DNA of 64,000 nucleotides from an uncultured virus (IMG/VR IMGVR_UViG_3300028048_003121). Taxonomy: Duplodnaviria > Heunggongvirae > Uroviricota > Caudoviricetes. The notes below the pieces were generated by a model, which worked only from the letters and a program-made list of their open reading frames with translations, was not told where the DNA came from and ran no database searches. Made by a program: the position numbers and the translations under genes. Where the stretch lies: IMG/VR virus record IMGVR_UViG_3300028048_003121. One strand, given 5' to 3'. Shown here piece by piece: positions 1-64,000 of this stretch; position 1 is the first letter of the stretch; each line of letters opens with the position of its first letter.

Positions 1-3000
1 AGGCTTCATCATTTCATCGGCACGCTCCGGCGTAGCGGCTGCCAAGGCAGCACGGTATTGAAGGTCGGTGAACGCATCGGCCTTACCAGTAGCAGAAACC
101 TTCTGAATATCCTCAGAAGCAGCTACTTCTTGCTCCTCTCCAGAGTTATAGTTCATCTGGTTCGTCACACGTGCATCTACGACGGCACAAAGGAAGTCGG
201 CATAGATACCCAAACGTACCAATGCCTCCTGACGGTCTTCCTGATTATAGAAACGCTTACCGGCGATACTATCGAGCGCGTTCAGGAAGTCGCGCTCCTC
301 AGCAAGAACCTGCGTCTGATCCATGTCATCAAGGCGGTTAATGGTCGCATTAACCTGCTCACTCAAATCCTCATAAGGCACAGCGGTCCACTTTTCAATC
401 AGATGACTGACGGCATCCAGAGAAAGGTTGGTATGCCAGTCGATACCATAGTCATTCAAAGTCTTACGGGCCTCAGTAGCCTGAGTTTTCTCCTTACTAT
501 AACGGTCGGAATGGTAATCCTCCTTATTAGCAAGAATATAGAGTTGCTGACGGATGCCGTCAGGCAGAGAGGGCGAGTAGACCTCACCATTCATCTCAGC
601 CAAACGCTTACGGGCAGCGAAGATAACCTCGTTGTCCTGATGAATCATATAACCGTCAGTGTTCTCGGCAGCCTTGGCTTCCAGCCATTGCTTATCGTCA
701 ACACGGGACTTCTGCAAGTCCATCATCTCCTTGATCCATTCCTCTGCCTTCTGACGCTGGGAGAAAGTACCCTCTACATCAGCCGCACTGACCAGATGGT
801 TACCACACCAGGTACCACAATGAACGTAAGCACGTTCACGCCAGCTACCGGTATCGGCAGCCTCGCGCATCTCGGAGAGACTGACAAGACCCAATACCTC
901 ACGGTTGAAGGCGACCTTATGGTCACGGCCTTCCTTGTAAATCCTATAGACAGGCTCCTCCTGCTTGGGAAGAGACTTTACAGTCTCATCAAGGCTGGCC
1001 TGTATCTTCTTGTCAAGCTCCTCCATATCATGCTTCAGGGAAGCAAGCTCCTCCTCCTTGGGCCATGCCTTGCCTGCAATACGCTCGTACTCGCTGATAT
1101 CCTCGGAAATCTTCCTGTTACGCTCCTCATACTGAGCGATATAGGAAGGAATCTTGTCTAATGCCTGCACACCGTAGCGCACAGCTCCAAGACGGTTATC
1201 CTTGCTCATGGCAAGGTGACCATTATTGAACTCATACTGATAATGACCCTGAATATAGAAACGGTTGCCTGCAAAGACATCCTTTTTCTGGGTGTTGTCA
1301 TACATATAGATGCTGTCAACAATGAATGGGAAACCATAGACTTCACCAATCTGTCTGTCCTTGTTGCCGACAGTACGACCGGCATCCTGAAGCTTACTGC
1401 CCATACCCTCAATGTTATACTTTCCGTCAGGGGTGAACTCCGGCTCATTCATCATCACAAGACCTGGCAGGGCGATACCGTCCTCACCACGCTTGATGAC
1501 TGACTGGAACTTCTCATAGTCCTCAGTCATATTCTTGATGATGACCGTATTCTTCTGAACCTTCTCACGGGCATTCTCCAAACGCCACTCGGTATCACGA
1601 CGGGCCTGCATATAGCTCTTACGCTCCGACTCCAGACCCATAATCTTCTTTTCCAGCTTCGCCTTCTGCAGCAAGTCATCATTACCGGAAAGAATAGCCA
1701 CCATCTCGGCGAAGTTCATACCGTTCTCTTCATCAAAGGCACCCTCATCGATGACACGGGTACCAAGGGAGTTGGTCTTCAACTGCGTGATGAAGAGCTG
1801 TTTGTTACGAAGCAGGTTGAACTTATAGACATCCAGACTGCGCTCAACGGCATAGATAAGGACATCGACATTGTTACCGCCGAACTCCTTGGCAACCCAG
1901 TTGCCGGTACGACGGGCACGTCCGTTACGCTGCTCCAAGTCAGACGGACGCCAAGGAATGTCGATATGGTGGACGGCAACGGCACGCTTCTGGGCATTGA
2001 CACCCGTACCAAGGGTGGAGGTGCTGCCGAAGAGAACGCGGATCTTACCGTCGTTCATATCCTCAATCATCTGCTTACGCTGCTTCTCATTCTTCGCCTC
2101 CTGGATGAAACGGATCTCTGCAGCAGGAATACCATAGTCATTGACGAGCTTGTCCTTGATCTCCTGGAAAACATTCCACTCGCCAGGCTTATAGGTGGAA
2201 AGGTCGCTGAAGATAAACTGCGTACCTTTCTGCTCGTCATACTTCTTATAATAGTCGGCAACCATGCGGGCGCAATGGCTGGCCTTATTGTCGGGGTCAT
2301 CACTGAAACGCTCCTTGGAAACAAGGCGCATATCCAACGAGGCCTTACGGCTGGCATCGGTGGCAATGAGCATCTTACCCTTTTCCTCACTATCAGAGAG
2401 AGGAGCACGGAAAATAAGCTCACCGTCGCCAGTCTTGGCGAACTCTATCAGACGCTGGTTGAAATCCTGCTGATCCTTGGTGGGCTTGATGCTATGCAGG
2501 ATGACGTTCATATTGGGACGGTCGAGACCGACATCCTCACCAGTGCGGAAGTCGGTGATTTCATTATAGAACGTAGCAAGCTCAGGAACCTTAACGAAAT
2601 AGCGGAAACGCTCCTTAACGGCTACCTGATTGGTGACGTTGAACTCATAATCCGACGTCTTCTTGGCATAGACGGCAGCCCAGGCATCAAAAGAATGGAT
2701 GCCCTGACGAGCCATAGCCTCCGGACGAAGATACTTGAAGAGCAAGTATAGCTCAGTAAGGCTGTTGCTGATGGTCGTACCACTTAGGAACGTCGCGCCA
2801 AGGTCTTTACCCGTGCGGTTCTGGATGGTACGGATGGCATACAGCAAATTCAAAGCCTTCTGACTGCCAGCAGGACTACCCAAACCAGAGACACGCTGAT
2901 GACGCGTGGTGAACATCAAATTCTTGAACTGGTGGCTTTCATCGACAAAAATATGGTCGATGCCCATCGTTCCGAAATCCACCACGTCATCGGTACGCTG

Positions 3001-6000
3001 ACTCATGGTAAGCTGGATATTCTTCAGCTTAACCTCCAGGTTCTCCTTGCGTTTCTCCAGACCGGAGAGCATACGCTTGGAGATGCTATGTCCCTGCTGA
3101 CGCAAGACGTCCAGAGCTTCCTCGACATCACGAAGCTCGTCATCGAGAATCTGTTCCTGAATCTCCAAGGACTGGGGAATCTTACCAAACTGGTCATGCG
3201 ACATAATGACGCAGGCATAGTCGTTATTCTTGATTCTATTGAAGAACTGCACTCTGTTGGCAGGACTGAAATCCTTCTCAGAGGCATATAATATCTTATC
3301 ATCGGGAAAAGCGGCCTGATAGGTGGCTGCAATCTCTGAGACATTGGCCTTCAAAGCAATAATCATCGGTTTATTGGCCATACCCAGACGGTGCATCTCA
3401 TGGGCAGCCATACACATGATAAGGGTCTTACCAGTGCCTACCTCATGGTCGCAGATGCCACCGCCATTCTGTAAGAGCATCCAGACGCAGTCCTTCTGAG
3501 ACTTGTAGATATCCTTGACATTGAACTTGGGAGCGGCCAGAGCCTTCAAGTCAATGCCGGGGAATGTCTGATGGGTTCCGTCATATTGGGCTTTGACGAA
3601 ACAGTTGAACTTCCGGTTATACATAGTCTGAAGCTCGTCACGTTGCTCCTTGGGGAGATTGGTGAGATAATCCGTAAAACCGTCGCGGATTTCCTGAATC
3701 TTGCTGTTGGCAAACTGAATCTTCTCCATGTCAGGGCCTTTGACATCGTTACCGTCATGGTCATAACCGACGCACTTCTGGATGTCAGGTGTAGTGTCAT
3801 GGAAGGCATGCTGGAGCAATGACATACCGTCAAAGTCCTTATATTCACCATGGACGCAGAACTCCTCACGGATCTTGGGATTCCAACGGTTCTCGGCAGA
3901 GACGGAATACTCATCGATATGCTCCGCATAACTGATAGACATCTTGGTGCCGAAAACCTTAGACATGTAAGCCTCGTAATGCTCGGTGGGAATCCAGCGC
4001 TCACCGAACTGCAGACCAATCTCATCAAAGGGAATCTGCTGGGGAACGGCAGCCTCCAAGGCAGCCTTGGTCTCTTTCAGGGCTGCAAGCTCTTCCTGTG
4101 ACCAGTGCTCAGGATCATCCTCCTGGGCATCAATGGAAGCAGAGACAAACTCCAGCTTCTCATAGATATTACCTGAGAGTGCCTTGGCGGCAATCTCATA
4201 CTGGCCGTCAGGCATGAAATAGAGCTGACCCTTCAGGACGGCAAGCAGCTCATCACGGCCTTCACCCGTGATATCCTCCATGAATCCGAGGTCAACACGA
4301 CCATAACGGTTCAGGGACACGAAAAGAGCCTCTTCCGGCGTGTCCACATGCTCGATGTCGTAGGCGACAAACGAGACGGGACGCTCAAAGATGTCGCTCT
4401 TGACGAACTTCCCGTCAACGACATTCTCCACACACAGCATGTCACGCGCCATCGTGTCATAGAGCAAGACACGCTGGTTCCTACGCTCGTTGAGCGCACC
4501 ATACTTCATGAAGAAACCGTCATAGGCCTCGTTGAGCTTCTGACGCAGGTCGGCATGCTCGACCTTTTCCTCAGCCTCTATATTATATAACTCATTATAG
4601 AGATCGCGAACGGCGATATACTGACGCATGAGCGGATAGTCACGCTGAGAAAGCTCACTATCCTTGAAGGGATTGAAGACGGGCGTACCTGACTTGACCT
4701 GGCTCAGAATACCGAGCTGGTCGCCATCGGCAACGACGACACCGTCACGCCAGTGGGCTTTCATCTCACCGGCAAAGGCACGAGGCTCCAGACTCTCTTC
4801 CTGGGCCTGCTCTTCATCCCACTGTGCGAAAAGGTCAAGCTGGATGGGACCTGAGCCGACATGCTGCTGGCTCTTAGGCTGCTGCTTGACAGGATCTATC
4901 TTTGGCTTTGCCTGCTGGACCTTATATATATTCTTATTATATAGGGCGACATCCAGACGCTTGGCGAAATCCATTTCAAGGGTGTCTTGAAGCTCTTTGG
5001 CAAGCTTCTCGACATCACCGTCGAAAGGATATTCATAGGCCGGCTCACCATACATATTCTTACCGACCTTGACATCATCGGAAAGGATGTGACCCAGCTC
5101 ACCATAGTCATGGTAATTCTCCTTATCTGGAGTGAAAGCCCAGTTACAGGTGATACCGTTATCACCTTTCTCAGATTCACGGAACATCCTATCCAGATGA
5201 GAATCCTTTCCAACATACTTGCTGTCGCGCTTCTGGATAATAATCAGGTCAGAACCTGCCTCGGTGCCAGCCTCGCTGCTGAACATTCCGTCAGGCAGAC
5301 GGACGGCACTGATGATGTGACCGACCTTGGAGAGACGGTCACGGACAAAGCCGTTACGAGGACTGTCAAGAACACCCCTGCTGGTAATGAAAGCAACCAG
5401 GCCACCGTCATGAACGGTGTCAAGGGCTTTCAGGAAGAAATAGTTATGCAGGGTGTTGGCAGCCCACTTCTTATACCCATCATTACTGTTGGTATAATCG
5501 GGGTCGAAGACCTTGACATCCCCGAAGGGTATATTACTGGTAGTCAGGTCAAAAGTCCCCAAGACCTCCTGCGGAATGGTCTCGAAGCCATTGACAATAA
5601 CCTGGTCTTCGGGATGCAGTGCCTTCAGGATCTTGCCGGTTAGCAAGTCCTTCTCGAAGGCAGTGACCGCCATACCCGGCTGGTCAACCTTGAAAGCCTC
5701 GACGAATTTTCCGTTGCCGGAAGAGGGATCCAGAAACCTATTAACGGCAATGCCGCTACCAGACAAAGCCTTGCTGATAGCCTGCACAACAGCATCAGGA
5801 GTATAGAAAGCAGTCGTGACACTACGCTTCAGACTGTCAAAATAAGCCTGATACTCCTTATCGTCCTTACTGAACTCCTGCAAGACCTCATGCAGACGGA
5901 TGGTGTCATTGAGGTAAGGACGATCGCTGGCCTTCCAGACGCTGTCATCCTGAAGGCTGACACCATAGACGGGGTTCAGAATGAACTTCAGACCGCCGAA

Positions 6001-6126
6001 GCCACTATACTTGCGAAGGGCTGACAGCTCCTCGGCAGTGGCCTTGCGGTTGTCACGTTCCAACTGGAGAGCGATACGGATCGCCTCGATATTATCACTG
6101 AGCTTTTGATGCTTGTTATATGCCAT
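1..6126 (-). CDS. Large N6-adenine DNA methylase / SNF2-type helicase fusion (DarB-like), >2040 aa, 3' end beyond window
   Basis: Absent from the ORF track because it has no stop in the window. ATG at 6126 gives [17 protein letters not shown]...[13 protein letters not shown]. Motifs read by eye: [10 protein letters not shown] (SAM binding), SNIPFGD (catalytic), DHEVGTGKT (Walker A), [10 protein letters not shown] (DExH). Frame still open at base 1. Confidence 0.9.
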
Positions 6127-6191
6127 AATCAACTGCTATGCGTTTCTTTTCCCGACAAAGGAAATAGAAATATGGCACACCACCTAAAATC

Positions 6192-6256
6192 GGCAAAGTT
6201 TCCTCTTGATTTAACACATTTACGATTTTGAAAGTCTTAAATACCGAAAATCAAGA
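6192..6256 (-). promoter_or_regulatory. Conserved upstream motif, copy 1 (shared with tra operon promoter at 27271-27335)
   Basis: 30-nt identical core TTCCTCTTGATTTAACACATTTACGATTTT at 6200-6229 and 27279-27308; both copies lie ~70-80 nt upstream of a minus-strand operon start. Confidence 0.75.
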
Positions 6257-6329
6257 TTTTCAAGGTCTTAAATCAAGACGATATAAGATTACTGGAGATG
6301 ACCATAAAAATAAAAAATATCGAAAAATA

Positions 6330-6361
6330 TTTGGAGATACCAAAAATTTTTTGTACCTTTG
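6330..6361 (+). promoter_or_regulatory. Bacteroidetes sigma-A type promoter (-33 TTTG / -7 TAnnTTTG)
   Basis: TTTG at 6330-6333, 20-nt spacer, TACCTTTG at 6354-6361. Confidence 0.7.
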
Positions 6362-6505
6362 CAGCATAACAAACGAGTAGACGGGTAAAAAGTCGCAATA
6401 GCGACATAATGGGAGGCTCCTACTCGCTGTTGGTGCTTGGGCATGAGCATGGTAACTGGCTCACCTTTAAGGATAAAGCCCAGCCAACTCCTGAAGAGCA
6501 GGACG

Positions 6506-6546
6506 GAAAGACCACAGAGATCCTTCGGGGTTTCTGTGGTCTTTTT
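6506..6546 (+). terminator. Strong hairpin plus U-tract, just upstream of guide scaffold A
   Basis: AAAGACCACAGAGATCC-TTCG-GGGTTTCTGTGGTCTTTTT. Confidence 0.7.
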
Positions 6547-6552
6547 GCATAC

Positions 6553-6636
6553 GGGCCGGCTGTACGGCCTTAACGTGAGGGCATTGCCCACTCACGAATC
6601 AAGCGTTCATTAACATCGAGGCAAGCTTGATACAGC
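6553..6636 (+). ncRNA. Guide scaffold A (tracr-like RNA fused to a repeat 3' fragment)
   Basis: GGCC-GGCTGTAC-GGCC hairpin; CGTGAG...CTCACG hairpin; anti-repeat ATCAAGCGTTCATT; ends in AAGCTTGATACAGC. Homologous to three other loci in the window. Confidence 0.8.
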
Positions 6637-6830
6637 CGTCCATCATGTCTGAATAGACAGACAACGGGTGTTAGACACCCGAAAATGAAAGCTTGATACA
6701 GCTCAACCGCATGGATGCCGCCATCCTGAACAGGTGTTAGACACCCGAAAATGAAAGCTTGATACAGCTAAAGATGAGGTCTTTGGCACGATATATGGGT
6801 GTTAGACATCCGAAAATGAAAAAAACAGTG
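6623..6830 (+). CRISPR. Mini CRISPR array A: repeat GGTGTTAGACACCCGAAAATGAAAGCTTGATACAGC, 3 spacers
   Basis: Partial repeat 6623-6636; full identical 36-nt repeats 6667-6702 and 6733-6768; degenerate repeat from 6798. Spacers 6637-6666 (30 nt), 6703-6732 (30 nt), 6769-6797 (29 nt). Confidence 0.92.
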
Positions 6831-6921
6831 AAGCGTCGCGGCTCACTAAAATATATAAAGAATAATAATACCATTCTGGTCTACGAGAATCCGCGACATC
6901 TCGCCCAGGGTGGTATTTTAA

Positions 6922-7215
6922 ATGGAAATGATTATGAGAAAGTTATTGATTAGTCTCGTGATGGCGCTGGCAACAATATGTGCACAGGGCCAGGAGAAAA
7001 CAACGGTGACAATAAATGACACCTGTAAAGTTGAAGGTCAGACGTCTTCAAAGACGGTGAAAGTCACCAAGAAACAGAAGATGAAAAAACTGTCAAAGAA
7101 AGAACAGAGACAGCAGCTGATGAAAAGAAACAAGACGGCAAGCTATGTCGAAGCATCAGCAGAAGATAAGCATAAAGACAGCATAGCTGGTGTGACAAAC
7201 CTTAAACTTTATTAG
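6922..7215 (+). CDS. Small secreted basic protein
   Basis: Signal-peptide-like N-terminus MRKLLISLVMALATICAQG; followed by a terminator hairpin. Confidence 0.65.
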   Translation: MEMIMRKLLISLVMALATICAQGQEKTTVTINDTCKVEGQTSSKTVKVTKKQKMKKLSKKEQRQQLMKRNKTASYVEASAEDKHKDSIAGVTNLKLY

Positions 7216-7221
7216 ATAGAC

Positions 7222-7252
7222 AAAAAGAGGATGCCTGCAAGCACCCTCTTTT
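7222..7252. terminator. Bidirectional intrinsic terminator
   Basis: AAAAAGAGGATGC-CTGCAA-GCACCCTCTTTT between convergent genes. Confidence 0.65.
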
Positions 7253-7318
7253 AAAATTTCTGCATTAAAATCTACCACCTGCTATATCGCTTATATGTAG
7301 GTAGCACGGAATCAAACC

Positions 7319-7756
7319 TTACCGCCTCATAAACTCAGCCTCGTCGAAGCTGTCAAAGCGATCGAAACAACCGTCAATACGGAGGTCGTCGGACTTCTTG
7401 ATGATGTCGATACCATACAATTTAGTCTGTTGAGTCAAAGCCTGTCTCATACAGTCATCATCAAGTTCTATCTCCTTATAGATGTTAATATAAGTATTAA
7501 ACAATTGACGCCGAGCACCATTGCGTATAACAGTCTTACCGTTATAGGTGACGCCATTCTCTCCGCGACCATTATTATTATATGTCATGTAGATAGATGC
7601 CACCGTTTCGTAAGTGTTGGTATCATAGATCCAGATCATCGCAGTATTACTAACAGGGTCGTAACGAGCCTCTGACGCGTAATGACACGCCAAAACATTC
7701 AATGGTGTTGCAAACAAGCCGAACATCATCATCATCATAAATACAATCTTCTTCAT
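7319..7756 (-). CDS. Secreted hypothetical protein
   Basis: Signal peptide MKKIVFMMMMMFGLFATPLNVLA; 145 aa. Confidence 0.7.
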   Translation of the reverse strand: MKKIVFMMMMMFGLFATPLNVLACHYASEARYDPVSNTAMIWIYDTNTYETVASIYMTYNNNGRGENGVTYNGKTVIRNGARRQLFNTYINIYKEIELDDDCMRQALTQQTKLYGIDIIKKSDDLRIDGCFDRFDSFDEAEFMRR

Positions 7757-7825
7757 AATACAATCTCTTTAATTAAACCTAACAAAAACTAACACATCCT
7801 ATTTCGCGAAAATAGTTTCATAAAA

Positions 7826-9817
7826 CTACTTGATGCCACGGGAGAGCTGTTGCTGCTCCTGCTGCTCGACACTACGGTCGAAGTTCTGACGAACCTGAGC
7901 CTGCTGTTCATCATACTTCCTCAGAACGGCATTACACAGCACGTTGAGCGGAAGTTTACCCTGATAGTAGGCATCGGCACTCTGCTCATCGATATAGATG
8001 ACACAGGGCTTGTGGTCGATGGTGGCAACGAGGGCATTACCCTTCATAGCAGGCTGCTCGATACGCTCTGACAACAGCTCGTCGGCATGCTGCACATAGC
8101 GCTTAGGTCTCTGCTGGGTACTGACACCGGCATTATCCAGAATCTCATGACCAGCCTTATTCAGGATATTGGCACCGCCAAGACCAATCAACAGCATCTT
8201 CAAGAGCGGATTCTTCACAAACAATCCTGCGAAGATGGCACCGAAAGGCAAGAGATTATCCTTCAGGTGCAGGTTCTTGGACTGACCCGTCAACATGCCA
8301 ATAAGCATGTCGGGAAGCATGGCAAGGACGTAACCGAGGTTCTTTCCGATATCACTCATACCACCCAAGCCGAACTGGTTCATCAGCCCCGTCCAGCCTT
8401 GCATACCTGCCTGCTGATAGACAGGCCCTTGCATCATCTGTGGATTCTGCTGGGACTGGTATTGCTGCTGCTGGACATACTGCTGTTGCAAAGCGGTCTG
8501 CTGCTGATACTGCTCAGAGGACGACTGCTGGGGAACAGAAACCGTCTCAAACTGAGGCGTCTCGACTTTCTTCGCCTGCTGCTTCTGGAGCTTGTCAGCG
8601 GCACGGGCATAGTCGTATGCCCTCTGTACGACCTCGTCAAAGGTGAACTTCTGACCGTTGACGGTCTGCGACTTCATCTTGCTACGCTGCATCGTCAAGG
8701 CGATAGACAGGAAATGACTGCTGAGGTCTATACACTCCTTCTGGCTCTTCTGCAACATCCACCCCGGCACGTCAGAGACGGCAGAGGGCTTCAAACCGTA
8801 GTTCTTAGAGACTGTCAAGACATTCTGCATATGTATGGCAGCATCACCGGCAGCGGACTTGGCAAGCTCATCATAACGGGCCTTCTGCCACGTAGGGCTA
8901 TACAGCGGACGGTACTCAGGGATGGTCATCGGCTTCTTGAGGTAGTCATTGACCGCATGAACGGTTTCTGACTGCGCCACCTTGACCTTCTTACCTTTCG
9001 ACCGCATAGAGGCAAAAGCTTCCTCATCACCATAGAGTTCCTTACCCAGCATCTGATCGAAGGTGGTGTCATTCTCCAAGAGGGAGAGACCACCACGGGC
9101 AAGGACGTCAACGCCAAGCCACTTTCCTAACTTCCCCCAAGAGCCGTAACCACCGGTCACGGCAGTATCAGCGGCAAAGGTAGTGGCAAAGGCGGCAGCC
9201 TTCTCGGCAGCACTGGCATCATACATCTTCTCTGCGAGAGTCCTGATATGACTGTCATGCTGACCCTCCGGAAGAGACAATCCAGAAAGGAAGGCAGGGA
9301 ATGACTCGCCGAAGCCTTTCTTCAGGATATACTCCAAGGAGGACTTGGGAACCTGTGCCTTGGCAAGCTGCTCCAACTCCAACTGCATGAAGCGGTTAGA
9401 GACAAACTCCCTGGCAAGATCCTTGGAAGGACACTTAGCGGACAGCTCAGCATAACGCTGCTCTCCCATCTCCTTGACGGCAGCAAGACGCCAGGCGTCA
9501 ATCATCACGGCGAAGTCATGCTGGACATTTTTGTTCCTACCCAACTTACCGTCAACCATCTTCAGAAGGTCATCGGAGGTCTTGCTGTTCCACTCGCCCA
9601 CAAGATGGGCCTCCTGGGCAACCATGGAGGCATGCGTCATACCGGACATGCCAGGGGCGACAGGACGGTTATCCAGCATACGGACATATTCCTCAGACTG
9701 CTTCTTTCTGAGGAAGTCCATCTGACCCTTGACCACAGGGGCGATATTCTCCCTGTAGTACCTGTCAAAGACGTATTCCAAGTCCTGGAACTGCTGCTTA
9801 TTTGTCGGTTCTGCCAT
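7826..9817 (-). CDS. ICE tra-region hypothetical membrane protein
   Basis: 663 aa; Q-rich linker, hydrophobic segments, C-terminal ..SRGIK tail; last long gene of the tra operon. Confidence 0.8.
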   Translation of the reverse strand: MAEPTNKQQFQDLEYVFDRYYRENIAPVVKGQMDFLRKKQSEEYVRMLDNRPVAPGMSGMTHASMVAQEAHLVGEWNSKTSDDLLKMVDGKLGRNKNVQHDFAVMIDAWRLAAVKEMGEQRYAELSAKCPSKDLAREFVSNRFMQLELEQLAKAQVPKSSLEYILKKGFGESFPAFLSGLSLPEGQHDSHIRTLAEKMYDASAAEKAAAFATTFAADTAVTGGYGSWGKLGKWLGVDVLARGGLSLLENDTTFDQMLGKELYGDEEAFASMRSKGKKVKVAQSETVHAVNDYLKKPMTIPEYRPLYSPTWQKARYDELAKSAAGDAAIHMQNVLTVSKNYGLKPSAVSDVPGWMLQKSQKECIDLSSHFLSIALTMQRSKMKSQTVNGQKFTFDEVVQRAYDYARAADKLQKQQAKKVETPQFETVSVPQQSSSEQYQQQTALQQQYVQQQQYQSQQNPQMMQGPVYQQAGMQGWTGLMNQFGLGGMSDIGKNLGYVLAMLPDMLIGMLTGQSKNLHLKDNLLPFGAIFAGLFVKNPLLKMLLIGLGGANILNKAGHEILDNAGVSTQQRPKRYVQHADELLSERIEQPAMKGNALVATIDHKPCVIYIDEQSADAYYQGKLPLNVLCNAVLRKYDEQQAQVRQNFDRSVEQQEQQQLSRGIK

Positions 9818-9834
9818 AACGGATCATATATTGA

Positions 9835-10119
9835 TTAAATACCTAACAACTGTCTGCGCGTCTGGTCGATTGCATTGTGATAGACACTCATCTGCTTGGG
9901 GAAGAAACGGGTGAGCCAGTCATCCTTGCTAATCTGGTTGTGGATAAAAGAGATAGCCATGCGGCGATTGATCTCGATAGCAGGCTCTCCCTTATCACGG
10001 CCATTGAACCAGGCCTTCGTCCACCAACGCTCTCCGGCATTGTCGGCAAAGACGGAGGCGACACGCTTCAAATCATAGCTCTGCACATCAATCTGCAGGG
10101 TGTCCAGCGGGTCTATCAA
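9835..10119 (-). CDS. Hypothetical protein, possibly a frameshift extension of the M23 peptidase
   Basis: 94 aa, TTG start overlapping the upstream stop; frame is open back to the A9 run. Confidence 0.7.
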   Translation of the reverse strand: MIDPLDTLQIDVQSYDLKRVASVFADNAGERWWTKAWFNGRDKGEPAIEINRRMAISFIHNQISKDDWLTRFFPKQMSVYHNAIDQTRRQLLGI

Positions 10120-10967
10120 CCCGTCTGAAACCGCGCCGAGAGTACTTTTTTTTTATCATCGTCCCATGTTGACACAAAGATGTTGTGCCGGGAGCCGAGG
10201 AAGTTCAGGAAGTCACCAATCAAGAGACTCTGAGCCTTACCGGCCATCAGGGAGCTACGAGCACTCAGACCCAACGGATTGGAGAGTGAAGGGATGCTCT
10301 CGAAGAAATAATTCTTCTCAGCAGCCTGCATGAAGATATTCCTCAGCTGGGCTTCTACAAGGTCGGAAGTGTGATAGCTGCCAGTACGCAGCTCATTCAT
10401 ATACTCTGGGAGCCAGCGGAGCATCAGCTGAAGGATCTCATTCTGGTCGGCATCATAATCGGTCTTGATAGGCACGTTCAAATCAACAAACTGAGCCTCA
10501 TTGTTGATTCCCAGGACAGAGAGCTGCATAATGTTGCTATAGACCATCTTCAAAAAGTCAGTAGGGTCAATGAGGTGACCATCAAACCTGACCTCGAAAT
10601 GCAGAATACCGCCACTCTTGGCAATCTGCTGACCAGCCTTGACATGAGTGCCGTAATTGCAGTACGCCTCACTGACATGGCCGTACTTCACGTCATACTT
10701 GCCATAGCGCGTAATGATGAAATTCTCATGAATGGCATCATTGCCGACACCAACCACAGTACCCGTGGCGATAGCAAAAAGAGGCAGATTACCGGTAGCG
10801 AGGTCAATACCGGTATGATTGAACTTCTCTCGCGTGGAAGGGTGAAGCTGCTCACCGAAACCAAGGAGAATTTCCACATCATGCTCCTCGTCACCAGGAA
10901 ACGGCATGAAGAAACCGCTGGCAGACTCCAGAAGCATGTCTTTCTTGTCAAAAGTCTTATTTTCCAT
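10116..10967 (-). CDS. M23 family peptidase (peptidoglycan hydrolase)
   Basis: HTGIDL (HxxxD), YGHVS and LHFEVR motifs. Confidence 0.85.
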   Translation of the reverse strand: MENKTFDKKDMLLESASGFFMPFPGDEEHDVEILLGFGEQLHPSTREKFNHTGIDLATGNLPLFAIATGTVVGVGNDAIHENFIITRYGKYDVKYGHVSEAYCNYGTHVKAGQQIAKSGGILHFEVRFDGHLIDPTDFLKMVYSNIMQLSVLGINNEAQFVDLNVPIKTDYDADQNEILQLMLRWLPEYMNELRTGSYHTSDLVEAQLRNIFMQAAEKNYFFESIPSLSNPLGLSARSSLMAGKAQSLLIGDFLNFLGSRHNIFVSTWDDDKKKVLSARFQTG

Positions 10968-10969
10968 AA

Positions 10970-11737
10970 TTACATTCGTCTTGATCTGAATACTGCATTA
11001 TCATCATCCTGCTGCTGTGTCGGAGGCATCATAGCAGGCTGGTACTGCTGCTGAGGATAATAGCCCTGCTGGGGGACATAAGCCATCTGCGGCTGCTGAC
11101 GCATGGACTTCAAAGCCATGTTACCGGTCAGCAGAGAGGCTATCTTACCCAACCAGCCGAAAGGCCCCATCATCATATAGGCAGAGGCAATGAGACCGGC
11201 AAGGTTGGTCATCGTGACATTACTGCCCGTCATATTGCCTAACATCTGGGGAATACTGTTGAAGGGAGCGGTAAACTGGGAGATACCGCCGTTCATCATC
11301 GTCTGCTGGGGATAGTAGCCCGTATTGGGGTCTACATACTGCGGCTGCTGGCCGTTGCCCGTCAATCTCTGGACACCGCCCTGCACCATGTCAACACCGG
11401 CACCAAGAGCACCGACAGCGGCATCCTTGACCTGCTTGGCACCATCGACGGCACCCTGGGCAAGCTCTCCGGCCTTCTGGTCAATGACATCGGCAGTACC
11501 CTCACCCAAAGAGGTGTCGGCAAGCTGACGGTAAAGACCCTTGATGGCTCCCTTCTCACGCTCCTCCTTATCCAGGAGGATATTCTTGGCAGCACCAGTA
11601 CCGATGGTAATAAGTCCCTTACCAGTGACAGCCGTCGTAGCATAGGCAGCACCACCCAAGGCCAAGACCTTACCAGTCTTGGAACCCAAAACGTAGGAAA
11701 GACCCTTTCCTGCTAACTTGAAAATACCTGCTCCCAT
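10970..11737 (-). CDS. Hypothetical Gly/Gln-rich membrane protein
   Basis: 255-aa ORF tightly packed in the tra operon. Confidence 0.75.
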   Translation of the reverse strand: MGAGIFKLAGKGLSYVLGSKTGKVLALGGAAYATTAVTGKGLITIGTGAAKNILLDKEEREKGAIKGLYRQLADTSLGEGTADVIDQKAGELAQGAVDGAKQVKDAAVGALGAGVDMVQGGVQRLTGNGQQPQYVDPNTGYYPQQTMMNGGISQFTAPFNSIPQMLGNMTGSNVTMTNLAGLIASAYMMMGPFGWLGKIASLLTGNMALKSMRQQPQMAYVPQQGYYPQQQYQPAMMPPTQQQDDDNAVFRSRRM

Positions 11738-11761
11738 AATCTATTCCTTTCTTTTTATACG

Positions 11762-12496
11762 TTAGTTACTCTTATACGGATTATATACATACACCTTACG
11801 GGCATGATGAACCTTCTCCTTTCCTGTCTCATGGGCTGTACCGCTGTTCAGGGAGAACAGCCAGGCTTGCAAGGCCTGATTGTCCTTGACCTCGGTACTG
11901 GTCCAGTACCAACAGTCATCAGAGGCACGGTCGGTAGACAGTGGCACGGCAGCATAACGCGGATCCTGCTCATTCAACCGCTCAATGATACTGTTGACCG
12001 TACCACGCTGGGCATAGAGCATCTTCATCTCCGCAACGGAAGGAATGAAGTCGCTCATCCCATACTCATGGGCAGAATAGGCGGCATTGGCCAGCGGACT
12101 GCCATGGAAGGTCTTGTTGTCAAAGCTGTTCCACAAGGCAATGGTATTAGTACGGCCATCCAAGGCAGTGATATCACAGCTGGTGCCCTGAACCATCCCC
12201 AACAGGGAGTCGCAGAACTGCAAAGGCGGCAGCTCGTTGAGCATCACCGCCAGGTAATACTCGTTATCTATCATCTCAGAGAAGATGATACCGACGGCAG
12301 TACTGTCACCCCTGTTGAAATACTCATCCTTATTGACGACATTTCCATCCGCAAGAAGGATATGCCCCGGATGAATACCCAGGTCTACAGGCTCATGCTC
12401 GTCACAGGACACCAAGGAGACTGAAAGCAGCAGAGCTGCAACAACCATCACACACATATCGCCGAAAAGGCGCTTGAAATTCTGATAATATCTCAT
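11762..12496 (-). CDS. Lipoprotein, DUF1566/Lcl-like C-terminus
   Basis: Lipobox LVSC; FIPSVAEM...YWTSTE...AWLF motif. Confidence 0.7.
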   Translation of the reverse strand: MRYYQNFKRLFGDMCVMVVAALLLSVSLVSCDEHEPVDLGIHPGHILLADGNVVNKDEYFNRGDSTAVGIIFSEMIDNEYYLAVMLNELPPLQFCDSLLGMVQGTSCDITALDGRTNTIALWNSFDNKTFHGSPLANAAYSAHEYGMSDFIPSVAEMKMLYAQRGTVNSIIERLNEQDPRYAAVPLSTDRASDDCWYWTSTEVKDNQALQAWLFSLNSGTAHETGKEKVHHARKVYVYNPYKSN

Positions 12497-12535
12497 AATA
12501 GACTTCAGTTTTATAAACTTAATGACTTAACTTAT

Positions 12536-12952
12536 TTACATACGGCGGTCATGACCCCAGATAATGCCTCTTCCTCCGTCGGGAAGCTCAATGACATAGG
12601 GGTCACGGACACCTATAATGTCAGTACCGATATGTCGGGGAGAGTCATCATCCGATGACGAACCGCCACCGGAAGACAGCTTGGCAGTAGTGGCATCCAG
12701 ACCAAAGAAACGGGGTAGAGCCGTACTCGCCGTGACAAGGAAGACACACGAGAAAGCAAGACGCATCACCTTCATGCGAACCTCCGGCTCGCCGTCCATC
12801 ATGTCTGAATAGACAGACAACGCGCCGACAATACAGATGACGGCTGCTATCGCATAGCAGACGGCACGGACATAGAAAAGGTAGCTGGCGACGCCTGTAG
12901 CGGCGAGGCCCAGCGGATCAGCGGTTAAAATCAAGTGTGTCATAAGCATCAA
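12536..12952 (-). CDS. DUF4134/TraE-like pilin paralogue (target of spacer A1)
   Basis: CYAIAAVICIVGALSVY...FL..ALPRFFG aligns with the TraE at 25892-26305. Confidence 0.75.
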   Translation of the reverse strand: MMLMTHLILTADPLGLAATGVASYLFYVRAVCYAIAAVICIVGALSVYSDMMDGEPEVRMKVMRLAFSCVFLVTASTALPRFFGLDATTAKLSSGGGSSSDDDSPRHIGTDIIGVRDPYVIELPDGGRGIIWGHDRRM

Positions 12953-12975
12953 GTTTTAGAGTTAATAATAATGAA

Positions 12976-13527
12976 CTATAACGGCATCTTCATTCCAAGG
13001 GCAACGCCCGTGCGGAACAAGTCCTCACCACGGATGATTACATCCGTCCTTACCTGGAAGAAAAACTCCCAGCCGCCACGCAGCGCATAGCTGTGCTCAT
13101 AGCCCACTGTACCGCCACCGATGATATTGGAGGTATTGGAGCCGCAAAGGGCACCGATACGGAAATTGCCGTGACCGTTACGGTGACGGACAATACAGGG
13201 CTTGTAGGCAATACCAAGGAGCCAGGTACGGTAGTTGTTCCAGAAGCTGTCCTTAGTGATATGACCGGCTTCAGGATCCTCGGCATACTTAATGTAGTAA
13301 TTGCCGAAATACTCCCAGGCATTATGGTACTTCGTCTCGTGCTCGTAACCTAACGTGACATCGAAACCACGCTCATAGAGGGCACCGACAGAGAGCTGCA
13401 GGTGATTAACATTGGAACCGGACTGGGCTGACGCGGAAAGAGGACAGCCGCAGACAAACACTGCCAGGAAAAGCAGGCTGATCATAGCGTCGCCGCCCAA
13501 ACGTCGGAAAATAGATAACTGTCTCAT
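12976..13527 (-). CDS. traO: Conjugal transfer protein TraO-like (outer-membrane beta barrel)
   Basis: Signal peptide, alternating beta strands, position directly after traN. Confidence 0.65.
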   Translation of the reverse strand: MRQLSIFRRLGGDAMISLLFLAVFVCGCPLSASAQSGSNVNHLQLSVGALYERGFDVTLGYEHETKYHNAWEYFGNYYIKYAEDPEAGHITKDSFWNNYRTWLLGIAYKPCIVRHRNGHGNFRIGALCGSNTSNIIGGGTVGYEHSYALRGGWEFFFQVRTDVIIRGEDLFRTGVALGMKMPL

Positions 13528-13553
13528 AGCAATACTGATTAAATAATGAAAAA

Positions 13554-14405
13554 CTACTCTTCCTTCAGCAGCAGGGTGCTGAACGAGTCAGCAGCGAGGA
13601 TGTCCTCATAGTCAAGCTGCATATAGATGGTACGGCCACTGATCTGCTTCTCGCTGAGTTCCAAGGTCAACACCTTGTCATTGGGGAATGTCATCTTCTT
13701 CAGGACGATGACATTACGGTAGCCATGCTGGAAATGCTGACTCTTGTCAAGCACCAGCACGGGCTTCAGCTCGATACTCTGCACATTGGTGGCCTTGGAC
13801 TGCTTCTTGTCATCGAGCTTCACCCTCAGCTCGTCAATGTCGAAACGCAGGTTCGTCCTGTTCTCCACGCTGAAATCGATGAAAAAATACTCACCGACGG
13901 TATAGACGTTGTTCAAACGCATGGTCATACGGTGCTTGTTCACCTTTATATTGCGGTACTTGGCAGGAGAGTTCCAGATACGACGGGCAAATCGCACCAT
14001 CTCCTCCGTACTCATACTGACGGCAGGGTTACGGAAGGCATTACGCTCGGCAATGTCAACCTCCTTGTCAGAGACTGCCTCTTCAAGACGGGTCGTATAG
14101 ACCAGGGCATACTGGGAACGGAAACGCTCAGTGACGACAGTGACAATGGCAATGACCTCACCGTCCAGGTGACCGCCCTCCTTGGGCTTCAGACGGATGA
14201 CATTGTCAATAGGCTTGTCACCAGCCACCATATCGGTACTGATATCCACCAAACGAATAGGCTCCGGAGCCGTGATGACAGTGGTGACGTTCTCGTTAAC
14301 CGTCAACTGCTCCATCTCAAAATAGGTCTGCTGGGCGAAAGCGCTTCCAGCTGCCAAGGCGCAAACTACAACAGCGCACAGTCTGTGATAAAATCTGATG
14401 TTCAT
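13554..14405 (-). CDS. traN: Conjugative transposon protein TraN (DUF4138)
   Basis: TTVITAPEPIRLVDIS; KMTFPNDKVLTLELSEKQISGR; synteny. Confidence 0.88.
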   Translation of the reverse strand: MNIRFYHRLCAVVVCALAAGSAFAQQTYFEMEQLTVNENVTTVITAPEPIRLVDISTDMVAGDKPIDNVIRLKPKEGGHLDGEVIAIVTVVTERFRSQYALVYTTRLEEAVSDKEVDIAERNAFRNPAVSMSTEEMVRFARRIWNSPAKYRNIKVNKHRMTMRLNNVYTVGEYFFIDFSVENRTNLRFDIDELRVKLDDKKQSKATNVQSIELKPVLVLDKSQHFQHGYRNVIVLKKMTFPNDKVLTLELSEKQISGRTIYMQLDYEDILAADSFSTLLLKEE

Positions 14406-14460
14406 ATCGTTATATTTTAATGTTTCTTATAATACGTATTACTTTAAATACTTATATCAA

Positions 14461-15882
14461 CTACTGGCCAAGAGCCTGACCGTAGGAGCGAAGCGACGGA
14501 CGGGGCACGGTGCTGCCGCCTGAAGTGCGCATATTACGCAAAGCTGGAGGCGTACCATACTGCATGTTGTTATTGTCAGCACCGGCACGGGACTGTGTGC
14601 TGCCCTTCTGCCTGCCACCGCCCTTCTTCTGAGCGGCATTAACCAAATAGACCTGGGTGCCGTACTTGATCTTGGCCTTGTTCTTACGGATATTCTTGCT
14701 CACGGCATTGGCGACACGCTGGTAGCCGTTCTGCATGGCATTGGAGGCCCATGACACAAAGCTGGTAGAGGTAGACATACCATCCACGACATTCATGTTA
14801 CTCTGCAAAGCCTGGCCTCCCACATCCTTGGCAGCCTCGCGGAAACGGCTCTCAGGAACGTAAAGACCCTCCAGACCGTCAAGGTCATAGACAGACAAAG
14901 AGACCTTCTCCAGATGGTCATCGACCATCACGCTCTCCACCTTACCCTTGACACGCTGGGAGCCGAAGCCGGACATGACACAATAGAGGTACGAACCTTT
15001 CTTCAGGACGACATCGTTGATCTCAATGTCATCCAACAGGCGCAAGCGGACACGGCTGCCATCGACAGCTTTGATGTCCTCATCGACAATAGCCTTGATC
15101 ATGCTGGACTCCTTCTCATTGACACTGAGGGTGTTGAAATAGTTGCTCTCCTCACGGACTTTCTTCACCACAGAGCTGGCTTCCTCGTCCTCGTCAAGAG
15201 CCGTGACAGCAGTCTTCGTCTTGACGGAGAGCTTGGCATTGATACCCTCACGGACATCGTTGAGACTGTCCAAACGGGCAACCTCGCCCTCAGCCTGCTT
15301 CTGGGCATCGGCAACCTTACCGGCAGCATCCTTGCGGATATTGCCAAGAGCCTGCTCGACATCGTCAAGATGATTGTTACGACGCAACTCATCAATCTTG
15401 GCACGCTCATCATCGGAGATGTCCTTGACAAACTCGGCACCGGACTGGTCACGAGCAGTGCCGGCCTGTTCCTGGAGCTTACGGCGCATATCGTTATAAC
15501 GGTCTCGCTCGGCCTGCGAGCTGGCATTCTTGGCAAGCTCCTCCAAGTCCTTCTCAGTATAGTTACTGCTGAAGTCCTCCTTCTTCTTGATACTGTCAAG
15601 GTCATTATCAATATTCTCCATGGCCGACAGGTCACGGATGTTACCGAAGGTCTTCTCGACATTCTCACGCTTGCCACCAAGACCCTCCTTGACATTGGCA
15701 GAGGGCAGCTCGGCATTCAGGTACTCGGTGGTCTGCAACTCGGTGTTGACCTCTTCCGCAATCTCGGTATGGAAGATATCTATAAAGAGATACCCCAAAC
15801 CCAGCAGAGGGAAGTAGAGGATAGCCGGAAGGATGTACTTCGGCTGCTTCAAATTAAGTTTATTCGGCATGTTCATAATCAT
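14461..15882 (-). CDS. traM: Conjugative transposon protein TraM (VirB10-like)
   Basis: N-terminal TM; GSRVRLRLLDD and VYDLDGLEGLYVP motifs. Confidence 0.9.
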   Translation of the reverse strand: MIMNMPNKLNLKQPKYILPAILYFPLLGLGYLFIDIFHTEIAEEVNTELQTTEYLNAELPSANVKEGLGGKRENVEKTFGNIRDLSAMENIDNDLDSIKKKEDFSSNYTEKDLEELAKNASSQAERDRYNDMRRKLQEQAGTARDQSGAEFVKDISDDERAKIDELRRNNHLDDVEQALGNIRKDAAGKVADAQKQAEGEVARLDSLNDVREGINAKLSVKTKTAVTALDEDEEASSVVKKVREESNYFNTLSVNEKESSMIKAIVDEDIKAVDGSRVRLRLLDDIEINDVVLKKGSYLYCVMSGFGSQRVKGKVESVMVDDHLEKVSLSVYDLDGLEGLYVPESRFREAAKDVGGQALQSNMNVVDGMSTSTSFVSWASNAMQNGYQRVANAVSKNIRKNKAKIKYGTQVYLVNAAQKKGGGRQKGSTQSRAGADNNNMQYGTPPALRNMRTSGGSTVPRPSLRSYGQALGQ

Positions 15883-16225
15883 GTGGTTTTAGGGTTTTCA
15901 CTTTCTGACCTTTCTTGTGGATGGCACCATCGACACGCTCCACAGCGACAGCCTTACGGGAAGGGCTGTTGGCAACGCGGACGATACGAACCAGGTTCAA
16001 GATAAACAACAGAATAACAAAGCCAAAGGCAAGACCAAGGAACAGCTTCTTATTGGCCGCTCCCCAAGACTGGAGATGGCCAGCAAGCCACTTGATGCCA
16101 ACGACCTCGGCAAACTTCTCACCGGCGGCGACCTGCTGCTCGTAGGTCTCACGATACTTAGGATCGTTCTTGTCGGGCATCTCAATACGCTTGAATAAAT
16201 TCTTCCAACCCATAACTGATATCAT
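15860..16225 (-). CDS. TraL-like single-TM protein
   Basis: Lies between traK and traM; one TM segment. Confidence 0.6.
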   Translation of the reverse strand: MISVMGWKNLFKRIEMPDKNDPKYRETYEQQVAAGEKFAEVVGIKWLAGHLQSWGAANKKLFLGLAFGFVILLFILNLVRIVRVANSPSRKAVAVERVDGAIHKKGQKVKTLKPHDYEHAE

Positions 16226-16843
16226 TTAAAATTCATTCTTCTTACGCTGTTCCAAATCCTTGTTGAGAAGGGTACGCCAGTTGGTGATCAACAGCCCGTG
16301 AGGATTGTTTTCGGTACGGGGCACACGCTTCAACTGACCGGCAGTGACCAACTGACGCATGAGGATGTTCGTGCGACGCTCGATCCTCTGCCTGCCATAA
16401 TAGGTAAAGGTCATATTCTCCTTATCGAAATTGATGGAGTCACAAAAGATGGAGAAGACGGCACTGGTACCCATGATGTTCTGGTAGAAGCCCTTCTCCT
16501 TCAAAGCATTATACTGGGCCAAGCCGGTCTCATCGACCAGGTACATGGCCTTGTCCATCGTATATTTGATATACTTGTCATCAGGTGCCAACGTGAAGAA
16601 CAGATGATGAAAGGCCTCGACATGGCTCTTGGCCTCGACTTCCAGCGTCTCGTCCATCGTACTGCGCTGCACGAGGACGGGAACGGTACCGTCCAACACA
16701 TACACCTTCTTATGGGCGTCATCAACCATACCCTTGGCCATGACGAAGACACCCAGACAGATAACGACACAACTGCCAATGACTGCCAATGTGACAATCA
16801 TCACCAGCTTGATCTTGTTTTCCAAATTCTTGATAACTGACAT
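16226..16843 (-). CDS. traK: Conjugative transposon protein TraK (VirB8-like)
   Basis: HVEAFHHLFFTLAPD; RTENNPHGLLI. Confidence 0.92.
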   Translation of the reverse strand: MSVIKNLENKIKLVMIVTLAVIGSCVVICLGVFVMAKGMVDDAHKKVYVLDGTVPVLVQRSTMDETLEVEAKSHVEAFHHLFFTLAPDDKYIKYTMDKAMYLVDETGLAQYNALKEKGFYQNIMGTSAVFSIFCDSINFDKENMTFTYYGRQRIERRTNILMRQLVTAGQLKRVPRTENNPHGLLITNWRTLLNKDLEQRKKNEF

Positions 16844-16877
16844 AACGTAAACTGATTTATCGTGAATAATACTGTTA

Positions 16878-18113
16878 TTATCTCATGAGACTGGAAGCAC
16901 CGCCCTTGGCACCCTGGGCAACACCCTCACCGAAGTTACGGGCAGCAAAGGATGTGTCACCTTCGGGAATCATCCATGCGGCAAGGTCAGGAACGAGGTT
17001 CAGACACTTCAGGGCCACGACGGCAGCAACGAGCAGATAACCGGCAGTAAGGAAGATATCCTTGATATAGGCGGTATAGTGCTCGCCATTGTCAGAGACA
17101 ATCTGCGTGACCTGGTCTATCTGGATGCTGATGACAATGTCAAAGAGCAGAAGGACGTAGAAGCCCACGAAATAGAGCATGGCACCGTAGAAATGAACGG
17201 TGAGGTAACGCGTCAGCCACTTCGCCCAGGCTCCCTCCCACTTAGGCAAGAGGGAGAACGCCCACTGGATAGGCCCGAAAATCGTCAGCATACCCAACAT
17301 GATCTGCTGGATGAATATAGTGGCCCACCAGCCGATACGGTAGATGACCAACGACAGGAAGAGGATGATCTTATCCATCAGCACCATCGTACCCGCCAAG
17401 GCAGCCTGCGTAGCGGCTTTCTTAGCGCCCTGCTGACTGGTAGTGGTCTGCTGGGTGTCAGACATCTGCTGACCAGCCTCGGTACCTGCGGCACTGTTGA
17501 TATGCTCGTCACTGGTCTTGAACTGTGCCTCATAGTCTGCCTGGAGAGAGTCGCGCTGAGCAAGCAGCGGCGTCAGCTCCTTGTATTTCTCCTCGACCTG
17601 CAAGGCCTCGATCTCATAGAGGTCATGGGTATAGGAACCGATACAGTTAGGGATATAGGCCAGCATATCCAACACACCACCGTCGAAGACATAGCCGTCA
17701 GAGACCATGCCACGCATACCGGCCATGGGATTGCCATACCAGCACATCATCACGGTGGCGATACCCAATGCCCTGAGAATCTTCAGGACATCGAACGGCT
17801 CACCCTTGACCATCATCTTATAGGCCATACCGGCAGCCATAATCAGGGCGAACAAGGCACCCAGACACATGCAGACCTGCATGATCATCCAGAAAGGACC
17901 GTTGTCACCGATGAAGGTGGCATCGGTCAGGAACTCGTTGGTGGCGAAGATGACATCATCAATCTCCTCCTCAAAAAGCTCTACGCCGACACCCGTAGAA
18001 GACAACTCACCAAGGGCATCCATCATGTCGCTGGCAAAACAGACGACAGATGAGGTGAAGAACACCGCGACGGTGAGCAGGAATCGTTGAAATTTTCTCA
18101 TATCATATCTCAT
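16878..18113 (-). CDS. traJ: TraJ-like (VirB6-like) polytopic membrane protein
   Basis: LTIFGPIQWAFSLLPKWEGAWAKWLTRYL; multiple TMs; directly upstream of traK. Confidence 0.8.
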   Translation of the reverse strand: MRYDMRKFQRFLLTVAVFFTSSVVCFASDMMDALGELSSTGVGVELFEEEIDDVIFATNEFLTDATFIGDNGPFWMIMQVCMCLGALFALIMAAGMAYKMMVKGEPFDVLKILRALGIATVMMCWYGNPMAGMRGMVSDGYVFDGGVLDMLAYIPNCIGSYTHDLYEIEALQVEEKYKELTPLLAQRDSLQADYEAQFKTSDEHINSAAGTEAGQQMSDTQQTTTSQQGAKKAATQAALAGTMVLMDKIILFLSLVIYRIGWWATIFIQQIMLGMLTIFGPIQWAFSLLPKWEGAWAKWLTRYLTVHFYGAMLYFVGFYVLLLFDIVISIQIDQVTQIVSDNGEHYTAYIKDIFLTAGYLLVAAVVALKCLNLVPDLAAWMIPEGDTSFAARNFGEGVAQGAKGGASSLMR

Positions 18114-18125
18114 TTTAATGTTTTC

Positions 18126-18935
18126 CTAATACTTTTGCTCCTTGGCAGTGCCAATTTCAATACTACCGGCATCAATGCCGATACCGCCACTGCCACCGTG
18201 ACCGCCATTGCTTGACTTGCCCGACCAGGCAACCTTCCAGCGACCGTAACAGTCCTTGACCATGGAGCGCGACTTGGAGAAACTAAAGGTCTTGTCCTTA
18301 TGGTCACGGATGAAACGCTCAGACCACCAGATATTCTTCAGCTTGTTAAGCGTTACATTATACTGGCACAAATCCTTATAGAGCAGGACATAGACGGCCT
18401 TACGCTGAGAGTTGGGCATATAGGCGTCATGGGCAGAATCCAAGCTCTCCTGAACCATGTTATAGATCTGCGTCCAGGCAGTCTTATCCTCTGAGGTGCC
18501 TCCGTAGAAGACAATATCCTCGATATTCTTCTTTAAAATGTTCTGCTGACGCTGAATCTTATTCTTCTCTACCAACCACTCGACATCAACCTGACGGTCG
18601 GCGATATTCAGGGCCTCTATCTCTGCACGTTTCTCCAGCGAGTCCTTGATGGTCTCAGCATACTTCTCTTCCTTGGTGACCTCGACATTTGTGAGGGTAC
18701 GGCTTGCAAGCTTGTTGTTGGCCGGATTATTGGCCATGCTACGATAGGAGCTGTGGGTAAGATTATAATACTGGTCGGCAAACCAACCGCCATTACCCAG
18801 CGTACCAGAGCCTATCTCTGCCTTCATGAACTGATTCATGACAACCTCATCATGGTTGTAGGTCATACCCTGTGCAGACACCATCAGCGAAACGGTGAGC
18901 GACAGCAGCATCATATATATTCTCATCATTTTCAT
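18126..18935 (-). CDS. Secreted tra-region protein (DUF5045-like)
   Basis: Signal peptide; YNHD..MNQF..AEIGSGTL motif. Confidence 0.65.
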   Translation of the reverse strand: MKMMRIYMMLLSLTVSLMVSAQGMTYNHDEVVMNQFMKAEIGSGTLGNGGWFADQYYNLTHSSYRSMANNPANNKLASRTLTNVEVTKEEKYAETIKDSLEKRAEIEALNIADRQVDVEWLVEKNKIQRQQNILKKNIEDIVFYGGTSEDKTAWTQIYNMVQESLDSAHDAYMPNSQRKAVYVLLYKDLCQYNVTLNKLKNIWWSERFIRDHKDKTFSFSKSRSMVKDCYGRWKVAWSGKSSNGGHGGSGGIGIDAGSIEIGTAKEQKY

Positions 18936-18937
18936 AA

Positions 18938-19891
18938 CTATTCGCCAATATTATATTTTCTTCCAACAGTACCGTCTGAAAGCTCACCGGCATCCTGCTT
19001 CTCATGAGACGGATCTATCAGATGACCACCACCATGATTTCCATTCAAGCCCATCTTGCCATAGGTGGCGCGACGCCAACGCTGCAAGGCGTTCTGGGCA
19101 TGCTCGTGGACACTCTTGGTCTGACGGGTGATACCCTTCGTCCAATAGCCTGTACGCATATGGATATACCGCCAGAGCAGGAAATGACCGTTGTCAACGG
19201 CTTTCCTCAGCTCGGTGATATGGTCATCGAGAGACTGAATGGTCATCAAAAGACCCTCAGTACTGCAGGCCAGCGCACCGGTGGCGTAGCCCACAAGTGT
19301 AGTCATGCTCAGATAGATATCCTCGCACTTGTCGGCGACCTGCAAGACCATGTCGCGACCGATGGTGAAGATAATCGTGTCCTGAGCATCGATAATGGTT
19401 CCCTGGTCGTAGAGATCCTTGGCATCACGATACCACTCCTTGGCACCGTTGATGGTGTGGATGTCAGTGATACCGGTAAGGATATTGGCAGCTTCCTTGA
19501 TCTGTCCCAGCTGCTTCATGATGATGCAGGCACGGTAACGCTCCAGCAAATCCTTGATGCTGGTAATCTTCTGCTTGACATCCTTATAGGTATTCACAAC
19601 ATTGACAGAGACGCTGAGACCCGTATAAACAATATCCAGGATGTCAAAGCAACGGGTGTAGAGGTCGAGCTTGTCATTGATATTCTTATAGTCCAAGACC
19701 TCCTCACGGTTCTTGTCGTGAAGCTCCTGGTTGACAACCTCGATCTCGGCACGGTACTGGATGGGGCCTCTGATACGCTTGTGGTCACTAATCATGGCTT
19801 CAAGCGTTCCAAAGTCCATACGCTGGGCATGACTGACCATCGGCAGACCAGCCAGCAACAGGAGCAATATGTAGAAGACCTTAGTTCTCAT
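18938..19891 (-). CDS. Secreted tra-region hypothetical protein
   Basis: Signal peptide; 317 aa; operon packing. Confidence 0.75.
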   Translation of the reverse strand: MRTKVFYILLLLLAGLPMVSHAQRMDFGTLEAMISDHKRIRGPIQYRAEIEVVNQELHDKNREEVLDYKNINDKLDLYTRCFDILDIVYTGLSVSVNVVNTYKDVKQKITSIKDLLERYRACIIMKQLGQIKEAANILTGITDIHTINGAKEWYRDAKDLYDQGTIIDAQDTIIFTIGRDMVLQVADKCEDIYLSMTTLVGYATGALACSTEGLLMTIQSLDDHITELRKAVDNGHFLLWRYIHMRTGYWTKGITRQTKSVHEHAQNALQRWRRATYGKMGLNGNHGGGHLIDPSHEKQDAGELSDGTVGRKYNIGE

Positions 19892-22580
19892 GAGGCGTAT
19901 TCATTTCAACAAATTTCGTTTCCTTTGGCGGCAATGCCGCAGAAGACACATCAGCACGACGCACTGGAGCCTGGGAAGGCTTGCGACGCTGATGGATAGA
20001 GTCCAGACGGTCACTATGCAGGGCATCGATGCTGCTCTGACGCCAACGGCGGTAGGACTCGTTGGACATGGCACCACGCATACCCTGACGGTAGGCATCC
20101 AAGAACGGTGTGGCCAGATAGTCGAGGATGCTCTGGCTGTGACGCAGGTAGCGTTCCATCAGCACCAGCTCGGCATGGATGCGCACAAGACGCATATCCA
20201 CCTCACGGGCAATCCTCAGACGGTCGGACATCCACAAGAGGTGATAGGTTCCGTTGTCTTCCTCCGGCACCTCATTATTACTGTACTGGTAGCGTATCTC
20301 AACGGAACAGTCGGGATGCTCCTCCAACAACTCCTGCTGACGCTGATTGGCAATATTGCTACGCTCCTGCTCACTCATATCATTGGAGAAAGCAATGACA
20401 TCCACCTGGTCGGAGGTGGAGTAATTGGAAGACAGCTCCCAGGAGATCTTCAGAATACTACGGTGGATGCGCAAGGTAAACAGCAAGCAGTCAATCCATA
20501 CCTCCGTGCGGACATTGCTGACCGTACCACGGAAGACGACATTAACGCCCATGGAGTTAATCTTGCCGTTACGGACATACGTCAGGCCTTCCCAATGACC
20601 TTCATCCTCCCAATCAACTCCGTAATTGACCTCACAGTCATGCATGATGGCAGGAATGCGATAACAATCATCAGACTCATTGGCATACTCGCCATAGGCA
20701 GCATTATAGGCCTGCTGAGCCTGACTAAGGGCTGACTCCCAAGTGGAACGCTCGGCCTGCTTGTCCTCGATGGCTTTCTTATTCTTCTTATACTCCTCGC
20801 GATATACGTTTGCCTGAAAGTAACTGGAATTACTGATAAGATCCAACAGCTCCTTCTGACGTGCCTGAAGGGCTGCTATCTCAGCGTTTATCTCGGCAAT
20901 CTTCGTATTGCAGTCGTTAATCTTCTGACGACACTCCTGAAGGTCGCTGCCGTCACTGCTGAGAGTGGTAGCCATGGCTTCCTCCTTATAGACATCAGGC
21001 TTGGGGCCTTCATCGTCATAGATATGACGGTTGACCTTCCACTCGGTGGCTCCCTCGGCCAGCTTCGCGCCATTGTCGCAGTTAAGCCAGAACTCAACAG
21101 CGGTACAGCCGCGCATCTTCTGGGCATTGGAAGCACTGTAATAGCGCTTCGAGTCCTTACCGATCTTATAGTCATGCAGCGGCGTGTCAGAATTGTTATC
21201 GGCTTCATCCTGAGCCTTGATCTCCATGAGCTTGGACTGCATATGCTGGGCAAAGGCAGACTCAGACATGGTATAGGAGTCGAACTCCTCCTCATAGACG
21301 GTCTCGCCACCGTTCCAGGTGCGATAGACATGGACGTCATAGGAGAAAGACCATCCCTCGATATTGTCCTTGCTGCCACGATAGATATAGTAACTGTGAA
21401 TACTATATACGATATAGTAATGATACCAGCTCTGCTCGGCATTCATCTGGTCAATCTTGGCCTGACTCCATCCACACTGAGAGGCACAGGCAGCCTTGGT
21501 GGCATTGATGACGCTCTCATCAGGCCAGTAGTTGGGGTCGTTGGTATTGATACGGTACCAGCCGTTGGTGCCGTTGATGATGTACTCATCAACAATCTGG
21601 GGACTCCAGCTATCCAGCAAGTCCCTGCCACTCTCATGCCAGTAGATATACCAACGCTGCTTATAGTAGTCGCCGGTGAGCTGGTGGAGGTAGTTGCTGA
21701 CATACTGGCTGATATTGTACTCATCGAACTTGAACAGCTTCGTGACACCTATAGAGTCCGTAGACTCAATCTGGGCCATCAGGGCATCCTTGACCTTCTC
21801 GACGCTGTTCAGACTCTCAAAGGTGTTGGCATACTCCTCACCAAGCGCCCACAGCTCCTTGGGCTTCATATGGAAGATACCGCCGACCTTGCTACCCTGA
21901 ATCCACAGGGAGTCAAGCATGTCGCCACCGGCATTGGCAATGGCACCGCCGACGGACATCAGGTTAGTGAAATCATCCTCCAGGTCATCAAAGGACAAAT
22001 CACCAAGGTTGGAGATATTGTCCCACATACCCTTCCAGTCGACACCGCCGAAACGGCTCAGGTCGAACAGCTCCTTCAGGTCATCGACGATGACCAGGAA
22101 ATGCAAGTCCTTGAAAGAGAGACGGCCATTGGAGCATACCGTCTGGAATATCATGCACAACTGCTTGACCTCCTCGGTGGTCTTGAAAAGGTATGGCCCC
22201 CAATAAATGGCTTTATCAGGGTGCTTGATCATCATCGAGGCGACATTGAAAATTTTGGGCATGATACGCTGGGCGACCATCTGACGTATATGCTTGTAGT
22301 ACCAGTTCTCTTCGGAACCGAAGGAAAGCTCATCCTTCAGAGAGAGACGATCCAGATACTTGGAGGCGAAAATACCGGCAGCGGCAATCTCGGAAGCACC
22401 GTAATGGTCAAGGATCTTTCCCCAACGCTCACGGGTAAGCTCCTCCTGAGCCAGCTCAATGCCCATGGCAGCATTCATCTGCGCTGTTGTCTCAACGTCA
22501 AAATTGACGCTATAGGACTGAGCACGGGAAACAAAGGTTACCAGTGACAACAGCATCAATATGACAACAGACCGTCTCAT
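19881..22580 (-). CDS. Large secreted tra-region protein with coiled coil
   Basis: 899 aa; signal peptide; heptad-rich segment. Confidence 0.8.
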   Translation of the reverse strand: MRRSVVILMLLSLVTFVSRAQSYSVNFDVETTAQMNAAMGIELAQEELTRERWGKILDHYGASEIAAAGIFASKYLDRLSLKDELSFGSEENWYYKHIRQMVAQRIMPKIFNVASMMIKHPDKAIYWGPYLFKTTEEVKQLCMIFQTVCSNGRLSFKDLHFLVIVDDLKELFDLSRFGGVDWKGMWDNISNLGDLSFDDLEDDFTNLMSVGGAIANAGGDMLDSLWIQGSKVGGIFHMKPKELWALGEEYANTFESLNSVEKVKDALMAQIESTDSIGVTKLFKFDEYNISQYVSNYLHQLTGDYYKQRWYIYWHESGRDLLDSWSPQIVDEYIINGTNGWYRINTNDPNYWPDESVINATKAACASQCGWSQAKIDQMNAEQSWYHYYIVYSIHSYYIYRGSKDNIEGWSFSYDVHVYRTWNGGETVYEEEFDSYTMSESAFAQHMQSKLMEIKAQDEADNNSDTPLHDYKIGKDSKRYYSASNAQKMRGCTAVEFWLNCDNGAKLAEGATEWKVNRHIYDDEGPKPDVYKEEAMATTLSSDGSDLQECRQKINDCNTKIAEINAEIAALQARQKELLDLISNSSYFQANVYREEYKKNKKAIEDKQAERSTWESALSQAQQAYNAAYGEYANESDDCYRIPAIMHDCEVNYGVDWEDEGHWEGLTYVRNGKINSMGVNVVFRGTVSNVRTEVWIDCLLFTLRIHRSILKISWELSSNYSTSDQVDVIAFSNDMSEQERSNIANQRQQELLEEHPDCSVEIRYQYSNNEVPEEDNGTYHLLWMSDRLRIAREVDMRLVRIHAELVLMERYLRHSQSILDYLATPFLDAYRQGMRGAMSNESYRRWRQSSIDALHSDRLDSIHQRRKPSQAPVRRADVSSAALPPKETKFVEMNTPHEN

Positions 22581-22622
22581 GGGTATATTAGTATTTTCGT
22601 ATTACTATATTTCTTTAAATAT

Positions 22623-25562
22623 TTATTTCTTATCAGGAAGGGGTGGCAGGTTCAAGACCCTGCCCTCCTTATTGACCTTCGTGGCGAAGTCAAGGGTCTT
22701 CTTGATGCCACTGCGCTGATAGTCACGGACGAAGGCCTCAATGGCATGCTGATGGTCACACTTCAGCTCACGCTTGTAGAGCTTCAGGGCTTCCTTCTCA
22801 GCCTTCTCCGTCGTATAGCTCATATAACACTCGATAGGTTCCTCGATGCCGTAGACATCGGAAACGGTGTCGTTACCGGCACGCTTGATGAACACCTCCT
22901 TGAAAGGAGAACGACCGTCCTTGTTATCCAGACGGTTGATGGTGAAGATTTTGCGGCACTCGATATCGGTCAGGGCCAGCGTCGCCTTGATATCGTCGAA
23001 CTTCTCCTGGAACTTCGACTGGTCAAGGAGCATGAATACATCGGAGTTATTGATGATGGCCTCCTTGACAATAGGCGACGAGGTGATGTCCTGTATCTCC
23101 TGAGTGACAACACCGACCATAGCCCAATGCTTACGGGCGGTCTTGTAGAGATACTTGATATACTCGGCCATGACAGGCGTGGCGATAGCCTTCCATGCCT
23201 CCTCGATGACCAGACACTTACGGCCTTTCTTGATACGCATCTTCTGAGTGAAGACGTCCATAATGATAAGGACGATAATAGGAAAGAGCACGGGGTCATC
23301 CTTGACCTTATCGATCTCGAAGACGATGAACTGCTCATCGAAGAGGGAGCCGTCCATATCATTATTCAGCGTATATTCCAGCTCACCACCCTTGTAGAAG
23401 GGCGCGAGGATGGCACGATAGTTATCAATCTCAAAATGAATCCTATCCTGCGACATGATCTGGGGAATACGCTGGATAGAATACTCGTAAAACGAGTTGA
23501 AGTTAAGCTCAGTGACCTTCAGGGACTTGCGCTTCTGCTCCATACGCTCAATCTCACGATTGATCTTCTCCAGGAACTTACCCTCGACAACCTCCGGGGT
23601 AAGACGCTGGAGCTGATTGGAAGCGGCAGCCTTCTCACCGTCGGTAGCGGCAGAGTCATCGATGACAGCCTGCAACTTCTCAGAGATTCGCTTATTCTTC
23701 TCGTACTTCTCACGATCGGCATCGGTGACATCATAGGTGCCGGTGCCGTTACGGCTCTGAAGTTCCTCCTCATACTTCTCATACTCGCCATTGGTCTTGG
23801 AATCCAAGATCAGGCGATCGTAAAGTTCCTTGCGCTCATCATCACTATAGCCCTTGAAAGGCGTGAAATACTCGCGGTAATAGTCCACAATGACCTTATT
23901 GATAATCGTGTCCTCAATCTTCGTGGGTTCCTGGGCACCCTTGAAGATCAGGAAGATGAGGGACTTCAGGAAGTTCTTCTTCTCGCCGAAATTCTGAGTG
24001 TACTCAACCTCGGTGACCTTGAACGGGTTCATCGAGATAGGATGCTCCTTGGTATAGCTGATGTACGTACCGCCGAAATAGCCGCAGATACCCTCGTAGG
24101 AGTCACCGGTATCAACGATGACAACGTCAGTGTTCTGCTCGTAGTACTGGCGTACAACGGTATTCATGAAGAAGGACTTACCGCTGCCCGACGGACCCAA
24201 CACGAAGAAATTCGAGTTGTTGGTGTGTTTGACCTTTCCCTCCTTACCGGTGATATCCACGGCAAGGGGAACACCCTGGCGGTCGGTATAGTAACACTTC
24301 AGCGGCGTGTCCTCAGACTTGGACTGGCGCTCCTTATACATCAGACACAAGGCCGCATCACTCAGCGTGAGGAAGCGGTCATAGTCAGGCGAGAGACGGT
24401 AGCAGTTGCCGGGGAAGCAGGCCACGAAAAGTTCCAGCTGGTTATAGGCCCTCTTGGAGATATGGATGCCCTGACGGGCGAAGATGTTCTCCAGATGGTT
24501 CGTGACCTTCTGCATGTCCTTATCGGCATCTATGGTGACGATAAGGTTATAATGCGCATAAACCAGCTGCTTGGACTCCTTGGCAATGACATCCTGCACC
24601 TTCTTGATATCCTCGGCAGCAAGGGTGTTGCTGGGATTGGGCATGGAAGCATGACGGTTACGCTTCTTGTCGAGCATGGCCAGCTCACGCTTCTGGTTGG
24701 GCAGGAACAATACCTGGTTGAAGACAACACAGTCCGCATCGGGAATGCGGTCAATCTCACTCATCAGGTCGACAGGCATCACACTATTGTTGACGGTCAT
24801 GTCAACATAGGGACGCAAGGATCCAGGGAGGCCGATGGAGTCCACATCCAACAGACTGTAGACCTTTGACGTGCGACGGCCCATATGGATCTCCTCACTG
24901 TCAACCTTGAAATCGGTCATGCTGACAATCTTCGACGTGAAATCCTGGGCGAAGAAACGGTCAGCATACTGACGGCAGGCATTGGCATCCAGGAAGGAGG
25001 CAGCGACACCGCCGTCCTTCAACTGGTCATAGACCTTACGGATCTTGACCGTGAAATCGCGCCACTTCGAGGCATCATAGCTCAGAAGGGCACTCTTCTT
25101 ACACTCCTGCGTGATAACAAGATAGGTGCTGCCGTCAGTGTACGGACGTCCGTCCATGAAACGGAAATAGCTGTCCGAAAGGAACAGACGGTTGGTGTCA
25201 GCATTGGGGTCACGACGGGCCGAGACCTTCTTCATATCGAAATGCTTGCGGGCAAAGATGTCCTGCTTATGCAGGGCATAGCCCTCACCAAGCGTCTGGA
25301 GAATACTGGTCATCAGAGCGGTAAACGCATAATAGCTCTCCACGTCGGCAGAGTACTTCTGAACAGGATTCTCCATACGGAGGATGGCTGAGAACTCGCC
25401 GGTCTTGGTATAGACGACACCGATGCCGTCAACATTCTCGATACTGAAATAGATATCCTTAAAGATGTTGGCACGCTTGCCACCAGTACCGAAGGCATAG
25501 ACCGATACGGCCATGCCGATACAGAGGAAGACAAACGACACAATCACGAAAAGTGTAAGCAT
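22623..25562 (-). CDS. traG: TraG family VirB4 conjugation ATPase
   Basis: NFFVLGPSGSGKSF (Walker A); LVIEEAWKAI (Walker B); KTARKH. Confidence 0.95.
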   Translation of the reverse strand: MLTLFVIVSFVFLCIGMAVSVYAFGTGGKRANIFKDIYFSIENVDGIGVVYTKTGEFSAILRMENPVQKYSADVESYYAFTALMTSILQTLGEGYALHKQDIFARKHFDMKKVSARRDPNADTNRLFLSDSYFRFMDGRPYTDGSTYLVITQECKKSALLSYDASKWRDFTVKIRKVYDQLKDGGVAASFLDANACRQYADRFFAQDFTSKIVSMTDFKVDSEEIHMGRRTSKVYSLLDVDSIGLPGSLRPYVDMTVNNSVMPVDLMSEIDRIPDADCVVFNQVLFLPNQKRELAMLDKKRNRHASMPNPSNTLAAEDIKKVQDVIAKESKQLVYAHYNLIVTIDADKDMQKVTNHLENIFARQGIHISKRAYNQLELFVACFPGNCYRLSPDYDRFLTLSDAALCLMYKERQSKSEDTPLKCYYTDRQGVPLAVDITGKEGKVKHTNNSNFFVLGPSGSGKSFFMNTVVRQYYEQNTDVVIVDTGDSYEGICGYFGGTYISYTKEHPISMNPFKVTEVEYTQNFGEKKNFLKSLIFLIFKGAQEPTKIEDTIINKVIVDYYREYFTPFKGYSDDERKELYDRLILDSKTNGEYEKYEEELQSRNGTGTYDVTDADREKYEKNKRISEKLQAVIDDSAATDGEKAAASNQLQRLTPEVVEGKFLEKINREIERMEQKRKSLKVTELNFNSFYEYSIQRIPQIMSQDRIHFEIDNYRAILAPFYKGGELEYTLNNDMDGSLFDEQFIVFEIDKVKDDPVLFPIIVLIIMDVFTQKMRIKKGRKCLVIEEAWKAIATPVMAEYIKYLYKTARKHWAMVGVVTQEIQDITSSPIVKEAIINNSDVFMLLDQSKFQEKFDDIKATLALTDIECRKIFTINRLDNKDGRSPFKEVFIKRAGNDTVSDVYGIEEPIECYMSYTTEKAEKEALKLYKRELKCDHQHAIEAFVRDYQRSGIKKTLDFATKVNKEGRVLNLPPLPDKK

Positions 25563-25573
25563 ACTGATAATAT

Positions 25574-25873
25574 TTATAATATATTGCGCGAATGCGCAAA
25601 GATAAAGATTCCTTTGTCAACGGCCTTGCTATGCAGGCCCTTGCGCTGCTTGACGAAAATCATGACACCGCCGACACCAAGGGCAGCGGTGAGAATACCA
25701 AGACCGACCAGGAAACCAGCAACAAGGTAACCGATGATGAAACCGCAGACAGCACCGCCAGCGGTAGCTGCAGCCCAGTAGATATACCTGCCCTGCAAGC
25801 CCATCATCTCCAAAGGTCTCTGAAGACCCTTGAAGACGGGGAAATCCTGATAGTCGGTCTTGGCATCCATCAA
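25574..25873 (-). CDS. traF: TraF / DUF4133 (VirB3-like)
   Basis: VFKGLQRPLEMMGLQGRYI motif; two TMs. Confidence 0.85.
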   Translation of the reverse strand: MMDAKTDYQDFPVFKGLQRPLEMMGLQGRYIYWAAATAGGAVCGFIIGYLVAGFLVGLGILTAALGVGGVMIFVKQRKGLHSKAVDKGIFIFAHSRNIL

Positions 25874-25891
25874 ACACGAACGACTAAGAGA

Positions 25892-26305
25892 TTACTCACC
25901 ACCGACGCCGAAGAACAGAGGCAGAGCCTGGGCTGCGGCGATCAGGAAGATACAGGCACCGACGAGCATCATGATGCTCTTCTTAACATCCTGCTCCTCG
26001 TTGTTCATCTTGATGTACACGCTGATAGCGCCCACAACGGCCACGACGCCGGCAATGGCATAGCACAGCTTGACGGCAACAGGCACGTACTTGGCAATCT
26101 CGGTGGTCACCGTGCCAAGGGCGGTAGTTCCTGCGGAGTAGTCACCGGCACTGTTCTGGGCCATGACAACACCGACACACATCAGCAGCATGAGGCAACT
26201 CGCGAAACGAGGCGACATAACAGCTTTCTCACAAGTCGAGACGATGGCACTACCAACGCTCGAAGCTCCCTTCTTCAGGGACTGGAAGAAATTCTTCATA
26301 ATCAT
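25892..26305 (-). CDS. traE: TraE / DUF4134 (VirB2-like pilin)
   Basis: KLCYAIAGVVAVVGAISVYIKMNNEEQDVKKSIM. Confidence 0.88.
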   Translation of the reverse strand: MIMKNFFQSLKKGASSVGSAIVSTCEKAVMSPRFASCLMLLMCVGVVMAQNSAGDYSAGTTALGTVTTEIAKYVPVAVKLCYAIAGVVAVVGAISVYIKMNNEEQDVKKSIMMLVGACIFLIAAAQALPLFFGVGGE

Positions 26306-26403
26306 TTAACTAAAAGAAAAAATAAGAAAAAACTATATTTGTAAAAACATTCAATCTTCGAGAGAACTCCACACCGTAGGGTGGGAGTAAAACATCAGCC
26401 CTA

Positions 26404-26751
26404 TCAGCCCCATTGGACATCAAAGAGGGCAGGCATCACGATAGTAGCACCTATCAGAAACAGGATGGCGCCGAGCAGCACCATGAGGGACTTCACGAAG
26501 CCCTCCTCACCGGTGTTGAGCTTGATATAGATGCTGGTGGCAGAATAGAGAGCAGTGAGGGAAGCGACGGCATAAAGGATGCCGACGGTATATTCCATCA
26601 CCACCAGCACGAAGACGGAGGCCTCATGCAGGGCATCGGCACCCCAGTCATAGCGCGTCTCGCCACAACGGGCAGAGACAGCCTGGACGGTAGCTGCCAG
26701 CAGAGCTGCCAGCAACACGCGACGGTCAATATGTATGTTTCCTATCCTCAT
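26404..26751 (-). CDS. DUF4134 paralogue
   Basis: LYAVAS...SIYIKLNTGEEGFVKS...FLIGA. Confidence 0.78.
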   Translation of the reverse strand: MRIGNIHIDRRVLLAALLAATVQAVSARCGETRYDWGADALHEASVFVLVVMEYTVGILYAVASLTALYSATSIYIKLNTGEEGFVKSLMVLLGAILFLIGATIVMPALFDVQWG

Positions 26752-26764
26752 AGCTTGCTATTCG

Positions 26765-27202
26765 TTAATAAAGCTGGGTACGCTTGATCCTCGACTTCTT
26801 GTTCATCGGCTGGTTCATCATCAGCAACATGGTCTGAGAGTCCAACGTCTGCTGATAAGAAGGATTCACCGGCTCACCGCCGGACTGCAAAGTCTCCTCG
26901 ATACGGTCTTTCATCTCACGGAACTGCTCCTGTTGCTGCTGCTCAGGAGTCAAAGGAACCTGGGGGGATTCCTCCTCCTGCTGGGGGACAGGGGCTTCTT
27001 CCTCTTCCATGACAACGGTGGTGGGTGTCTCTTCCTCCTCGTCAGCCATGACGGGGGCTTCGTCACCTGCACCGGTGTCGAATACTTCAACGCCATCTTT
27101 CTTCTGACCTTTCTTGCCAAACAGGTCAAGGAAGATCACGACAGGATAGTAGATAAGGTAGATACCTGTCAGGATGATGGCCCAAATACCAAATGCACTC
27201 AT
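26765..27202 (-). CDS. First gene of tra operon; N-terminal TM, acidic
   Basis: 145 aa; YLIYYPVVIFLDLF TM segment. Confidence 0.75.
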   Translation of the reverse strand: MSAFGIWAIILTGIYLIYYPVVIFLDLFGKKGQKKDGVEVFDTGAGDEAPVMADEEEETPTTVVMEEEEAPVPQQEEESPQVPLTPEQQQQEQFREMKDRIEETLQSGGEPVNPSYQQTLDSQTMLLMMNQPMNKKSRIKRTQLY

Positions 27203-27270
27203 AATTTTCTTGCGTTATTTTGAAATTTCTGACGCAAAGAAAACACCTATTTAATGAAAGGGAAAATATT

Positions 27271-27335
27271 GGCAAAACTTCCTCTTGATTTAACACATTT
27301 ACGATTTTTAAAATCTTAAATGCCCGTAATCAAGA
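27271..27335 (-). promoter_or_regulatory. Conserved upstream motif, copy 2 (tra operon)
   Basis: Shares a 30-nt identical core with 6200-6229. Confidence 0.75.
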
Positions 27336-27679
27336 CAAAACAGGTGTTTTCAGGCGATTTTTCAGTGCCTCAGAAAAGGAAGAAAATAATGAGCAAAAAG
27401 AGGGTATCAACGATACCGAAAAAACGATAAAGTTTCCACACCCCAGCAGCAAGGATATGGACTGGAGGTGTGAGCCAGCGAACACTCCAGGATCACGCTT
27501 CGCCACTTGACATTCCAGAAAGGAACATCAACGGCAATATAAATATTATTATAATATATGTACGCATACGCGCGTACAGAACCTGACGGTAGGACAGGCA
27601 TCACTATCAGAAAGTGATAGCCAACTTCTCACCCCTTCCTGTGATTGTGTCGGACATCTGAAGAGTCACAGCATGAACC

Positions 27680-27868
27680 ACCTTTTTTGCTTTGCAAAGT
27701 TATGCTGCACCGGAGCCACGTCAAGTACCGTACCTATTCCTTCTGAAATTGCCTGGCAGCCTTCCGCAGATTACTGCATAATCTGGGTATTCCATGAAAT
27801 TTCCTCGGAATTACTTGCCTAACACCTCCTAAGAGGGTGCCGCATGGTCACAAGCAAACAAAAAAGGC
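27680..27868 (+). promoter_or_regulatory. Large imperfect hairpin, candidate ssDNA (Frpo-like) promoter for the dnaN operon
   Basis: 96-nt core 27722-27817 is 94/96 identical to 58467-58562; nested inverted repeats; CTTG-19 nt-TAACTTTG on the minus strand of the left arm. Confidence 0.6.
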
Positions 27869-28114
27869 TATACTGCGATCTTTATACCGATGTAACAAAA
27901 TCAAACCACAACGGGGTGGAAGAAGAGCATACTCACAACGAAAGTGAGTAAAATCCATTACATCTTTTTTAAGAGTGTATAAGGAAAAACAAAAGGCTAC
28001 CTGCTCCCATTACCCGATATAATAAGAAAACAGCGACGGCGTACAAAAGCGCACGAGCACATAACAAACAACAAAAAACAATTAAAACCCAAGTCCCGGA
28101 AGGGCAACAACGCA

Positions 28115-29257
28115 ATGAATTTTACAACAACAGCCAAGCAACTGAGTGAGCAACTGGTTAACATGAACCGTGTCATCAACTCCAAGAACGCTCTGCCTAT
28201 CCTTGCAGACATCGTATTCACCGTCAAGGGCAACATCCTGTCACTGAAGGCATCGGACAGCGAGGTAACACTCATGGCAGACATCGAACTGACAGAGAGC
28301 GAGGGTGAGGGATGCTTCGCCATCAACGGCAAGGACATCATGGAAGCCGTCAAGGGCTTACCAGAAAACCCACTGACATTCTCTATGGACAGCGACACGG
28401 ACACCATCGTCAAGATCGACTACTTCTCCGGCATGTTCACACTACCCGTCAACAACGCCATGGAGTTCCCGACACTCCCTGCAATGGACAACGCCAGTCT
28501 GGTGACATTCAACATTACGGAAGGACTGCTCCAGGAGAATATCGCACGTACCGTATTCGCATCGGCAGACGACGAGCTGCGCCCCGTCATGAACGGCATC
28601 TTCTTCGACCTCACGGCAGAACATCTGGCAGTGGTGGCATCAGACGGTCATACGCTGGTACGTAACAAGGTGCTCTCAGTCAAGGCCACCGATGAAACCA
28701 AGACAGGCAGCTTCATCCTCCCGAAGAAACCGGCACACATCCTGAAGAACATCCTCAGCCGCACGGCAGAGACGGAAGTGACCATGACAGCGGACGGCAG
28801 ACAACTGCAGATTGTGGCAGCAGGCTTCACCATGCAATGCAGACTGATTGAGGGACGCTACCCCAACTACAACAGCGTCATCCCCAAAAACAACCCGAAC
28901 ATCGTACTGGTTGACCGTAACACATTGGTAAACGCACTGCGCCGCGTATCGCCCTTCTCGAACAACAGCAGCAACCTGGTACGCATCCACGTGGAGAATA
29001 ACCAGATCCAACTCGACACCGAGGACTACGACTTCTCAAAGACGGCTACAGAGCGTATGGCATGCGAGTACAACGGCGAGGCTATGAGCATCGGCATGAA
29101 GGGTGCCAAGACCATCGAGATCTTAGGCAACATGAGCGCACAGGAGATTGAAATGCAACTGGCAGACCCCTCACGGGCAGCACTGATACTGCCATCGGAA
29201 CAGCCGACGGACATGGAGATACTGATGCTTCAGATGCCCATGCTTCTGAATGACTAA
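28115..29257 (+). CDS. dnaN: DNA polymerase III beta sliding clamp
   Basis: KNALPILAD; DDELRPVMNGI; VASDGHTL; RLIEGRYPNYNSVIP; QMPM C-terminus. Confidence 0.95.
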   Translation: MNFTTTAKQLSEQLVNMNRVINSKNALPILADIVFTVKGNILSLKASDSEVTLMADIELTESEGEGCFAINGKDIMEAVKGLPENPLTFSMDSDTDTIVKIDYFSGMFTLPVNNAMEFPTLPAMDNASLVTFNITEGLLQENIARTVFASADDELRPVMNGIFFDLTAEHLAVVASDGHTLVRNKVLSVKATDETKTGSFILPKKPAHILKNILSRTAETEVTMTADGRQLQIVAAGFTMQCRLIEGRYPNYNSVIPKNNPNIVLVDRNTLVNALRRVSPFSNNSSNLVRIHVENNQIQLDTEDYDFSKTATERMACEYNGEAMSIGMKGAKTIEILGNMSAQEIEMQLADPSRAALILPSEQPTDMEILMLQMPMLLND

Positions 29258-29265
29258 ACAAAACA

Positions 29266-29303
29266 GGATGGGAGTCCTGCTCCAATAGGCAGGGCTTCCA
29301 CCT
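29266..29303 (+). terminator. Hairpin after dnaN
   Basis: GGGAGTCCTGC...GCAGGGCTTCC inverted repeat. Confidence 0.5.
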
Positions 29304-29496
29304 CATTACATATAGTAACTATATATAAGGTTTTAATATTTCTGATTTATGGTACAGAGAGTCAATACACTGGATTTCGTACTGATAACACTGTGGTGCA
29401 TCTCCATGATCTTCGCACTGGGCGTGATGTTCTATCTGGAGAGTTTCATCAAATGAGATAATGTTGTAATACGTATTACTAATAATATTTATTTTT

Positions 29497-29808
29497 ATGA
29501 AGACAATAACATGTAAATTCAAATCCAACGGCGAGGACGTCAAGGTGACAGCCGTCATCAATGACAACCTCACGGAACTTTCCAAGTCAAAGAAAAACGA
29601 GGCGACGGACATCATCGATGACTTCATCATGGAGGATAGCGTCTGGTGCCTGTTCTTTGAAAAAAGCGAAAAGCTGGGCTATGAGCTGCAGTTCAAGGTC
29701 ATCGAGAACAGCAAGACCCTCAAACCGGTGAAGGCCATTACATGGGAAGGCGGTGACGATGCCGTCATCACGGACGTACAACGCTTTACAGTGAAAATCA
29801 AATGCTAA
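29497..29808 (+). CDS. Hypothetical protein
   Basis: 103 aa; AT-rich leader; codon use like neighbours. Confidence 0.65.
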   Translation: MKTITCKFKSNGEDVKVTAVINDNLTELSKSKKNEATDIIDDFIMEDSVWCLFFEKSEKLGYELQFKVIENSKTLKPVKAITWEGGDDAVITDVQRFTVKIKC

Positions 29809-29828
29809 CCATATAACAGTATGACAAG

Positions 29829-30107
29829 ATGAATAAAATAGGTACAAAAAATGAGCAGAACCAGACGGTTAATGAGGACACCACCTGTTATGTCTATGCA
29901 AAAATGAAATGGATGCGAACCTTCAAGGCCTTCGACCTGGAGGGCTTCTTTCCGGGAAAGCTAATCTTCGCCTCACTGCTGCTGAACAGCGAAGAAAACA
30001 GACGAAAGCTGCAACAGCTGGCAGAGAAGAACAGCTACGCACAATGGCAGTTCCAGCTTCGCAACCCTGCCACCAACAAGGTACTATTTGAGACAGTAAG
30101 GGCATAG
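29829..30107 (+). CDS. Hypothetical protein
   Basis: 92-aa ORF in operon. Confidence 0.6.
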   Translation: MNKIGTKNEQNQTVNEDTTCYVYAKMKWMRTFKAFDLEGFFPGKLIFASLLLNSEENRRKLQQLAEKNSYAQWQFQLRNPATNKVLFETVRA

Positions 30108-30173
30108 CCTCCGGAAGAAAAAAAACAAGAGAACAAAAAATATCATTGTTGAACCCTTTAGAAAATAGAAACT

Positions 30174-30992
30174 ATGAGTAATATCGACAGCATCACCAAG
30201 GGAATGGAAAGCGTGTCAACAGAGGGCATCATACCACAAGGGTGCCTGCTCTGTGAGTTCTGCGACCTGTATCAGGCAGACAAGAAGATATGCGCGATAC
30301 ACAAGACAGTGGATAGCTGCCCGGCAGGGAAGAACAGCATCCTCGTGAAGGCTACCGTCCTGGGAACAAAGACGGACTTCCACTATGCGTACTGCAAGGC
30401 ACTAAACACCTCCGTACTGCTGAGCATCTGGAACTATACCTCAGACCTGGTGACGACACAAGAAGGATCGGTCAAGTTCATGACAGACCTGATGAACGCC
30501 AAAGAGAAGAAACCGATGGAACATACCCCGACACCGGACATGCTGAACCTTGGCATCGGCTTTGCCGACGAGGTACAGCGGACTTGGAAAATGATGATGG
30601 CCTACCAACTCCAGAAAAGGGCCGTCAAGAAAGACTGGTGGACAATCGTCAACAAAGGACATATCCACTATCTGGAGAACCCCTACGGCAACAACGTCCC
30701 CAAAGTGGTCAAAGACCATGCCAGACCACAGGACGCGCTTCCCTACGAGGTGAGGATGAAGTACATCATCAAGGAATTTATCGCCTTGAAGGAGAAATAT
30801 TCCATACTGCATGAGGCAACAGACCGGGTAAGGGCAGAAAATAAGACGCTGAAGGGCTACAGGGTGGAGAACACCAACCTGAAAGCATCCAACGAGAAGC
30901 TGAAGAAAGAGAACAGCCGACTGCGCGACGAGATGGCCAACATCAAAAAGGCATTGAAGCAGCTCTCCAAGATGGGGATGCTTCCAGACTGA
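30174..30992 (+). CDS. Hypothetical protein with Cys cluster and C-terminal coiled coil
   Basis: CLLCEFC..C..C; heptad repeats. Confidence 0.7.
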   Translation: MSNIDSITKGMESVSTEGIIPQGCLLCEFCDLYQADKKICAIHKTVDSCPAGKNSILVKATVLGTKTDFHYAYCKALNTSVLLSIWNYTSDLVTTQEGSVKFMTDLMNAKEKKPMEHTPTPDMLNLGIGFADEVQRTWKMMMAYQLQKRAVKKDWWTIVNKGHIHYLENPYGNNVPKVVKDHARPQDALPYEVRMKYIIKEFIALKEKYSILHEATDRVRAENKTLKGYRVENTNLKASNEKLKKENSRLRDEMANIKKALKQLSKMGMLPD

Positions 30993-31015
30993 ACAACCCA
31001 AAAGAAAGAGAGATA

Positions 31016-31312
31016 ATGAACACAAAGCATATCATCGTCCTGATCCACGACGAACAGGCAAAGCCATTCATCCTGCACAGCGACAAACGCTTTCATGAGA
31101 ATATCATCGAACGGCACGGCTGCCATGTCACGGAATACCTGTCTGAGGCAGCAGCCAAGAAGAAAGCGGCACAGTGCTGCAAGCAGTACACCTACGGCAA
31201 GAGCCACGCCATGACATACGGCGACCTGGAGAGACTGGAGGCAAGGCTCCAGGGGTGCTACGCCCACGGGCTACGCACCAGAATGATAGAAGAATTTCTG
31301 GAAGAGCTATAG
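31016..31312 (+). CDS. Hypothetical protein
   Basis: 98 aa; followed by hairpin AATCCCCAAAGGTA...TACCCTTGGGGATT. Confidence 0.65.
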   Translation: MNTKHIIVLIHDEQAKPFILHSDKRFHENIIERHGCHVTEYLSEAAAKKKAAQCCKQYTYGKSHAMTYGDLERLEARLQGCYAHGLRTRMIEEFLEEL

Positions 31313-31503
31313 GATAAATCCCCAAAGGTACGATAAATTACGTTACCCTTGGGGATTTTCCGTGGAAAACCTACTATTTTCCATTGATAACGGAAAAATT
31401 TCCTCAGAACGCACTAAAATAGTGCAAAAACGAAGGGAAATTTCCATTTAGTGGCAGAAAATTTCCGTTTTAACGATTTTCTTGCAAAAAACGACGGAAA
31501 AAT

Positions 31504-31534
31504 TTTGTTATTACAAAGAAAAATCGTAACTTTG
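31504..31534 (+). promoter_or_regulatory. Bacteroidetes sigma-A promoter for guide locus C
   Basis: TTTG at 31504-31507, 19 nt, TAACTTTG at 31527-31534; scaffold starts ~15 nt downstream. Confidence 0.78.
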
Positions 31535-31549
31535 CAGGGTGTCATTATC

Positions 31550-31633
31550 GGGGCAGCTGTTTGCCCTTAACATGAGGGATAAATCCACTCATGAATCATG
31601 CGGTCATTCTCATAATGATAAGCTGAATATAGC
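31550..31633 (+). ncRNA. Guide scaffold C (tracr-like RNA fused to a repeat fragment)
   Basis: GGGCA-GCTGT-TTGCCC; CATGAG...CTCATG; ends AAGCTGAATATAGC. Confidence 0.8.
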
Positions 31634-31750
31634 ATTAGACGCTCCAGCCTTGTACTCCTTGAAGGTGTTAGACACCTGGGAATGAAAGCTGAATACAGCT
31701 TGGGTGATAAATCGTAACTATAGTTTCCTGGTGTTAGACACCTCTAATAA
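31620..31750 (+). CRISPR. Mini CRISPR array C: repeat GGTGTTAGACACCTGGGAATGAAAGCTGAATACAGC, 2 spacers
   Basis: Partial repeat ending 31633; spacer 31634-31663; full repeat 31664-31699; spacer 31700-31729; truncated repeat from 31730. Repeat is closely related to array A. Confidence 0.85.
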
Positions 31751-31773
31751 AACAAGGTAAGATGACTCCTACC

Positions 31774-32094
31774 TTATTTTATTTGTCTATTTTTCTTATC
31801 CTCCCGTCTGGCTTCACGAATCAATCTACGCCATGCAAAGCGACTAAAATGATTATGCCTACGCTTCAACCTCCGTCGAGTAGATGGCTTGTTAAGAATA
31901 CCGTCCCATAACTTGTAATAAGTCAGATGACGGTAACGCCACCCTTTGCCAAACAGGGCAAAGGAGATATTCTCAATGGATGGCGAAATCTCCCTGCACC
32001 AGAGCTGGACGATAGCGGAGAAAATAACAGTCAGTAGTATGGATGCTATAAACACCCATACTACAATGCCGGTCCAGTAGAACATCCTATCCAT
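31774..32094 (-). CDS. Small membrane protein
   Basis: N-terminal TM, basic tail. Confidence 0.6.
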   Translation of the reverse strand: MDRMFYWTGIVVWVFIASILLTVIFSAIVQLWCREISPSIENISFALFGKGWRYRHLTYYKLWDGILNKPSTRRRLKRRHNHFSRFAWRRLIREARREDKKNRQIK

Positions 32095-32101
32095 CGTTCC
32101 G

Positions 32102-32992
32102 TTACTTTTGAGTAAACAGGCTCCAGTCCTTATCTACCGAGAAGGCCTTGTTGCCAAAAACGTGCTCGATATTGAACTCTCCGTCAGCAAACTTCCGGAT
32201 GCTCTCCTTCCAATAGACCTTCATGCCTTTATCAATGGCCAGCAGAGCCGTCTTATGAAGGAAGGCATCACAGGCCTGGCCGTCGTAAGGCTCAAAACCG
32301 TTGGCTTTACGGTTCGACATCAGACCTATCAGATGCTGGTCGGTAAAACCGGCAGTGGCCTCAATCATACGCATGCTGCTGTCAAAGTCCACAATAGGCT
32401 CGATGCTCACAAAGGTCTTCAATCCCCACTGGTGCAACAGCTTCAGGGTCTCGATACGCTCAGCATTGCTGGGAGCATGCGGCTCTACATCATCCCTGCC
32501 AGTGAGGGTGAAGCCAATGGCAAGGTGACTGTTAAAGGAGTTATTCAGAAACGGACGGAAGATGGCGGAGGTGGCTCCGGCATTCTTCGTCAGGATCTTC
32601 ACGTTGATACCCTTGGAGGCAGCATAGAAAGCAGCCTTGATGGTCAACGCGGAAGTCTGGGAAGAAAGAGGATCGGTAGAGAACGAAAAGAAGATACCAT
32701 ACTTCATGAGGTGGTCAAACCACTTATCCACCTCACGCTTGAAAATAGTCAATGCAAAATCGATGGACTCCATATCGCGGTATTTCTTGGAACGGTTGGA
32801 GAGCTTCGTAAAGGAATCCTCCAACTTGGCAAAAGGCAGGCCGTTGACCTTGGCGGTCAAACCCTTGCGGTTATAACAGTAGTTGCACTGGAAAGGACAA
32901 CCACGATAGAAATTGCAGCCGACGGCAGCATACTCACGTGCCGCACCACCTGGGGTGTAAAGGCACTTTCCATTTAAAATCAATTCTTCCAT
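32102..32992 (-). CDS. Radical SAM protein (SPL-like)
   Basis: GCPFQCNYCY (CxxxCxxC); FSTDP; ILTK; SIEPI. Confidence 0.85.
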   Translation of the reverse strand: MEELILNGKCLYTPGGAAREYAAVGCNFYRGCPFQCNYCYNRKGLTAKVNGLPFAKLEDSFTKLSNRSKKYRDMESIDFALTIFKREVDKWFDHLMKYGIFFSFSTDPLSSQTSALTIKAAFYAASKGINVKILTKNAGATSAIFRPFLNNSFNSHLAIGFTLTGRDDVEPHAPSNAERIETLKLLHQWGLKTFVSIEPIVDFDSSMRMIEATAGFTDQHLIGLMSNRKANGFEPYDGQACDAFLHKTALLAIDKGMKVYWKESIRKFADGEFNIEHVFGNKAFSVDKDWSLFTQK

Positions 32993-32996
32993 AAGC

Positions 32997-33305
32997 TTAA
33001 CTATATTGAATTTTATCCTTGTCTATACGCTGTCCACTCCTGTCACGAAGGTGATCCTGAACAGCATCAATCACATTGTCGATGACACGGTCAATGAAAT
33101 GCTGGGGAGCTTTCTCGCCTTCAAGGGCGGCAGAGAAAAGCATGTCTGCAGGAACCTGGATGCCATGGTCGGCATGAATACCGACAATGCCCTCTACAGC
33201 CTGATTCTCCTGATGGTTGGCAATGACGAGGACATAATCCAGGTTCTCGTCTTCCAACTGCTGACGGATGCCGTCAACCAATTCTTGAAATTTCTGATTA
33301 TCCAT
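32997..33305 (-). CDS. Hypothetical protein
   Basis: 102 aa; operon packing. Confidence 0.65.
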   Translation of the reverse strand: MDNQKFQELVDGIRQQLEDENLDYVLVIANHQENQAVEGIVGIHADHGIQVPADMLFSAALEGEKAPQHFIDRVIDNVIDAVQDHLRDRSGQRIDKDKIQYS

Positions 33306-33319
33306 ATAACCGGTGCTTC

Positions 33320-34075
33320 TTAGTTGAACTTGTGAGGAGTGAAGGCAGGAGGATTGGAAATCAAAGGCGAGAACAGCCAGGGCTTATCATCATACTCCTG
33401 CTGCTGACGGTCAATGATGGCATAGACCTTACTTAACTCCTCCTCAGAATAGGCAGAGATATCGGCAGTAGGCTGATAGGTCATGAAATAGGAAATCTGC
33501 TCATCCTGAGTCTCAAAACCGAAGAAAGCACCTTCCCTGGTGACCTCAGAGAGACGATAAACCTTCTCATCGGCAATCGTAAAGTCCTTGACAGGCTCAC
33601 TGAACTCGCCGGTACCCATCTTGGCATGGCCACGACTACCCCAATAGGTTTCCTTGATAAGACGCTTGATGAGCTTATCAAGGTCCATTTCATCCGGCTG
33701 ACAGCCAAAATGATGCTGGCAGAACTGCTCCAAACAAACCCAACTATAGACAAAGAGGTAGCATCGGCCATAGTCATCACCTTCAAAATGAAGGATGTTG
33801 AAGGTCTTTCCGGACGGATCGAGATTGTTCTTCTCAACCAGAACGGCACTCATCCCGAAAATACCGAGACTCATACGTTTCTTGCTCTCGCCGACAACAC
33901 TGACCTTAAAACGTCCCAAGTCGCCAAAGGTTCGCTCGACCAACAGCACACAAGGGAAGCTGGTGGCCTTGGCAAAGAAACGATGGTTCTGCTCGATAAC
34001 ACGCAAGCCATAGTCTGACAGATAGTGACGGACAGACTTGGCAATAGTTCTGAAATTACATTGGATATTGATCAT
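33320..34075 (-). CDS. Hypothetical protein
   Basis: 251 aa; operon packing. Confidence 0.7.
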   Translation of the reverse strand: MINIQCNFRTIAKSVRHYLSDYGLRVIEQNHRFFAKATSFPCVLLVERTFGDLGRFKVSVVGESKKRMSLGIFGMSAVLVEKNNLDPSGKTFNILHFEGDDYGRCYLFVYSWVCLEQFCQHHFGCQPDEMDLDKLIKRLIKETYWGSRGHAKMGTGEFSEPVKDFTIADEKVYRLSEVTREGAFFGFETQDEQISYFMTYQPTADISAYSEEELSKVYAIIDRQQQEYDDKPWLFSPLISNPPAFTPHKFN

Positions 34076-34093
34076 AGTCTATAAAATTTGATG

Positions 34094-34321
34094 TTACTTC
34101 TTTTGAGGTTTCAAATCATCGGCATAGGCCCACTGGACAGCCTCGATGATAATACAAGTTAAACGCCAACGCTCTTCATCAGGAGCGTAATACGGCGCAA
34201 AAAGATGACCTTTCTTGTCTAAAAAGACAAGCTCACGACCCCTGTCAGGGATATTGTTGACGTCACGCCAGACAGCCTGAGACTGATCGGCGTTACAGTT
34301 CTTATTCATTGTTTCTTCCAT
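34094..34321 (-). CDS. Small phage-like hypothetical protein (likely start MEETMNK)
   Basis: VWRDVNNIPD...QWAYADDL motif. Confidence 0.55.
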   Translation of the reverse strand: MEETMNKNCNADQSQAVWRDVNNIPDRGRELVFLDKKGHLFAPYYAPDEERWRLTCIIIEAVQWAYADDLKPQKK

Positions 34322-34778
34322 CACAATTCTCTTTATAGTCAAATTCCAACTCGCCGCCGGTGAGGAACCGCATAATCGTCTGAAGCTCATGGACACAATA
34401 GCAGCTGATACGGGTATAGGTCTTCGTAAAGTCCGACATGAAACGGAACGAGGCTCTATTCTGGGCCTTGTTATGACGGTACAGCAGCTTCATATCACCA
34501 AAGTAATACATCAGTTGCCAGCCGGTCTTGTCAGCCGGCACGAAGTCCATGCGACTCAGACTGAACGAGTCAATGGCAATCCCCTCAATACGCGAATGCT
34601 TGAAATGATGCAGTTTCCCGATGGTAAACCTCCTGAGACTGGCAGAAACAAGGGTCTTCTCGATAATGAACACCCCCATCTGTCGGCGACCGATCTCACC
34701 GACCATGCCAGTCAGAAGTCCATACCTGCCAAGGTTGACCCTGACGAAACTACCGACGGATAACTCACGGATATTCAT
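34302..34778 (-). CDS. Hypothetical phage-like protein
   Basis: MNIRELSVGSFV...VHELQ motif. Confidence 0.65.
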   Translation of the reverse strand: MNIRELSVGSFVRVNLGRYGLLTGMVGEIGRRQMGVFIIEKTLVSASLRRFTIGKLHHFKHSRIEGIAIDSFSLSRMDFVPADKTGWQLMYYFGDMKLLYRHNKAQNRASFRFMSDFTKTYTRISCYCVHELQTIMRFLTGGELEFDYKENCDGRNNE

Positions 34779-35101
34779 CTGCGGAACGCTTTAGGGGTTT
34801 CCTCTTGCTGCTTGTCATGCGGCACATTCCTGTCCTTCACATCGTAGGCTGACAAGTCAACCTTCAGATTAGTGAAGACCTTACCGAACAGGGCCAACAT
34901 ACGCTGACCATAAGCACCGCCTTTCTCGATGGACTGGCTGATGAGCTTGGCAGCAGCATCGACATCATTCATATTGATGCTGGCACTGCCCAGGACAGCT
35001 TCATCATCCTTAGCCATCACGGACAGGAAGTATTCACATCCTGCCTCATTGAGCTGATTGGTAACATCGACCATCAGATCGTTTAACTCTTCTGTCTTCA
35101 T
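34775..35101 (-). CDS. Hypothetical protein
   Basis: 108 aa; overlapping stop/start with next gene. Confidence 0.65.
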   Translation of the reverse strand: MKTEELNDLMVDVTNQLNEAGCEYFLSVMAKDDEAVLGSASINMNDVDAAAKLISQSIEKGGAYGQRMLALFGKVFTNLKVDLSAYDVKDRNVPHDKQQEETPKAFRR

Positions 35102-35119
35102 AGCCGTAGCAATTAAATT

Positions 35120-35689
35120 TCATTCAGAGACAACAGTCTCACTACTATCACGAACAGGCTGATCGTAAATCAGCCCGACTTCCTTCAGGGCATCATCAAC
35201 CATACAGCAGACGGGATAGGCCTTCATGGTAACAGTACCCTGACGGCGCACCCAGCGAAGGAAGGACTTCTTATTGAAAGAAAATCCGTCATAGCTGCTG
35301 TAGGTTCCGGCAATACCAGCGTCATCATCTTCATCTGCATTCTCACGGAAGGCATCCTTGATGATATCCATCGGCTTCTTAATGCCAAAAAGCTGGGCTA
35401 TGCCAATAGCCTGATCCATCGATAATACCTTGGCATACTTCAAGCCGATGACAAGATCCTTGGCGTACTTGGAAGAAATGGACGGATAACAGCTATAGTC
35501 ATCCTTACCTTCCTGAATTTTGTCAACAAGGAACTGGTCGGAAAGGGCAATAGGGTTCAGGGAACAGAGATCGGTAACGGTGTTCCCAACAAGCACCCAG
35601 TCAAGCCATTCCTGAGCATCGGCTTTCTTGATACGTGCTGAGATAGCTGCCTTGGCTATCTCCAGACGGACTTGAACATTCTCATTCAT
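35120..35689 (-). CDS. Hypothetical protein
   Basis: 189-aa ORF. Confidence 0.7.
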   Translation of the reverse strand: MNENVQVRLEIAKAAISARIKKADAQEWLDWVLVGNTVTDLCSLNPIALSDQFLVDKIQEGKDDYSCYPSISSKYAKDLVIGLKYAKVLSMDQAIGIAQLFGIKKPMDIIKDAFRENADEDDDAGIAGTYSSYDGFSFNKKSFLRWVRRQGTVTMKAYPVCCMVDDALKEVGLIYDQPVRDSSETVVSE

Positions 35690-35701
35690 ATTTTCACGCT
35701 T

Positions 35702-36409
35702 TTAATTGTTAGTAAAATCAGCTGGAGCAGCAGCTTCCATGATATTTCTCATGTTGCTGGAAAAACAGTCAGTCTGCATCTGGAAGACCTGCATCTTCAG
35801 GGCTGTAAAGACATCAGCCACTGGCACAACGGCCTGCTGGCTGTTGAAGGTTCCAGCGGCAGCACTCTTGCTGAGAATGAACTCAGCGGCACTGCCAGGA
35901 ATGTTGTCAAGAGAGCTGGGAAGAGGGTTCAGACGGACATACTTACCTTCAATGCGGCAGTCACGCAGACGCTGGTCTGCCAGTCTGCCAAAGGCAACCA
36001 GACAATGTCCCGTCGGGGGATTGCTGGTACGTCCGTCAGGATGCAGGAACTTAACCCTGTGACGCAAAAAGAGCATAGAAGTGGCCTTGGGGAAGATAAC
36101 CTCCTGAAAAAGTAGGTTATCCTGACGGTTGATAAGCAAGGCTATGCCATTATTATGCTGGGCAAGCTTCTCGACAAACTGACGGAGTAGCTGACGGCTA
36201 TAGGGTGGGTTAAGCCATACAAAACTCTTACCCCACGGCATCAACAACCCGTCCTGCTCCTTCGTCCAATGGACGGTAGCAGTATCAAAAGGTCTATCCT
36301 TCGGACTGCATGGATCCAGGTCGAAAGGCCCAAGGGCATCAATCATCCACTTCGGTGTGTACCACTCGTCGGATGAAACGGTCTTATTCTTCTGTTGTCT
36401 CGTGTCCAT
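35702..36409 (-). CDS. Phage-type DNA N6-adenine methyltransferase (Dam-like)
   Basis: DEWYTP; FDLDPC; DGL..PW; VWLNPPYS. Confidence 0.9.
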   Translation of the reverse strand: MDTRQQKNKTVSSDEWYTPKWMIDALGPFDLDPCSPKDRPFDTATVHWTKEQDGLLMPWGKSFVWLNPPYSRQLLRQFVEKLAQHNNGIALLINRQDNLLFQEVIFPKATSMLFLRHRVKFLHPDGRTSNPPTGHCLVAFGRLADQRLRDCRIEGKYVRLNPLPSSLDNIPGSAAEFILSKSAAAGTFNSQQAVVPVADVFTALKMQVFQMQTDCFSSNMRNIMEAAAPADFTNN

Positions 36410-36415
36410 AATAAG

Positions 36416-38617
36416 TTATGCTATTTGTTGTAATCTCTGTTTCAGATAGGTTTGCCGCTCGACGAATAAACGACGGTTCTTGACATAGAGGTTGGTGACG
36501 GCAGCATAAATAGCCTGACGATCACCAATAAGAATGCAACGCTCCTTGGCACGGGTGATGGCCGTGTAGATTAGGTTGCGCTGAAGCATTATATAGGCAG
36601 AATTGAGGATGGGAATAATGACCGTGTTATACTCGGAACCCTGCGATTTATGAATGGTGGTGGCATAAGCCAAGTCCAACTCATCCAAATCGTTTTCCTC
36701 GTATCTGACATCAGAGACATGGTCAGGGAAACTGACAATCATATATCCCATATCCTCATTCACAAACAGAATAGTACCTATATCACCATTGAAAACACCC
36801 TTATCATAGTTGTTCTTCATTTGCATGACGCTATCACCAACACGGAAGAAAGTACTGCTATACTGTAAGGCTTCGCCCTTGGGGTTCAGACGCTCCTGCA
36901 ACATCTTGTTCAATACATAACAAGCCGTAGTTCCACGGGAACGCTGAGGACAGAGAACCTGGACATCCTTGGGCTTAATATGATAAGCCATTGGAAGGCG
37001 CTCGGCAACTAACGTCAAAATCTCTTCGGCAACCTGCTGCTCGTCGGTGTTGGAAATAAAGAAAAAATCCTTGCTACCTTTATTTGATAAGTCCGGCATC
37101 CTGCCATACTTGATAGCCTGAGCCGCATAGGGAATACGGCTGGAAGCCTGCTGGCGGAAGATTTTTTCAAGACGAACAACAGGAATGACATGACTGTCGA
37201 TAAGGTCTTTCAGAACGTTACCGGCTCCGACACTCGGAAGCTGGTCAACATCACCGACGAGAATCAGACGCTTATAGGGAGACATGGCCTTCAAGAGACT
37301 CTGGAAGAGAAGAATGTCAACCATGGAGAACTCATCAACAACAACAACATCCTCAGACAGATGGTTGTCCTCGTTATACTTAAAACCATTGACTTCCCAG
37401 CTGAAGCACAAAAGACGATGAATGGTGGAAGCATCATAGCCTGTACTCTCCTTGGCACGCTTGGCAGCGCGACCGGTAGGAGCACACACGGCAATGCTGT
37501 AGTTTTTCAATCTAAGGGCACAAAGGATTCCTTTGAGAACGGTGGTCTTTCCAGTACCAGGACCACCGGTGAGAATCATCACCGAGTGCTGAAGGGACTG
37601 GTGAATAGCCTGCTGCTGGACAGGATCAAACGTCATACCTTCCATAGACTGGATATGACGGATAGCATGGTTGGCAAGGATTTTATCTTCATCAGAAGAG
37701 AAATCCCTAAAATAGGACTGAGCTGACAACATAGAAAGAAGCCGATTGGCACAATAGTACTCGGCATTGTAATACTCAGAAAGGTAAACCTTGCCGATAT
37801 CATCCACAAGAGTACCGGCATTGATGTTAGAACGGACGGCATGCTCTATCAGGTTCTTATCTGCTTGAAGAATTTCATGAGCTGAATCCAGGAGTTGCTC
37901 ATGCCTGATATAACAGTCGCCTTGTTTTATCAACTGGGACATCACGAAAATAACGCCATAATGAAGACGGCGAGGATCATCATCCTTATAACCCATCTCC
38001 TTAGCAATCTTGTCGGCAATAATAAAACTGATACCGTCAATCTTCTCGATGAGACAGTAAGGATTTTCGCGGACAGCCTGAACGGCAGTACCACCGAAAA
38101 CCTTGATGATTTTCTTAACATAGGCAAGGCTGATACCATAACTGGCAAGAAAAACCATCACATCACGCTCCAGACTCTGCTGCTTGATGAAAGAAGAAGC
38201 ACGGTAAGCTCTCTCCTTACCAAGACGGGGAATTTCAATAAGTTTTTCAGGGAAATTCTCGATGATATTAAAGGTCTGGTCACCGAAGGCTTCCACGATA
38301 GAATGGGCAAACTTCTTACCAATGCCTTTGATCTTGCCACTGGCAAGGTACTTCTCTATACCTGTCAGAGACTCCGGACGAACCTCCATCCAGGAGATTG
38401 CTTCAAACTGACGGCCATATTTCTCATGCTGCACCCAGTTTCCCTGAACTTCCAGAAGAATACCTTCGATGACATCAAAGGAATAGCCCGTCACTACAAC
38501 GTCTGCACCGCTATCTTCAATAGTAGCGGCAAAGACACTGTAGTTATCCTTGCGCTCGTAAAAAATTTTGTTCTTTACGACGCAACGAAGACGGGTATAT
38601 TTTACTTCATCGTTCAT
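36416..38617 (-). CDS. recD2: RecD2-like ATP-dependent helicase
   Basis: HEKYGRQF; LTGGPGTGKTT; VVDEFSM; GDVDQLPSVGAG; YATTIHKSQGSE; YTAITRAK. Confidence 0.93.
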   Translation of the reverse strand: MNDEVKYTRLRCVVKNKIFYERKDNYSVFAATIEDSGADVVVTGYSFDVIEGILLEVQGNWVQHEKYGRQFEAISWMEVRPESLTGIEKYLASGKIKGIGKKFAHSIVEAFGDQTFNIIENFPEKLIEIPRLGKERAYRASSFIKQQSLERDVMVFLASYGISLAYVKKIIKVFGGTAVQAVRENPYCLIEKIDGISFIIADKIAKEMGYKDDDPRRLHYGVIFVMSQLIKQGDCYIRHEQLLDSAHEILQADKNLIEHAVRSNINAGTLVDDIGKVYLSEYYNAEYYCANRLLSMLSAQSYFRDFSSDEDKILANHAIRHIQSMEGMTFDPVQQQAIHQSLQHSVMILTGGPGTGKTTVLKGILCALRLKNYSIAVCAPTGRAAKRAKESTGYDASTIHRLLCFSWEVNGFKYNEDNHLSEDVVVVDEFSMVDILLFQSLLKAMSPYKRLILVGDVDQLPSVGAGNVLKDLIDSHVIPVVRLEKIFRQQASSRIPYAAQAIKYGRMPDLSNKGSKDFFFISNTDEQQVAEEILTLVAERLPMAYHIKPKDVQVLCPQRSRGTTACYVLNKMLQERLNPKGEALQYSSTFFRVGDSVMQMKNNYDKGVFNGDIGTILFVNEDMGYMIVSFPDHVSDVRYEENDLDELDLAYATTIHKSQGSEYNTVIIPILNSAYIMLQRNLIYTAITRAKERCILIGDRQAIYAAVTNLYVKNRRLFVERQTYLKQRLQQIA

Positions 38618-39084
38618 AACTGTTCTTTTTCGGACTTTGCAGTATTTAAGATGGAAACCGGCTCGGCAGGCTTTAAGGAATCCTTATAAGCCTTTAGCTT
38701 CTTACAGCTGGAACCGATACATCTGGAACAAGCCAGCAAGCTTTTAGCATGATTATACCGCCAACAACGGTCAAAGCTCTTCGACATCTTACAGACTACG
38801 GAAGAGGTGTCTGCAGGGAAGAAAGTGACTATCATAGCCATAGGCTCATCATCCCAACAATGGTTGCGAAGATAATGGGGAAGATTGCTGTTATTGATTG
38901 GGAGAATAAAAGCACAGTCAGGAACATCCCAAGCATCATACAACTCATGGGTGTCCTCATTCTCTATCTTAACACGATGGGGAGTGTCCACAGACAGACA
39001 AGCCATGATATAATGGTTTCCATCGGGCAGGGATACAAGCCACAGGGAAATCTTATCTTCGTTAAACATCAAATCCATAGTCAA
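38614..39084 (-). CDS. Hypothetical protein
   Basis: 156-aa ORF. Confidence 0.6.
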   Translation of the reverse strand: MTMDLMFNEDKISLWLVSLPDGNHYIMACLSVDTPHRVKIENEDTHELYDAWDVPDCAFILPINNSNLPHYLRNHCWDDEPMAMIVTFFPADTSSVVCKMSKSFDRCWRYNHAKSLLACSRCIGSSCKKLKAYKDSLKPAEPVSILNTAKSEKEQL

Positions 39085-39101
39085 AAGGGTTAAATTAAAC
39101 G

Positions 39102-40118
39102 TTACTTATCGTTATTCTTATGCTTGGAGAGGAAATCTTCTGGGAAGCATCCATAACGCTTACGGAAAGCGTCGCGGAGGAGGACAAGCCCACTCTTATC
39201 GAGCTTGTAGGTATTGTCAATGACGGCACGGGCAGAGGAAATGGCTATTTTCTCCTCGTTAGCCGTCAACAGGGTCTTCTTGGAATTTTCCGACTGAAGT
39301 AGCTCAGCAGGAGAAAGAACTTTCCTTAGACGATACTGGATGGTAATGTCAGGGAAATATTTCTTGAAGACCAGGAAATAAGGATTGCTGTAAATTCCTT
39401 CCAGCAGGTCATACTGGTCTTTGGTTACAGAGAGCAAGATACACTTGTCGGCAAAATAGATCTTTTCGATGTAGATATCATCCAAGACCTTCTTGTCAAC
39501 CTCTACAATATGCTCCTTGAACTCGTTCGAGAACTCGTACCACTTGCGATAGACATCCTGACGGAAGTCATCCTCTTCCTTCTTCCTGGCTTCGTACTCC
39601 TCATTGAGGTATTCCTGCCGCTTCTGCTCACACTCAATAGCGAAATCCTTCAAGGCACAGGTGATAACCATCGGGTCAACCTTGCCGTAGAACTTACCAA
39701 AGTGTCCGCACTTAAAACGGTAGAAAAAGAGCTGCATGACGGAATACTTCATTTCCTTGTATTCCTGGGCTATCAGAGTGGCCAGCTTCTTAGTCTGGTC
39801 ATCATTCATGTTCTTACTGCCAGTGAAGGTGTTCAAGTTGGCAATAGCAGGTACAAGCCAGGAGGAAGCTGCCCCGGAACCATAAGCCTTATCAAGCAAT
39901 GCAAGGGTAGAGTAATCATTCATAATACTACCTCGCTCGTCAGCGGCACAGTCTACCTGAGTATCAGGATTTATAGCTATAGCAAAATCCTCAAACGACG
40001 GGTAGTTTTCTCTTAGGAGCTGCACCTTCAGCTCGTAGCTCTTGCATAATCCTTGCTGCTCCTGCATAGATGTCTTCGCTTGAGCGATAGCCGTTGTTAT
40101 TGTCTGTTCCATGTTCAT
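39102..40118 (-). CDS. Replication-associated protein following the initiator (DUF6633-like)
   Basis: LFFYRFKCGHFGKFYGKVDPMVI motif; follows DUF4373 gene. Confidence 0.6.
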   Translation of the reverse strand: MNMEQTITTAIAQAKTSMQEQQGLCKSYELKVQLLRENYPSFEDFAIAINPDTQVDCAADERGSIMNDYSTLALLDKAYGSGAASSWLVPAIANLNTFTGSKNMNDDQTKKLATLIAQEYKEMKYSVMQLFFYRFKCGHFGKFYGKVDPMVITCALKDFAIECEQKRQEYLNEEYEARKKEEDDFRQDVYRKWYEFSNEFKEHIVEVDKKVLDDIYIEKIYFADKCILLSVTKDQYDLLEGIYSNPYFLVFKKYFPDITIQYRLRKVLSPAELLQSENSKKTLLTANEEKIAISSARAVIDNTYKLDKSGLVLLRDAFRKRYGCFPEDFLSKHKNNDK

Positions 40119-40959
40119 GCTGTTGTTTGTTAAACTTATCTTCCTGGATAATCATCCAACTCACGAAATGATGCTTAGCATCTCCAAGGTTCTGGTGCAG
40201 CTTGCCGGAGGCCTTGACTTCCTGACTCCAGCGGTCAAGATAGTCATCAAGCATCTGAACGTTGACGTTCAAAAACTTGAACCGCATGAAAATCTGCTCC
40301 TTCCAGATAGGACTCTGACGAAGCTCTGCAACCTCAGCATCCACACCATCACACACCACCGTGTCATCACACTCCACCAACGCAAGCTCACCTTCGCGTG
40401 CGCGGATATCCGCACTCGAAGAGTGCTTTACTTTACTTTCCTTTACTTTACTTTGTGTACTTATTCCGGAGTTTATCGGAGTTTCTTCCGTATTATCATC
40501 AGTTATTTCGGAAATAACTTGGTTTTTTTCGGGAATAATCTCACTTTCTTCGGAAATAACTGATATTTCCTTATCATCGAGCATCCTGTAAGGCAGATAG
40601 GCTGGAAGACGACGCTTGGCGACGGCACAGAAGTCGAAGAAACGTTTCTGAATACCACGGGATGTTAGGACGTTATTCTGCTCGTAGAGTGCCTTATCGA
40701 ACAATCCTATATTAAAGCAATAATCTATAACCTCCTGCACGTAAACTTCCTCTAAATGCGCTATTTCAGAGACGGTAAAGGGGATATCCTCATCCCAAAG
40801 CAGATAGTAGCCGGAGGCATAAATCTGACAAAGGAGAATGTGATAGACAGATACAGCCTGGACACCCTTATAGCGTATCAGCTTACGGATCTTGATATCT
40901 TGGTAGAAATTCACATCAATGGTGAAATATTCCATACCTTGCTTCTTTGGACGGGACAT
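39991..40959 (-). CDS. DUF4373 (Lin1244-like) replication initiator
   Basis: MSRPKKQGMEYF..D..FYQDIKIRKL; VLTSRGIQKRF; internal 21-bp repeats. Confidence 0.8.
   Translation of the reverse strand: MSRPKKQGMEYFTIDVNFYQDIKIRKLIRYKGVQAVSVYHILLCQIYASGYYLLWDEDIPFTVSEIAHLEEVYVQEVIDYCFNIGLFDKALYEQNNVLTSRGIQKRFFDFCAVAKRRLPAYLPYRMLDDKEISVISEESEIIPEKNQVISEITDDNTEETPINSGISTQSKVKESKVKHSSSADIRAREGELALVECDDTVVCDGVDAEVAELRQSPIWKEQIFMRFKFLNVNVQMLDDYLDRWSQEVKASGKLHQNLGDAKHHFVSWMIIQEDKFNKQQHEHGTDNNNGYRSSEDIYAGAARIMQELRAEGAAPKRKLPVV
40506..40570. repeat. 21-bp-period iteron-like repeats, set 1
   Basis: TTTCGGAAATAAC / TTTCGGGAATAAT / CTTCGGAAATAAC at 21-nt spacing. Confidence 0.7.
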
Positions 40960-40965
40960 AATACA

Positions 40966-41442
40966 CTATATTTGAGGGTTTTTACCGGAATAATTCTTAT
41001 CGACGGGAGTTTTTTCGGAAATAACTTGGGTTATTTCGGGAATAACTACAGTTTCTTCCGAATAAACAAGTCTTAACTGAGTATTAACGAAGAAATAAGG
41101 CAGGTCAGAGCCTATATTCTTCTCATCTCCGAGGATATTCCCTGCAGGAATAGCCAGCACATGACGGTCGGCATACTTAGCCTGGTCCAGAAAACCGTTC
41201 TTGACCATACGATGCACGACCATATCTACAAGACGCTCTGAAACGTTGTTACGTCCAGCGACCTTATCCCTGAACTCCTTGCAATAAGGAGTCTCAAAAC
41301 CAGTCTCAGTAGTCTCGATCAGAATGTCGAGAACCAACTTAGACCCCTTGAAGCCAAACTCTTTCTCGATGGCTCTCACAAACGGATGTTTGAAAAAACC
41401 CCTGGAAAGGTGGATTGCTTCGGCTGTTAAAGATTCAATCAT
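40966..41442 (-). CDS. Degenerate DUF4373-like paralogue
   Basis: FFKHPFVRAIEKEFGFKG; GFLDQAKY..HVL; same internal repeats as the neighbour. Confidence 0.6.
   Translation of the reverse strand: MIESLTAEAIHLSRGFFKHPFVRAIEKEFGFKGSKLVLDILIETTETGFETPYCKEFRDKVAGRNNVSERLVDMVVHRMVKNGFLDQAKYADRHVLAIPAGNILGDEKNIGSDLPYFFVNTQLRLVYSEETVVIPEITQVISEKTPVDKNYSGKNPQI
41013..41067. repeat. 21-bp-period iteron-like repeats, set 2
   Basis: TTTCGGAAATAAC / TTTCGGGAATAAC / CTTCCGAATAAAC at 21-nt spacing. Confidence 0.7.
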
Positions 41443-41472
41443 AATAATATATTTATAAGTTAATAACTCGGC

Positions 41473-41700
41473 TTACGCCAGATCAAGACCATCCAGGAGT
41501 ACCTTCATGGCTAACTCCTGAGCAGAAATAACACTGACACCGGCCCTACGCTGGTTCTCGAACTCCTCAGAAGCTTTCTCGGCACGCTCGTTAATAAACT
41601 GCTGGTCAAACAGCTTCTCGTTACGCTGCTGGCGTAAAACTCCCCTCAGATAGCTGCTGTAGTAGTTGGGAGTGTTCTGTTGAAATTCTTGCTTATCCAT
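41473..41700 (-). CDS. DUF1896-like protein
   Basis: YY..YL...FINERAEKASEEFE..RRAG....AQELAMKVLLDGL. Confidence 0.7.
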   Translation of the reverse strand: MDKQEFQQNTPNYYSSYLRGVLRQQRNEKLFDQQFINERAEKASEEFENQRRAGVSVISAQELAMKVLLDGLDLA

Positions 41701-41739
41701 AGCTGTATTTCATTAAATAAATATTTAAGTATTTTCGTG

Positions 41740-42099
41740 TTACTTTTTATATTGATATTCATATATATAAATATGACCATTTGAGCCAACCTCGTAAACC
41801 CAGTCACAGACGGGTGAAGGAAGCTCAGTAGAGGTTTTTTCCTGGTCTTGCATAACTTCATTATAGCGCGACTCAAAAAAACTGAAAAGAACGAATAACA
41901 AGATGACGGCAATGACACCTAATATGGATTTCAGATTTCTATGCTCAATCTTACGATATTCAATACAGAGCGTTATAAGCACCGTCCATAACAACACAGT
42001 AACTAAAACGGCGCCACTGAAAGCCATACCCAGGATCCACCACCTTGCAGGATGGTCAAGGATGCCGGAACCTAATATAAAAATCAAAAAGTTCATCAT
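41740..42099 (-). CDS. Membrane protein
   Basis: 2-3 TM segments; AT-rich. Confidence 0.55.
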   Translation of the reverse strand: MMNFLIFILGSGILDHPARWWILGMAFSGAVLVTVLLWTVLITLCIEYRKIEHRNLKSILGVIAVILLFVLFSFFESRYNEVMQDQEKTSTELPSPVCDWVYEVGSNGHIYIYEYQYKK

Positions 42100-42126
42100 A
42101 TCGTATATTCTTTATCGGTGATTCAT

Positions 42127-42612
42127 TCAATAACGTAGATCCGTGAAATGGAGAATGACTCCATTCATAACTTTTTTCTTCCTGGTCTTCATAAACCAGT
42201 CAACAAAATCATCTGCAGAAAGACCGTCATTCTGGGCGACATCAAGAAAAGTGGGATAATGGAAATCACCACTGGCCTGACGAACACCGATAAACTTGTC
42301 CCAAGGAGCACGGAAATCCAAGGTGACACGCTGGGTACCTAATTTGGTGTGACGGGCAATCTCTATCTGATGACTGCCTGGCTCGTAGGGCTTACCGCTC
42401 CACTGCCTGACAGAGAGAACAGCCCTGCCAGCGTTAATCTCTTCCGCTCTGTGTTCCCACAACTCTGCATTTCCACGGATGGTGTGTTTCTTGACACCTT
42501 CCTCTTTCTTGGTCTTGAAACCGGTAGGCTCACCGGCTCTGGGGTGAGTCTTTGGGAACTCACGCGAGAGCATCAGAACGTATGTCTTCATCTTCTTTGC
42601 CATCTTCATCAC
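42127..42612 (-). CDS. ASCH/PUA-like phage protein
   Basis: KKHTIR; LSVRQWSGKPY; AQNDGLS..DF.DWF. Confidence 0.65.
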   Translation of the reverse strand: MMKMAKKMKTYVLMLSREFPKTHPRAGEPTGFKTKKEEGVKKHTIRGNAELWEHRAEEINAGRAVLSVRQWSGKPYEPGSHQIEIARHTKLGTQRVTLDFRAPWDKFIGVRQASGDFHYPTFLDVAQNDGLSADDFVDWFMKTRKKKVMNGVILHFTDLRY

Positions 42613-43343
42613 TATTTAAGTTGACCGGCAGCTCTACCAGAGGTGTTGAGCTGCTTACTAAGATTAACATTTCTTCCATCGTCAAAGCCAGCATTAAAGC
42701 CGTCAGGACGTACCTTGGTAGCAGAACTACGACGAGCCTTACCGATGGACTTAGAAGCCAGATAGTCTTTGATAAGTTCCTTATGGCAGACCATCAGACC
42801 CGTTTCCTGAGAGGTGGGCTGCTGGGCCTCGTAGTTTTCCTGCAGACCTCGGCTGACACCCTCCAGGTAGGAACGGAGGAAGTCTTTCTTCTTTGGCTCA
42901 GTCATAAAACGACCTGTGCCAAGATACTCGTTCTGGGCCTCGTTCAAACGCTCCATGGAGAGGCGACGGAAAACCTGTAAAAGGTATTCGTAGAACTCTT
43001 TTACGATGATGACATTGGCATCTAAGCCGACAATGTTCATCTGCTTGGTACGAGGACATACAATCACAGAACAGAGATTGTAACGGCAGATAATCATCAA
43101 CAGGTTCTGCTTCCAGCTGACACCGTACTGGTCGGCATAACTCAACGGATCTGACTCGACAATACGTGACTGCTCCTGCTGGTCGACAGCATGGATATCA
43201 CTCATGGAGAGATTATACTCCAGCAAAAGCTTACGAACCATCTTAGCAGCCTGAAAAGCCTCGCCGCTATTACCAATCTTCTCAGCACCATACTGGAGCT
43301 TCAGAAGCTTGCGAATTTTCTGAATGACAGTCTCTTTCTCCAT
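42612..43343 (-). CDS. DUF2786 domain protein
   Basis: IQKIRKLLKL...GEAFQAAKMVRKLLLEYNL; SYLEG; GFNAGFDDG. Confidence 0.8.
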   Translation of the reverse strand: MEKETVIQKIRKLLKLQYGAEKIGNSGEAFQAAKMVRKLLLEYNLSMSDIHAVDQQEQSRIVESDPLSYADQYGVSWKQNLLMIICRYNLCSVIVCPRTKQMNIVGLDANVIIVKEFYEYLLQVFRRLSMERLNEAQNEYLGTGRFMTEPKKKDFLRSYLEGVSRGLQENYEAQQPTSQETGLMVCHKELIKDYLASKSIGKARRSSATKVRPDGFNAGFDDGRNVNLSKQLNTSGRAAGQLK

Positions 43344-43351
43344 AGCAGAAC

Positions 43352-44017
43352 TTATTTAAAGGCCTTGGAATGGTCATTGATACAATGCTCTGTCTCAGGA
43401 TCATCCTTGATGGAAGGAAATACCTTTTTGCCATCAACCAGAGTCTCAGCACAATGGCTGCAAATAGTGTGGCTGCTGTCATCCCACCAACAGTTACCAT
43501 GATCGGGATGATAGCAGGGATTCTCCATGGTGCAGCCGCAGACGCGGCAAACACCCGGAATGGGCTTGTCAACAGCCTTATACAGCTCCTCAAAATCTGA
43601 GAAATAGTCATCCAGGGCAAGATACATCAGCTCAGGAGTAACCTCCTTGCTGGTGTCCATCACGAAGACACGCTTACCCATGCCGTTCATGTGACCGGCC
43701 TCGATATGCGAGGAACGTCCTGCAGGAAGCAACAAGATACAAGTATCTGCATCCTGCATGGCAGAGAAATGTTCATTGAAACGCTCAACGCTCAGACGAT
43801 CCAACAGCATACGCTTAAAATCCTTGCCATTCAGACATTTCTCCTTATAAGCACTACGTAGGTTCTGTGTGATAGAGACAGACTCCCAGACGGGAGCATC
43901 GTTACGTCCGTAGGGGTGTCTGAAGTCATAGACCTTATGACCCCGCTTGCGTAACTCCTGGACTAACTGCTGCTGGAAACCGTTTCTCCAGCTGCTGGCG
44001 ATATAGATTCTTGACAT
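43352..44017 (-). CDS. Nucleoside 2-deoxyribosyltransferase-like protein with C-terminal Zn finger
   Basis: RIYIASSWRN; LLLPAGRSSHIEAG; CRVCGCT..NPC...ICSHC. Confidence 0.7.
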   Translation of the reverse strand: MSRIYIASSWRNGFQQQLVQELRKRGHKVYDFRHPYGRNDAPVWESVSITQNLRSAYKEKCLNGKDFKRMLLDRLSVERFNEHFSAMQDADTCILLLPAGRSSHIEAGHMNGMGKRVFVMDTSKEVTPELMYLALDDYFSDFEELYKAVDKPIPGVCRVCGCTMENPCYHPDHGNCWWDDSSHTICSHCAETLVDGKKVFPSIKDDPETEHCINDHSKAFK

Positions 44018-44023
44018 AATCAG

Positions 44024-44728
44024 TTATTTAGATGGTGAATATTCCTTGTTCAGATAGGCACAGATTTCAAGAACCTGCTCAACTTTATCCAAATCAAACC
44101 AGTCCTCAGTACGGACACGGGTTTCCATATCAATCCAGAACTTATCATCAGTGGGATGCTCCAACAAGGTACGGAGCTTTCCTTCTACATTATCCGGGCC
44201 GATGCCACCGGCATAGCCGATATGAACGCCTGGAGAGGTGACAATCTCAATAGGGGTGTCGATACCGGCACCACAAGAGGCATCTAACAAGTAAGATGCA
44301 AAACGGGGACGCTGACCAGCCAAGAACTGCTTGCACAACTCAGGGGTGTGCATCTGGATAATCACCTCATCGATGAAGGGAATGGGTGCCAGACGGCGCA
44401 GCTCTGAGAAAAGACCGGCTGCTTTAAGGTTTAACTGACAACGCTTGAAGATTCTCGCATTGTTACCCAGCAACTTCTCTATCTTGAACTTCTTACCGGC
44501 GGCGACATCCAAAGCTGCCTGACCGCAGAAATGGGCAGAAAGACTCAGCTCCCTGTCTCTCAGAACAGAGATAATTAACGGATCCACAAATCTGTTACCG
44601 TTAAACTGCCAGTCATAAGACAACAGCACACCGAACTCCACAAAGGGAAATCTCTTCTGGAGCTGCACCAGACGCTTCACGTCTGTACGCTCATCAACAC
44701 CTGTAAATGTTACTTTCGTTAATTTCAT
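44024..44728 (-). CDS. PRAI-like TIM-barrel protein of phage type
   Basis: VTFTGVDE; LLDASCGAGI; GYAGGIGPDNV; WIDMET.VR. Confidence 0.7.
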   Translation of the reverse strand: MKLTKVTFTGVDERTDVKRLVQLQKRFPFVEFGVLLSYDWQFNGNRFVDPLIISVLRDRELSLSAHFCGQAALDVAAGKKFKIEKLLGNNARIFKRCQLNLKAAGLFSELRRLAPIPFIDEVIIQMHTPELCKQFLAGQRPRFASYLLDASCGAGIDTPIEIVTSPGVHIGYAGGIGPDNVEGKLRTLLEHPTDDKFWIDMETRVRTEDWFDLDKVEQVLEICAYLNKEYSPSK

Positions 44729-44850
44729 ATCTTCTTATCTTATAAATTTTGATAAACTCGACACAAAGCGCGTGATGCGCAGTACTCTTCGCAGAACCCT
44801 CAGAAGGTTCATGAAGCGCGAATGACGGTTATTGACTGGGTTACGCTTGC

Positions 44851-45036
44851 TCATGACTTAGTGACTTGGGCAACTGGAATGTATGCTTCGCGAGACTCGT
44901 CATGACAACATGGAATCCATGAGTAACCCTCAGCATGGCGATCCACATTTTCGCCATAGACGAAACGGGAACAACGGCAACGGAGCACGCAGCCCACGCC
45001 TTCACACAATAAATAGGGACTGTCTGGCATAATCAT
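44851..45036 (-). CDS. Small Cys-rich protein
   Basis: CEGVGCVLRCRCSRF. Confidence 0.5.
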   Translation of the reverse strand: MIMPDSPYLLCEGVGCVLRCRCSRFVYGENVDRHAEGYSWIPCCHDESREAYIPVAQVTKS

Positions 45037-45449
45037 TCTGATTTAATGTTCTTGTTGGAAGATGCGCTCTGAGGAACGCAGAACTTGTGCTCGGCATGAA
45101 GGCGCTTGCGGAACTTGAAAATGCTACGCTTGCGCTTCTGCTGCTCAGGGGTCAGATAATGACGAGGGGACTTGTCACGACGATAGGTACACTTCTGCTC
45201 GATGGTATTGTTCACCTTCTCGATAACGAACTGAGCGGTATCAAGATCACGGATGATGACAGGGTGGACAAACCGACGAAGCTTGTGATACCAGATGTCA
45301 TCGTCGCCAATACGGACGGCAATACGCTGCTTAGGGAGAAACAGCGGAATGACAACGCCGCTGTCACCTACGGTGACATTCTCCCAATACTCAGTATTGG
45401 TCTGCTTCAGGACGGCCTTCAAGGCCTCTAATTTCTCTTGGTTAGTCAT
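45033..45449 (-). CDS. Hypothetical protein
   Basis: 138-aa ORF. Confidence 0.65.
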   Translation of the reverse strand: MTNQEKLEALKAVLKQTNTEYWENVTVGDSGVVIPLFLPKQRIAVRIGDDDIWYHKLRRFVHPVIIRDLDTAQFVIEKVNNTIEQKCTYRRDKSPRHYLTPEQQKRKRSIFKFRKRLHAEHKFCVPQSASSNKNIKSE

Positions 45450-45460
45450 AGCGGATAATA

Positions 45461-46588
45461 TTAAATTCTAAACTCTTCATACTTGATGACACGAACTGGC
45501 TTCTGGAGCTTCCAGCCCAGCTTGGTCAAGGTTGTTGCCATGACCTTTTCTCCATTGGTCATATCGCCAGTAGAATGGTCATAGTTTTCAATGAGATAAT
45601 CACACAAAAGGGACATCATATCAAACTTACCCTCTGGTATGATGTTATTAGGATCACTTATACATGAATTAAGATAGTCAATTTTCTCGTTAGAGGTCAT
45701 GTCGTTCCATTTCTTCCCTGGGTCATCAACAACATGGGTAGCATCAACAGGGGCTTCTTCCTTTTTCTGAACCATCGGATGCTCTTCCTTACGGATGAAA
45801 CGGATGCTCTTATAATCTTCTGGAGAATATACCTTCAACACCTCGATGGTGATGACATAATCTTTCTTTGAGGTATTCTTGGAGAGGTGCAGATAGAAAG
45901 CATCCTCAACAGTCTTCCTGAAGAAACGGGTCAGAGACTTTGAAATCTCTATATCCGAGACGGAATAGGCATCAGCATATTTGTAGTATTTGAGGTTCTT
46001 GGACTTTCCGGACTTCGAGAAAACCAGGAAGATGTGACCTTTACGTGACATGACCTTGCAGGACTTCAAATCCTTATCCTTGATAAGGGTGGAGAGATCC
46101 TTGCTCAGAAAAACCCTGTTCTGACTATAGACTCCTTCATGAAGGGTCAAGACCTTGACAGGCGCATGATTGTCAGTAGAACTGTTACAATCCTTGCAGT
46201 AAGGGCTATAACCGTCAATACGAGACTTCTCATTATTGAACTGATGAAGTGGCTTTAGCTGATAGCAGCGCGTACAGAACTTGTAACCGCTGAGCGTGGA
46301 GGTGTAAGCAAGCTGCTTATCGTCCATCTCTTCAGCAGGAACATTATCATTCTTACCCTTGGCAAACTCAATGTTCCAAAGCTCCTTGACAGTCTGCCAT
46401 TCCTCATTGTTGACATAAGGACTGGCATCAAAGATGGCAGAAGGTTCCACTGTGGCCAGGAAATCGTCAATGGTAAGAACCTCACCATTATAGGCCCCTT
46501 GACAATTCTGGTGGTCGCTCATAAACTGCTCCCACATGCCAAGGTCTGTCATAAATTCTTTGAATTTTGATATGTGATTAGTAGTCAT
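45461..46588 (-). CDS. Hypothetical protein with Zn-finger
   Basis: KFCTRCYQLKPLHQF...YCKDC. Confidence 0.75.
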   Translation of the reverse strand: MTTNHISKFKEFMTDLGMWEQFMSDHQNCQGAYNGEVLTIDDFLATVEPSAIFDASPYVNNEEWQTVKELWNIEFAKGKNDNVPAEEMDDKQLAYTSTLSGYKFCTRCYQLKPLHQFNNEKSRIDGYSPYCKDCNSSTDNHAPVKVLTLHEGVYSQNRVFLSKDLSTLIKDKDLKSCKVMSRKGHIFLVFSKSGKSKNLKYYKYADAYSVSDIEISKSLTRFFRKTVEDAFYLHLSKNTSKKDYVITIEVLKVYSPEDYKSIRFIRKEEHPMVQKKEEAPVDATHVVDDPGKKWNDMTSNEKIDYLNSCISDPNNIIPEGKFDMMSLLCDYLIENYDHSTGDMTNGEKVMATTLTKLGWKLQKPVRVIKYEEFRI

Positions 46589-46795
46589 AACTGATAATAA
46601 TATAAGTTATTTTCTGACATATAGTAATTATTTGTTATCTGTACCTGGCAGAAAGTCGGGCTTGAAAGAGAAGCAATGGAGTGTGCCGCCTGCCTTACGC
46701 CAAGCAAAACCACCATCCCAAAGATGAACGACTTCTGCATCGTCTGGAATCCGGTTAACAAACTCCTTGAACTTCTTACCATCCATAAAACTTAC

Positions 46796-47188
46796 TTATT
46801 CGGCTTCGCTAACTGTCATAAAATTCTGAGAGGCACGGAGAATGGCTAATACCTGTTTGTCCTGCTTGGGGAACAAACCTACCATGGTCTTACCAATCAC
46901 ACGCTGGATCTTGTTAGCCTTACGGGAGAGCTGGTCGGCAATACTGAACTTGGTATTCATCTCGTCAAGATAGAGGCGACGCTCCTCCATCATAAGGCGA
47001 TGTTCCTCAATCTGGAGTTTCTTAAAATCCAGTTTGCAACGCTCCAAATTGACAATAGCATTGATCTGCTTGACTTGAAGCTCACCACGACGGATGTCTA
47101 TGTCCGTCTCAGCCTTCTCGTTCATTCGCTGACTGAACTCTTCTTCAAGAGCGCAGAGGTCGAAAATTTTTTCTTGACTGTCCTTCAT
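46796..47188 (-). CDS. Coiled-coil hypothetical protein
   Basis: 130-aa ORF. Confidence 0.6.
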   Translation of the reverse strand: MKDSQEKIFDLCALEEEFSQRMNEKAETDIDIRRGELQVKQINAIVNLERCKLDFKKLQIEEHRLMMEERRLYLDEMNTKFSIADQLSRKANKIQRVIGKTMVGLFPKQDKQVLAILRASQNFMTVSEAE

Positions 47189-47220
47189 AACTTTATAATT
47201 TATTTATTACTAAAATTTCC

Positions 47221-47327
47221 TTTTATACCCAGATTGGCGCTATCAATAGGGATTTCCCGTTGTATGTAGCTATATGAGCACTTCATGAGTGAATAAATTC
47301 CTCACGATAGGGGTGTACAACCGCCCC
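47221..47327 (-). ncRNA. Guide locus D: minimal scaffold plus 29-nt spacer immediately downstream of dCas12f
   Basis: Minus strand: GGGG-CGGTTGTACA-CCCC; CGTGAG...CTCATG; ...CATACAAC; spacer GGGAAATCCCTATTGATAGCGCCAATCTG (47258-47230); degenerate repeat start GGTATAAAA. Confidence 0.75.
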
Positions 47328-47337
47328 GAAAATATAG

Positions 47338-48624
47338 TTATTTTGTTTTATCTTTTATTTCTGACTCTTTAAGTTCCTTAACCTCAATACCCACAGCATC
47401 AGCCTTATACTTGATTTTCGTCTTTAAGCCGAAATAACTCCAGTTTCTCAGAACCAGACCATCACCCTTCTCATGGTCTTCCTTGGCCTGGTCTTCACGC
47501 TCTTTCTGGTTTACCAGAACAATCTTTCCACACTTGTGTTTGATAGCTAAGTTGATAAGCTCACGGGAATAGGTGTGAAGCTTGGTGTCAACATAGTTAT
47601 TTTCCTTATCATGCCAACGCTCAATTGCCTGACACTTGCGCTTACGTCCATGACCGCCCTTGGCATATTTATTATTAGCCTGACAACGTTGTACCGCAGC
47701 CTGGATCTGAGTACGGCGATAAAGAAACTCTTCCTTCGTACCTATATGGAAGAATTTAACACCGCTGTCATAAACATTCTTGGCTACGACATTCACACAA
47801 AAAACAATCGGGTGGTTGATACCCAGATAAGCGTAAAGCACCTTATTAGAATTAAGAGCCACTTTCTGGACGGGAATATCTACACAGAGGAATAGAAAAA
47901 GCTTCTGCTTCTTTTTTTCAGACTTTTTATCAAATTTCTTCTCAAAGGCAATAGATGAAGAACATACCTTTAATTCACCATCGATACAACGCTGAAGAAT
48001 AGACTCATTATTAGATCTGTCCTGCCCCAGATGACAGCAGAAAGGAATACCGAAAAGATTGAAATAATAACGGTTCACCTTCTTTACCTCGCCAGTATTG
48101 GTGTCGGTATATTCTTCCTCGGCCTTATGAAGATTTGACAAGGCACGAGCAGAGAACGGAATGGGAATATTGTTTTTATAACTCCGTAATGAACTCTCAC
48201 CAACAGCAATATTGCCGGCAGTTTCCTTGTAGGAACTGGCAACAAGCTGATTAAGACAAGTATATATGTCTGAATTAACTTTATTCTTTAAAAAAGAAGA
48301 AATCAGACGATAAGTGACATTCTGTTCACTCAGTCCTTTTTCGTCTTTAAGGATGTCTTTAGAGTCCTTGTAAGCAAGCTTGAAACCATCAGTCTTCTTG
48401 TCCTTATAGACAAAAGGCTTATTATTAATATCAAGACGCTCCAAGACATCATCCTGCAAATACATAAACTCACGGACGTTCTGTTGAACAAAACGGTGAG
48501 ATACAATCAGATTTGCAGCTCTACGAACAGCATCACGCCAGTCATATAATGTCTGCATGTACTGTTTCTTCTGTTCGGTGTCCTGTTCGTGAACACGGAT
48601 TTCTATTTTACGAGTTATAATCAT
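47338..48624 (-). CDS. Cas12f/TnpB-family RNA-guided protein with inactivated RuvC (dCas12f-like)
   Basis: ITRKIEI N-terminus; GGHGRKRK; LHTYSRELINLA; LRNWSYFGLKTKIKYKA..GIEV. RuvC-I reads YAYLGI instead of xDLGI; RuvC-II reads IVLVNQ instead of IxxEDL; no Zn finger or RuvC-III. Flanked by guide loci. Confidence 0.85.
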   Translation of the reverse strand: MIITRKIEIRVHEQDTEQKKQYMQTLYDWRDAVRRAANLIVSHRFVQQNVREFMYLQDDVLERLDINNKPFVYKDKKTDGFKLAYKDSKDILKDEKGLSEQNVTYRLISSFLKNKVNSDIYTCLNQLVASSYKETAGNIAVGESSLRSYKNNIPIPFSARALSNLHKAEEEYTDTNTGEVKKVNRYYFNLFGIPFCCHLGQDRSNNESILQRCIDGELKVCSSSIAFEKKFDKKSEKKKQKLFLFLCVDIPVQKVALNSNKVLYAYLGINHPIVFCVNVVAKNVYDSGVKFFHIGTKEEFLYRRTQIQAAVQRCQANNKYAKGGHGRKRKCQAIERWHDKENNYVDTKLHTYSRELINLAIKHKCGKIVLVNQKEREDQAKEDHEKGDGLVLRNWSYFGLKTKIKYKADAVGIEVKELKESEIKDKTK

Positions 48625-48640
48625 AATACTAAAATTTTTA

Positions 48641-48792
48641 ATTCATTCGGTGTGTTACACCACCTTGTTCAAGTTATGTCAAGTATCATTCGCTGTGTGT
48701 CACCTCATTTCTTCGGTGTTTTACACCGGGTCGATAGTGTCCACGAAAATCTTTATGCTGTGTATCACCTCATTTCTTCGGTGTTTTACACC
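48641..48792 (-). CRISPR. Mini CRISPR array B: repeat GGTGTAAAACACCGAAGAAATGAGGTGAYACACAGC, 2 spacers
   Basis: Full repeats 48757-48792 and 48692-48727 (1 mismatch); truncated repeat 48641-48661; spacers 48728-48756 (29 nt) and 48662-48691 (30 nt). Confidence 0.9.
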
Positions 48793-48814
48793 TGACTTCA
48801 CGAAAGTCCTTGAC

Positions 48815-48880
48815 TTTTAAAAATTGAGAGCGACTTCGTGAGTGGAAATTCCCTCACGTTAAGGGCATCACAGCTGCCCC
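48815..48880 (-). ncRNA. Scaffold B (tracr-like, not fused to a repeat)
   Basis: GGGCA-GCTGTGA-TGCCC; CGTGAG...CTCACG; anti-repeat GTCGCTCTCAATTT is imperfectly complementary to AAATGAGGTGAC of repeat B. Confidence 0.78.
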
Positions 48881-48940
48881 ATTTGATATAATTATTCTAT
48901 CATATTCATAATCATATTATTTAATTGATACATGTATTTA

Positions 48941-49510
48941 TTATCGTGCTGATGTCTCACAGACATCCTCGACGTATTCAGTCATCTGACGCAGGAGCCG
49001 GAAGGTCTTCTTTGTTAGCTTCTTATGCTTTAACTCTTCCAGAAGCTCCTGGTAGATGCTGTTATTCTCCTTATATTCTCGCGTGAGGAAATAACGCAGC
49101 CATTTGGAGTTGAGCTTCTGAGGAAACGGCAAACGGAGCTTACGGACTATCATGGCACTCATAGCCATTTGGTAGGACTCGTACAAGTAGAAACACTGCT
49201 TGGCCTTATAGTCGTACCAGTCGAAGAGCATGTGGGCAACATTCTTTTGGCGGTTGATGCTGATCTGAAAGCACTCAATCACACACTCTTCCTTGATGCT
49301 ACGTGCAAGACTCTTCAGCTCGTCTAAAGTCGTAGACTTCTTGATCTCGAAGATAACCTCACGGATAAACTTCATGTTGGCATGCGGAACTGAACCATTG
49401 GCAGCAATGATCTTTTCCTGCCTGACATCATAGGTGTCACTGACCCAAAACTCCTTGGTAGGGTGGAGGTCACGCTGACGGGGCTTTATTTCAAATACTT
49501 GCTGGATCAT
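48941..49510 (-). CDS. Degenerate Mob_Pre/MobV-like protein
   Basis: IREVIFEIKKSTTLDELKSL...QISINR...AHMLFDW resembles the Mob_Pre core but lacks an intact His motif. Confidence 0.45.
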   Translation of the reverse strand: MIQQVFEIKPRQRDLHPTKEFWVSDTYDVRQEKIIAANGSVPHANMKFIREVIFEIKKSTTLDELKSLARSIKEECVIECFQISINRQKNVAHMLFDWYDYKAKQCFYLYESYQMAMSAMIVRKLRLPFPQKLNSKWLRYFLTREYKENNSIYQELLEELKHKKLTKKTFRLLRQMTEYVEDVCETSAR

Positions 49511-49892
49511 AACACTATTTCTTTTCTTTATTTGAAGAGCATACTATCCAAAAAGCGACGGCAATGAAAGCCCATACTATCAGGGCAAGGCCTGAAAGGA
49601 ACAGTGTAAGCATCACTTCCTGTAAGTATGATAAAATTTCCATGAAACTCATAATCTATCGGATGTCTGTAGGTGAATGAAAAATTTCGTAGAGTACAGC
49701 GGCCAGAAGGCCTAACAGTACAAAACAGATAGAGAAGATAACCCAGGAACTCATAGTCACTATGTTTGAGAATGATGATCCACACCCTCACAAGGTGGCT
49801 TGTCCTCATGACCATATAGAATCTCCATTTCGAGATAACCACAGTAGGTGCCAGTACGGGCGGCACAATGCTTGCATTTTTCGTTCATAATA

Positions 49893-50678
49893 TCATTGTT
49901 TTTGTTTTGTCATATACTCATGAAGATCAAGATAACCGCTATACACCTTGGAGGTGTCAGAACAGCGGCCTTTGTTACGGTCGCGGATCGTCAGGGTCAT
50001 CATCTTACCTACGTCGGTGGTAGGAAACAGACAATAGATGTGCTTGTAGTCCTCACAGTCCAAAAGGGCATTGGGAAAGTTGCTGACATTGTTCACGACA
50101 ATACAGTCACACATGGACGGCAAGTCTGTTTCGACATTCTCCTTTAAGAGGGTGAGGTAAGACATATAATCCAAGAAGCTGGAGAATACACAGCAGTTGG
50201 CTGACTTCTGGCCCTTACGGAAAGGATAGAAGGAAATGCCAGGTGACTTGAAGGTGATAGTCTGGGGAACAATAGCCTCAGTATCATCCGTAACGGTGTC
50301 CATCCCGGAAGAGCCTTTGCCTTCCTTCAAGGCTTGCTTGGCCAGCTTGCGCTTGGAGCGGCGCATCACCTTCAAAGAGCGGATAAACTCCTGTTGCTCC
50401 TTTAGGGCACTGTTAATACGATGGGAGTTATTCATATTGCACAGGTCGTTGATGAGCTGGCTGCAATAGAACTCCAGACCGCCATTCTGGTTCTGCAACC
50501 CGACACCGGTATAGACCTTGTTAAGGATTAGCAGCTGAATGGACTTGGTATCATGAGGTACGACGGCATAATTGATACCGATGTCGGCAAGCTGGTTCCT
50601 GCCTGCAGCATCAAGAGGCGAAATGCTCTTGATGTTCGTACCTTGATTGGAACAGGGGATAATCAATGAGGTTGTCAT
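49893..50678 (-). CDS. Primase C-terminal/Toprim-like protein (degenerate)
   Basis: VGLQNQNGGLE; CCVFSSFLDYMSY; YSGYLDLHEY. Confidence 0.6.
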   Translation of the reverse strand: MTTSLIIPCSNQGTNIKSISPLDAAGRNQLADIGINYAVVPHDTKSIQLLILNKVYTGVGLQNQNGGLEFYCSQLINDLCNMNNSHRINSALKEQQEFIRSLKVMRRSKRKLAKQALKEGKGSSGMDTVTDDTEAIVPQTITFKSPGISFYPFRKGQKSANCCVFSSFLDYMSYLTLLKENVETDLPSMCDCIVVNNVSNFPNALLDCEDYKHIYCLFPTTDVGKMMTLTIRDRNKGRCSDTSKVYSGYLDLHEYMTKQKQ

Positions 50679-50681
50679 ACG

Positions 50682-51707
50682 TTATTTGTTTAAATTAGTC
50701 AATGATTTCTCGATCAGTAGCATTAAGTCGACTGGGGTGTGACCCATCTTAAAGTAGTCGCTGATGTCTTTCTCGCGCTTAGTACCGCTGAGAGGAAGAA
50801 CAAGCTGAGAGACGTTGAAACGTCCTGAGAACTCTGCCATACGGGCAGCGCTCTCGCGCTTGCCGGTTGTATCGCAGTCAAACATGAAGACAATATGATG
50901 AAAGCGCTCGGCCAAAGCAGTCATCTGACTGTCAGTAATCTTGGCTGACTCGCTATTGAAGGCAAGGGCAGTGAAACCGTGAGCGGCAAGGGTCATCACA
51001 TCTTTCTCCCCACCGGTGATAATAACGGTATCTCCATCGTCAGGAAGCTGGTTCCATCCGAACACATAAGGCTTGGGGAGGTTACCACCATAAAGGAATC
51101 GGGTTTTAGAGAAAGGTCGATAGACCTTGATACCGGTACAATCGTTGAAAGTGTAGCCGTACATCGGCTCCATAAAAGAGCCTGTATAACAGTAGGACTC
51201 TTTATTCTTGGGGAAGAAACGGCAGCTACGCACACTCTTCACCTCGTACTTCTTAAGGATGTCCTGAGTGATACCGTAACGCTGCCAATAGGCTAACTCA
51301 CGGGGCTTGAAAATCTGATAGGTGGCCTTGAAGGATATCGGACCTTCCTCATCTGGCTTGGGCGCAACCTTCTTAACCGGATGATAGTCAGCAGGGGCTT
51401 CTTCCATCACAAAAAGATCCAAATCCTTATCGATGGTGCGCAGCAGCTCACGGAAGTCAGTCATGGGATTGATGTTCATGCTCTTGGCGACGACGCTGAA
51501 GCAGTCACCAGACCATTCGCTGGCTCCGTAGTCCTTCATGATCCAGATGCCACCATTCCTTTTATTATAGTACAAACGGCACGATGGAGACTTGTCACCA
51601 CGGAAAGGATTGGCGAACAACTTACGCTGTACGTCCTTTCCGAGATAGTGGGTAAAGATGTCATACCCCCTATTGGTCTTGTCAAGTATCTTCTCTTTCT
51701 CCATCAT
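50682..51707 (-). CDS. Toprim DNA primase
   Basis: NPFRGDKSPS; IITGGEKDVM; FDCDTTG; KDISDYF. Confidence 0.88.
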   Translation of the reverse strand: MMEKEKILDKTNRGYDIFTHYLGKDVQRKLFANPFRGDKSPSCRLYYNKRNGGIWIMKDYGASEWSGDCFSVVAKSMNINPMTDFRELLRTIDKDLDLFVMEEAPADYHPVKKVAPKPDEEGPISFKATYQIFKPRELAYWQRYGITQDILKKYEVKSVRSCRFFPKNKESYCYTGSFMEPMYGYTFNDCTGIKVYRPFSKTRFLYGGNLPKPYVFGWNQLPDDGDTVIITGGEKDVMTLAAHGFTALAFNSESAKITDSQMTALAERFHHIVFMFDCDTTGKRESAARMAEFSGRFNVSQLVLPLSGTKREKDISDYFKMGHTPVDLMLLIEKSLTNLNK

Positions 51708-51717
51708 GGGTTTTTAA

Positions 51718-51996
51718 TTACTTTGTCTTTTCTATGTTAAAGGACAGGTAGGGCCTGCCGAAATTATTCTTGATAACGAGCTTGTCAGAACTGCTCTCTA
51801 ACTGTAAACGGCCTTTCTGCTTGATGATACGGCTCTTGTAAATCATCATCCTGATATAGCGGAGAATCACCTTGGCCTTATGTTCAGTGGGGAGATTGCC
51901 GTAAAGCTTGGGCTGTAGCCGTAGCAGGAGGGTAATCATCCAGGCAGGCCGTCGCTCTAGGAACTCTCTTTTCGATACCTTATACATCATGGGCAC
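51718..51996 (-). CDS. Hypothetical basic protein
   Basis: 92 aa; operon packing. Confidence 0.55.
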   Translation of the reverse strand: MPMMYKVSKREFLERRPAWMITLLLRLQPKLYGNLPTEHKAKVILRYIRMMIYKSRIIKQKGRLQLESSSDKLVIKNNFGRPYLSFNIEKTK

Positions 51997-52345
51997 CTCC
52001 TTCCTCTATGAACTCTTCCTGATGAAGCGAGGTTCCATCCTTTGAAACATGGATGTGACCCTGCAAACGGAAATAGTGCAGGCGGATAAAATCACCATTA
52101 TCGGCATCGGCACGTCGGATACAAAGTGTACCGGCTTCCTCATAACGGGTATGGAAGACGGAAATCTTCATGCTCTTACCTGGCACTTCCTTCTGAAGGT
52201 TCTGCTGGACGGTATCGAAAAACCGTTCCATCTCCTCCTTTTCTACAAAAGCATGGTGGATGGACTTGCGAATCTCAACGGCAAGCGGTTCAAGGCGCTT
52301 GGGGCAGGAAGAGGCGACATATATGTTATCAACAACGAAAATCAT
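51980..52345 (-). CDS. Hypothetical protein
   Basis: 121-aa ORF. Confidence 0.6.
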   Translation of the reverse strand: MIFVVDNIYVASSCPKRLEPLAVEIRKSIHHAFVEKEEMERFFDTVQQNLQKEVPGKSMKISVFHTRYEEAGTLCIRRADADNGDFIRLHYFRLQGHIHVSKDGTSLHQEEFIEEGGAHDV

Positions 52346-52378
52346 AAGAGTAGCAGTTATATATTTATTAATTGTTTC

Positions 52379-52648
52379 TTAGAGGTAGTCCTGCATGATG
52401 CCCTGGCAGCAGCGGAGATCGGAAATGCGGTATTCTACCTTTCCCGGACGCTTGGCGACGGGCACCAGCTTACCGTTCTTGACCCAACGCATGACATTGG
52501 CCTGACCGAACATCTTATAAGCCTTGTTCTGGGATATCACCTCGCTGGGATCGGACATGGCCTGCTTGAGCATGGGAGCCAGCTCAAGGGCAAGGTCATG
52601 AAGAAAGACCTTGTAAGGTACCATCTTATCAGCGAACTGCAACATCAT
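52379..52648 (-). CDS. Excisionase-like winged HTH protein
   Basis: ISQNKAYKMFGQANVMRWVKNGKLVP..RPGKVEYR. Confidence 0.7.
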   Translation of the reverse strand: MMLQFADKMVPYKVFLHDLALELAPMLKQAMSDPSEVISQNKAYKMFGQANVMRWVKNGKLVPVAKRPGKVEYRISDLRCCQGIMQDYL

Positions 52649-52651
52649 AGG

Positions 52652-52873
52652 CTATAAGTTGAAATTGTTCACAATGCGGTTAGTAGCCTGACGCCATGCC
52701 AACGGAGACTTGAAGTTTGATAGGACATCGGCATACTTGTACTTAGGTCCGGCCATGGCCAGATAGGCGGTGGCCTGCTGCTGGGCAGCTTCGACATTGG
52801 TACAGTTAGCCTCCCACATCATAAGCTTCTCATTCGCGTCCTCCGGGGTTAGCAGTATCATAAACTTTTCCAT
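52652..52873 (-). CDS. Hypothetical protein
   Basis: 73-aa ORF. Confidence 0.55.
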   Translation of the reverse strand: MEKFMILLTPEDANEKLMMWEANCTNVEAAQQQATAYLAMAGPKYKYADVLSNFKSPLAWRQATNRIVNNFNL

Positions 52874-52884
52874 AGACCTGAACT

Positions 52885-54063
52885 TTAGAGGGTTTCATTG
52901 ATAGTAGTAGTGACGTCGATACTCACAGTACCGTGCCAGTTGGCACGACTGCGGATCTCTTCAAGAAGGATTTCATCGGAAATCTGAGACAGGAACTCTC
53001 TCTGCTTCTCAGGGAGAGCTGACGACGGGACGGAAGCATCGATACACTTCTTGATGACTCTGGTCTTTTTCTGAGCCGTTGCCTTATGAGCATTGATGAC
53101 TGTCTGGGGAACGACACGGCGATAGCCTCTTTCCCTCTTGACGGGATGCCAGCCCTCGTTGAACTCGTCGGCAAATGCCCAATGGAATCCACCAGAGATA
53201 CCGCAACGGTCAATAGCACGAAGAACATTCTTAATGCCAAGGGCTTTCTCGGCAGCCTTGGCGGTGTCGAAACGGGCGACCTCCTTCAGGGTGGTCGTGT
53301 CGATCTGAACAACAGGACGTCGAAGGTACTGTCCATCAGTGACCGTCTTCTTTTCTCTCTTAACAACCTTGGCTTTTGGATTTGGCTTGAATGTCTCGGC
53401 ATTCTCTGGAGAACACCAGAAGAAACCGGCAGCGAGACGGGCATTCTTGACGGCACGGTCAAGATTGCAGGCACCAGTCTCTCTCTCTGCCTCACTGCGC
53501 GACGTCCAAATCTTAATAACCGCAAGGGTCTTCGGGTCAAGCTGGGCAACAGAAATAGGTGCCTTTCCTGGCTTCTTGACAGTAGTATTGTTTTCTTGCA
53601 TAACGGATATATGATTTAGATTTTCTTTTTCATCAGAAAAGTCAATACCTTGCAGGGGATCTTCTGTGTCATCCTGTGCAGGGGCTTGGGATTTTGATTC
53701 AGAAACTTCCACCTTGGGCTTTTCAACGGACTTTGCTTTAGGTTTAGCAACCTTTGCGGGCTGTTCTGTAGGCTTGGTGGAAGCTATATTATAGTCGAAA
53801 TCGGGAGCAGGGTAGGTTTTCGGGTCATTGCCATGAAGCCATGTCAAGACATGACAGAGAACGGAACAAGCGTTAACCTGGGCACGATGGTCGGCCTTAC
53901 AGTCCTTCAGGACAATGTCCATGAAGTGGCGGTCGATGAGCGTCACATCCATAGATCCATGCTTCTCCAGCAGAACCTTCTGCATGTTCGTGCGGTTCTT
54001 GGCAGCCAGAACTTTGTTGTCTGGAATTGCGGCCCATTGGGTAAATGCTTGCTTTAACGTCAT
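52885..54063 (-). CDS. Protein with two NUMOD1-like DNA-binding repeats
   Basis: VAQLDPKTL..IKIWTSRSEAER...AAGFFW and VVQIDTTTL.EVARFDTAKAAEK...SGGFHW. Confidence 0.7.
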   Translation of the reverse strand: MTLKQAFTQWAAIPDNKVLAAKNRTNMQKVLLEKHGSMDVTLIDRHFMDIVLKDCKADHRAQVNACSVLCHVLTWLHGNDPKTYPAPDFDYNIASTKPTEQPAKVAKPKAKSVEKPKVEVSESKSQAPAQDDTEDPLQGIDFSDEKENLNHISVMQENNTTVKKPGKAPISVAQLDPKTLAVIKIWTSRSEAERETGACNLDRAVKNARLAAGFFWCSPENAETFKPNPKAKVVKREKKTVTDGQYLRRPVVQIDTTTLKEVARFDTAKAAEKALGIKNVLRAIDRCGISGGFHWAFADEFNEGWHPVKRERGYRRVVPQTVINAHKATAQKKTRVIKKCIDASVPSSALPEKQREFLSQISDEILLEEIRSRANWHGTVSIDVTTTINETL

Positions 54064-54079
54064 ATACCTTATTATTATA

Positions 54080-54382
54080 TTATAGTTTCACTTCAGGTTT
54101 AACAGTACCGGCTACAAACGGAATGGTAGCCTGACGGGCAGTAGTCTTCTTGATAAACACTGGTTGGTCGGCACTCTTATAGATGCCGCGACGTTTTAGG
54201 ATAGTCTTGATGCCTTCACCAGACATACTGAAACGGTCTGCAAGATACTTGATGATACGGTTGGGAGAAACCTTCTTTGCAAGGATCTCCGTAGCGTAAT
54301 TCAAATACTCACGCTCGACATTTTCAGCCCTCTCGCGCAGGAAACGCTCATAATCTGTTTCGAAAGCGTTAATTTTTGTCAT
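54080..54382 (-). CDS. Cro-like HTH protein, first gene of the long leftward operon
   Basis: SPNRIIKYLADRFSMSGEGIKTILKRRGIY; divergent from the repressor. Confidence 0.6.
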   Translation of the reverse strand: MTKINAFETDYERFLRERAENVEREYLNYATEILAKKVSPNRIIKYLADRFSMSGEGIKTILKRRGIYKSADQPVFIKKTTARQATIPFVAGTVKPEVKL

Positions 54383-54385
54383 ATT

Positions 54386-54501
54386 CTTGGATGTTTACAT
54401 TGTTTTTAGTACCTTTGCACTCGAATTTGTACGTCCGTTTGTATCTATAGTTGCATCGGATTTTGTGCAAAGATAGGGATAAAAATTGATATTTCGTCAA
54501 G
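54386..54501. promoter_or_regulatory. Face-to-face Bacteroidetes promoters (genetic switch)
   Basis: TACCTTTG on + at 54410-54417; TATCTTTG on - at 54475-54468; each has CTTG ~20 nt upstream. Confidence 0.55.
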
Positions 54502-54595
54502 TTTTGGAGAAAAATACTTGATATTTAAGATTTTTTAATCCTTTTTGTTGATTTTACATCAATTTGACATCAACCATTAATGTGAAAAAGTATAT

Positions 54596-55078
54596 ATGGA
54601 TAAAGAACAAAGATTGAGATATAAAAGGTTCAAAGAGGCCTTCGATTATTTGAAAAGTATAGGAAGGATAGACAACCAAAAAGATTTGGCTGATATTCTA
54701 CACAAGACACCAGAAACAATCAGTAGGGTTATGGCAGGAAGCGGCAATAACCCAACCGAAAAATTCATGTTCTTTTTTGCTAAGGCATTTGCTCATGATC
54801 TCAACGAGGAATACCTTGTTAAGGGAACTGGTGAGCTTATCAGGGTAATACCTGAAAACGAACAATATAAACTTGGTGACCAGCGTTATATTGAACAACT
54901 TGAAGACAGACTTAAAAAGGCTGAATCGGAAATCCTCTTTTATAAACAGCAAATCGAAATAAAGGATGAACAATACCGAAATGTTCAAAAACAAGTTGAT
55001 GAGATGCGCGTAACTTTGAGAGATTATCAACGTTTCCTTCATCAAGAAAATAAAAAAGACCTGGCAGGTGTAGGATAA
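54596..55078 (+). CDS. XRE-family HTH repressor with coiled coil
   Basis: NQKDLADILHKTPETISRVM; LNEEYLVKGTGE. Confidence 0.8.
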   Translation: MDKEQRLRYKRFKEAFDYLKSIGRIDNQKDLADILHKTPETISRVMAGSGNNPTEKFMFFFAKAFAHDLNEEYLVKGTGELIRVIPENEQYKLGDQRYIEQLEDRLKKAESEILFYKQQIEIKDEQYRNVQKQVDEMRVTLRDYQRFLHQENKKDLAGVG

Positions 55079-55104
55079 TCAAGTTTGACTTCAGAAAATT
55101 TATT

Positions 55105-55299
55105 ATGGAAAGCTCAGGGAAAGTACTTCTGACAAAGCAAATGATAGAGGAAGGCCTTTCTTCTAAAGGAGGCTATAACAAAAAACAGCTGGAAATCCTT
55201 GGAGTTGAATGGCCACCTCAAAAGGGCTGGAAAAGTGCCTTGATTGGCACAATGATATCCCAGAAACAATATCAGAACTTCTTAAACGCGAAGAAATAA
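55105..55299 (+). CDS. Small conserved hypothetical protein
   Basis: GGYNKKQLEILGVEWPPQKGWK. Confidence 0.65.
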   Translation: MESSGKVLLTKQMIEEGLSSKGGYNKKQLEILGVEWPPQKGWKSALIGTMISQKQYQNFLNAKK

Positions 55300-55853
55300 T
55301 GAAACTGGCAACGGTAGGTTACCCATTTACGCCACTTATCAAATATATACCTCTCAGATACGATAATCTGGAACACTGGCAGAGGGCAGAACAAAGGTCT
55401 GTCCTTCAGTTCTCGAAAGGTATCATCAACCATGAGAACCTGGAGAAGCTGACAAATATCATTCTGGAAATTGTCAAAGACAATCCAAAGAAATGGATAG
55501 TCTGCTTCATGCCTGCAGCATCCAAGGAGAGAACTGAGGCCAGGTACGGGAGATTATCGGCATATCTGGCCCAGGTGTTGCCGTGTCCGGTTACCTTGAA
55601 GGCTATATTTAATAGTGTAGACGCCGAGCCTTCACATCTGACAGACAATATAACTCACTACAGGAGCTTTGTCTATATGGTCAACGACATTTATAAAAGA
55701 AACGTCGTTGTCATCGACGATGTGATATGCTCTGGCACAACATTCCATCACGTAGGCGACAAGCTGATGGAGTGCGGTGCCCTCTCAGTACATGGCGTTA
55801 TGTTCGCCATATCAATACATCCAAGATTACCAGTCAAGCAAAAGAAAAGGTAA
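55299..55853 (+). CDS. Phosphoribosyltransferase (ComF-like)
   Basis: VVVIDDVICSGTT PRPP-binding motif; ATG overlaps the upstream TAA. Confidence 0.8.
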   Translation: MKLATVGYPFTPLIKYIPLRYDNLEHWQRAEQRSVLQFSKGIINHENLEKLTNIILEIVKDNPKKWIVCFMPAASKERTEARYGRLSAYLAQVLPCPVTLKAIFNSVDAEPSHLTDNITHYRSFVYMVNDIYKRNVVVIDDVICSGTTFHHVGDKLMECGALSVHGVMFAISIHPRLPVKQKKR

Positions 55854-55874
55854 TGAAAATCATTGAAAATAAGT

Positions 55875-56135
55875 ACATTTTGTTGCGAATTTGTTGTTGT
55901 TAATCGCTCGAAGCGCCCATTTACAAAGAAAACATTGCTGCCGCGCAGGCTGCTGTAGAAGAAAATTAGTAAGTTACTGATAATGAATAAATTGGGTGTA
56001 ACATGCTGATAAATAGGTGGTTGCACCCAATTTTATTTAATAACGTTCTAAACGATTTTTTCTTAGTATTAGTAGGGATGTTGAGAAATAGTTGGTGACT
56101 TTAAAAGTGGGCTGTTGAGAGCATGTTGAGAAAAA
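55875..56135. mobile_element. attP-like region upstream of integrase
   Basis: TGTTGAGA at 56079, 56113 and 56124, TGTTGCGA at 55881; AT-rich centre. Confidence 0.45.
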
Positions 56136-56138
56136 ATT

Positions 56139-57617
56139 ATGGCTACATTCAGAATTAAAGTCCAAAAGCAAAGATCTGATGGATATTGGCCCGTTTACAT
56201 CAGGGTTATCCATCAAAGAGAGAGTTTCTTTATCAAAACCGACAAGGTTGTTGATAACAGTGGTATTGTCAAGAGTACAAAAGAGGTGAAAGACCCCTTT
56301 GTGTGTAAGTTCTGTAACATAAAGATTACAGAATATGTGGAAATGCTCAACAAAGTGGATATATCCACATGGAACGTCAAGGATGTCGTGACCTTCCTAA
56401 AGAAAGGAACTGAGGATATCTGTTTTTCGGACTATGCCCGAAAATACCACGATGAGCTATACAATACCGGCCATGAAAGAAATGCCCGGACGTATGAACT
56501 TGCACAGCAGAATATGGAACTCTATGCCGGCACAAATAAAATCATGTTCTCTCACCTGACATCGACATTCCTTAACGGATGGATAAAATCCCTTTCAAAC
56601 ACCTCCAGGGCAAAGGAACAATACCCTGTCTGCATGAGACAGGTGTTCAAACAAGCCCTGTTGGAATTTAACGACTATGATACAGGACTCATCCGTATCG
56701 CGACCAATCCTTGGCTGAAGGTCAAGATTCCCAAGGCTGATACGCCAGAAAAGAGAGCCATCACCATGCAGGAATGCAGGGCTTTCTTCTCAGCGCCTCT
56801 TCCGGAAAGCGACAGAAAATATCCACTTGCCGAACTTGGCCAGGATGTGGCAATGCTATCATTATGTCTGGCAGGCATAAATACGGTGGATATTTACTTC
56901 CTGAAGAAGAAAGACTATCATGACGGACTTATCTGTTACGAGAGAAAGAAAACCCGTGCTGCACGAGCCGATCATGCGTATTTTGAAATACGTGTTCCGT
57001 CAATCATACAGCCGATTATCGATAAATATCTCGATAAAACGGATTCTGAATACCTTTTTGTGTTCCAAAAGAGACTGTCAAGCTATGACAGCTTCAATGC
57101 CAATGTAAACATCGGCATACGACAGATCTGCAAAGATGTTCTCAATATACCGCGAGAATCGGCATATAGTATATATACCTTCCGGCATACATGGGCAACA
57201 GTGGCTCAGAATAACTGTGGTGCTACTCTTGCAGAGGTGGACTTCGGACTGAACCACGCCCATAAGACCAAGCTTGCCCGAACTTACGTGAAGATTGACT
57301 TTACGCCAGCATGGGAGCTGAACGAAAAAGTTATAGAGAAGATCTTCTTTACAGAAGAACAAACCAAAGAGCACGAGGTGAAGGTGGATCCACACTTTGG
57401 AAGATTCTCTTTCAAGCAGCTTATCAAGGGAACGCTGTATTATAGGGGAAAGGTCATGGTGACCATAGAGGATGTCGGCTTCAATAATGTCGAACAGGTC
57501 ATTATTGAACTGATGAAACAGCTTCCAAAGACGGTTCCTTCGCGCTCCATGGTACAGATACGTATTGAGAACAAGGATAAACAACAGACCCAGGATTACA
57601 CCAGAATGGTGAGATAA
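56139..57617 (+). CDS. int: Tyrosine recombinase/integrase
   Basis: Arm-binding N-terminus; SAM-like domain; AGINTVDI; YTFRHTWAT; LNHA; catalytic Y in RTYVK. Confidence 0.9.
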   Translation: MATFRIKVQKQRSDGYWPVYIRVIHQRESFFIKTDKVVDNSGIVKSTKEVKDPFVCKFCNIKITEYVEMLNKVDISTWNVKDVVTFLKKGTEDICFSDYARKYHDELYNTGHERNARTYELAQQNMELYAGTNKIMFSHLTSTFLNGWIKSLSNTSRAKEQYPVCMRQVFKQALLEFNDYDTGLIRIATNPWLKVKIPKADTPEKRAITMQECRAFFSAPLPESDRKYPLAELGQDVAMLSLCLAGINTVDIYFLKKKDYHDGLICYERKKTRAARADHAYFEIRVPSIIQPIIDKYLDKTDSEYLFVFQKRLSSYDSFNANVNIGIRQICKDVLNIPRESAYSIYTFRHTWATVAQNNCGATLAEVDFGLNHAHKTKLARTYVKIDFTPAWELNEKVIEKIFFTEEQTKEHEVKVDPHFGRFSFKQLIKGTLYYRGKVMVTIEDVGFNNVEQVIIELMKQLPKTVPSRSMVQIRIENKDKQQTQDYTRMVR

Positions 57618-57622
57618 GAAGA

Positions 57623-57689
57623 ATAGCGGAGCCTTACTCAGGTTCCGCTATCTCCTGCCTGAGATTGTCGCGCATTTTGCGCGACAATT
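57623..57689. terminator. Two hairpins between convergent genes
   Basis: ATAGCGGAGCCT...AGGTTCCGCTAT and ATTGTCGCGCA-TTT-TGCGCGACAAT. Confidence 0.6.
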
Positions 57690-57696
57690 AATGCTG

Positions 57697-58128
57697 TTAT
57701 TTCTTGTTCAACTTCCAGAGGCGGTCAAACTCCTCTACCCCGTTGCGCTCATCTTCCCTGCCCTGACGGTAGAACATCTGAGCCATGTCAACGACTTGCT
57801 TGCTACTGAAGATGTCACGCTTCTCAAAAACGTGATACTTGCACTCGTTGCCATGCTTCATGTTCCAGTCGGTGATGGCTTCAAGCCATCCGCACCACAA
57901 CATCATCCTTTTGGTGTGTTCCTCGATTGAAACTCCCCAGGTCTTCTTAAATTCTTCGTCGGTGACGGAATTAGCCTGCATTTCATACAGTTTATCACGT
58001 ACATTCTCAAACTGTTCACGACTTGGCTTCAATGTTCCATAGACAGCCATCATCAAGTTCTGTTCTGGCGACAGACTCTTCTTCAATTTCTTCATAATAG
58101 AATCCTCCATAAAAATAAAGTGAAACAA
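57697..58128 (-). CDS. Hypothetical protein
   Basis: ORF of up to 143 aa; start uncertain. Confidence 0.6.
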   Translation of the reverse strand: MFHFIFMEDSIMKKLKKSLSPEQNLMMAVYGTLKPSREQFENVRDKLYEMQANSVTDEEFKKTWGVSIEEHTKRMMLWCGWLEAITDWNMKHGNECKYHVFEKRDIFSSKQVVDMAQMFYRQGREDERNGVEEFDRLWKLNKK

Positions 58129-58419
58129 TAATATAAAAAATATTGCTGCACTGATGATGCAACAATATCGTTTTCTGAACCTAATACAAACGGTGTATAA
58201 ACTTTATACCCCCTTCTATTAGTATTATATCCTGCTTTTTGCCAATTTTAGGCATAGAGGATGGTATTTAACTTTATTTTAACACTATTCGTGCTAAAAT
58301 ATAGGTAATCTGTTCCAAAATGGGCAAAATCCGTTCCAATCAGCGTTGGTGACGCTGAAAACTCTCTGCCACTATTTCTTACGCGTCGCCTGTTGTTCAT
58401 CTTGTGTTTATCCTTGGTT

Positions 58420-58612
58420 TTTTGACGACATTTCCCTTTGCAAAGTTAGGCAGACGGATGGGTCGCCAAGTACCGTACCTATTCTTTCTGAAATTGCCTG
58501 GAAGCCTTCCGCAGATTACTGCATAATCTGGGTATTCCATGAAATTTCCTCGGAATTACTTGTCTAATACTCATCCTATATACTGCCTTTTTTAAGGCAA
58601 AGGAAAAGTCTA
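58420..58612 (+). promoter_or_regulatory. Large imperfect hairpin, copy 2 (candidate ssDNA promoter)
   Basis: Core 58467-58562 is 94/96 identical to 27722-27817; basal stem TTTCCCTTTGC / GCAAAGGAAA. Confidence 0.6.
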
Positions 58613-58776
58613 AAACCCGAAAGGATATGCCGATGTTAAAAAAAAGCTCCGCTACAGGAGCCAGAGAAGAAAAAGGAAGTCTTTCCCTCAGTTCAATCCG
58701 ATATATCACATATACGCAACAACAAATAACCCCAACAAACACCGAAGCCGACGGAATATAAACAGGCACCGAGAAT

Positions 58777-59172
58777 ATGAAACAACTTAATCAAGGTTTT
58801 AAAAACGCAATGACCTACGCAGCAGGGATGGAAAATTGGGTAAACAATTCTCTTCCTGGTGGTAAGCTGGAATACACCTTTGTCAGTGACTTCGCCAGAA
58901 TAGACTGGCTGATGGGTAAGCAGGGTGTATTAGACACCTATAAGCTTATCAAGAAAAGCTGGCTCGATAACTATAAGGCATGGACGGAGGTAGTAATAGC
59001 CGTCAATATGCTGGCTTGGGCGCATGATAATCTCAGAAAACAGGGCTATGCCGGACGTGAGCCTTTTATCGAACTCTACTCAGATCTCTATTATGAAGCT
59101 AAAGATGCTTTCTATGAGAAATATACGGGTGATGAAGAAAAATGCTACTACTTCTTCCAGATGACTGACTAA
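58777..59172 (+). CDS. Hypothetical protein
   Basis: 131 aa; followed by hairpin GGGAGG...CCTCCC. Confidence 0.7.
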   Translation: MKQLNQGFKNAMTYAAGMENWVNNSLPGGKLEYTFVSDFARIDWLMGKQGVLDTYKLIKKSWLDNYKAWTEVVIAVNMLAWAHDNLRKQGYAGREPFIELYSDLYYEAKDAFYEKYTGDEEKCYYFFQMTD

Positions 59173-59217
59173 AAGGAAACGGGAGGTCTAACCAGCCTCC
59201 CACTATATAATATAGGT

Positions 59218-59748
59218 ATGAATACAAAAGATATCTTTAAAGGCAAGAGGATTAACACCCCTTACGGTATCGGTATAATCGAGGTTATGCCGATGAACAG
59301 CGAGAGCGACACTCTGATGGTTGAACTGGATCGTCCGACGTTTGAATACTTCGGCCAGAAAGCTCATAAATTCGTGGTGGTGTCGTTCAAACAACTTAGC
59401 GAGGTTAAATACGCACCAGTTCCTGAGCGTTTGAAAGACAATCCATCTTTCAAGTACCAGGCTTATCACTTCATTCCTGCAGGACTGTTTTCTGACTTTG
59501 GTATCGAGGATGATTTCTTTGCTATCTCGAAATGTATCACCCGTGATAATATCCTCGCTATCTGGAATAAACATCAAGGGCCTGATGCTCGTTTTGACTG
59601 GGATGTCAACGACTTCTTTGCACAGGCAGGCGAACGAACCAATGACGTATTCTACTGTGTTGAAACTGCATGCTTCTATGTACCAGGCGAAAATGAGCTG
59701 TTTATGCTAAAGAATGAATGTACTAAAGACTGGAAAAACAATGAATAG
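59218..59748 (+). CDS. Hypothetical protein
   Basis: 176-aa ORF. Confidence 0.65.
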   Translation: MNTKDIFKGKRINTPYGIGIIEVMPMNSESDTLMVELDRPTFEYFGQKAHKFVVVSFKQLSEVKYAPVPERLKDNPSFKYQAYHFIPAGLFSDFGIEDDFFAISKCITRDNILAIWNKHQGPDARFDWDVNDFFAQAGERTNDVFYCVETACFYVPGENELFMLKNECTKDWKNNE

Positions 59749-60040
59749 GACAGTTATACAGACGGAAATGTTCCCGGAAACGAAAATCTATGGCAAATAT
59801 CACCTCGTTACCTACTGTGAGGATAATGGTGAGGATGATAAGGACTATGTCAATGACATGATAACTGCCTGTGCCAAAGCCAGGCAATATCTGAATGGTG
59901 ACTGCCTGACGGAACCTTACGAAAAGGTTTATCTCTTCAATGAAATAGAAAACACATTGATTAAGGTGTTCGATAAGGATCATAAAAACGGTAGACCACC
60001 CTATCAGTTTGAAATTGCAAATTTTAATGTTAAATCATAA
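59741..60040 (+). CDS. Hypothetical protein (likely start MNRTVIQ)
   Basis: Overlaps the upstream stop. Confidence 0.55.
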   Translation: MNRTVIQTEMFPETKIYGKYHLVTYCEDNGEDDKDYVNDMITACAKARQYLNGDCLTEPYEKVYLFNEIENTLIKVFDKDHKNGRPPYQFEIANFNVKS

Positions 60041-60041
60041 T

Positions 60042-60368
60042 ATGATGACGGTAAAAGTTACAAAGGAACAGTTAGCACACTGCCGCGAAGTGGCGGCAGC
60101 GGCTATCCGTTCTATAGCCGGAAAAGACGGTAAGGGTATGTTAAAGAAGTGGAATTGCTCCACTACATCCTATACCTTATATAATAATATGCCTACACTC
60201 ATGCTGAAGGTCAACGGTAAACAACACCAGGGATGGGTTTTTGTTTCTCTGGAAGAAGGCAAAAATGGCTATGTCGTTTCTCTACTGAATGAAGATCATA
60301 CTCTGAAACGGGCTGTTGTGGACGTTGAAAAAAAGGCTGTCAGACAAGTTCTGATGGATAACATATAG
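60042..60368 (+). CDS. Hypothetical protein
   Basis: LMLKVNGKQHQGWVFVSL motif. Confidence 0.6.
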   Translation: MMTVKVTKEQLAHCREVAAAAIRSIAGKDGKGMLKKWNCSTTSYTLYNNMPTLMLKVNGKQHQGWVFVSLEEGKNGYVVSLLNEDHTLKRAVVDVEKKAVRQVLMDNI

Positions 60369-60481
60369 CGTAAAACAGCCTATTTTGAAATTATTTTTGA
60401 AATAAATATTAAAATATTTGCGTATTTCAAGAAATATTTATAACTTTGCATACGAAAATACTAAAATAAGATATTTTACAC

Positions 60482-60823
60482 ATGGAGAATGTTATCACAT
60501 ATAAGAAGGTTGAACCCAATAAATCCTACGAGGTTTGGGTATCTAAACTCTTTGGTAATACTGGAGAATACCGCGTGAATGTGATTGAAGAGTGCGACTC
60601 TCATATTTCACAGACGGTCGATGTAAATCTCCGTTGGTACCGTGACAGACGATGGCTTGAAAATTATATCAAAAGCCTAAAAGAAAGGACACATATTAAA
60701 ATGATGGTCTTTGGAAATGGCGGTTGTATGAACGATGTTCATTATCCTCTGGAAAAATACAAGGAACTCTTCGGACAATGGAAGGGTATGGATTTTCTCA
60801 ACGACTTAAATATTGCAGCGTGA
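60482..60823 (+). CDS. Hypothetical protein
   Basis: 113 aa; preceded by a TTTG...TAACTTTG promoter (~60417-60448). Confidence 0.65.
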   Translation: MENVITYKKVEPNKSYEVWVSKLFGNTGEYRVNVIEECDSHISQTVDVNLRWYRDRRWLENYIKSLKERTHIKMMVFGNGGCMNDVHYPLEKYKELFGQWKGMDFLNDLNIAA

Positions 60824-61803
60824 TGGCAGACTTCGATCTCTATAATTACGATAAATATATCGTCAGCTTCTCAGGCGGTAAGGACAGTACGGCTTGTCTG
60901 CTGTTCCTCCTGGAGAATGGTGTTCCTAAAGAGAAGATAGAACTCTGGCACCAGGAGATAGACGGACGAGGCCGTAGCCTCTTTGATTGGGAAGTGACAC
61001 CAGACTACTGCCGTAAACTGGGAACTGCTTTTGGCATCCCTGTCTATTTCCAGTGGAAGGTGGGAGGCTTTGAGCGTGAAATGACACGCACAGAAAGCCT
61101 GACAGCGCCCGTCTGCTTTGAACTTCCTGACGGTTCAGTCCGACAAACAGGGGGTGATAAAGGCAAACCTTCCACAAGAAACAAATTCCCACAGCCGTCG
61201 CCGGATCTGCGAGTGCGCTGGTGTAGCGCCTACCTGAAAGTGGATGTATGTGCCACAGCTCTTCGACATCAAGAGAGATTTCAAAATATCCGCACACTGG
61301 TGTTGTCTGGAGAACGTGGCGAGGAAAGTAAACAACGTGCCGGTTATGCTATTATAGAGCCTGACAGGGCAGACTTACGTAATGGTCGAACGCCCAGACA
61401 TATTGACCGCTTCCGTCCTATCCGTGACTGGAAAGAACAGCAGATATGGGACTTGTTGGAGAAATACCGCGTTCGCCCTCATCCCTGCTACTTCATGGGT
61501 TTTGGACGCTGCTCGTGTAAATTCTGTGTATTCGGTAACTGCCATCAGTTTGCGTCAGCAGCTTGCTGCAGTCGTCGTCAGGCAGAGGATCTGATAAGCT
61601 TTGAGAAGAATTTCGGGTACACTATGAAACGTGATACCGACCTGGCATCATTGATCCGTAAGGGTGTTCCTTATGACACCATCACGGAGGAACTTCGTAG
61701 CCTCGCTACCTCTTATGAATACAGAATGCCAATTCTAATTGGCAAAAATGAAACATGGCAGCTTCCGGCAGGGGCGTTCCGTAAATGCGGTGGCCCGTCA
61801 TAA
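60823..61803 (+). CDS. PAPS-reductase family protein (phage/ICE type)
   Basis: VSFSGGKDS PP-loop; RWCSAYLK; GERGEESKQRA; HPCYFMGFGRCSCKFC; ATG overlaps the upstream TGA. Confidence 0.85.
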   Translation: MADFDLYNYDKYIVSFSGGKDSTACLLFLLENGVPKEKIELWHQEIDGRGRSLFDWEVTPDYCRKLGTAFGIPVYFQWKVGGFEREMTRTESLTAPVCFELPDGSVRQTGGDKGKPSTRNKFPQPSPDLRVRWCSAYLKVDVCATALRHQERFQNIRTLVLSGERGEESKQRAGYAIIEPDRADLRNGRTPRHIDRFRPIRDWKEQQIWDLLEKYRVRPHPCYFMGFGRCSCKFCVFGNCHQFASAACCSRRQAEDLISFEKNFGYTMKRDTDLASLIRKGVPYDTITEELRSLATSYEYRMPILIGKNETWQLPAGAFRKCGGPS

Positions 61804-61839
61804 TATATAATAAGGTACAAACATATAAAGTCACTGATT

Positions 61840-62580
61840 ATGAATAATAAGGTTGTCAAAACCAAGGCACAATGCCCAAAGACCTTTAATCGGGCTTTTG
61901 GTGTTCGCGAAATAGCACAGAAGATATGGGGTGAACTGAAAGTGTCAGACTCCTTTTCGTATCTCTATCGACGCTTTGGTGTTCCCTGTCTCGATACCAA
62001 TAGCGAATACAAAATATCATATGAATACACTTTCTGGTATAAAGGGCTTTATTTCATCCTCTGCGGTACAACTCCAGATTTTGTATATCTGGACTGCTAT
62101 TATCCGAAAAAATACTTCTGTCTACAACGTAACAGATACCGTAAGGATGTGCGAAACGTCTTTGAAAAGTCTTTGAAAGAGAATGTTCTGTGTTGGCCTT
62201 GGGCTTGTGGATTCTCACAGATATCTGATTCTTTGACGAAGAAACAGTTAAAATCCTATAACACTAAGTTTGATGAAGAGGCACGGGTATTCTTTAGTAA
62301 AGAAGATTATAACTGGCTCGATTCCAGACAACATGTTAAACTCGAAGGAGCAGAAGCTGAAAAGTGTATGAATCTGATGGACGGTTTTTATAAATACTTA
62401 CAGAATAAATTCAAGAAATGGGCTGGAAGCGATAAGGTCATCAAAACTTTGTTCTGGTCTGATTACAATTTGAGATACCTTCCGGAAGTGGAGAAAATCG
62501 TTAAGGCTTTCTGTAAGGAAATGCTTAAAACGGAAAATATTCGGGATTGTTCTATTAATATTCAGGGATGGCAGGAATGA
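61840..62580 (+). CDS. Hypothetical protein
   Basis: 246-aa AT-rich ORF. Confidence 0.65.
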   Translation: MNNKVVKTKAQCPKTFNRAFGVREIAQKIWGELKVSDSFSYLYRRFGVPCLDTNSEYKISYEYTFWYKGLYFILCGTTPDFVYLDCYYPKKYFCLQRNRYRKDVRNVFEKSLKENVLCWPWACGFSQISDSLTKKQLKSYNTKFDEEARVFFSKEDYNWLDSRQHVKLEGAEAEKCMNLMDGFYKYLQNKFKKWAGSDKVIKTLFWSDYNLRYLPEVEKIVKAFCKEMLKTENIRDCSINIQGWQE

Positions 62581-62632
62581 ATTTCTACACATCCGTGGGG
62601 AAAATTATAGTGATAACCAAAATATAAAAATT

Positions 62633-64000
62633 ATGAATAAAATTAAGCTGTTATACATCGACCTTTTCTGTGGTGCCGGTGGCACGTCAACAGGTGTTGA
62701 ACACGCCAAACTTTTCAATAAAAAATGTGCAAAGGTGGTGGCGTGTGTGAATCACGACGCTAACGCTATTGCGTCCCATCAGGCGAACCATCCCGACACG
62801 TTACATTTCACCGAGGACATCAGAACATTGGAACTTAGTCCGCTGGTGGCCCATCTTAAGAAGGTACGGAAGAAATACCCGGATGCTTACGTGGTATTGT
62901 GGGCCAGTCTGGAATGTACGAATTTCTCTAAAGCAAAGGGCGGTCAGCCGCGGGACGCGGATAGCCGTACCCTGGCTGAACACCTCTTCCGATATATCGA
63001 GGCTTTGCAGGTCGATTATATCCAGATTGAGAACGTCGAGGAGTTTATGAGTTGGGGGGATATGGATGAACACGGCCACCCAATCAGCAAAGACAAGGGC
63101 CGATGCTACCTGAAGTGGGTCAAGACCGTACAGCAATACGGCTATGACTACGACTACCGCATTCTCAATGCAGCAGATTTCGGAGCATACACCTCCCGTA
63201 AACGTTTCTTCGGGCAGTTTGCCAAATGTGGACTGCCTATCGTGTTCCCCGTTCAGAGCTATGCCAAGAACGGCGACGAAGGCGGCATGTTCCATCAGTA
63301 TAAGAAATGGAAACCTGTCCGTGAGGTGCTGGACTTGCAGGATGAAGGCAGCAGTATCTTCATGAAGAAAAAACCTCTCTGCGAAAAGACGCTGGAGCGT
63401 ATCTTTGCCGGCTTGGTTAAATTCGTTGCTGGTGGCAAGAAAAAGTATGAGGACTTTATCTTGAAATATAACAGCATGAACAAGAGCGGACACTATCGTC
63501 CTGTTCCTACTGACGAACCGTGTCCTGTGGTAGCCACACAAAACCGACTGGGCTATGTCAAGCTGAATTTCCTCAGCAAGCAGTTCAGTGGCGACCCTGC
63601 CAGCAAGAACCAGTCCGTTGACAAACCGGCAGGCACCATTACCTGTGTCGATCACCATGCCTTCGTCACGGCATACTTCGGTAATGGCTTTAACAGCTCT
63701 ATTGAAAGTCCGAGTCCTACTGTTACCACCAAGGAACGACATGCACTTGTAAGCGTTGACCTGAACGAGCCGATGCCGGATGTTCCCTTGGATAAGGTAA
63801 CCATTCAAACTAACCAGTTTCTCGCCAACGAATATAGCGGTGGCGGCCAGGTGGGGTCAATAGAAACGGTCAATCCTGCCGTTCTATGCAACCCGAAACA
63901 AAAACTGGTGTCGGCTGACCAGTACCTGATGAATCCTTATTCTTTCAAGAGTGACGGCGGTAGTATAGAGAATCCCTGCTTTACGCTGATAGCTCGCATG
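62633..64000 (+). CDS. dcm: DNA cytosine-5 methyltransferase, runs off the window
   Basis: Not in the ORF track. MNKIKLLYIDLFCGAGG; WASLECTNFSKAKG; IENVEEF; YTSRKRFF. Confidence 0.9.
   Translation, partial: MNKIKLLYIDLFCGAGGTSTGVEHAKLFNKKCAKVVACVNHDANAIASHQANHPDTLHFTEDIRTLELSPLVAHLKKVRKKYPDAYVVLWASLECTNFSKAKGGQPRDADSRTLAEHLFRYIEALQVDYIQIENVEEFMSWGDMDEHGHPISKDKGRCYLKWVKTVQQYGYDYDYRILNAADFGAYTSRKRFFGQFAKCGLPIVFPVQSYAKNGDEGGMFHQYKKWKPVREVLDLQDEGSSIFMKKKPLCEKTLERIFAGLVKFVAGGKKKYEDFILKYNSMNKSGHYRPVPTDEPCPVVATQNRLGYVKLNFLSKQFSGDPASKNQSVDKPAGTITCVDHHAFVTAYFGNGFNSSIESPSPTVTTKERHALVSVDLNEPMPDVPLDKVTIQTNQFLANEYSGGGQVGSIETVNPAVLCNPKQKLVSADQYLMNPYSFKSDGGSIENPCFTLIARM

Follow-up and report, generated by a model that had tools for sequence, protein, structure and literature searches.

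The window, by which we mean the whole stretch of 64,000 nucleotides that was analysed, is a Bacteroidetes conjugative transposon from a Prevotella-type bacterium of the cattle gut. The TraN, TraM and TraK equivalogs and a TraG-family ATPase all scored above the NCBIfam cut-offs, which confirmed the ICE context proposed in the preliminary description, and a tyrosine-integrase-like ORF lies at 56139-57617. The locus under study contains a gene for a putatively nuclease-dead Cas12f protein (dcas12f), a scaffold with a mini-array upstream of it, a single-guide locus downstream of it and a small coiled-coil gene; two further guide loci lie elsewhere in the element (Table 1). Pfam scans of the 65 window ORFs found no Cas1, Cas2, Cas4, transposase or Sigma70 family, as the preliminary description had also reported.

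Table 1. Positions of the dcas12f gene, the guide loci and associated features in the window
Feature	Position	Strand	Remarks
dcas12f gene	47338-48624	-	428 aa; ORF and homology to solved Cas12f chains
Locus C scaffold, tracr-like	48793-48880	-	stem 1, stem 2, anti-repeat, short hairpin; enters repeat 1
Locus C mini-array, upstream of dcas12f	48640-48792	-	repeat-anchored calling
Locus C repeats	48757-48792, 48692-48727	-	36 nt, 97% alike
Locus C spacers	C1 48728-48756, C2 48662-48691	-	
Locus C degenerate third repeat	from 48661	-	ahead of dcas12f ATG
Locus D single guide, downstream of dcas12f	47230-47328	-	scaffold 47280-47328
Locus A	6552-6833	+	scaffold 6552-6598 joined to half repeat, then guide A0 6637-6666
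Locus A repeats	6667-6702, 6733-6768	+	degenerate repeat 6798-6833
Locus A spacers	A1 6703-6732, A2 6769-6797	+	
Locus B	31549-31757	+	scaffold 31549-31595 joined to half repeat, then guide B0 31634-31663
Locus B repeat and spacer	repeat 31664-31699, B1 31700-31729	+	degenerate repeat from 31730
TAacTTTG motif near locus B	31527-31534		
Coiled-coil gene	46796-47188	-	130 aa; in same indel as dcas12f relative to sibling element
A0 protospacer	12793-12822	+	30/30; within DUF4134 tra gene 12536-12943 (-) of same element

By sequence comparison, the 428-aa product is a protein of the Cas12f fold with a RuvC site that appears dead. Its best solved relative was the nuclease-deactivated Cas12f of PDB 9n9c_A (E 1.4e-62, query residues 4-415), and it was also matched by the active Cas12f chains 9nzo_B and 9nzr_A (E 4e-45) and by Un1Cas12f1/Cas14a (E 2e-7). 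The PDB matches comprised 14 distinct sequences and were of the Cas12f/TnpB type throughout, and homology to the Cas12f/type V-F fold extended over the REC/WED/RuvC core. The scores for NCBIfam guided_TnpB (53.6 bits, cut-off 100) and Pfam OrfB_IS605 (18.9 bits) were both below the cut-off. When the protein was aligned with active 9nzo_B, the RuvC-I sequence GVDLGIN was paired with YAYLGIN and the RuvC-II sequence IQMERL with IVLVNQ, which shows the RuvC-I Asp replaced by Tyr and the RuvC-II Glu by Val. Moreover, the alignment covers the 506-aa nuclease only up to residue 416, and the product has 428 residues in all, so that the tail of about 90 aa holding the Zn-finger and RuvC-III is missing; neither an intact RuvC D-E-D triad nor a C-terminal Zn-finger was found in this alignment. 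The preliminary description had claimed both the Cas12f/TnpB hallmarks and these same catalytic losses, and both claims held against the solved chains. Homologues numbered 930 at E <= 1e-5, and they were intact and alike in length.

The guide RNA genes are real and conserved. The four guide loci, at 6552, 31549, 47328 and 48880, span 42.3 kb (6552-48880) by scaffold profile, and the scaffold of locus D sets in at 47328/47327, 10-11 nt past the dcas12f stop codon; the layout described earlier (scaffold and mini-array upstream, a single guide 11 nt after the stop, four loci over 42 kb) was thus recovered. The collapsed repeat of locus D ends ...TACATACAAC, and its guide runs from 47258 (GGGAAATCCC...). 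Possible operator-like palindromes were observed upstream of array B. The scaffold profile found 189 copies: the window has 4, and the other 185 are distributed over 69 of the 81 homologue loci. Among the 106 distinct copies, 98.5% of cells were paired, compensatory changes occurred in 11 of 13 pairs, and the covariation score of 0.628 exceeded those of shuffles (0.158) and of slid controls (0.04-0.08). The predicted folds of the guide RNAs contain stem 1, stem 2 and an anti-repeat:repeat stem (z -2.5 to -3.8), and an Rfam search assigned none of the four loci to a family. RNA libraries were considered as assembled contigs from two runs of one sample, a kind of data from which strand, ends and transcription are unprovable. 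A 178-nt contig of depth 129 with Illumina adapters at both ends spans 48742-48873, and the second run gave an adapter-bounded end at 48744; depth over the dcas12f gene was 3-9, and parts of the module, e.g. 48446-48733 and 47299-47366, are left uncovered. These contigs fit an abundant locus C RNA that comprises scaffold C and repeat 1 and ends 13-15 nt into spacer C1, the guide end being drawn from contigs of one sample and from locus C only.

The neighbourhood of the gene was also analysed. The small coiled-coil gene accompanies dcas12f in 40 of 82 sequences, and its 130-aa product matched no family and no PDB entry. Its predicted structure is a long helix (residues 11-102) followed by a short helix (pLDDT 80.3), and the 130-aa and 78-aa coil families may be related (hhalign probability 29.6%, E 5.7e-4). 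A complex prediction of dCas12f with the 130-aa protein gave a score of 0.00, which is uninformative either way. The upstream 189-aa ORF at 48941-49510, which gave no Pfam, NCBIfam or PDB match, was dropped as a candidate partner because its presence in the sibling element described below marks it as ICE backbone. The neighbourhoods of the homologues contained integrase, excisionase-type HTH, S24 repressor, ERF, RusA, antirepressor and methylase genes, and no Sigma70 family was found in the 41, 23 and 16 proteins scanned. In one homologue (G514), the upstream ORF matches the RpoE of 9n9q_C (E 8e-9). The search for rpoE-like partners that the preliminary description had suggested found none in the window, even with this dCas12f-type RpoE as the probe (best E 0.35), and the same probe found nothing in the 81 homologue loci (best E 0.013 over 27 aa).

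A sibling element (G001), 96% identical across about 53 kb, lacks window 46797-48937, a 2.1-kb indel that takes in the coiled-coil gene, locus D, dcas12f and locus C, and it also lacks 6289-7819 with locus A. Locus B is retained, with B0 identical and B1 swapped for an unrelated spacer. Since this element is without the module and still has one array, the pair offers a natural knock-out comparison. The absence from the sibling could also be taken to mean that the module is a decaying remnant of a dead CRISPR-Cas12f system with no present function and that the spacer matches are leftovers, a view with which the dead nuclease, the absent adaptation genes, the short arrays and the degenerate terminal repeats agree. 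However, the homologues at E <= 1e-5 are intact and of similar length, the scaffold covaries strongly and has high RNA-library coverage, a spacer has been swapped between elements that are 96% identical, and the module was detected in bovine-gut runs from 12 studies; we consider such decay extremely improbable.

Three of the nine guides (A0, B0 and C2) have traceable targets, each in a gene of a mobile element, and the other six are untraced. For A0, which matches a tra gene of the same element, the next-best window match was 19/30; the 5' flank of the self site reads ...CTCGC, with C at -1 as at the repeat end, and this site may not be bound at all. For B0, 401 genomes of the genus gave seven 31/31 matches, spread over six genomes, and at all seven the site lies 243-272 nt into the MobV relaxase gene of another small element (MobV NCBIfam 122.6 bits, cut-off 100; Pfam Mob_Pre 32.7 bits). 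Array B is absent from five of these six genomes, and the best match of B0 inside the window was 18/30. C2 matched 27/30, with two of its three mismatches within the first 15 nt. Its target belongs to a sibling element (L034) and lies in the portion of a replication-type gene (Lin1244_N/DUF7833) that encodes the C-terminus, a portion which the homologous gene of the window does not have. In addition, a family spacer of locus L023 matched locus L036 (26/27 aligned) in a divergent promoter region next to an ERF gene. The non-self protospacers had G at -1 in 3/3. The A0, B0 and C2 protospacers all lie within ORFs, with the crRNA antisense to the mRNA in 3/3, an agreement that with n=3 arises by chance in 1 of 4 cases. 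An RNA polymerase coming along such a gene would therefore reach the TAM-distal end of the bound complex. A TAM-distal encounter is the weak orientation for dCas12a roadblocks, a point that counts against the silencing reading given below.

Searches with the remaining guides were negative over the collections covered. Targets of A1, A2, B1, C1 and D were not found in 201-401 genomes of the genus, nor was any match of C1, C2 or D in 401 of them; arrays A, B and C had no match in cultured phages or PLSDB, and IMG/VR gave none for 24-mers of A1, A2, B1 and C1 or for a degenerate C2 pattern. With 16-nt seeds of all guides, nothing further was found in the 929,684 bases of homologue loci. Seed matches of A1 (14-15 of 16) fell in unrelated genes and were dismissed as chance, and window matches of 15/18 for A2 (52870-52887) and C1 (38057-38074) were at chance level. 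Family spacers were called by a repeat-anchored procedure, which replaced a loose 'AGC'-motif calling that had produced false spacers in coding sequence; one artefact of the latter was a supposed L006 spacer, whose match at window 46731-46751 turned out to be a homologous small ORF. Among 131 unique family spacers, only 2-3 credible cross-matches were found, and the 12 spacers of locus L045 had no match in the 401 genomes. Furthermore, a 99% complete genome (G171) with its own dcas12f and five scaffold loci contained no target of its own spacers, which argues against routine regulation of host genes.

The A0 match raises the question of whether the guides mainly tune the transfer programme of the element itself, with A0 acting on the tra operon and the foreign matches reflecting shared ancestry. 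The self match is perfect (30/30) and within the tra operon, A0 is the first guide and is joined to the scaffold, and the possible palindromes upstream of array B would suit such control. On the other hand, the target of B0 is not in the window and lies in a MobV element of genomes without array B, the element's own homologue is without the domain that C2 targets, the self site has C and not G at -1, and the sibling element manages without the module. We regard self-regulation as the main role as unlikely.

The orientation of the sites bears on two further explanations. Each of the three traced guides is complementary to its target mRNA, so that the crRNAs could act as antisense on transcripts instead of on DNA, with or without the protein, and the abundant short RNA species in the RNA libraries is in keeping with this. 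Nevertheless, the solved relatives bind dsDNA with a TAM, a DNA-type 5'-G flank is present at 3/3 non-self sites, the target of one family member (the L023 spacer in L036) is intergenic, and the strand agreement comes from three sites only; action at the RNA level is in our judgement highly improbable. Alternatively, the complex could start transcription in the manner of dCas12f-sigmaE, with a host ECF sigma factor encoded elsewhere or the coiled-coil protein as its partner, and silence by convergent antisense transcription, because the orientation of the three protospacers is such that the polymerase would fire antisense into the targets. The closest solved relative is the dCas12f of a sigma-dependent activator, the truncated RuvC domain is there the surface under the sigma CTD (as described in 10.1101/2025.06.10.658880), the published TSS is, in the direction of the guide, 46 bp past the TAM (PMC13472631), that direction is antisense to the gene at 3/3 targets, and a conserved small helical neighbour is present. 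Against this, no sigma factor was found in the 65 window ORFs or among the neighbours in homologue loci, a genuine dCas12f-type RpoE found nothing as a probe, neither a family nor a PDB entry matches the coil protein, the targets described in PMC13472631 are upstream of operons and not within ORFs, and three sites are too few for a strand bias. Such a transcription starter therefore appears quite unlikely.

In our interpretation, the module is an array-associated, sigma-independent dCas12f that serves as an RNA-guided DNA binder in conflict between mobile elements, possibly also in the control of its own transfer, and we give this reading somewhat better than an even chance. The module is read as serving the element, as a weapon or a means of control, because those guides whose targets could be traced are directed against genes for the transfer and replication of mobile elements; such targets seem to fit element conflict or transfer control better than general gene regulation. 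Each guide locus would be transcribed into an RNA containing a tracr-like scaffold (two covarying stems and an anti-repeat), a half repeat and the first guide, followed by ordinary repeat-spacer units, and the scaffold probably pairs in trans with the downstream repeats too. These RNAs would be taken up by dCas12f, which is most likely dimeric like the solved Cas12f proteins, and the complex would bind matching dsDNA beside a short 5' motif, possibly G, without cutting it. A hitchhiking mobilisable element would be silenced or obstructed through its MobV relaxase gene and sibling elements through the replication-type gene, and the element's own tra operon would perhaps be modulated through the DUF4134 gene. 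We infer that the coiled-coil neighbour plays a part in the module, and likewise which cell or element would benefit. The preliminary description had proposed a stand-alone regulator, and this stands in part: the dead Cas12f fold, the ICE, the four loci and the lack of sigma and adaptation genes were upheld, whereas the coil gene travels with dcas12f and the targets are genes of mobile elements.

More far-reaching versions of this reading may be considered. The ICE might police its own conjugation machinery, with B0 shutting down the relaxase of a hitchhiker, other guides striking siblings, the tra match of the element itself exempt because the 5'-G motif is missing, and solo arrays using the effector in trans. 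Taken jointly with it, the solo arrays of effector-less siblings might make use of the effector or draw it off, which would parallel, with Cas12f as its basis, the VIPR arms race between phages and satellites; the two proposals together are tentative, and we hold them to be rather doubtful. A bolder version, suggested by the antisense placement of all three traced sites, is that the complex and a coiled-coil partner start antisense transcription instead of merely occupying DNA, which we think very unlikely.

To our knowledge, the only natural roles shown for dead Cas12f are those of sigma-E-linked activators of nutrient-uptake operons, and array-linked relatives without sigma factors are known from genome surveys only. 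The present locus supplies this latter group with concrete natural candidate targets, namely a MobV relaxase gene, a replication-type gene of a sibling and a tra gene of its own. If the reading is true, conjugative elements of gut and rumen Bacteroidota choose by RNA-guided DNA binding who uses the conjugation machinery, which would bear on gene flow in these communities, and such proteins would be compact, naturally multiplexed, binding-only effectors for Bacteroidota genetics.

The kind of protein, the RNA layout and the links to mobile elements have already been published (Altae-Tran 2023; Hoffmann 2026), and several known systems can be compared with the module. The TldR proteins are likewise nuclease-dead RuvC-family proteins that act with a guide RNA as transcription factors (Wiegand et al., 10.1101/2023.11.30.569447), but they are described as derived straight from TnpB, with an omega-RNA and without arrays; membership of the TldR/TnpB group was rejected here on the guided_TnpB score below the cut-off and on the RNA, which is a Cas12f-type scaffold with repeats and not an omega-RNA overlapping the 3' end of the gene. 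By sequence, the present protein is much nearer to Cas12f. Type V-M Cas12m is also compact, does not cut dsDNA, has short arrays and is thought to silence invaders by tight binding (PMC10442227; cited also in PMC10691335); the matches of A0, B0 and C2 to mobile elements agree with such a way of working. However, Cas12m is another Cas12 lineage. Its RuvC site is described as altered but retained, whereas the present protein has two catalytic residues replaced and the third motif gone, and silencing would be the presumed outcome. The phage 'dCas14' (Al-Shayeb et al. 2020, PMC7162821) is described as a dead Cas12f/Cas14 that is carried, along with spacers of its own, by a mobile element and is read as a repressor, but it belongs to a huge phage and not to an ICE, and its target is the host glycyl-tRNA synthetase.

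The VIPR system of phages, as described by Lopez et al. (bioRxiv 10.64898/2026.10.15.759431), is also carried by a mobile element, and its RNA-guided silencing is directed against a mobility gene of a parasite; in relatives without the effector, solo guide genes remain after clean deletion of the effector module, for which the sibling element with array B is the parallel. The machinery is unrelated: VIPR has GGYNN repeats and a non-contiguous (2 of 3) recognition code, whereas the module described here has 36-nt hairpin repeats, contiguous matches (30/30 and 31/31) and the Cas12f scaffold and fold. VIPR membership was thus rejected, with no GGYNN repeats present and the matches contiguous.

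The dCas12f-sigmaE system of Flagellimonas taeanensis carries out RNA-guided transcription, and its structures are 9n9c and 9n9q (Hoffmann, Wiegand et al., Nature 2026, PMC13472631). It shares with the present module a homologous protein (E 1.4e-62) whose RuvC is dead and whose C-terminus is similarly truncated, a putative chimeric RNA of scaffold and guide just past the stop codon (here locus D), a guide that may be similarly short (13-15 nt here, from the locus C contigs of one sample, and 14-16 nt as published) and the G at -1, which at the three non-self sites equals the TAM reported for the F. taeanensis dCas12f. In contrast, no rpoE lies beside the gene or in the window here and there is no HTH neighbour, full repeat-spacer units with spacers of 29-30 nt persist, the module is carried by a conjugative element, the protein has 428 aa with insertions instead of 365 aa, and the targets lie within mobile-element genes, whereas those published are upstream of susCD, two-component and own operons.

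Two further counterparts are known by description. Hoffmann et al. (2026, PMC13472631, Extended Data Fig. 1a,b) reported an rpoE-less, CRISPR-array-associated dCas12f cluster, read as a repressor, and Altae-Tran et al. (2023, PMC10691335, Fig. 5D) an 'inactivated Cas12f to omega-RNA' intermediate with tracr-half-repeat fusions and linked relaxases, MobC and integrases. With the former the module shares a dead Cas12f without sigma factor, arrays nearby and a covarying scaffold upstream; with the latter it shares the fusion of tracrRNA and half repeat and the links to mobile genes (relaxase, MobC, integrase); and for both a regulatory or repressive role has been proposed. In the published example of the rpoE-less cluster, which comes from a Chitinophagaceae MAG, the target is the promoter of an RND efflux operon, whereas the guides of the present element are spread over four ICE loci and aimed at tra, relaxase and replication-type genes.

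The 428-aa protein encoded by dcas12f was assigned to the nuclease-dead Cas12f proteins. Among the PDB chains, all of which were searched, 9n9c_A, 'Nuclease-deactivated Cas12f', matched best (E 1.4e-62, query 4-415), followed by the active Cas12f nucleases 9nzo_B/9nzr_A (E 4e-45) and then by further Cas12f/TnpB entries, with 14 distinct PDB sequences matched in total. Family libraries were weak on this protein (NCBIfam guided_TnpB 53.6 bits, cut-off 100; Pfam OrfB_IS605 18.9 bits). Alignment to an active nuclease revealed Tyr in place of Asp in RuvC-I (YAYLGIN vs GVDLGIN), Val in place of Glu in RuvC-II (IVLVNQ vs IQMERL) and a C-terminus that stops ~90 residues short, the missing part being the Zn finger and RuvC-III. 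These three losses demonstrated that the preliminary description, which had reported a Cas12f/TnpB-type protein with exactly these defects, was correct in its sequence observations.

A scaffold profile detected 189 copies. Four of these belong to the window, and the other 185 come from 69 of the 81 homologue loci, in which all copies lay on the strand of the gene. The four guide loci described earlier were thus recovered, including the scaffold and mini-array upstream of dcas12f (locus C) and the single-guide locus just after its stop codon (locus D). Locus C also contained a third, degenerate repeat that extends nearly to the dcas12f ATG. At both locus A and locus B, the scaffold continues straight into a half repeat and the first guide (A0 and B0, respectively), which makes a natural single guide, and usual repeat-spacer units come after it. 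The guide loci were predicted to fold into two stems at the 5' side and a third one in which the anti-repeat pairs with the repeat (z -2.5 to -3.8). Among 106 distinct scaffold copies, standard pairs were present in 98.5% of cells and compensatory changes in 11 of 13 pairs, and the covariation score was 0.628 vs 0.158 for shuffles and 0.04-0.08 when the partners were slid. No Rfam family matched the guide loci. In G171, another genome of the genus, four scaffold-plus-array loci surround a dcas12f gene (45% identical) and a fifth scaffold lies ~20 kb off; therefore, scattered guide loci are not peculiar to the window.

Positions of the features discussed (window coordinates unless a genome or locus is named)
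Feature	Position	Strand	Remarks
dcas12f	47338-48624	-	428 aa
Coil gene	46796-47188	-	130 aa
Locus A	6552-6833	+ (opposite to dcas12f)	scaffold and three guides
Locus B	31549-31757	+ (opposite to dcas12f)	scaffold and two guides
Locus C	scaffold from 48880	- (gene's strand)	then two 36-nt repeats, 97% alike, spacing 65
Locus D	47328	- (gene's strand)	scaffold begins 10-11 nt past the dcas12f stop codon
Guide loci of G171	G171:C48:90649-90708 and 110299-116649 (L119-L122)
Stable fold before scaffold A	6364-6548	+	185 nt
Palindromes before array B	31340-31534	+
Module missing from G001 element	46797-48937
Locus A stretch missing from G001 element	6289-7819
Small signal-peptide-like ORF	about 6925-7215
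A0 match	12793-12822
B0-targeted element	L102 (G001:C76); L103 6703-10974 (G353:C2)
dnaN-like gene	28115-29257	+
RecD2-type helicase gene	36416-38617	-
Helicase-domain gene	1-6132	-	>2044 aa; runs off the window edge

Upstream of array B lie a number of palindromes of the GGAAA(A)TTTCC kind together with inverted repeats; a TAacTTTG motif is placed 15 nt ahead of its scaffold, and these may be an operator for guide expression. Separately, a stretch with a very stable predicted fold (-77.6 kcal/mol, z -6.68) finishes in a terminator hairpin immediately before scaffold A, and a TAccTTTG motif was seen by eye just upstream. This stretch matched nothing in Rfam, falls within the 1.5 kb absent from the G001 sibling element and is a candidate small RNA of no known family.

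The module was present in bovine-gut runs from 12 studies, six rows being RNA libraries. The clearest signal came from assembled contigs of two RNA libraries of one sample. A 178-nt contig at depth 129, with Illumina adapters at either side, spans 48742-48873, and the second run had an adapter-bounded end at 48744; the depth over dcas12f was 3-9. These contigs fit an abundant RNA in which scaffold C and repeat 1 are joined to the initial 13-15 nt of spacer C1. Contigs cannot establish transcription or fix its strand and ends, and support from a single sample is thin. The 13-15-nt guide part agrees with the 14-16 nt given for dCas12f in PMC13472631. In record 4 of RNA run X15, a 96-nt contig joined array C repeat 1 (48755-48792) to flanks unlike the window, which points to a variant guide locus that shares this repeat and was present in the same sample.

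The gene content of the window is that of a conjugative transposon of Bacteroidetes. The ICE setting proposed earlier was supported by TraN, TraM and TraK equivalogs and a TraG-family ATPase, all above NCBIfam cut-offs, and DUF4134, DUF4138, an M23 peptidase, a RecD2-type helicase, a Toprim primase, methylases and an integrase-like ORF were also present. The element further encodes a dnaN-like sliding clamp and a large helicase-domain protein. As stated in the preliminary description, no Cas1/2/4, transposase or Sigma70 family was found in the 65 window ORFs scanned. Because Pfam sees dCas12f-type sigma factors poorly, an RpoE positive control was made from G514, the sole match among 401 genomes of the class, in which a 181-aa ORF precedes a 365-aa homologue. 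This ORF matched the RpoE of 9n9q_C at E 8e-9 and Sigma70_r2 at E 0.0084 only; as a probe, it found no rpoE-like partner in the window (best E 0.35) and nothing in any locus (best E 0.013, 27 aa).

The homologue search returned 930 proteins (E <= 1e-5), mostly of 405-432 aa and from metagenomes, the nearest non-self being 70% identical. No dcas12f homologue was found among 61 related genomes, the nearest genome G001 included, and one distant copy was found, in G171. The 81 homologue neighbourhoods, whose survey had been proposed earlier, were phage-like or ICE-like, with excisionase-type HTH, S24 repressor, integrase, ERF, RusA, antirepressor, methylase and homing endonuclease genes; no sigma factor was seen in them. 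The most frequent neighbour was a short helical protein encoded on the strand of dcas12f. Its 78-aa type was present in 32 of the 82 sequences and its 130-aa type in 8, the latter including the coil protein of the window, which was predicted to be one long helix. The 78-aa and 130-aa types are possibly related (hhalign probability 29.6%).

A natural comparison was provided by the G001 element, which is 96% identical to and colinear with window 1-55944. This element lacks exactly the coil gene, locus D, dcas12f and locus C, and also lacks locus A, while locus B is kept with identical scaffold and B0 and with B1 swapped for an unrelated 30-mer. The dcas12f module is therefore of cassette type, the arrays are subject to turnover, and an element without the effector still has an orphan array. 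Both differences were clean indels vs G001:C5, the locus A indel also taking the small signal-peptide-like ORF.

Guide A0 matched 30/30 within the element's own DUF4134 tra gene (next-best in the window, 19/30), and the target in the G001 element was identical over 32 nt. Guide B0 matched 31/31 at seven places in 6 of 401 genus genomes, one being a separate contig of G001, each 243-272 nt into a MobV relaxase gene (NCBIfam 122.6 bits, cut-off 100; Pfam Mob_Pre); the target was present but array B absent in five of the six genomes. The target gene resides on a small element, of ~4.3 kb, which also carries a 345-aa ORF matching no known family. By eye, an end of this element resembles the 3' end of a tRNA gene, and no terminal overlap suggested a circle. 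A Bacteroides plasmid carries a distant annotated mobV. For guide C2, the match was 27/30 and fell in a Lin1244_N/DUF7833 gene of L034, a sibling element, within the portion encoding the C-terminus, which the window homologue lacks. Furthermore, a spacer of the relative L023 matched the divergent promoter region next to an ERF gene in L036. For A1, A2, B1, C1 and D, searches of 201-401 genus genomes and of 0.93 Mb of compared loci returned no target; arrays A, B and C gave nothing against cultured phages and PLSDB, nor did 24-mers of A1, A2, B1 and C1 against IMG/VR. The ~15 G171 spacers had no target in their own 99% complete genome. In L044, a spacer at 8478 matched 23 nt (8069-8091) at the 3' end of that locus's dcas12f, which could be self-targeting or duplication.

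The traced targets were without exception genes for transfer or replication on mobile elements, and the modules are likewise carried by mobile elements. The simplest explanation is that RNA-guided DNA binding serves in inter-element conflict. The dCas12f with its guide would bind the DNA of rival elements at these genes, and the module may act on the carrier's own tra operon too, as a further site. The base at -1 was G in the three non-self sites, as in the published Fta dCas12f TAM. In the A0 self site it was C, which is also the base at the end of the repeat, so that this site may escape binding. The three target sites are all intragenic and have the crRNA antisense to the mRNA, which is the weak orientation for dCas12a roadblocks. 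Because of this orientation and the differing -1 base, a simple roadblock repressor was not called, both points coming from very few sites. It is likewise the orientation in which antisense RNA would be fired by a complex of the sigma-E type, the published TSS of the sigma-E system being 46 bp downstream of the TAM (PMC13472631). Inter-element conflict remains our preferred reading. The preliminary description's programmable DNA-binding regulator on an ICE was thus partly supported: the dead Cas12f, guide loci and ICE setting stood, and the traced guides agree better with inter-element conflict or control of transfer than with regulation of genes in general.

These findings provide concrete natural targets for dCas12f guides, distributed and orphan arrays, a conserved putative coil partner and a built-in natural knock-out. 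Literature searches gave no account of a nuclease-dead Cas12f carried by a conjugative element, nor of one whose spacers target relaxase genes, although supplements or figures of key papers may list this clade. In Altae-Tran et al. 2023 (PMC10691335), inactivated Cas12f derivatives were described in Bacteroidota, Prevotellaceae included, with a tracrRNA-half-repeat fusion and associated with RpoE, MobC, relaxases, HTH proteins and phage integrases. The sigma-E activators were characterised by Hoffmann et al. 2026 (PMC13472631), who also noted a separate array-associated, rpoE-less dCas12f cluster, read as a possible efflux-operon repressor, and a phage 'dCas14' was read as a host-gene repressor by Al-Shayeb et al. 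2020 (PMC7162821). Cas12m and VIPR resemble the window's dCas12f only in their way of working, and are analogies rather than relatives.

Follow-up and report, generated by a model that had tools for sequence, protein, structure and literature searches.

A compact candidate single-guide RNA gene beside a nuclease-dead Cas12f without a sigma-E partner on a conjugative element of cattle-gut bacteria

A short locus immediately downstream of a gene for a nuclease-dead Cas12f (dCas12f), here called locus D, appears to be a gene-proximal single-guide RNA gene for that protein, which lacks the sigma-E partner of the published dCas12f-sigma-E systems, and the guide likely directs repression or blocking of mobility genes; we put the probability of this reading, taken whole, at about 0.6. 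The window, meaning the whole stretch of DNA that was analysed, is 64,000 nucleotides long and comes from IMG/VR virus record IMGVR_UViG_3300028048_003121. The class of guide, the dead effector and the story of a tracrRNA fused to a repeat are already published. What is new is the lack of a sigma-E partner, the location of the system in a 2.1-kb cassette on a conjugative element of ~167 kb, and the finding of perfect protospacers for all three spacers that are fused to scaffolds. The central features are these:

47259 to 47327, minus strand: locus D scaffold, 69 nt, with stem 1, stem 2, mini stem 3 and the handle ATACAAC
47230 to 47258, minus strand: locus D guide (spacer D0), 29 nt, 29/29 identical to contig L086, positions 1492-1520 (minus strand)
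47221 to 47229, minus strand: start of a vestigial repeat, GGTATAAAA, 9 nt
47338 to 48624, minus strand: dCas12f gene, 428 aa (P0001), matching PDB 9n9c at E 1.4e-62
46798 to 48936, no strand assigned: cassette of 2,139 bp with ORF 46796-47188, locus D, dCas12f and locus B, absent from contig C5 of genome G001

The scaffold of locus D begins 10 nt after the stop codon of the dCas12f ORF (47338-48624, minus strand). Stem 1 is GGGGCGG..CACCCC, stem 2 is GTGAGGAAT..ATTCACTCAT, and the mini-stem GTGCT/AGC(T)AC is the remnant of a fused anti-repeat/repeat helix. The spacer reads GGGAAATCCC...AATCTG, and eight of the nine bases in the repeat remnant GGTATAAAA agree with the first nine bases of the locus B repeat, GGTGTAAAA. 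Much the same layout, with a scaffold of ~69 nt, a tiny GTGCT/AGCTAC stem, a 29-nt spacer and a vestigial repeat, had been proposed in a sequence-only reading of this DNA, and it is borne out here.

A covariance model, R2, was constructed from 60 scaffold cores, all from other genomes and none from the window. Searched against both strands of the 64 kb, it returns exactly four sites, locus A at 54.7 bits, locus C at 47.7, locus D at 44.2 and locus B at 42.1, with E-values from 5e-14 to 2e-10; the fifth-best score in the window, obtained with filters off and with a model that included the window copies, is 10.5 bits. The hit at D covers a core of 46 positions, 47282-47327 (E 5e-11), and keeps all the conserved positions and pairs of the family model except one stem-1 pair. 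A scan of genome contigs gave 355 relatives of the protein, 79 loci were kept, and a simple motif search finds a scaffold beside most of the dCas12f loci so kept. The plan shared across relatives is stem 1, stem 2, a third helix of very variable length, a handle that reads ATACAAC or ATGCAGC, and the guide. RNAalifold predicts 14 pairs for a 65-sequence alignment of cores, and nine of the 14 keep pairing through changes on both sides. The guides of marine Flavobacteriaceae have a third helix of just 4-5 bp, like that of D. Among 23 compact guides, D included, 97.7% of cells in mini stem 3 are paired, with compensatory changes at two of its four pairs. Folded alone by minimum free energy, D does no better than shuffles (z -1.40) and lacks the mini-stem; we assign the mini-stem to D because it is homologous to compact guides of other genomes, aligning with those at 22 other loci, not because of its own minimum-free-energy fold.

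On this comparison of sequences, D belongs to a known RNA class, the single guides of dCas12f; no Rfam family reaches its gathering threshold in the window. Published dCas12f guides are 85-105 nt long and encoded immediately downstream of dcas12f, according to the available text of Hoffmann et al. (Nature 2026, PMC13472631), and the solved guide of F. taeanensis has a P1-P4 core and a 14-nt guide segment that begins near residue 76 (available text of bioRxiv 10.1101/2025.06.10.658880). The proposal that D is a very compact natural single guide accordingly stands, on its match to the family model, its published position downstream of the gene, and a size close to that of the F. taeanensis guide. 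It is very probable that D is the guide gene of the dCas12f; that D is in use we also think probable, with distinctly less assurance.

The three other sites found by R2 lead short CRISPR arrays:

6553 to 6636, plus strand: locus A scaffold, 84 nt, fused to the last 14 nt of the repeat (54.7 bits, R2)
6637 to 6666, plus strand: guide A0, 30 nt, 30/30 identical to window positions 12793-12822
6667 to 6834, plus strand: locus A array, two full 36-nt repeats, spacers A1 and A2, and a degenerate third repeat
31550 to 31633, plus strand: locus C scaffold, 84 nt, fused to a repeat fragment (47.7 bits, R2)
31634 to 31757, plus strand: guide C0 (31634-31663), a full repeat, spacer C1 (31700-31729) and a partial repeat
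48793 to 48880, minus strand: locus B scaffold and linker, 88 nt, with anti-repeat GTCGCTCTCAATTTTT and a 26-nt linker (42.1 bits, R2)
48626 to 48792, minus strand: locus B array, a repeat, B1 (48728-48756), a repeat, B2 (48662-48691) and a degenerate repeat

Direct reading of A, B and C gives the same anatomy that the sequence-only reading had described. The fusion in C, as in A, is to the last 14 nt of the 36-nt repeat, and a Bacteroidota-type TAacTTTG box lies ~20 nt upstream of scaffold C. Locus B is directly upstream of the dCas12f ORF, and its array, with two full 36-nt repeats and one degenerate repeat, ends 1 nt ahead of the dCas12f ATG. Repeats number three in A, three in B and two in C, with a period of 65-66. 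The main difference among the four loci is in the third helix, that is, in how much of the anti-repeat/repeat helix is left. Treated as one RNA, locus B folds with its anti-repeat paired to the 3' half of the first full repeat (z -2.69), with two small hairpins in between and with handle and spacer free; the fold of A resembles that of B with a shorter helix (z -3.52).

These loci had been interpreted as snapshots of tracr-crRNA fusion, with B, as a separate scaffold, representing the dual-RNA stage. The series of differing anti-repeat/repeat helices is real. The assignment of B is not supported: its scaffold, linker and first full repeat fold in cis as one RNA, so B is not necessarily a dual-RNA stage, and one RNA-library contig, apparently bounded by adapters, spans all three parts. 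The scenario itself, moreover, is in print, where an array is reduced to a half repeat beside the tracrRNA and the two then merge into a new omega-like RNA in which the repeat's 3' end survives (Altae-Tran 2023, PNAS, PMC10691335, in the part available), and it is repeated in the Discussion of Hoffmann et al. (PMC13472631, likewise in part). That published account, in its available part, is a reconstruction across genomes; the window holds the B, A/C and D forms within one element, together with three identified protospacers. As far as sequence can tell, a reduction series is a fair description of loci A to D, the direction of change not being readable from one element. Relatives mix forms too: in L013 a minimal locus comes after a B-like one, and L010 has four scaffolds, one of which leads 12-nt mini-repeats. 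As for tRNA genes beside guide loci, a possible aid to processing, the window has none, and among relatives one was seen in L010 only.

Four RNA libraries were examined as assembled contigs on positions 30500-50400; such contigs give no strand, ends or level. Two of them, X2 and X16, are libraries of one sample and hold the element best. Depth is very uneven, the bin with locus C reaching 80.9 in X2 and 25 in X16 against 2.08 and 0.84 in the preceding bin, and the bin with locus B reaching 14.5 and 26.2. The first position of one X16 contig, 31556, falls 6 nt within scaffold C. Another has loose ends at 48873 and 48742 that we take to be sequencing-adapter sequence. Adapter at both ends would make this a discrete insert of 132 nt at locus B, with one end 7 nt inside scaffold B and the other 15 nt into spacer B1, which fits one RNA with a trimmed guide and is a weak hint of it. 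At D, the only contig is from X2, 46605-47298 (depth 6), covering the guide and ~40 nt of scaffold. The D bin is not above its neighbours in X2 or X16; among the pieces listed none lies over 47299-47366 and X16 has none over D, which, for assembled contigs, does not imply that the RNA is absent.

The lack of a clear RNA signal at D, its unremarkable single-sequence fold, its truncated repeat with a 9-nt remnant, and the lack of a terminator hairpin beyond the guide are what would be expected if D were the decaying leftover of an array that once lay behind the gene, now unused, with guides coming from A, B and C or from nowhere. However, the core of D keeps the family's positions and pairs, save the one in stem 1, at 44.2 bits; the same minimal form is the working guide in Flavobacteriaceae systems (PMC13472631, available text); the spacer is still identical at 29 of 29 positions to a natural sequence; and in the relatives L010, L013 and L009 a scaffold also sits directly 3' of the gene. 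Decay is therefore an unlikely explanation of D, and a guide gene for the neighbouring dCas12f is the better one.

The protein is, by alignment, a nuclease-dead Cas12f homologue and not an active TnpB or Cas12, so that the initial description of it as a TnpB/Cas12-like nuclease must be replaced. The best solved relative is 9n9c, 'Nuclease-deactivated Cas12f' (E 1.4e-62, residues 4-415 against 9-362 of 365), and the active Cas12f structures 9nzo and 9nzr score below it (E 4.4e-45). Aligned to active 9nzo, the protein has Y266 at the RuvC-I Asp (DLGIN) and V371 at the RuvC-II Glu (QME). It ends 13 residues past the aligned core, without RuvC-III and the zinc ribbon, and 9nzo runs ~90 residues further. 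Thirty-one relatives of 53-70% identity share the substituted motifs AYLG and LVNQ, and the family as a whole comprises 930 proteins at E 0.001 or better. Loss of activity and of RuvC-III in Cas12f is described in the 'Sigma-TnpB' section of Altae-Tran 2023 (PMC10691335, seen in the available part).

In TnpB elements, too, the gene is closely followed by an RNA that carries its guide 3'-terminally; there it is an omega-RNA, which directs homing and lies where an IS200/IS605-like transposon ends. The window protein has a weak match to NCBIfam NF040570, 'guided_TnpB'. That match, however, at 53.6 bits, is below the family cut-off of 100; the Pfam OrfB_IS605 score of 18.9 is likewise below its cut-off of 30.5, the catalytic residues are missing, and no TnpA is found in the window. 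The edge of the cassette indel, furthermore, is ~430 nt past guide D, and the guide matches foreign DNA, not the flank of the cassette. We give an omega-RNA at a transposon end next to no credence.

No sigma-70 or ECF domain is found by Pfam in the 72 window ORFs, and a profile made from 27 dCas12f-linked sigma-E proteins has no match, even at E 10, among window ORFs of at least 90 aa. Of 81 related loci the same profile matches 61 and leaves the 10 closest (L001, L002 and L007-L014) without a match. When nine loci of the sigma clade were sampled, sigma-70 region 4 was present, often twice, in eight of the ORFs that immediately precede the gene; at L010, L011, L012, L042 and L056 the upstream ORFs lack it. 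A quick maximum-likelihood tree of 90 rows, for which a careful search is unfinished and the root serves for drawing only, has a branch with SH-aLRT 100 that splits a 27-row group from a 63-row group. The former contains the window protein together with 16 sigma-less loci and 11 family members of unknown context; the latter contains all 60 sigma-linked rows. By profile and tree, then, the dCas12f of the window belongs to a Bacteroidales branch without a sigma-E partner.

Guided transcription, of the kind carried out by dCas12f with sigma-E, could still operate if another part of the element, or the host, encoded the sigma factor. A dCas12f from a sigma-E system is the closest solved relative, and the protein has the same C-terminal truncation that, in published models, an extra domain of sigma-E fills (PMC10691335, available part). 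Transcription would then start ~46 bp beyond each target, antisense to the relaxase gene, the DUF4134 gene and the primase-side genes described below, and the common antisense orientation of the guides would yield antisense RNAs, possibly repressive too. Against this stand the silence of the sigma-E profile in the window and at the 10 closest loci, the split in the tree from the sigma-linked rows, and the guides themselves: published ones are fixed at 14-16 nt and directed to conserved chromosomal sites (PMC13472631, in the text available), whereas here spacers of 29-30 nt are identical to mobile-element DNA. We consider guided transcription improbable, to about the same degree as decay of D.

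The carrier is a conjugative element. Pfam identifies TraG, TraM, DUF4138, two DUF4134 proteins and DUF5045 in the window, and other genes encode a RecD2-like helicase, an integrase-like protein and a giant SNF2-type helicase. A phage origin, suggested by the long ORFs, is ruled out by the conjugation genes. Searches of a phage collection returned nothing by DNA and, by protein, only distant TnpB matches, as did PLSDB plasmids by protein, at no more than 30% identity. The sequencing runs that contain the stretch are labelled as bovine gut metagenomes, with at least half of the sampled words present in 15 rows. The nearest genome, G001, has the same element on its contig C5 at 91-97% identity. 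The window aligns unbroken from C5:1 to C5:166918, across both ends of the 166,918-bp contig, which is therefore a circle of 166,918 bp. In rough terms, the carrier is a ~167-kb conjugative element of cattle-gut Prevotellaceae-like bacteria.

Comparison with G001 delimits the cassette. Window segments 45802-46797 and 48937-49900 abut within 3 nt in C5, a clean cassette indel, and a second piece missing from G001, 6289-7819, holds locus A. G001 has no dCas12f homologue and keeps locus C, in which C0 is identical and C1 is replaced, so that array spacers are exchanged and the fused guide persists. The remaining cassette gene, ORF130 (46796-47188, 130 aa), has no homologue that would mark it as a conserved partner at the 90 loci searched. 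A scan for sigma-70 promoters and terminators around the cassette gave results at shuffle level, with a sigma-70 model that is unsuited to Bacteroidota.

Each of the three scaffold-fused guides has a perfect protospacer. That of A0 lies in the window:

12793 to 12822, plus strand: A0 protospacer, 30/30, inside the DUF4134 gene 12536-12949 (minus strand), codons ~43-52

The DUF4134 gene (Pfam 2.6e-20) is part of the transfer operon of the element itself, and the A0 site is identical in C5 of G001. C0 is identical at 30 of 30 positions to G001:C76:2017-2046, inside a gene for a 753-aa MobV relaxase (NF041497, 1.6e-35) on a contig of 4,261 bp; G001, the only genome in which this target is seen, is without the effector gene. 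For D0, the window has no site with three or fewer mismatches in the first 16 nt, in agreement with the sequence-only reading, which had found no convincing target there and had suggested a search of other sequences. That search succeeded outside the window: an exact scan of metagenome contigs with the first 20 nt of D0 hits one contig, L086, where the match extends to 29/29 and the flanks are unrelated to the scaffold. The site lies 47-75 bp upstream of a TAATTTTG box, in a 706-bp intergenic region preceded by a Toprim/CHC2 primase ORF and an unnamed ORF. Two short blocks of this intergenic region, 26 nt and 18 nt, recur collinearly in C5 of G001 near 107.2 kb, a region in which D0 itself was not found. 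The identification of L086 as a mobile element is suggested by one primase ORF. R2 finds no scaffold on target contigs L086 and L087, and the sites there are therefore targets rather than guide loci.

Beyond these three sites, searches returned little. In 401 genomes of the nearest family, D0 (20 nt, up to two mismatches) had four matches against five for a reversed control, which is chance level, and exact scans of viral contigs for D0 and six other spacers gave zero matches each. The array spacers A1, A2, B1, B2 and C1 have no protospacer in the window, viral contigs, G001 or PLSDB, and blastn of the A, B and C arrays against PLSDB produced a single chance-level match (E 0.1). Among the guides of relatives (two each from L010 and L013, and the C1 variant of G001), none of five has a second site in its own genome, so the mobility-gene pattern rests on three guides of one element. 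The 5' flanks of the three protospacers, GGCTCGC for A0, TTCTGTTG and ATATTGTA, have nothing in common, so no target-adjacent motif can be named; position -1 is C for A0, G for C0 and A for D0, the published single 5'-G being present in C0 only.

Real repeat-spacer arrays, the turnover of spacers between two near-identical elements, and perfect protospacers in mobile-element genes are all features of ordinary adaptive immunity, in which the protein, or a nuclease recruited by it, would cleave DNA that matches a spacer. However, the whole group has other residues in place of the catalytic Asp and Glu and lacks RuvC-III and the zinc ribbon; neither the cassette nor the 72 window ORFs include Cas1, Cas2, Cas4 or any other nuclease domain; and the 30/30 self-match of A0 lies in the element's own transfer gene while the effector gene is intact. 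Immunity by cleavage is very improbable. The A0 self-match in the presence of the effector fits regulation, and not the simple exclusion of rivals.

Under the reading that we prefer, repression or blocking of mobility genes by guided dCas12f, the RNA from locus D would consist of two conserved stems, a 5-bp remnant of the anti-repeat/repeat helix, the handle AUACAAC and a guide, which the DNA specifies as a 29-nt spacer and which is probably shorter once the RNA is mature. The other three loci would be sister guide modules with a longer third helix, each leading a short CRISPR array. The dCas12f, presumably a dimer like its solved relatives, may take up these RNAs and be led to matching double-stranded DNA, which would be bound and left uncut. 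Its likely targets are the primase-side intergenic region in another element (D0), the MobV relaxase gene (C0) and the element's own DUF4134 type IV secretion gene (A0). Because the three guides match DNA-transfer functions, RNA-guided repression or blocking of mobility genes is the likeliest outcome, and the benefit to the element may be that of policing hitch-hiking or rival elements while tuning its own transfer.

What the data show directly is the anatomy, the homology, the lost catalytic residues, the protospacers and the indel of the cassette; binding, processing, the sign of the effect and its benefit are inferred. All three guides are in the sense of the strand antisense to the neighbouring genes, and so would pair with the coding strand. 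For effectors that use a 5' motif, as is the case with dCas12a, pairing with the coding strand is the weaker orientation for stopping RNA polymerase. This orientation and the lack of a recognisable motif count against a simple roadblock, and we hold it about an even chance that the net effect is repression or interference at mobility loci. A bolder version, in which a conjugative, megaplasmid-like element uses a dead miniature Cas12f as an adaptive, non-destructive 'CRISPRi' weapon and as a governor of DNA transfer, is speculative, and we would bet against it as it stands. In it, hard-wired guides under selection would silence the relaxase or the origin-side region of mobilizable hitch-hikers and throttle one of the element's own pilin-like genes, and the short arrays behind the fused guides would keep sampling new spacers.

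Several characterized systems resemble this one in part. Those of dCas12f with sigma-E (PMC13472631, 10.1101/2025.06.10.658880 and 9n9c, the papers in their available parts) share the protein family, the loss of RuvC residues, the C-terminal truncation, and a homologous scaffold of similar size right after the gene with the handle ATACAAC before the guide. They differ in that the window has no rpoE beside the gene or anywhere in its 64 kb and that its protein falls in a separate tree group. Their guides, as far as the available text goes, are fixed at 14-16 nt and face susCD promoters, unlike the 29-30-nt spacers identical to mobile-element DNA seen here. The system of the window, in further contrast, keeps CRISPR arrays, rides on a conjugative element and shows no shared 5'-G motif at its three protospacers. 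Closer in some respects is a cluster of rpoE-less, CRISPR-linked dCas12f proteins reported by Hoffmann et al. (PMC13472631, available text), likewise nuclease-dead Cas12f proteins near CRISPR arrays, for which covariation pointed to putative guides upstream of the arrays and a role as repressors was proposed. The worked example given there comes from a Chitinophagaceae genome, with an RND efflux cassette promoter as the target, whereas the guides here match the MobV relaxase gene, the DUF4134 gene of type IV secretion and the intergenic region beside the primase ORF, and the carrier here is a conjugative element; the comparison of this cluster with the window's group is one of published text only.

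Type V-F CRISPR-Cas12f shares with the window system its ancestry, the small size of the protein, an anti-repeat/repeat helix beside the guide, 36-nt repeats and spacers of ~30 nt. In the window, by contrast, the nuclease is dead, adaptation genes are missing, and each locus has its first guide covalently joined to the scaffold. Plasmid-borne type IV systems are non-cutting and plasmid-directed, with spacers that match plasmid functions, and are analogous to the window system in function only. Cas12m, named in PMC10691335 (available part), also binds without cleaving and acts against plasmids, again a functional analogy only, the effector lineages of both being unrelated to that of the window. 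Relative to Cas12m and type IV, the window effector would be, by analogy with its solved relatives, a dimeric miniature Cas12f derivative with hard-wired single guides. An inactivated clade linked to relaxase, MobC and integrase genes, with Prevotellaceae named, appears in the available part of Altae-Tran 2023 (PMC10691335). In literature on dCas12f or Cas12f searched together with conjugative, relaxase, MobC or Prevotellaceae we found no report of such targets, and the words 'conjugative' and 'self-target' do not occur in the available text of PMC13472631.

The effector cassette represents a clean gain or loss between near-identical conjugative elements, with stages of guide reduction lying side by side, and three exact natural targets in DNA-transfer functions make the role of sigma-less dCas12f a testable question. 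The system thus offers a concrete case for a poorly studied branch of the family, and its protein of 428 aa with a scaffold of 69 nt is a candidate for a very small programmable DNA binder. If the bolder version is true, the system would be an intermediate between CRISPR immunity and the fixed regulators that work with sigma-E, and an instance of natural plasmid-versus-plasmid control by a dead Cas12.

The guide-RNA scaffolds of loci B and D, which flank the dCas12f gene, have in common the motif AATAAYTATAT, 5-6 nt 5' of the scaffold start (window 48881-48897 and 47328-47344, minus strand), in place of which a standard TAacTTTG box is found upstream of locus C. At window 6345-6550, a TAccTTTG box of Bacteroidota type is followed by about 180 nt up to scaffold A, a stretch closed by a hairpin and T-run (6508-6545) immediately 5' of that scaffold. 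This region may represent a separate small RNA or the leader of locus A.

Two further genes of the window are listed here.

46796-47188, minus strand: 130-aa ORF, inside the 2.1-kb cassette, immediately after locus D
28115-29257, plus strand: DNA polymerase III beta clamp, its three domains all present, the element's own copy

The 130-aa ORF has a coiled-coil appearance as judged by eye; no family was assigned to it, and no homologue was found among 90 related loci.

In L010, the closest named relative, a Prevotellaceae MAG with 61% identity, four scaffolds (positions 7340-7420, 5868, 7790 and 8232) surround the dCas12f gene. After one of these come 12-nt mini-repeats, GTGACATACAAC, interspersed with spacers some 21 nt long. 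The locus also carries a tRNA gene.

L010 8099-8171: tRNA-Arg gene

A protein in which an HTH_17 domain is combined with the C-terminal domain of RNA polymerase alpha is encoded at L010 (10635-11573) and again at L001 (16-948), in each case a few kb from a dCas12f gene of the group that lacks a sigma-E partner. A second subgroup of these sigma-less relatives comprises L014, L030, L037, L045 and L061, from Muribaculaceae and other Bacteroidales. In these loci the scaffold lies upstream of the gene, near 5830-5990, and the guide start, GGTTAGTAATTA, is identical in all five; SusC/SusD-like genes adjoin the scaffold in L014.

Two families of repeats are dispersed over the window, both with additional copies on G001:C5, the contig that carries the sister conjugative element. 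Copies of a 107-nt repeat at 27719-27825 and 58464-58570, 95% identical, are both non-coding and located upstream of plus-strand genes. A 71-nt repeat (6186-6256 and 27265-27335; 86% identity), with at least five additional copies on G001:C5, contains the inverted repeat TCTTGATTT..AAATCAAGA, and may be an operator or promoter module common to several sites.

On L086, the metagenome contig carrying the protospacer of D0, the locus D guide, three AAGCCTAAT stem-loops (1300-1425) adjoin the protospacer. One such stem-loop (26 nt) and an 18-nt block of L086 recur collinearly on G001:C5, at about 107176-107247. These blocks, common to L086 and the conjugative element, may constitute a cis-acting element, for example an origin of transfer.
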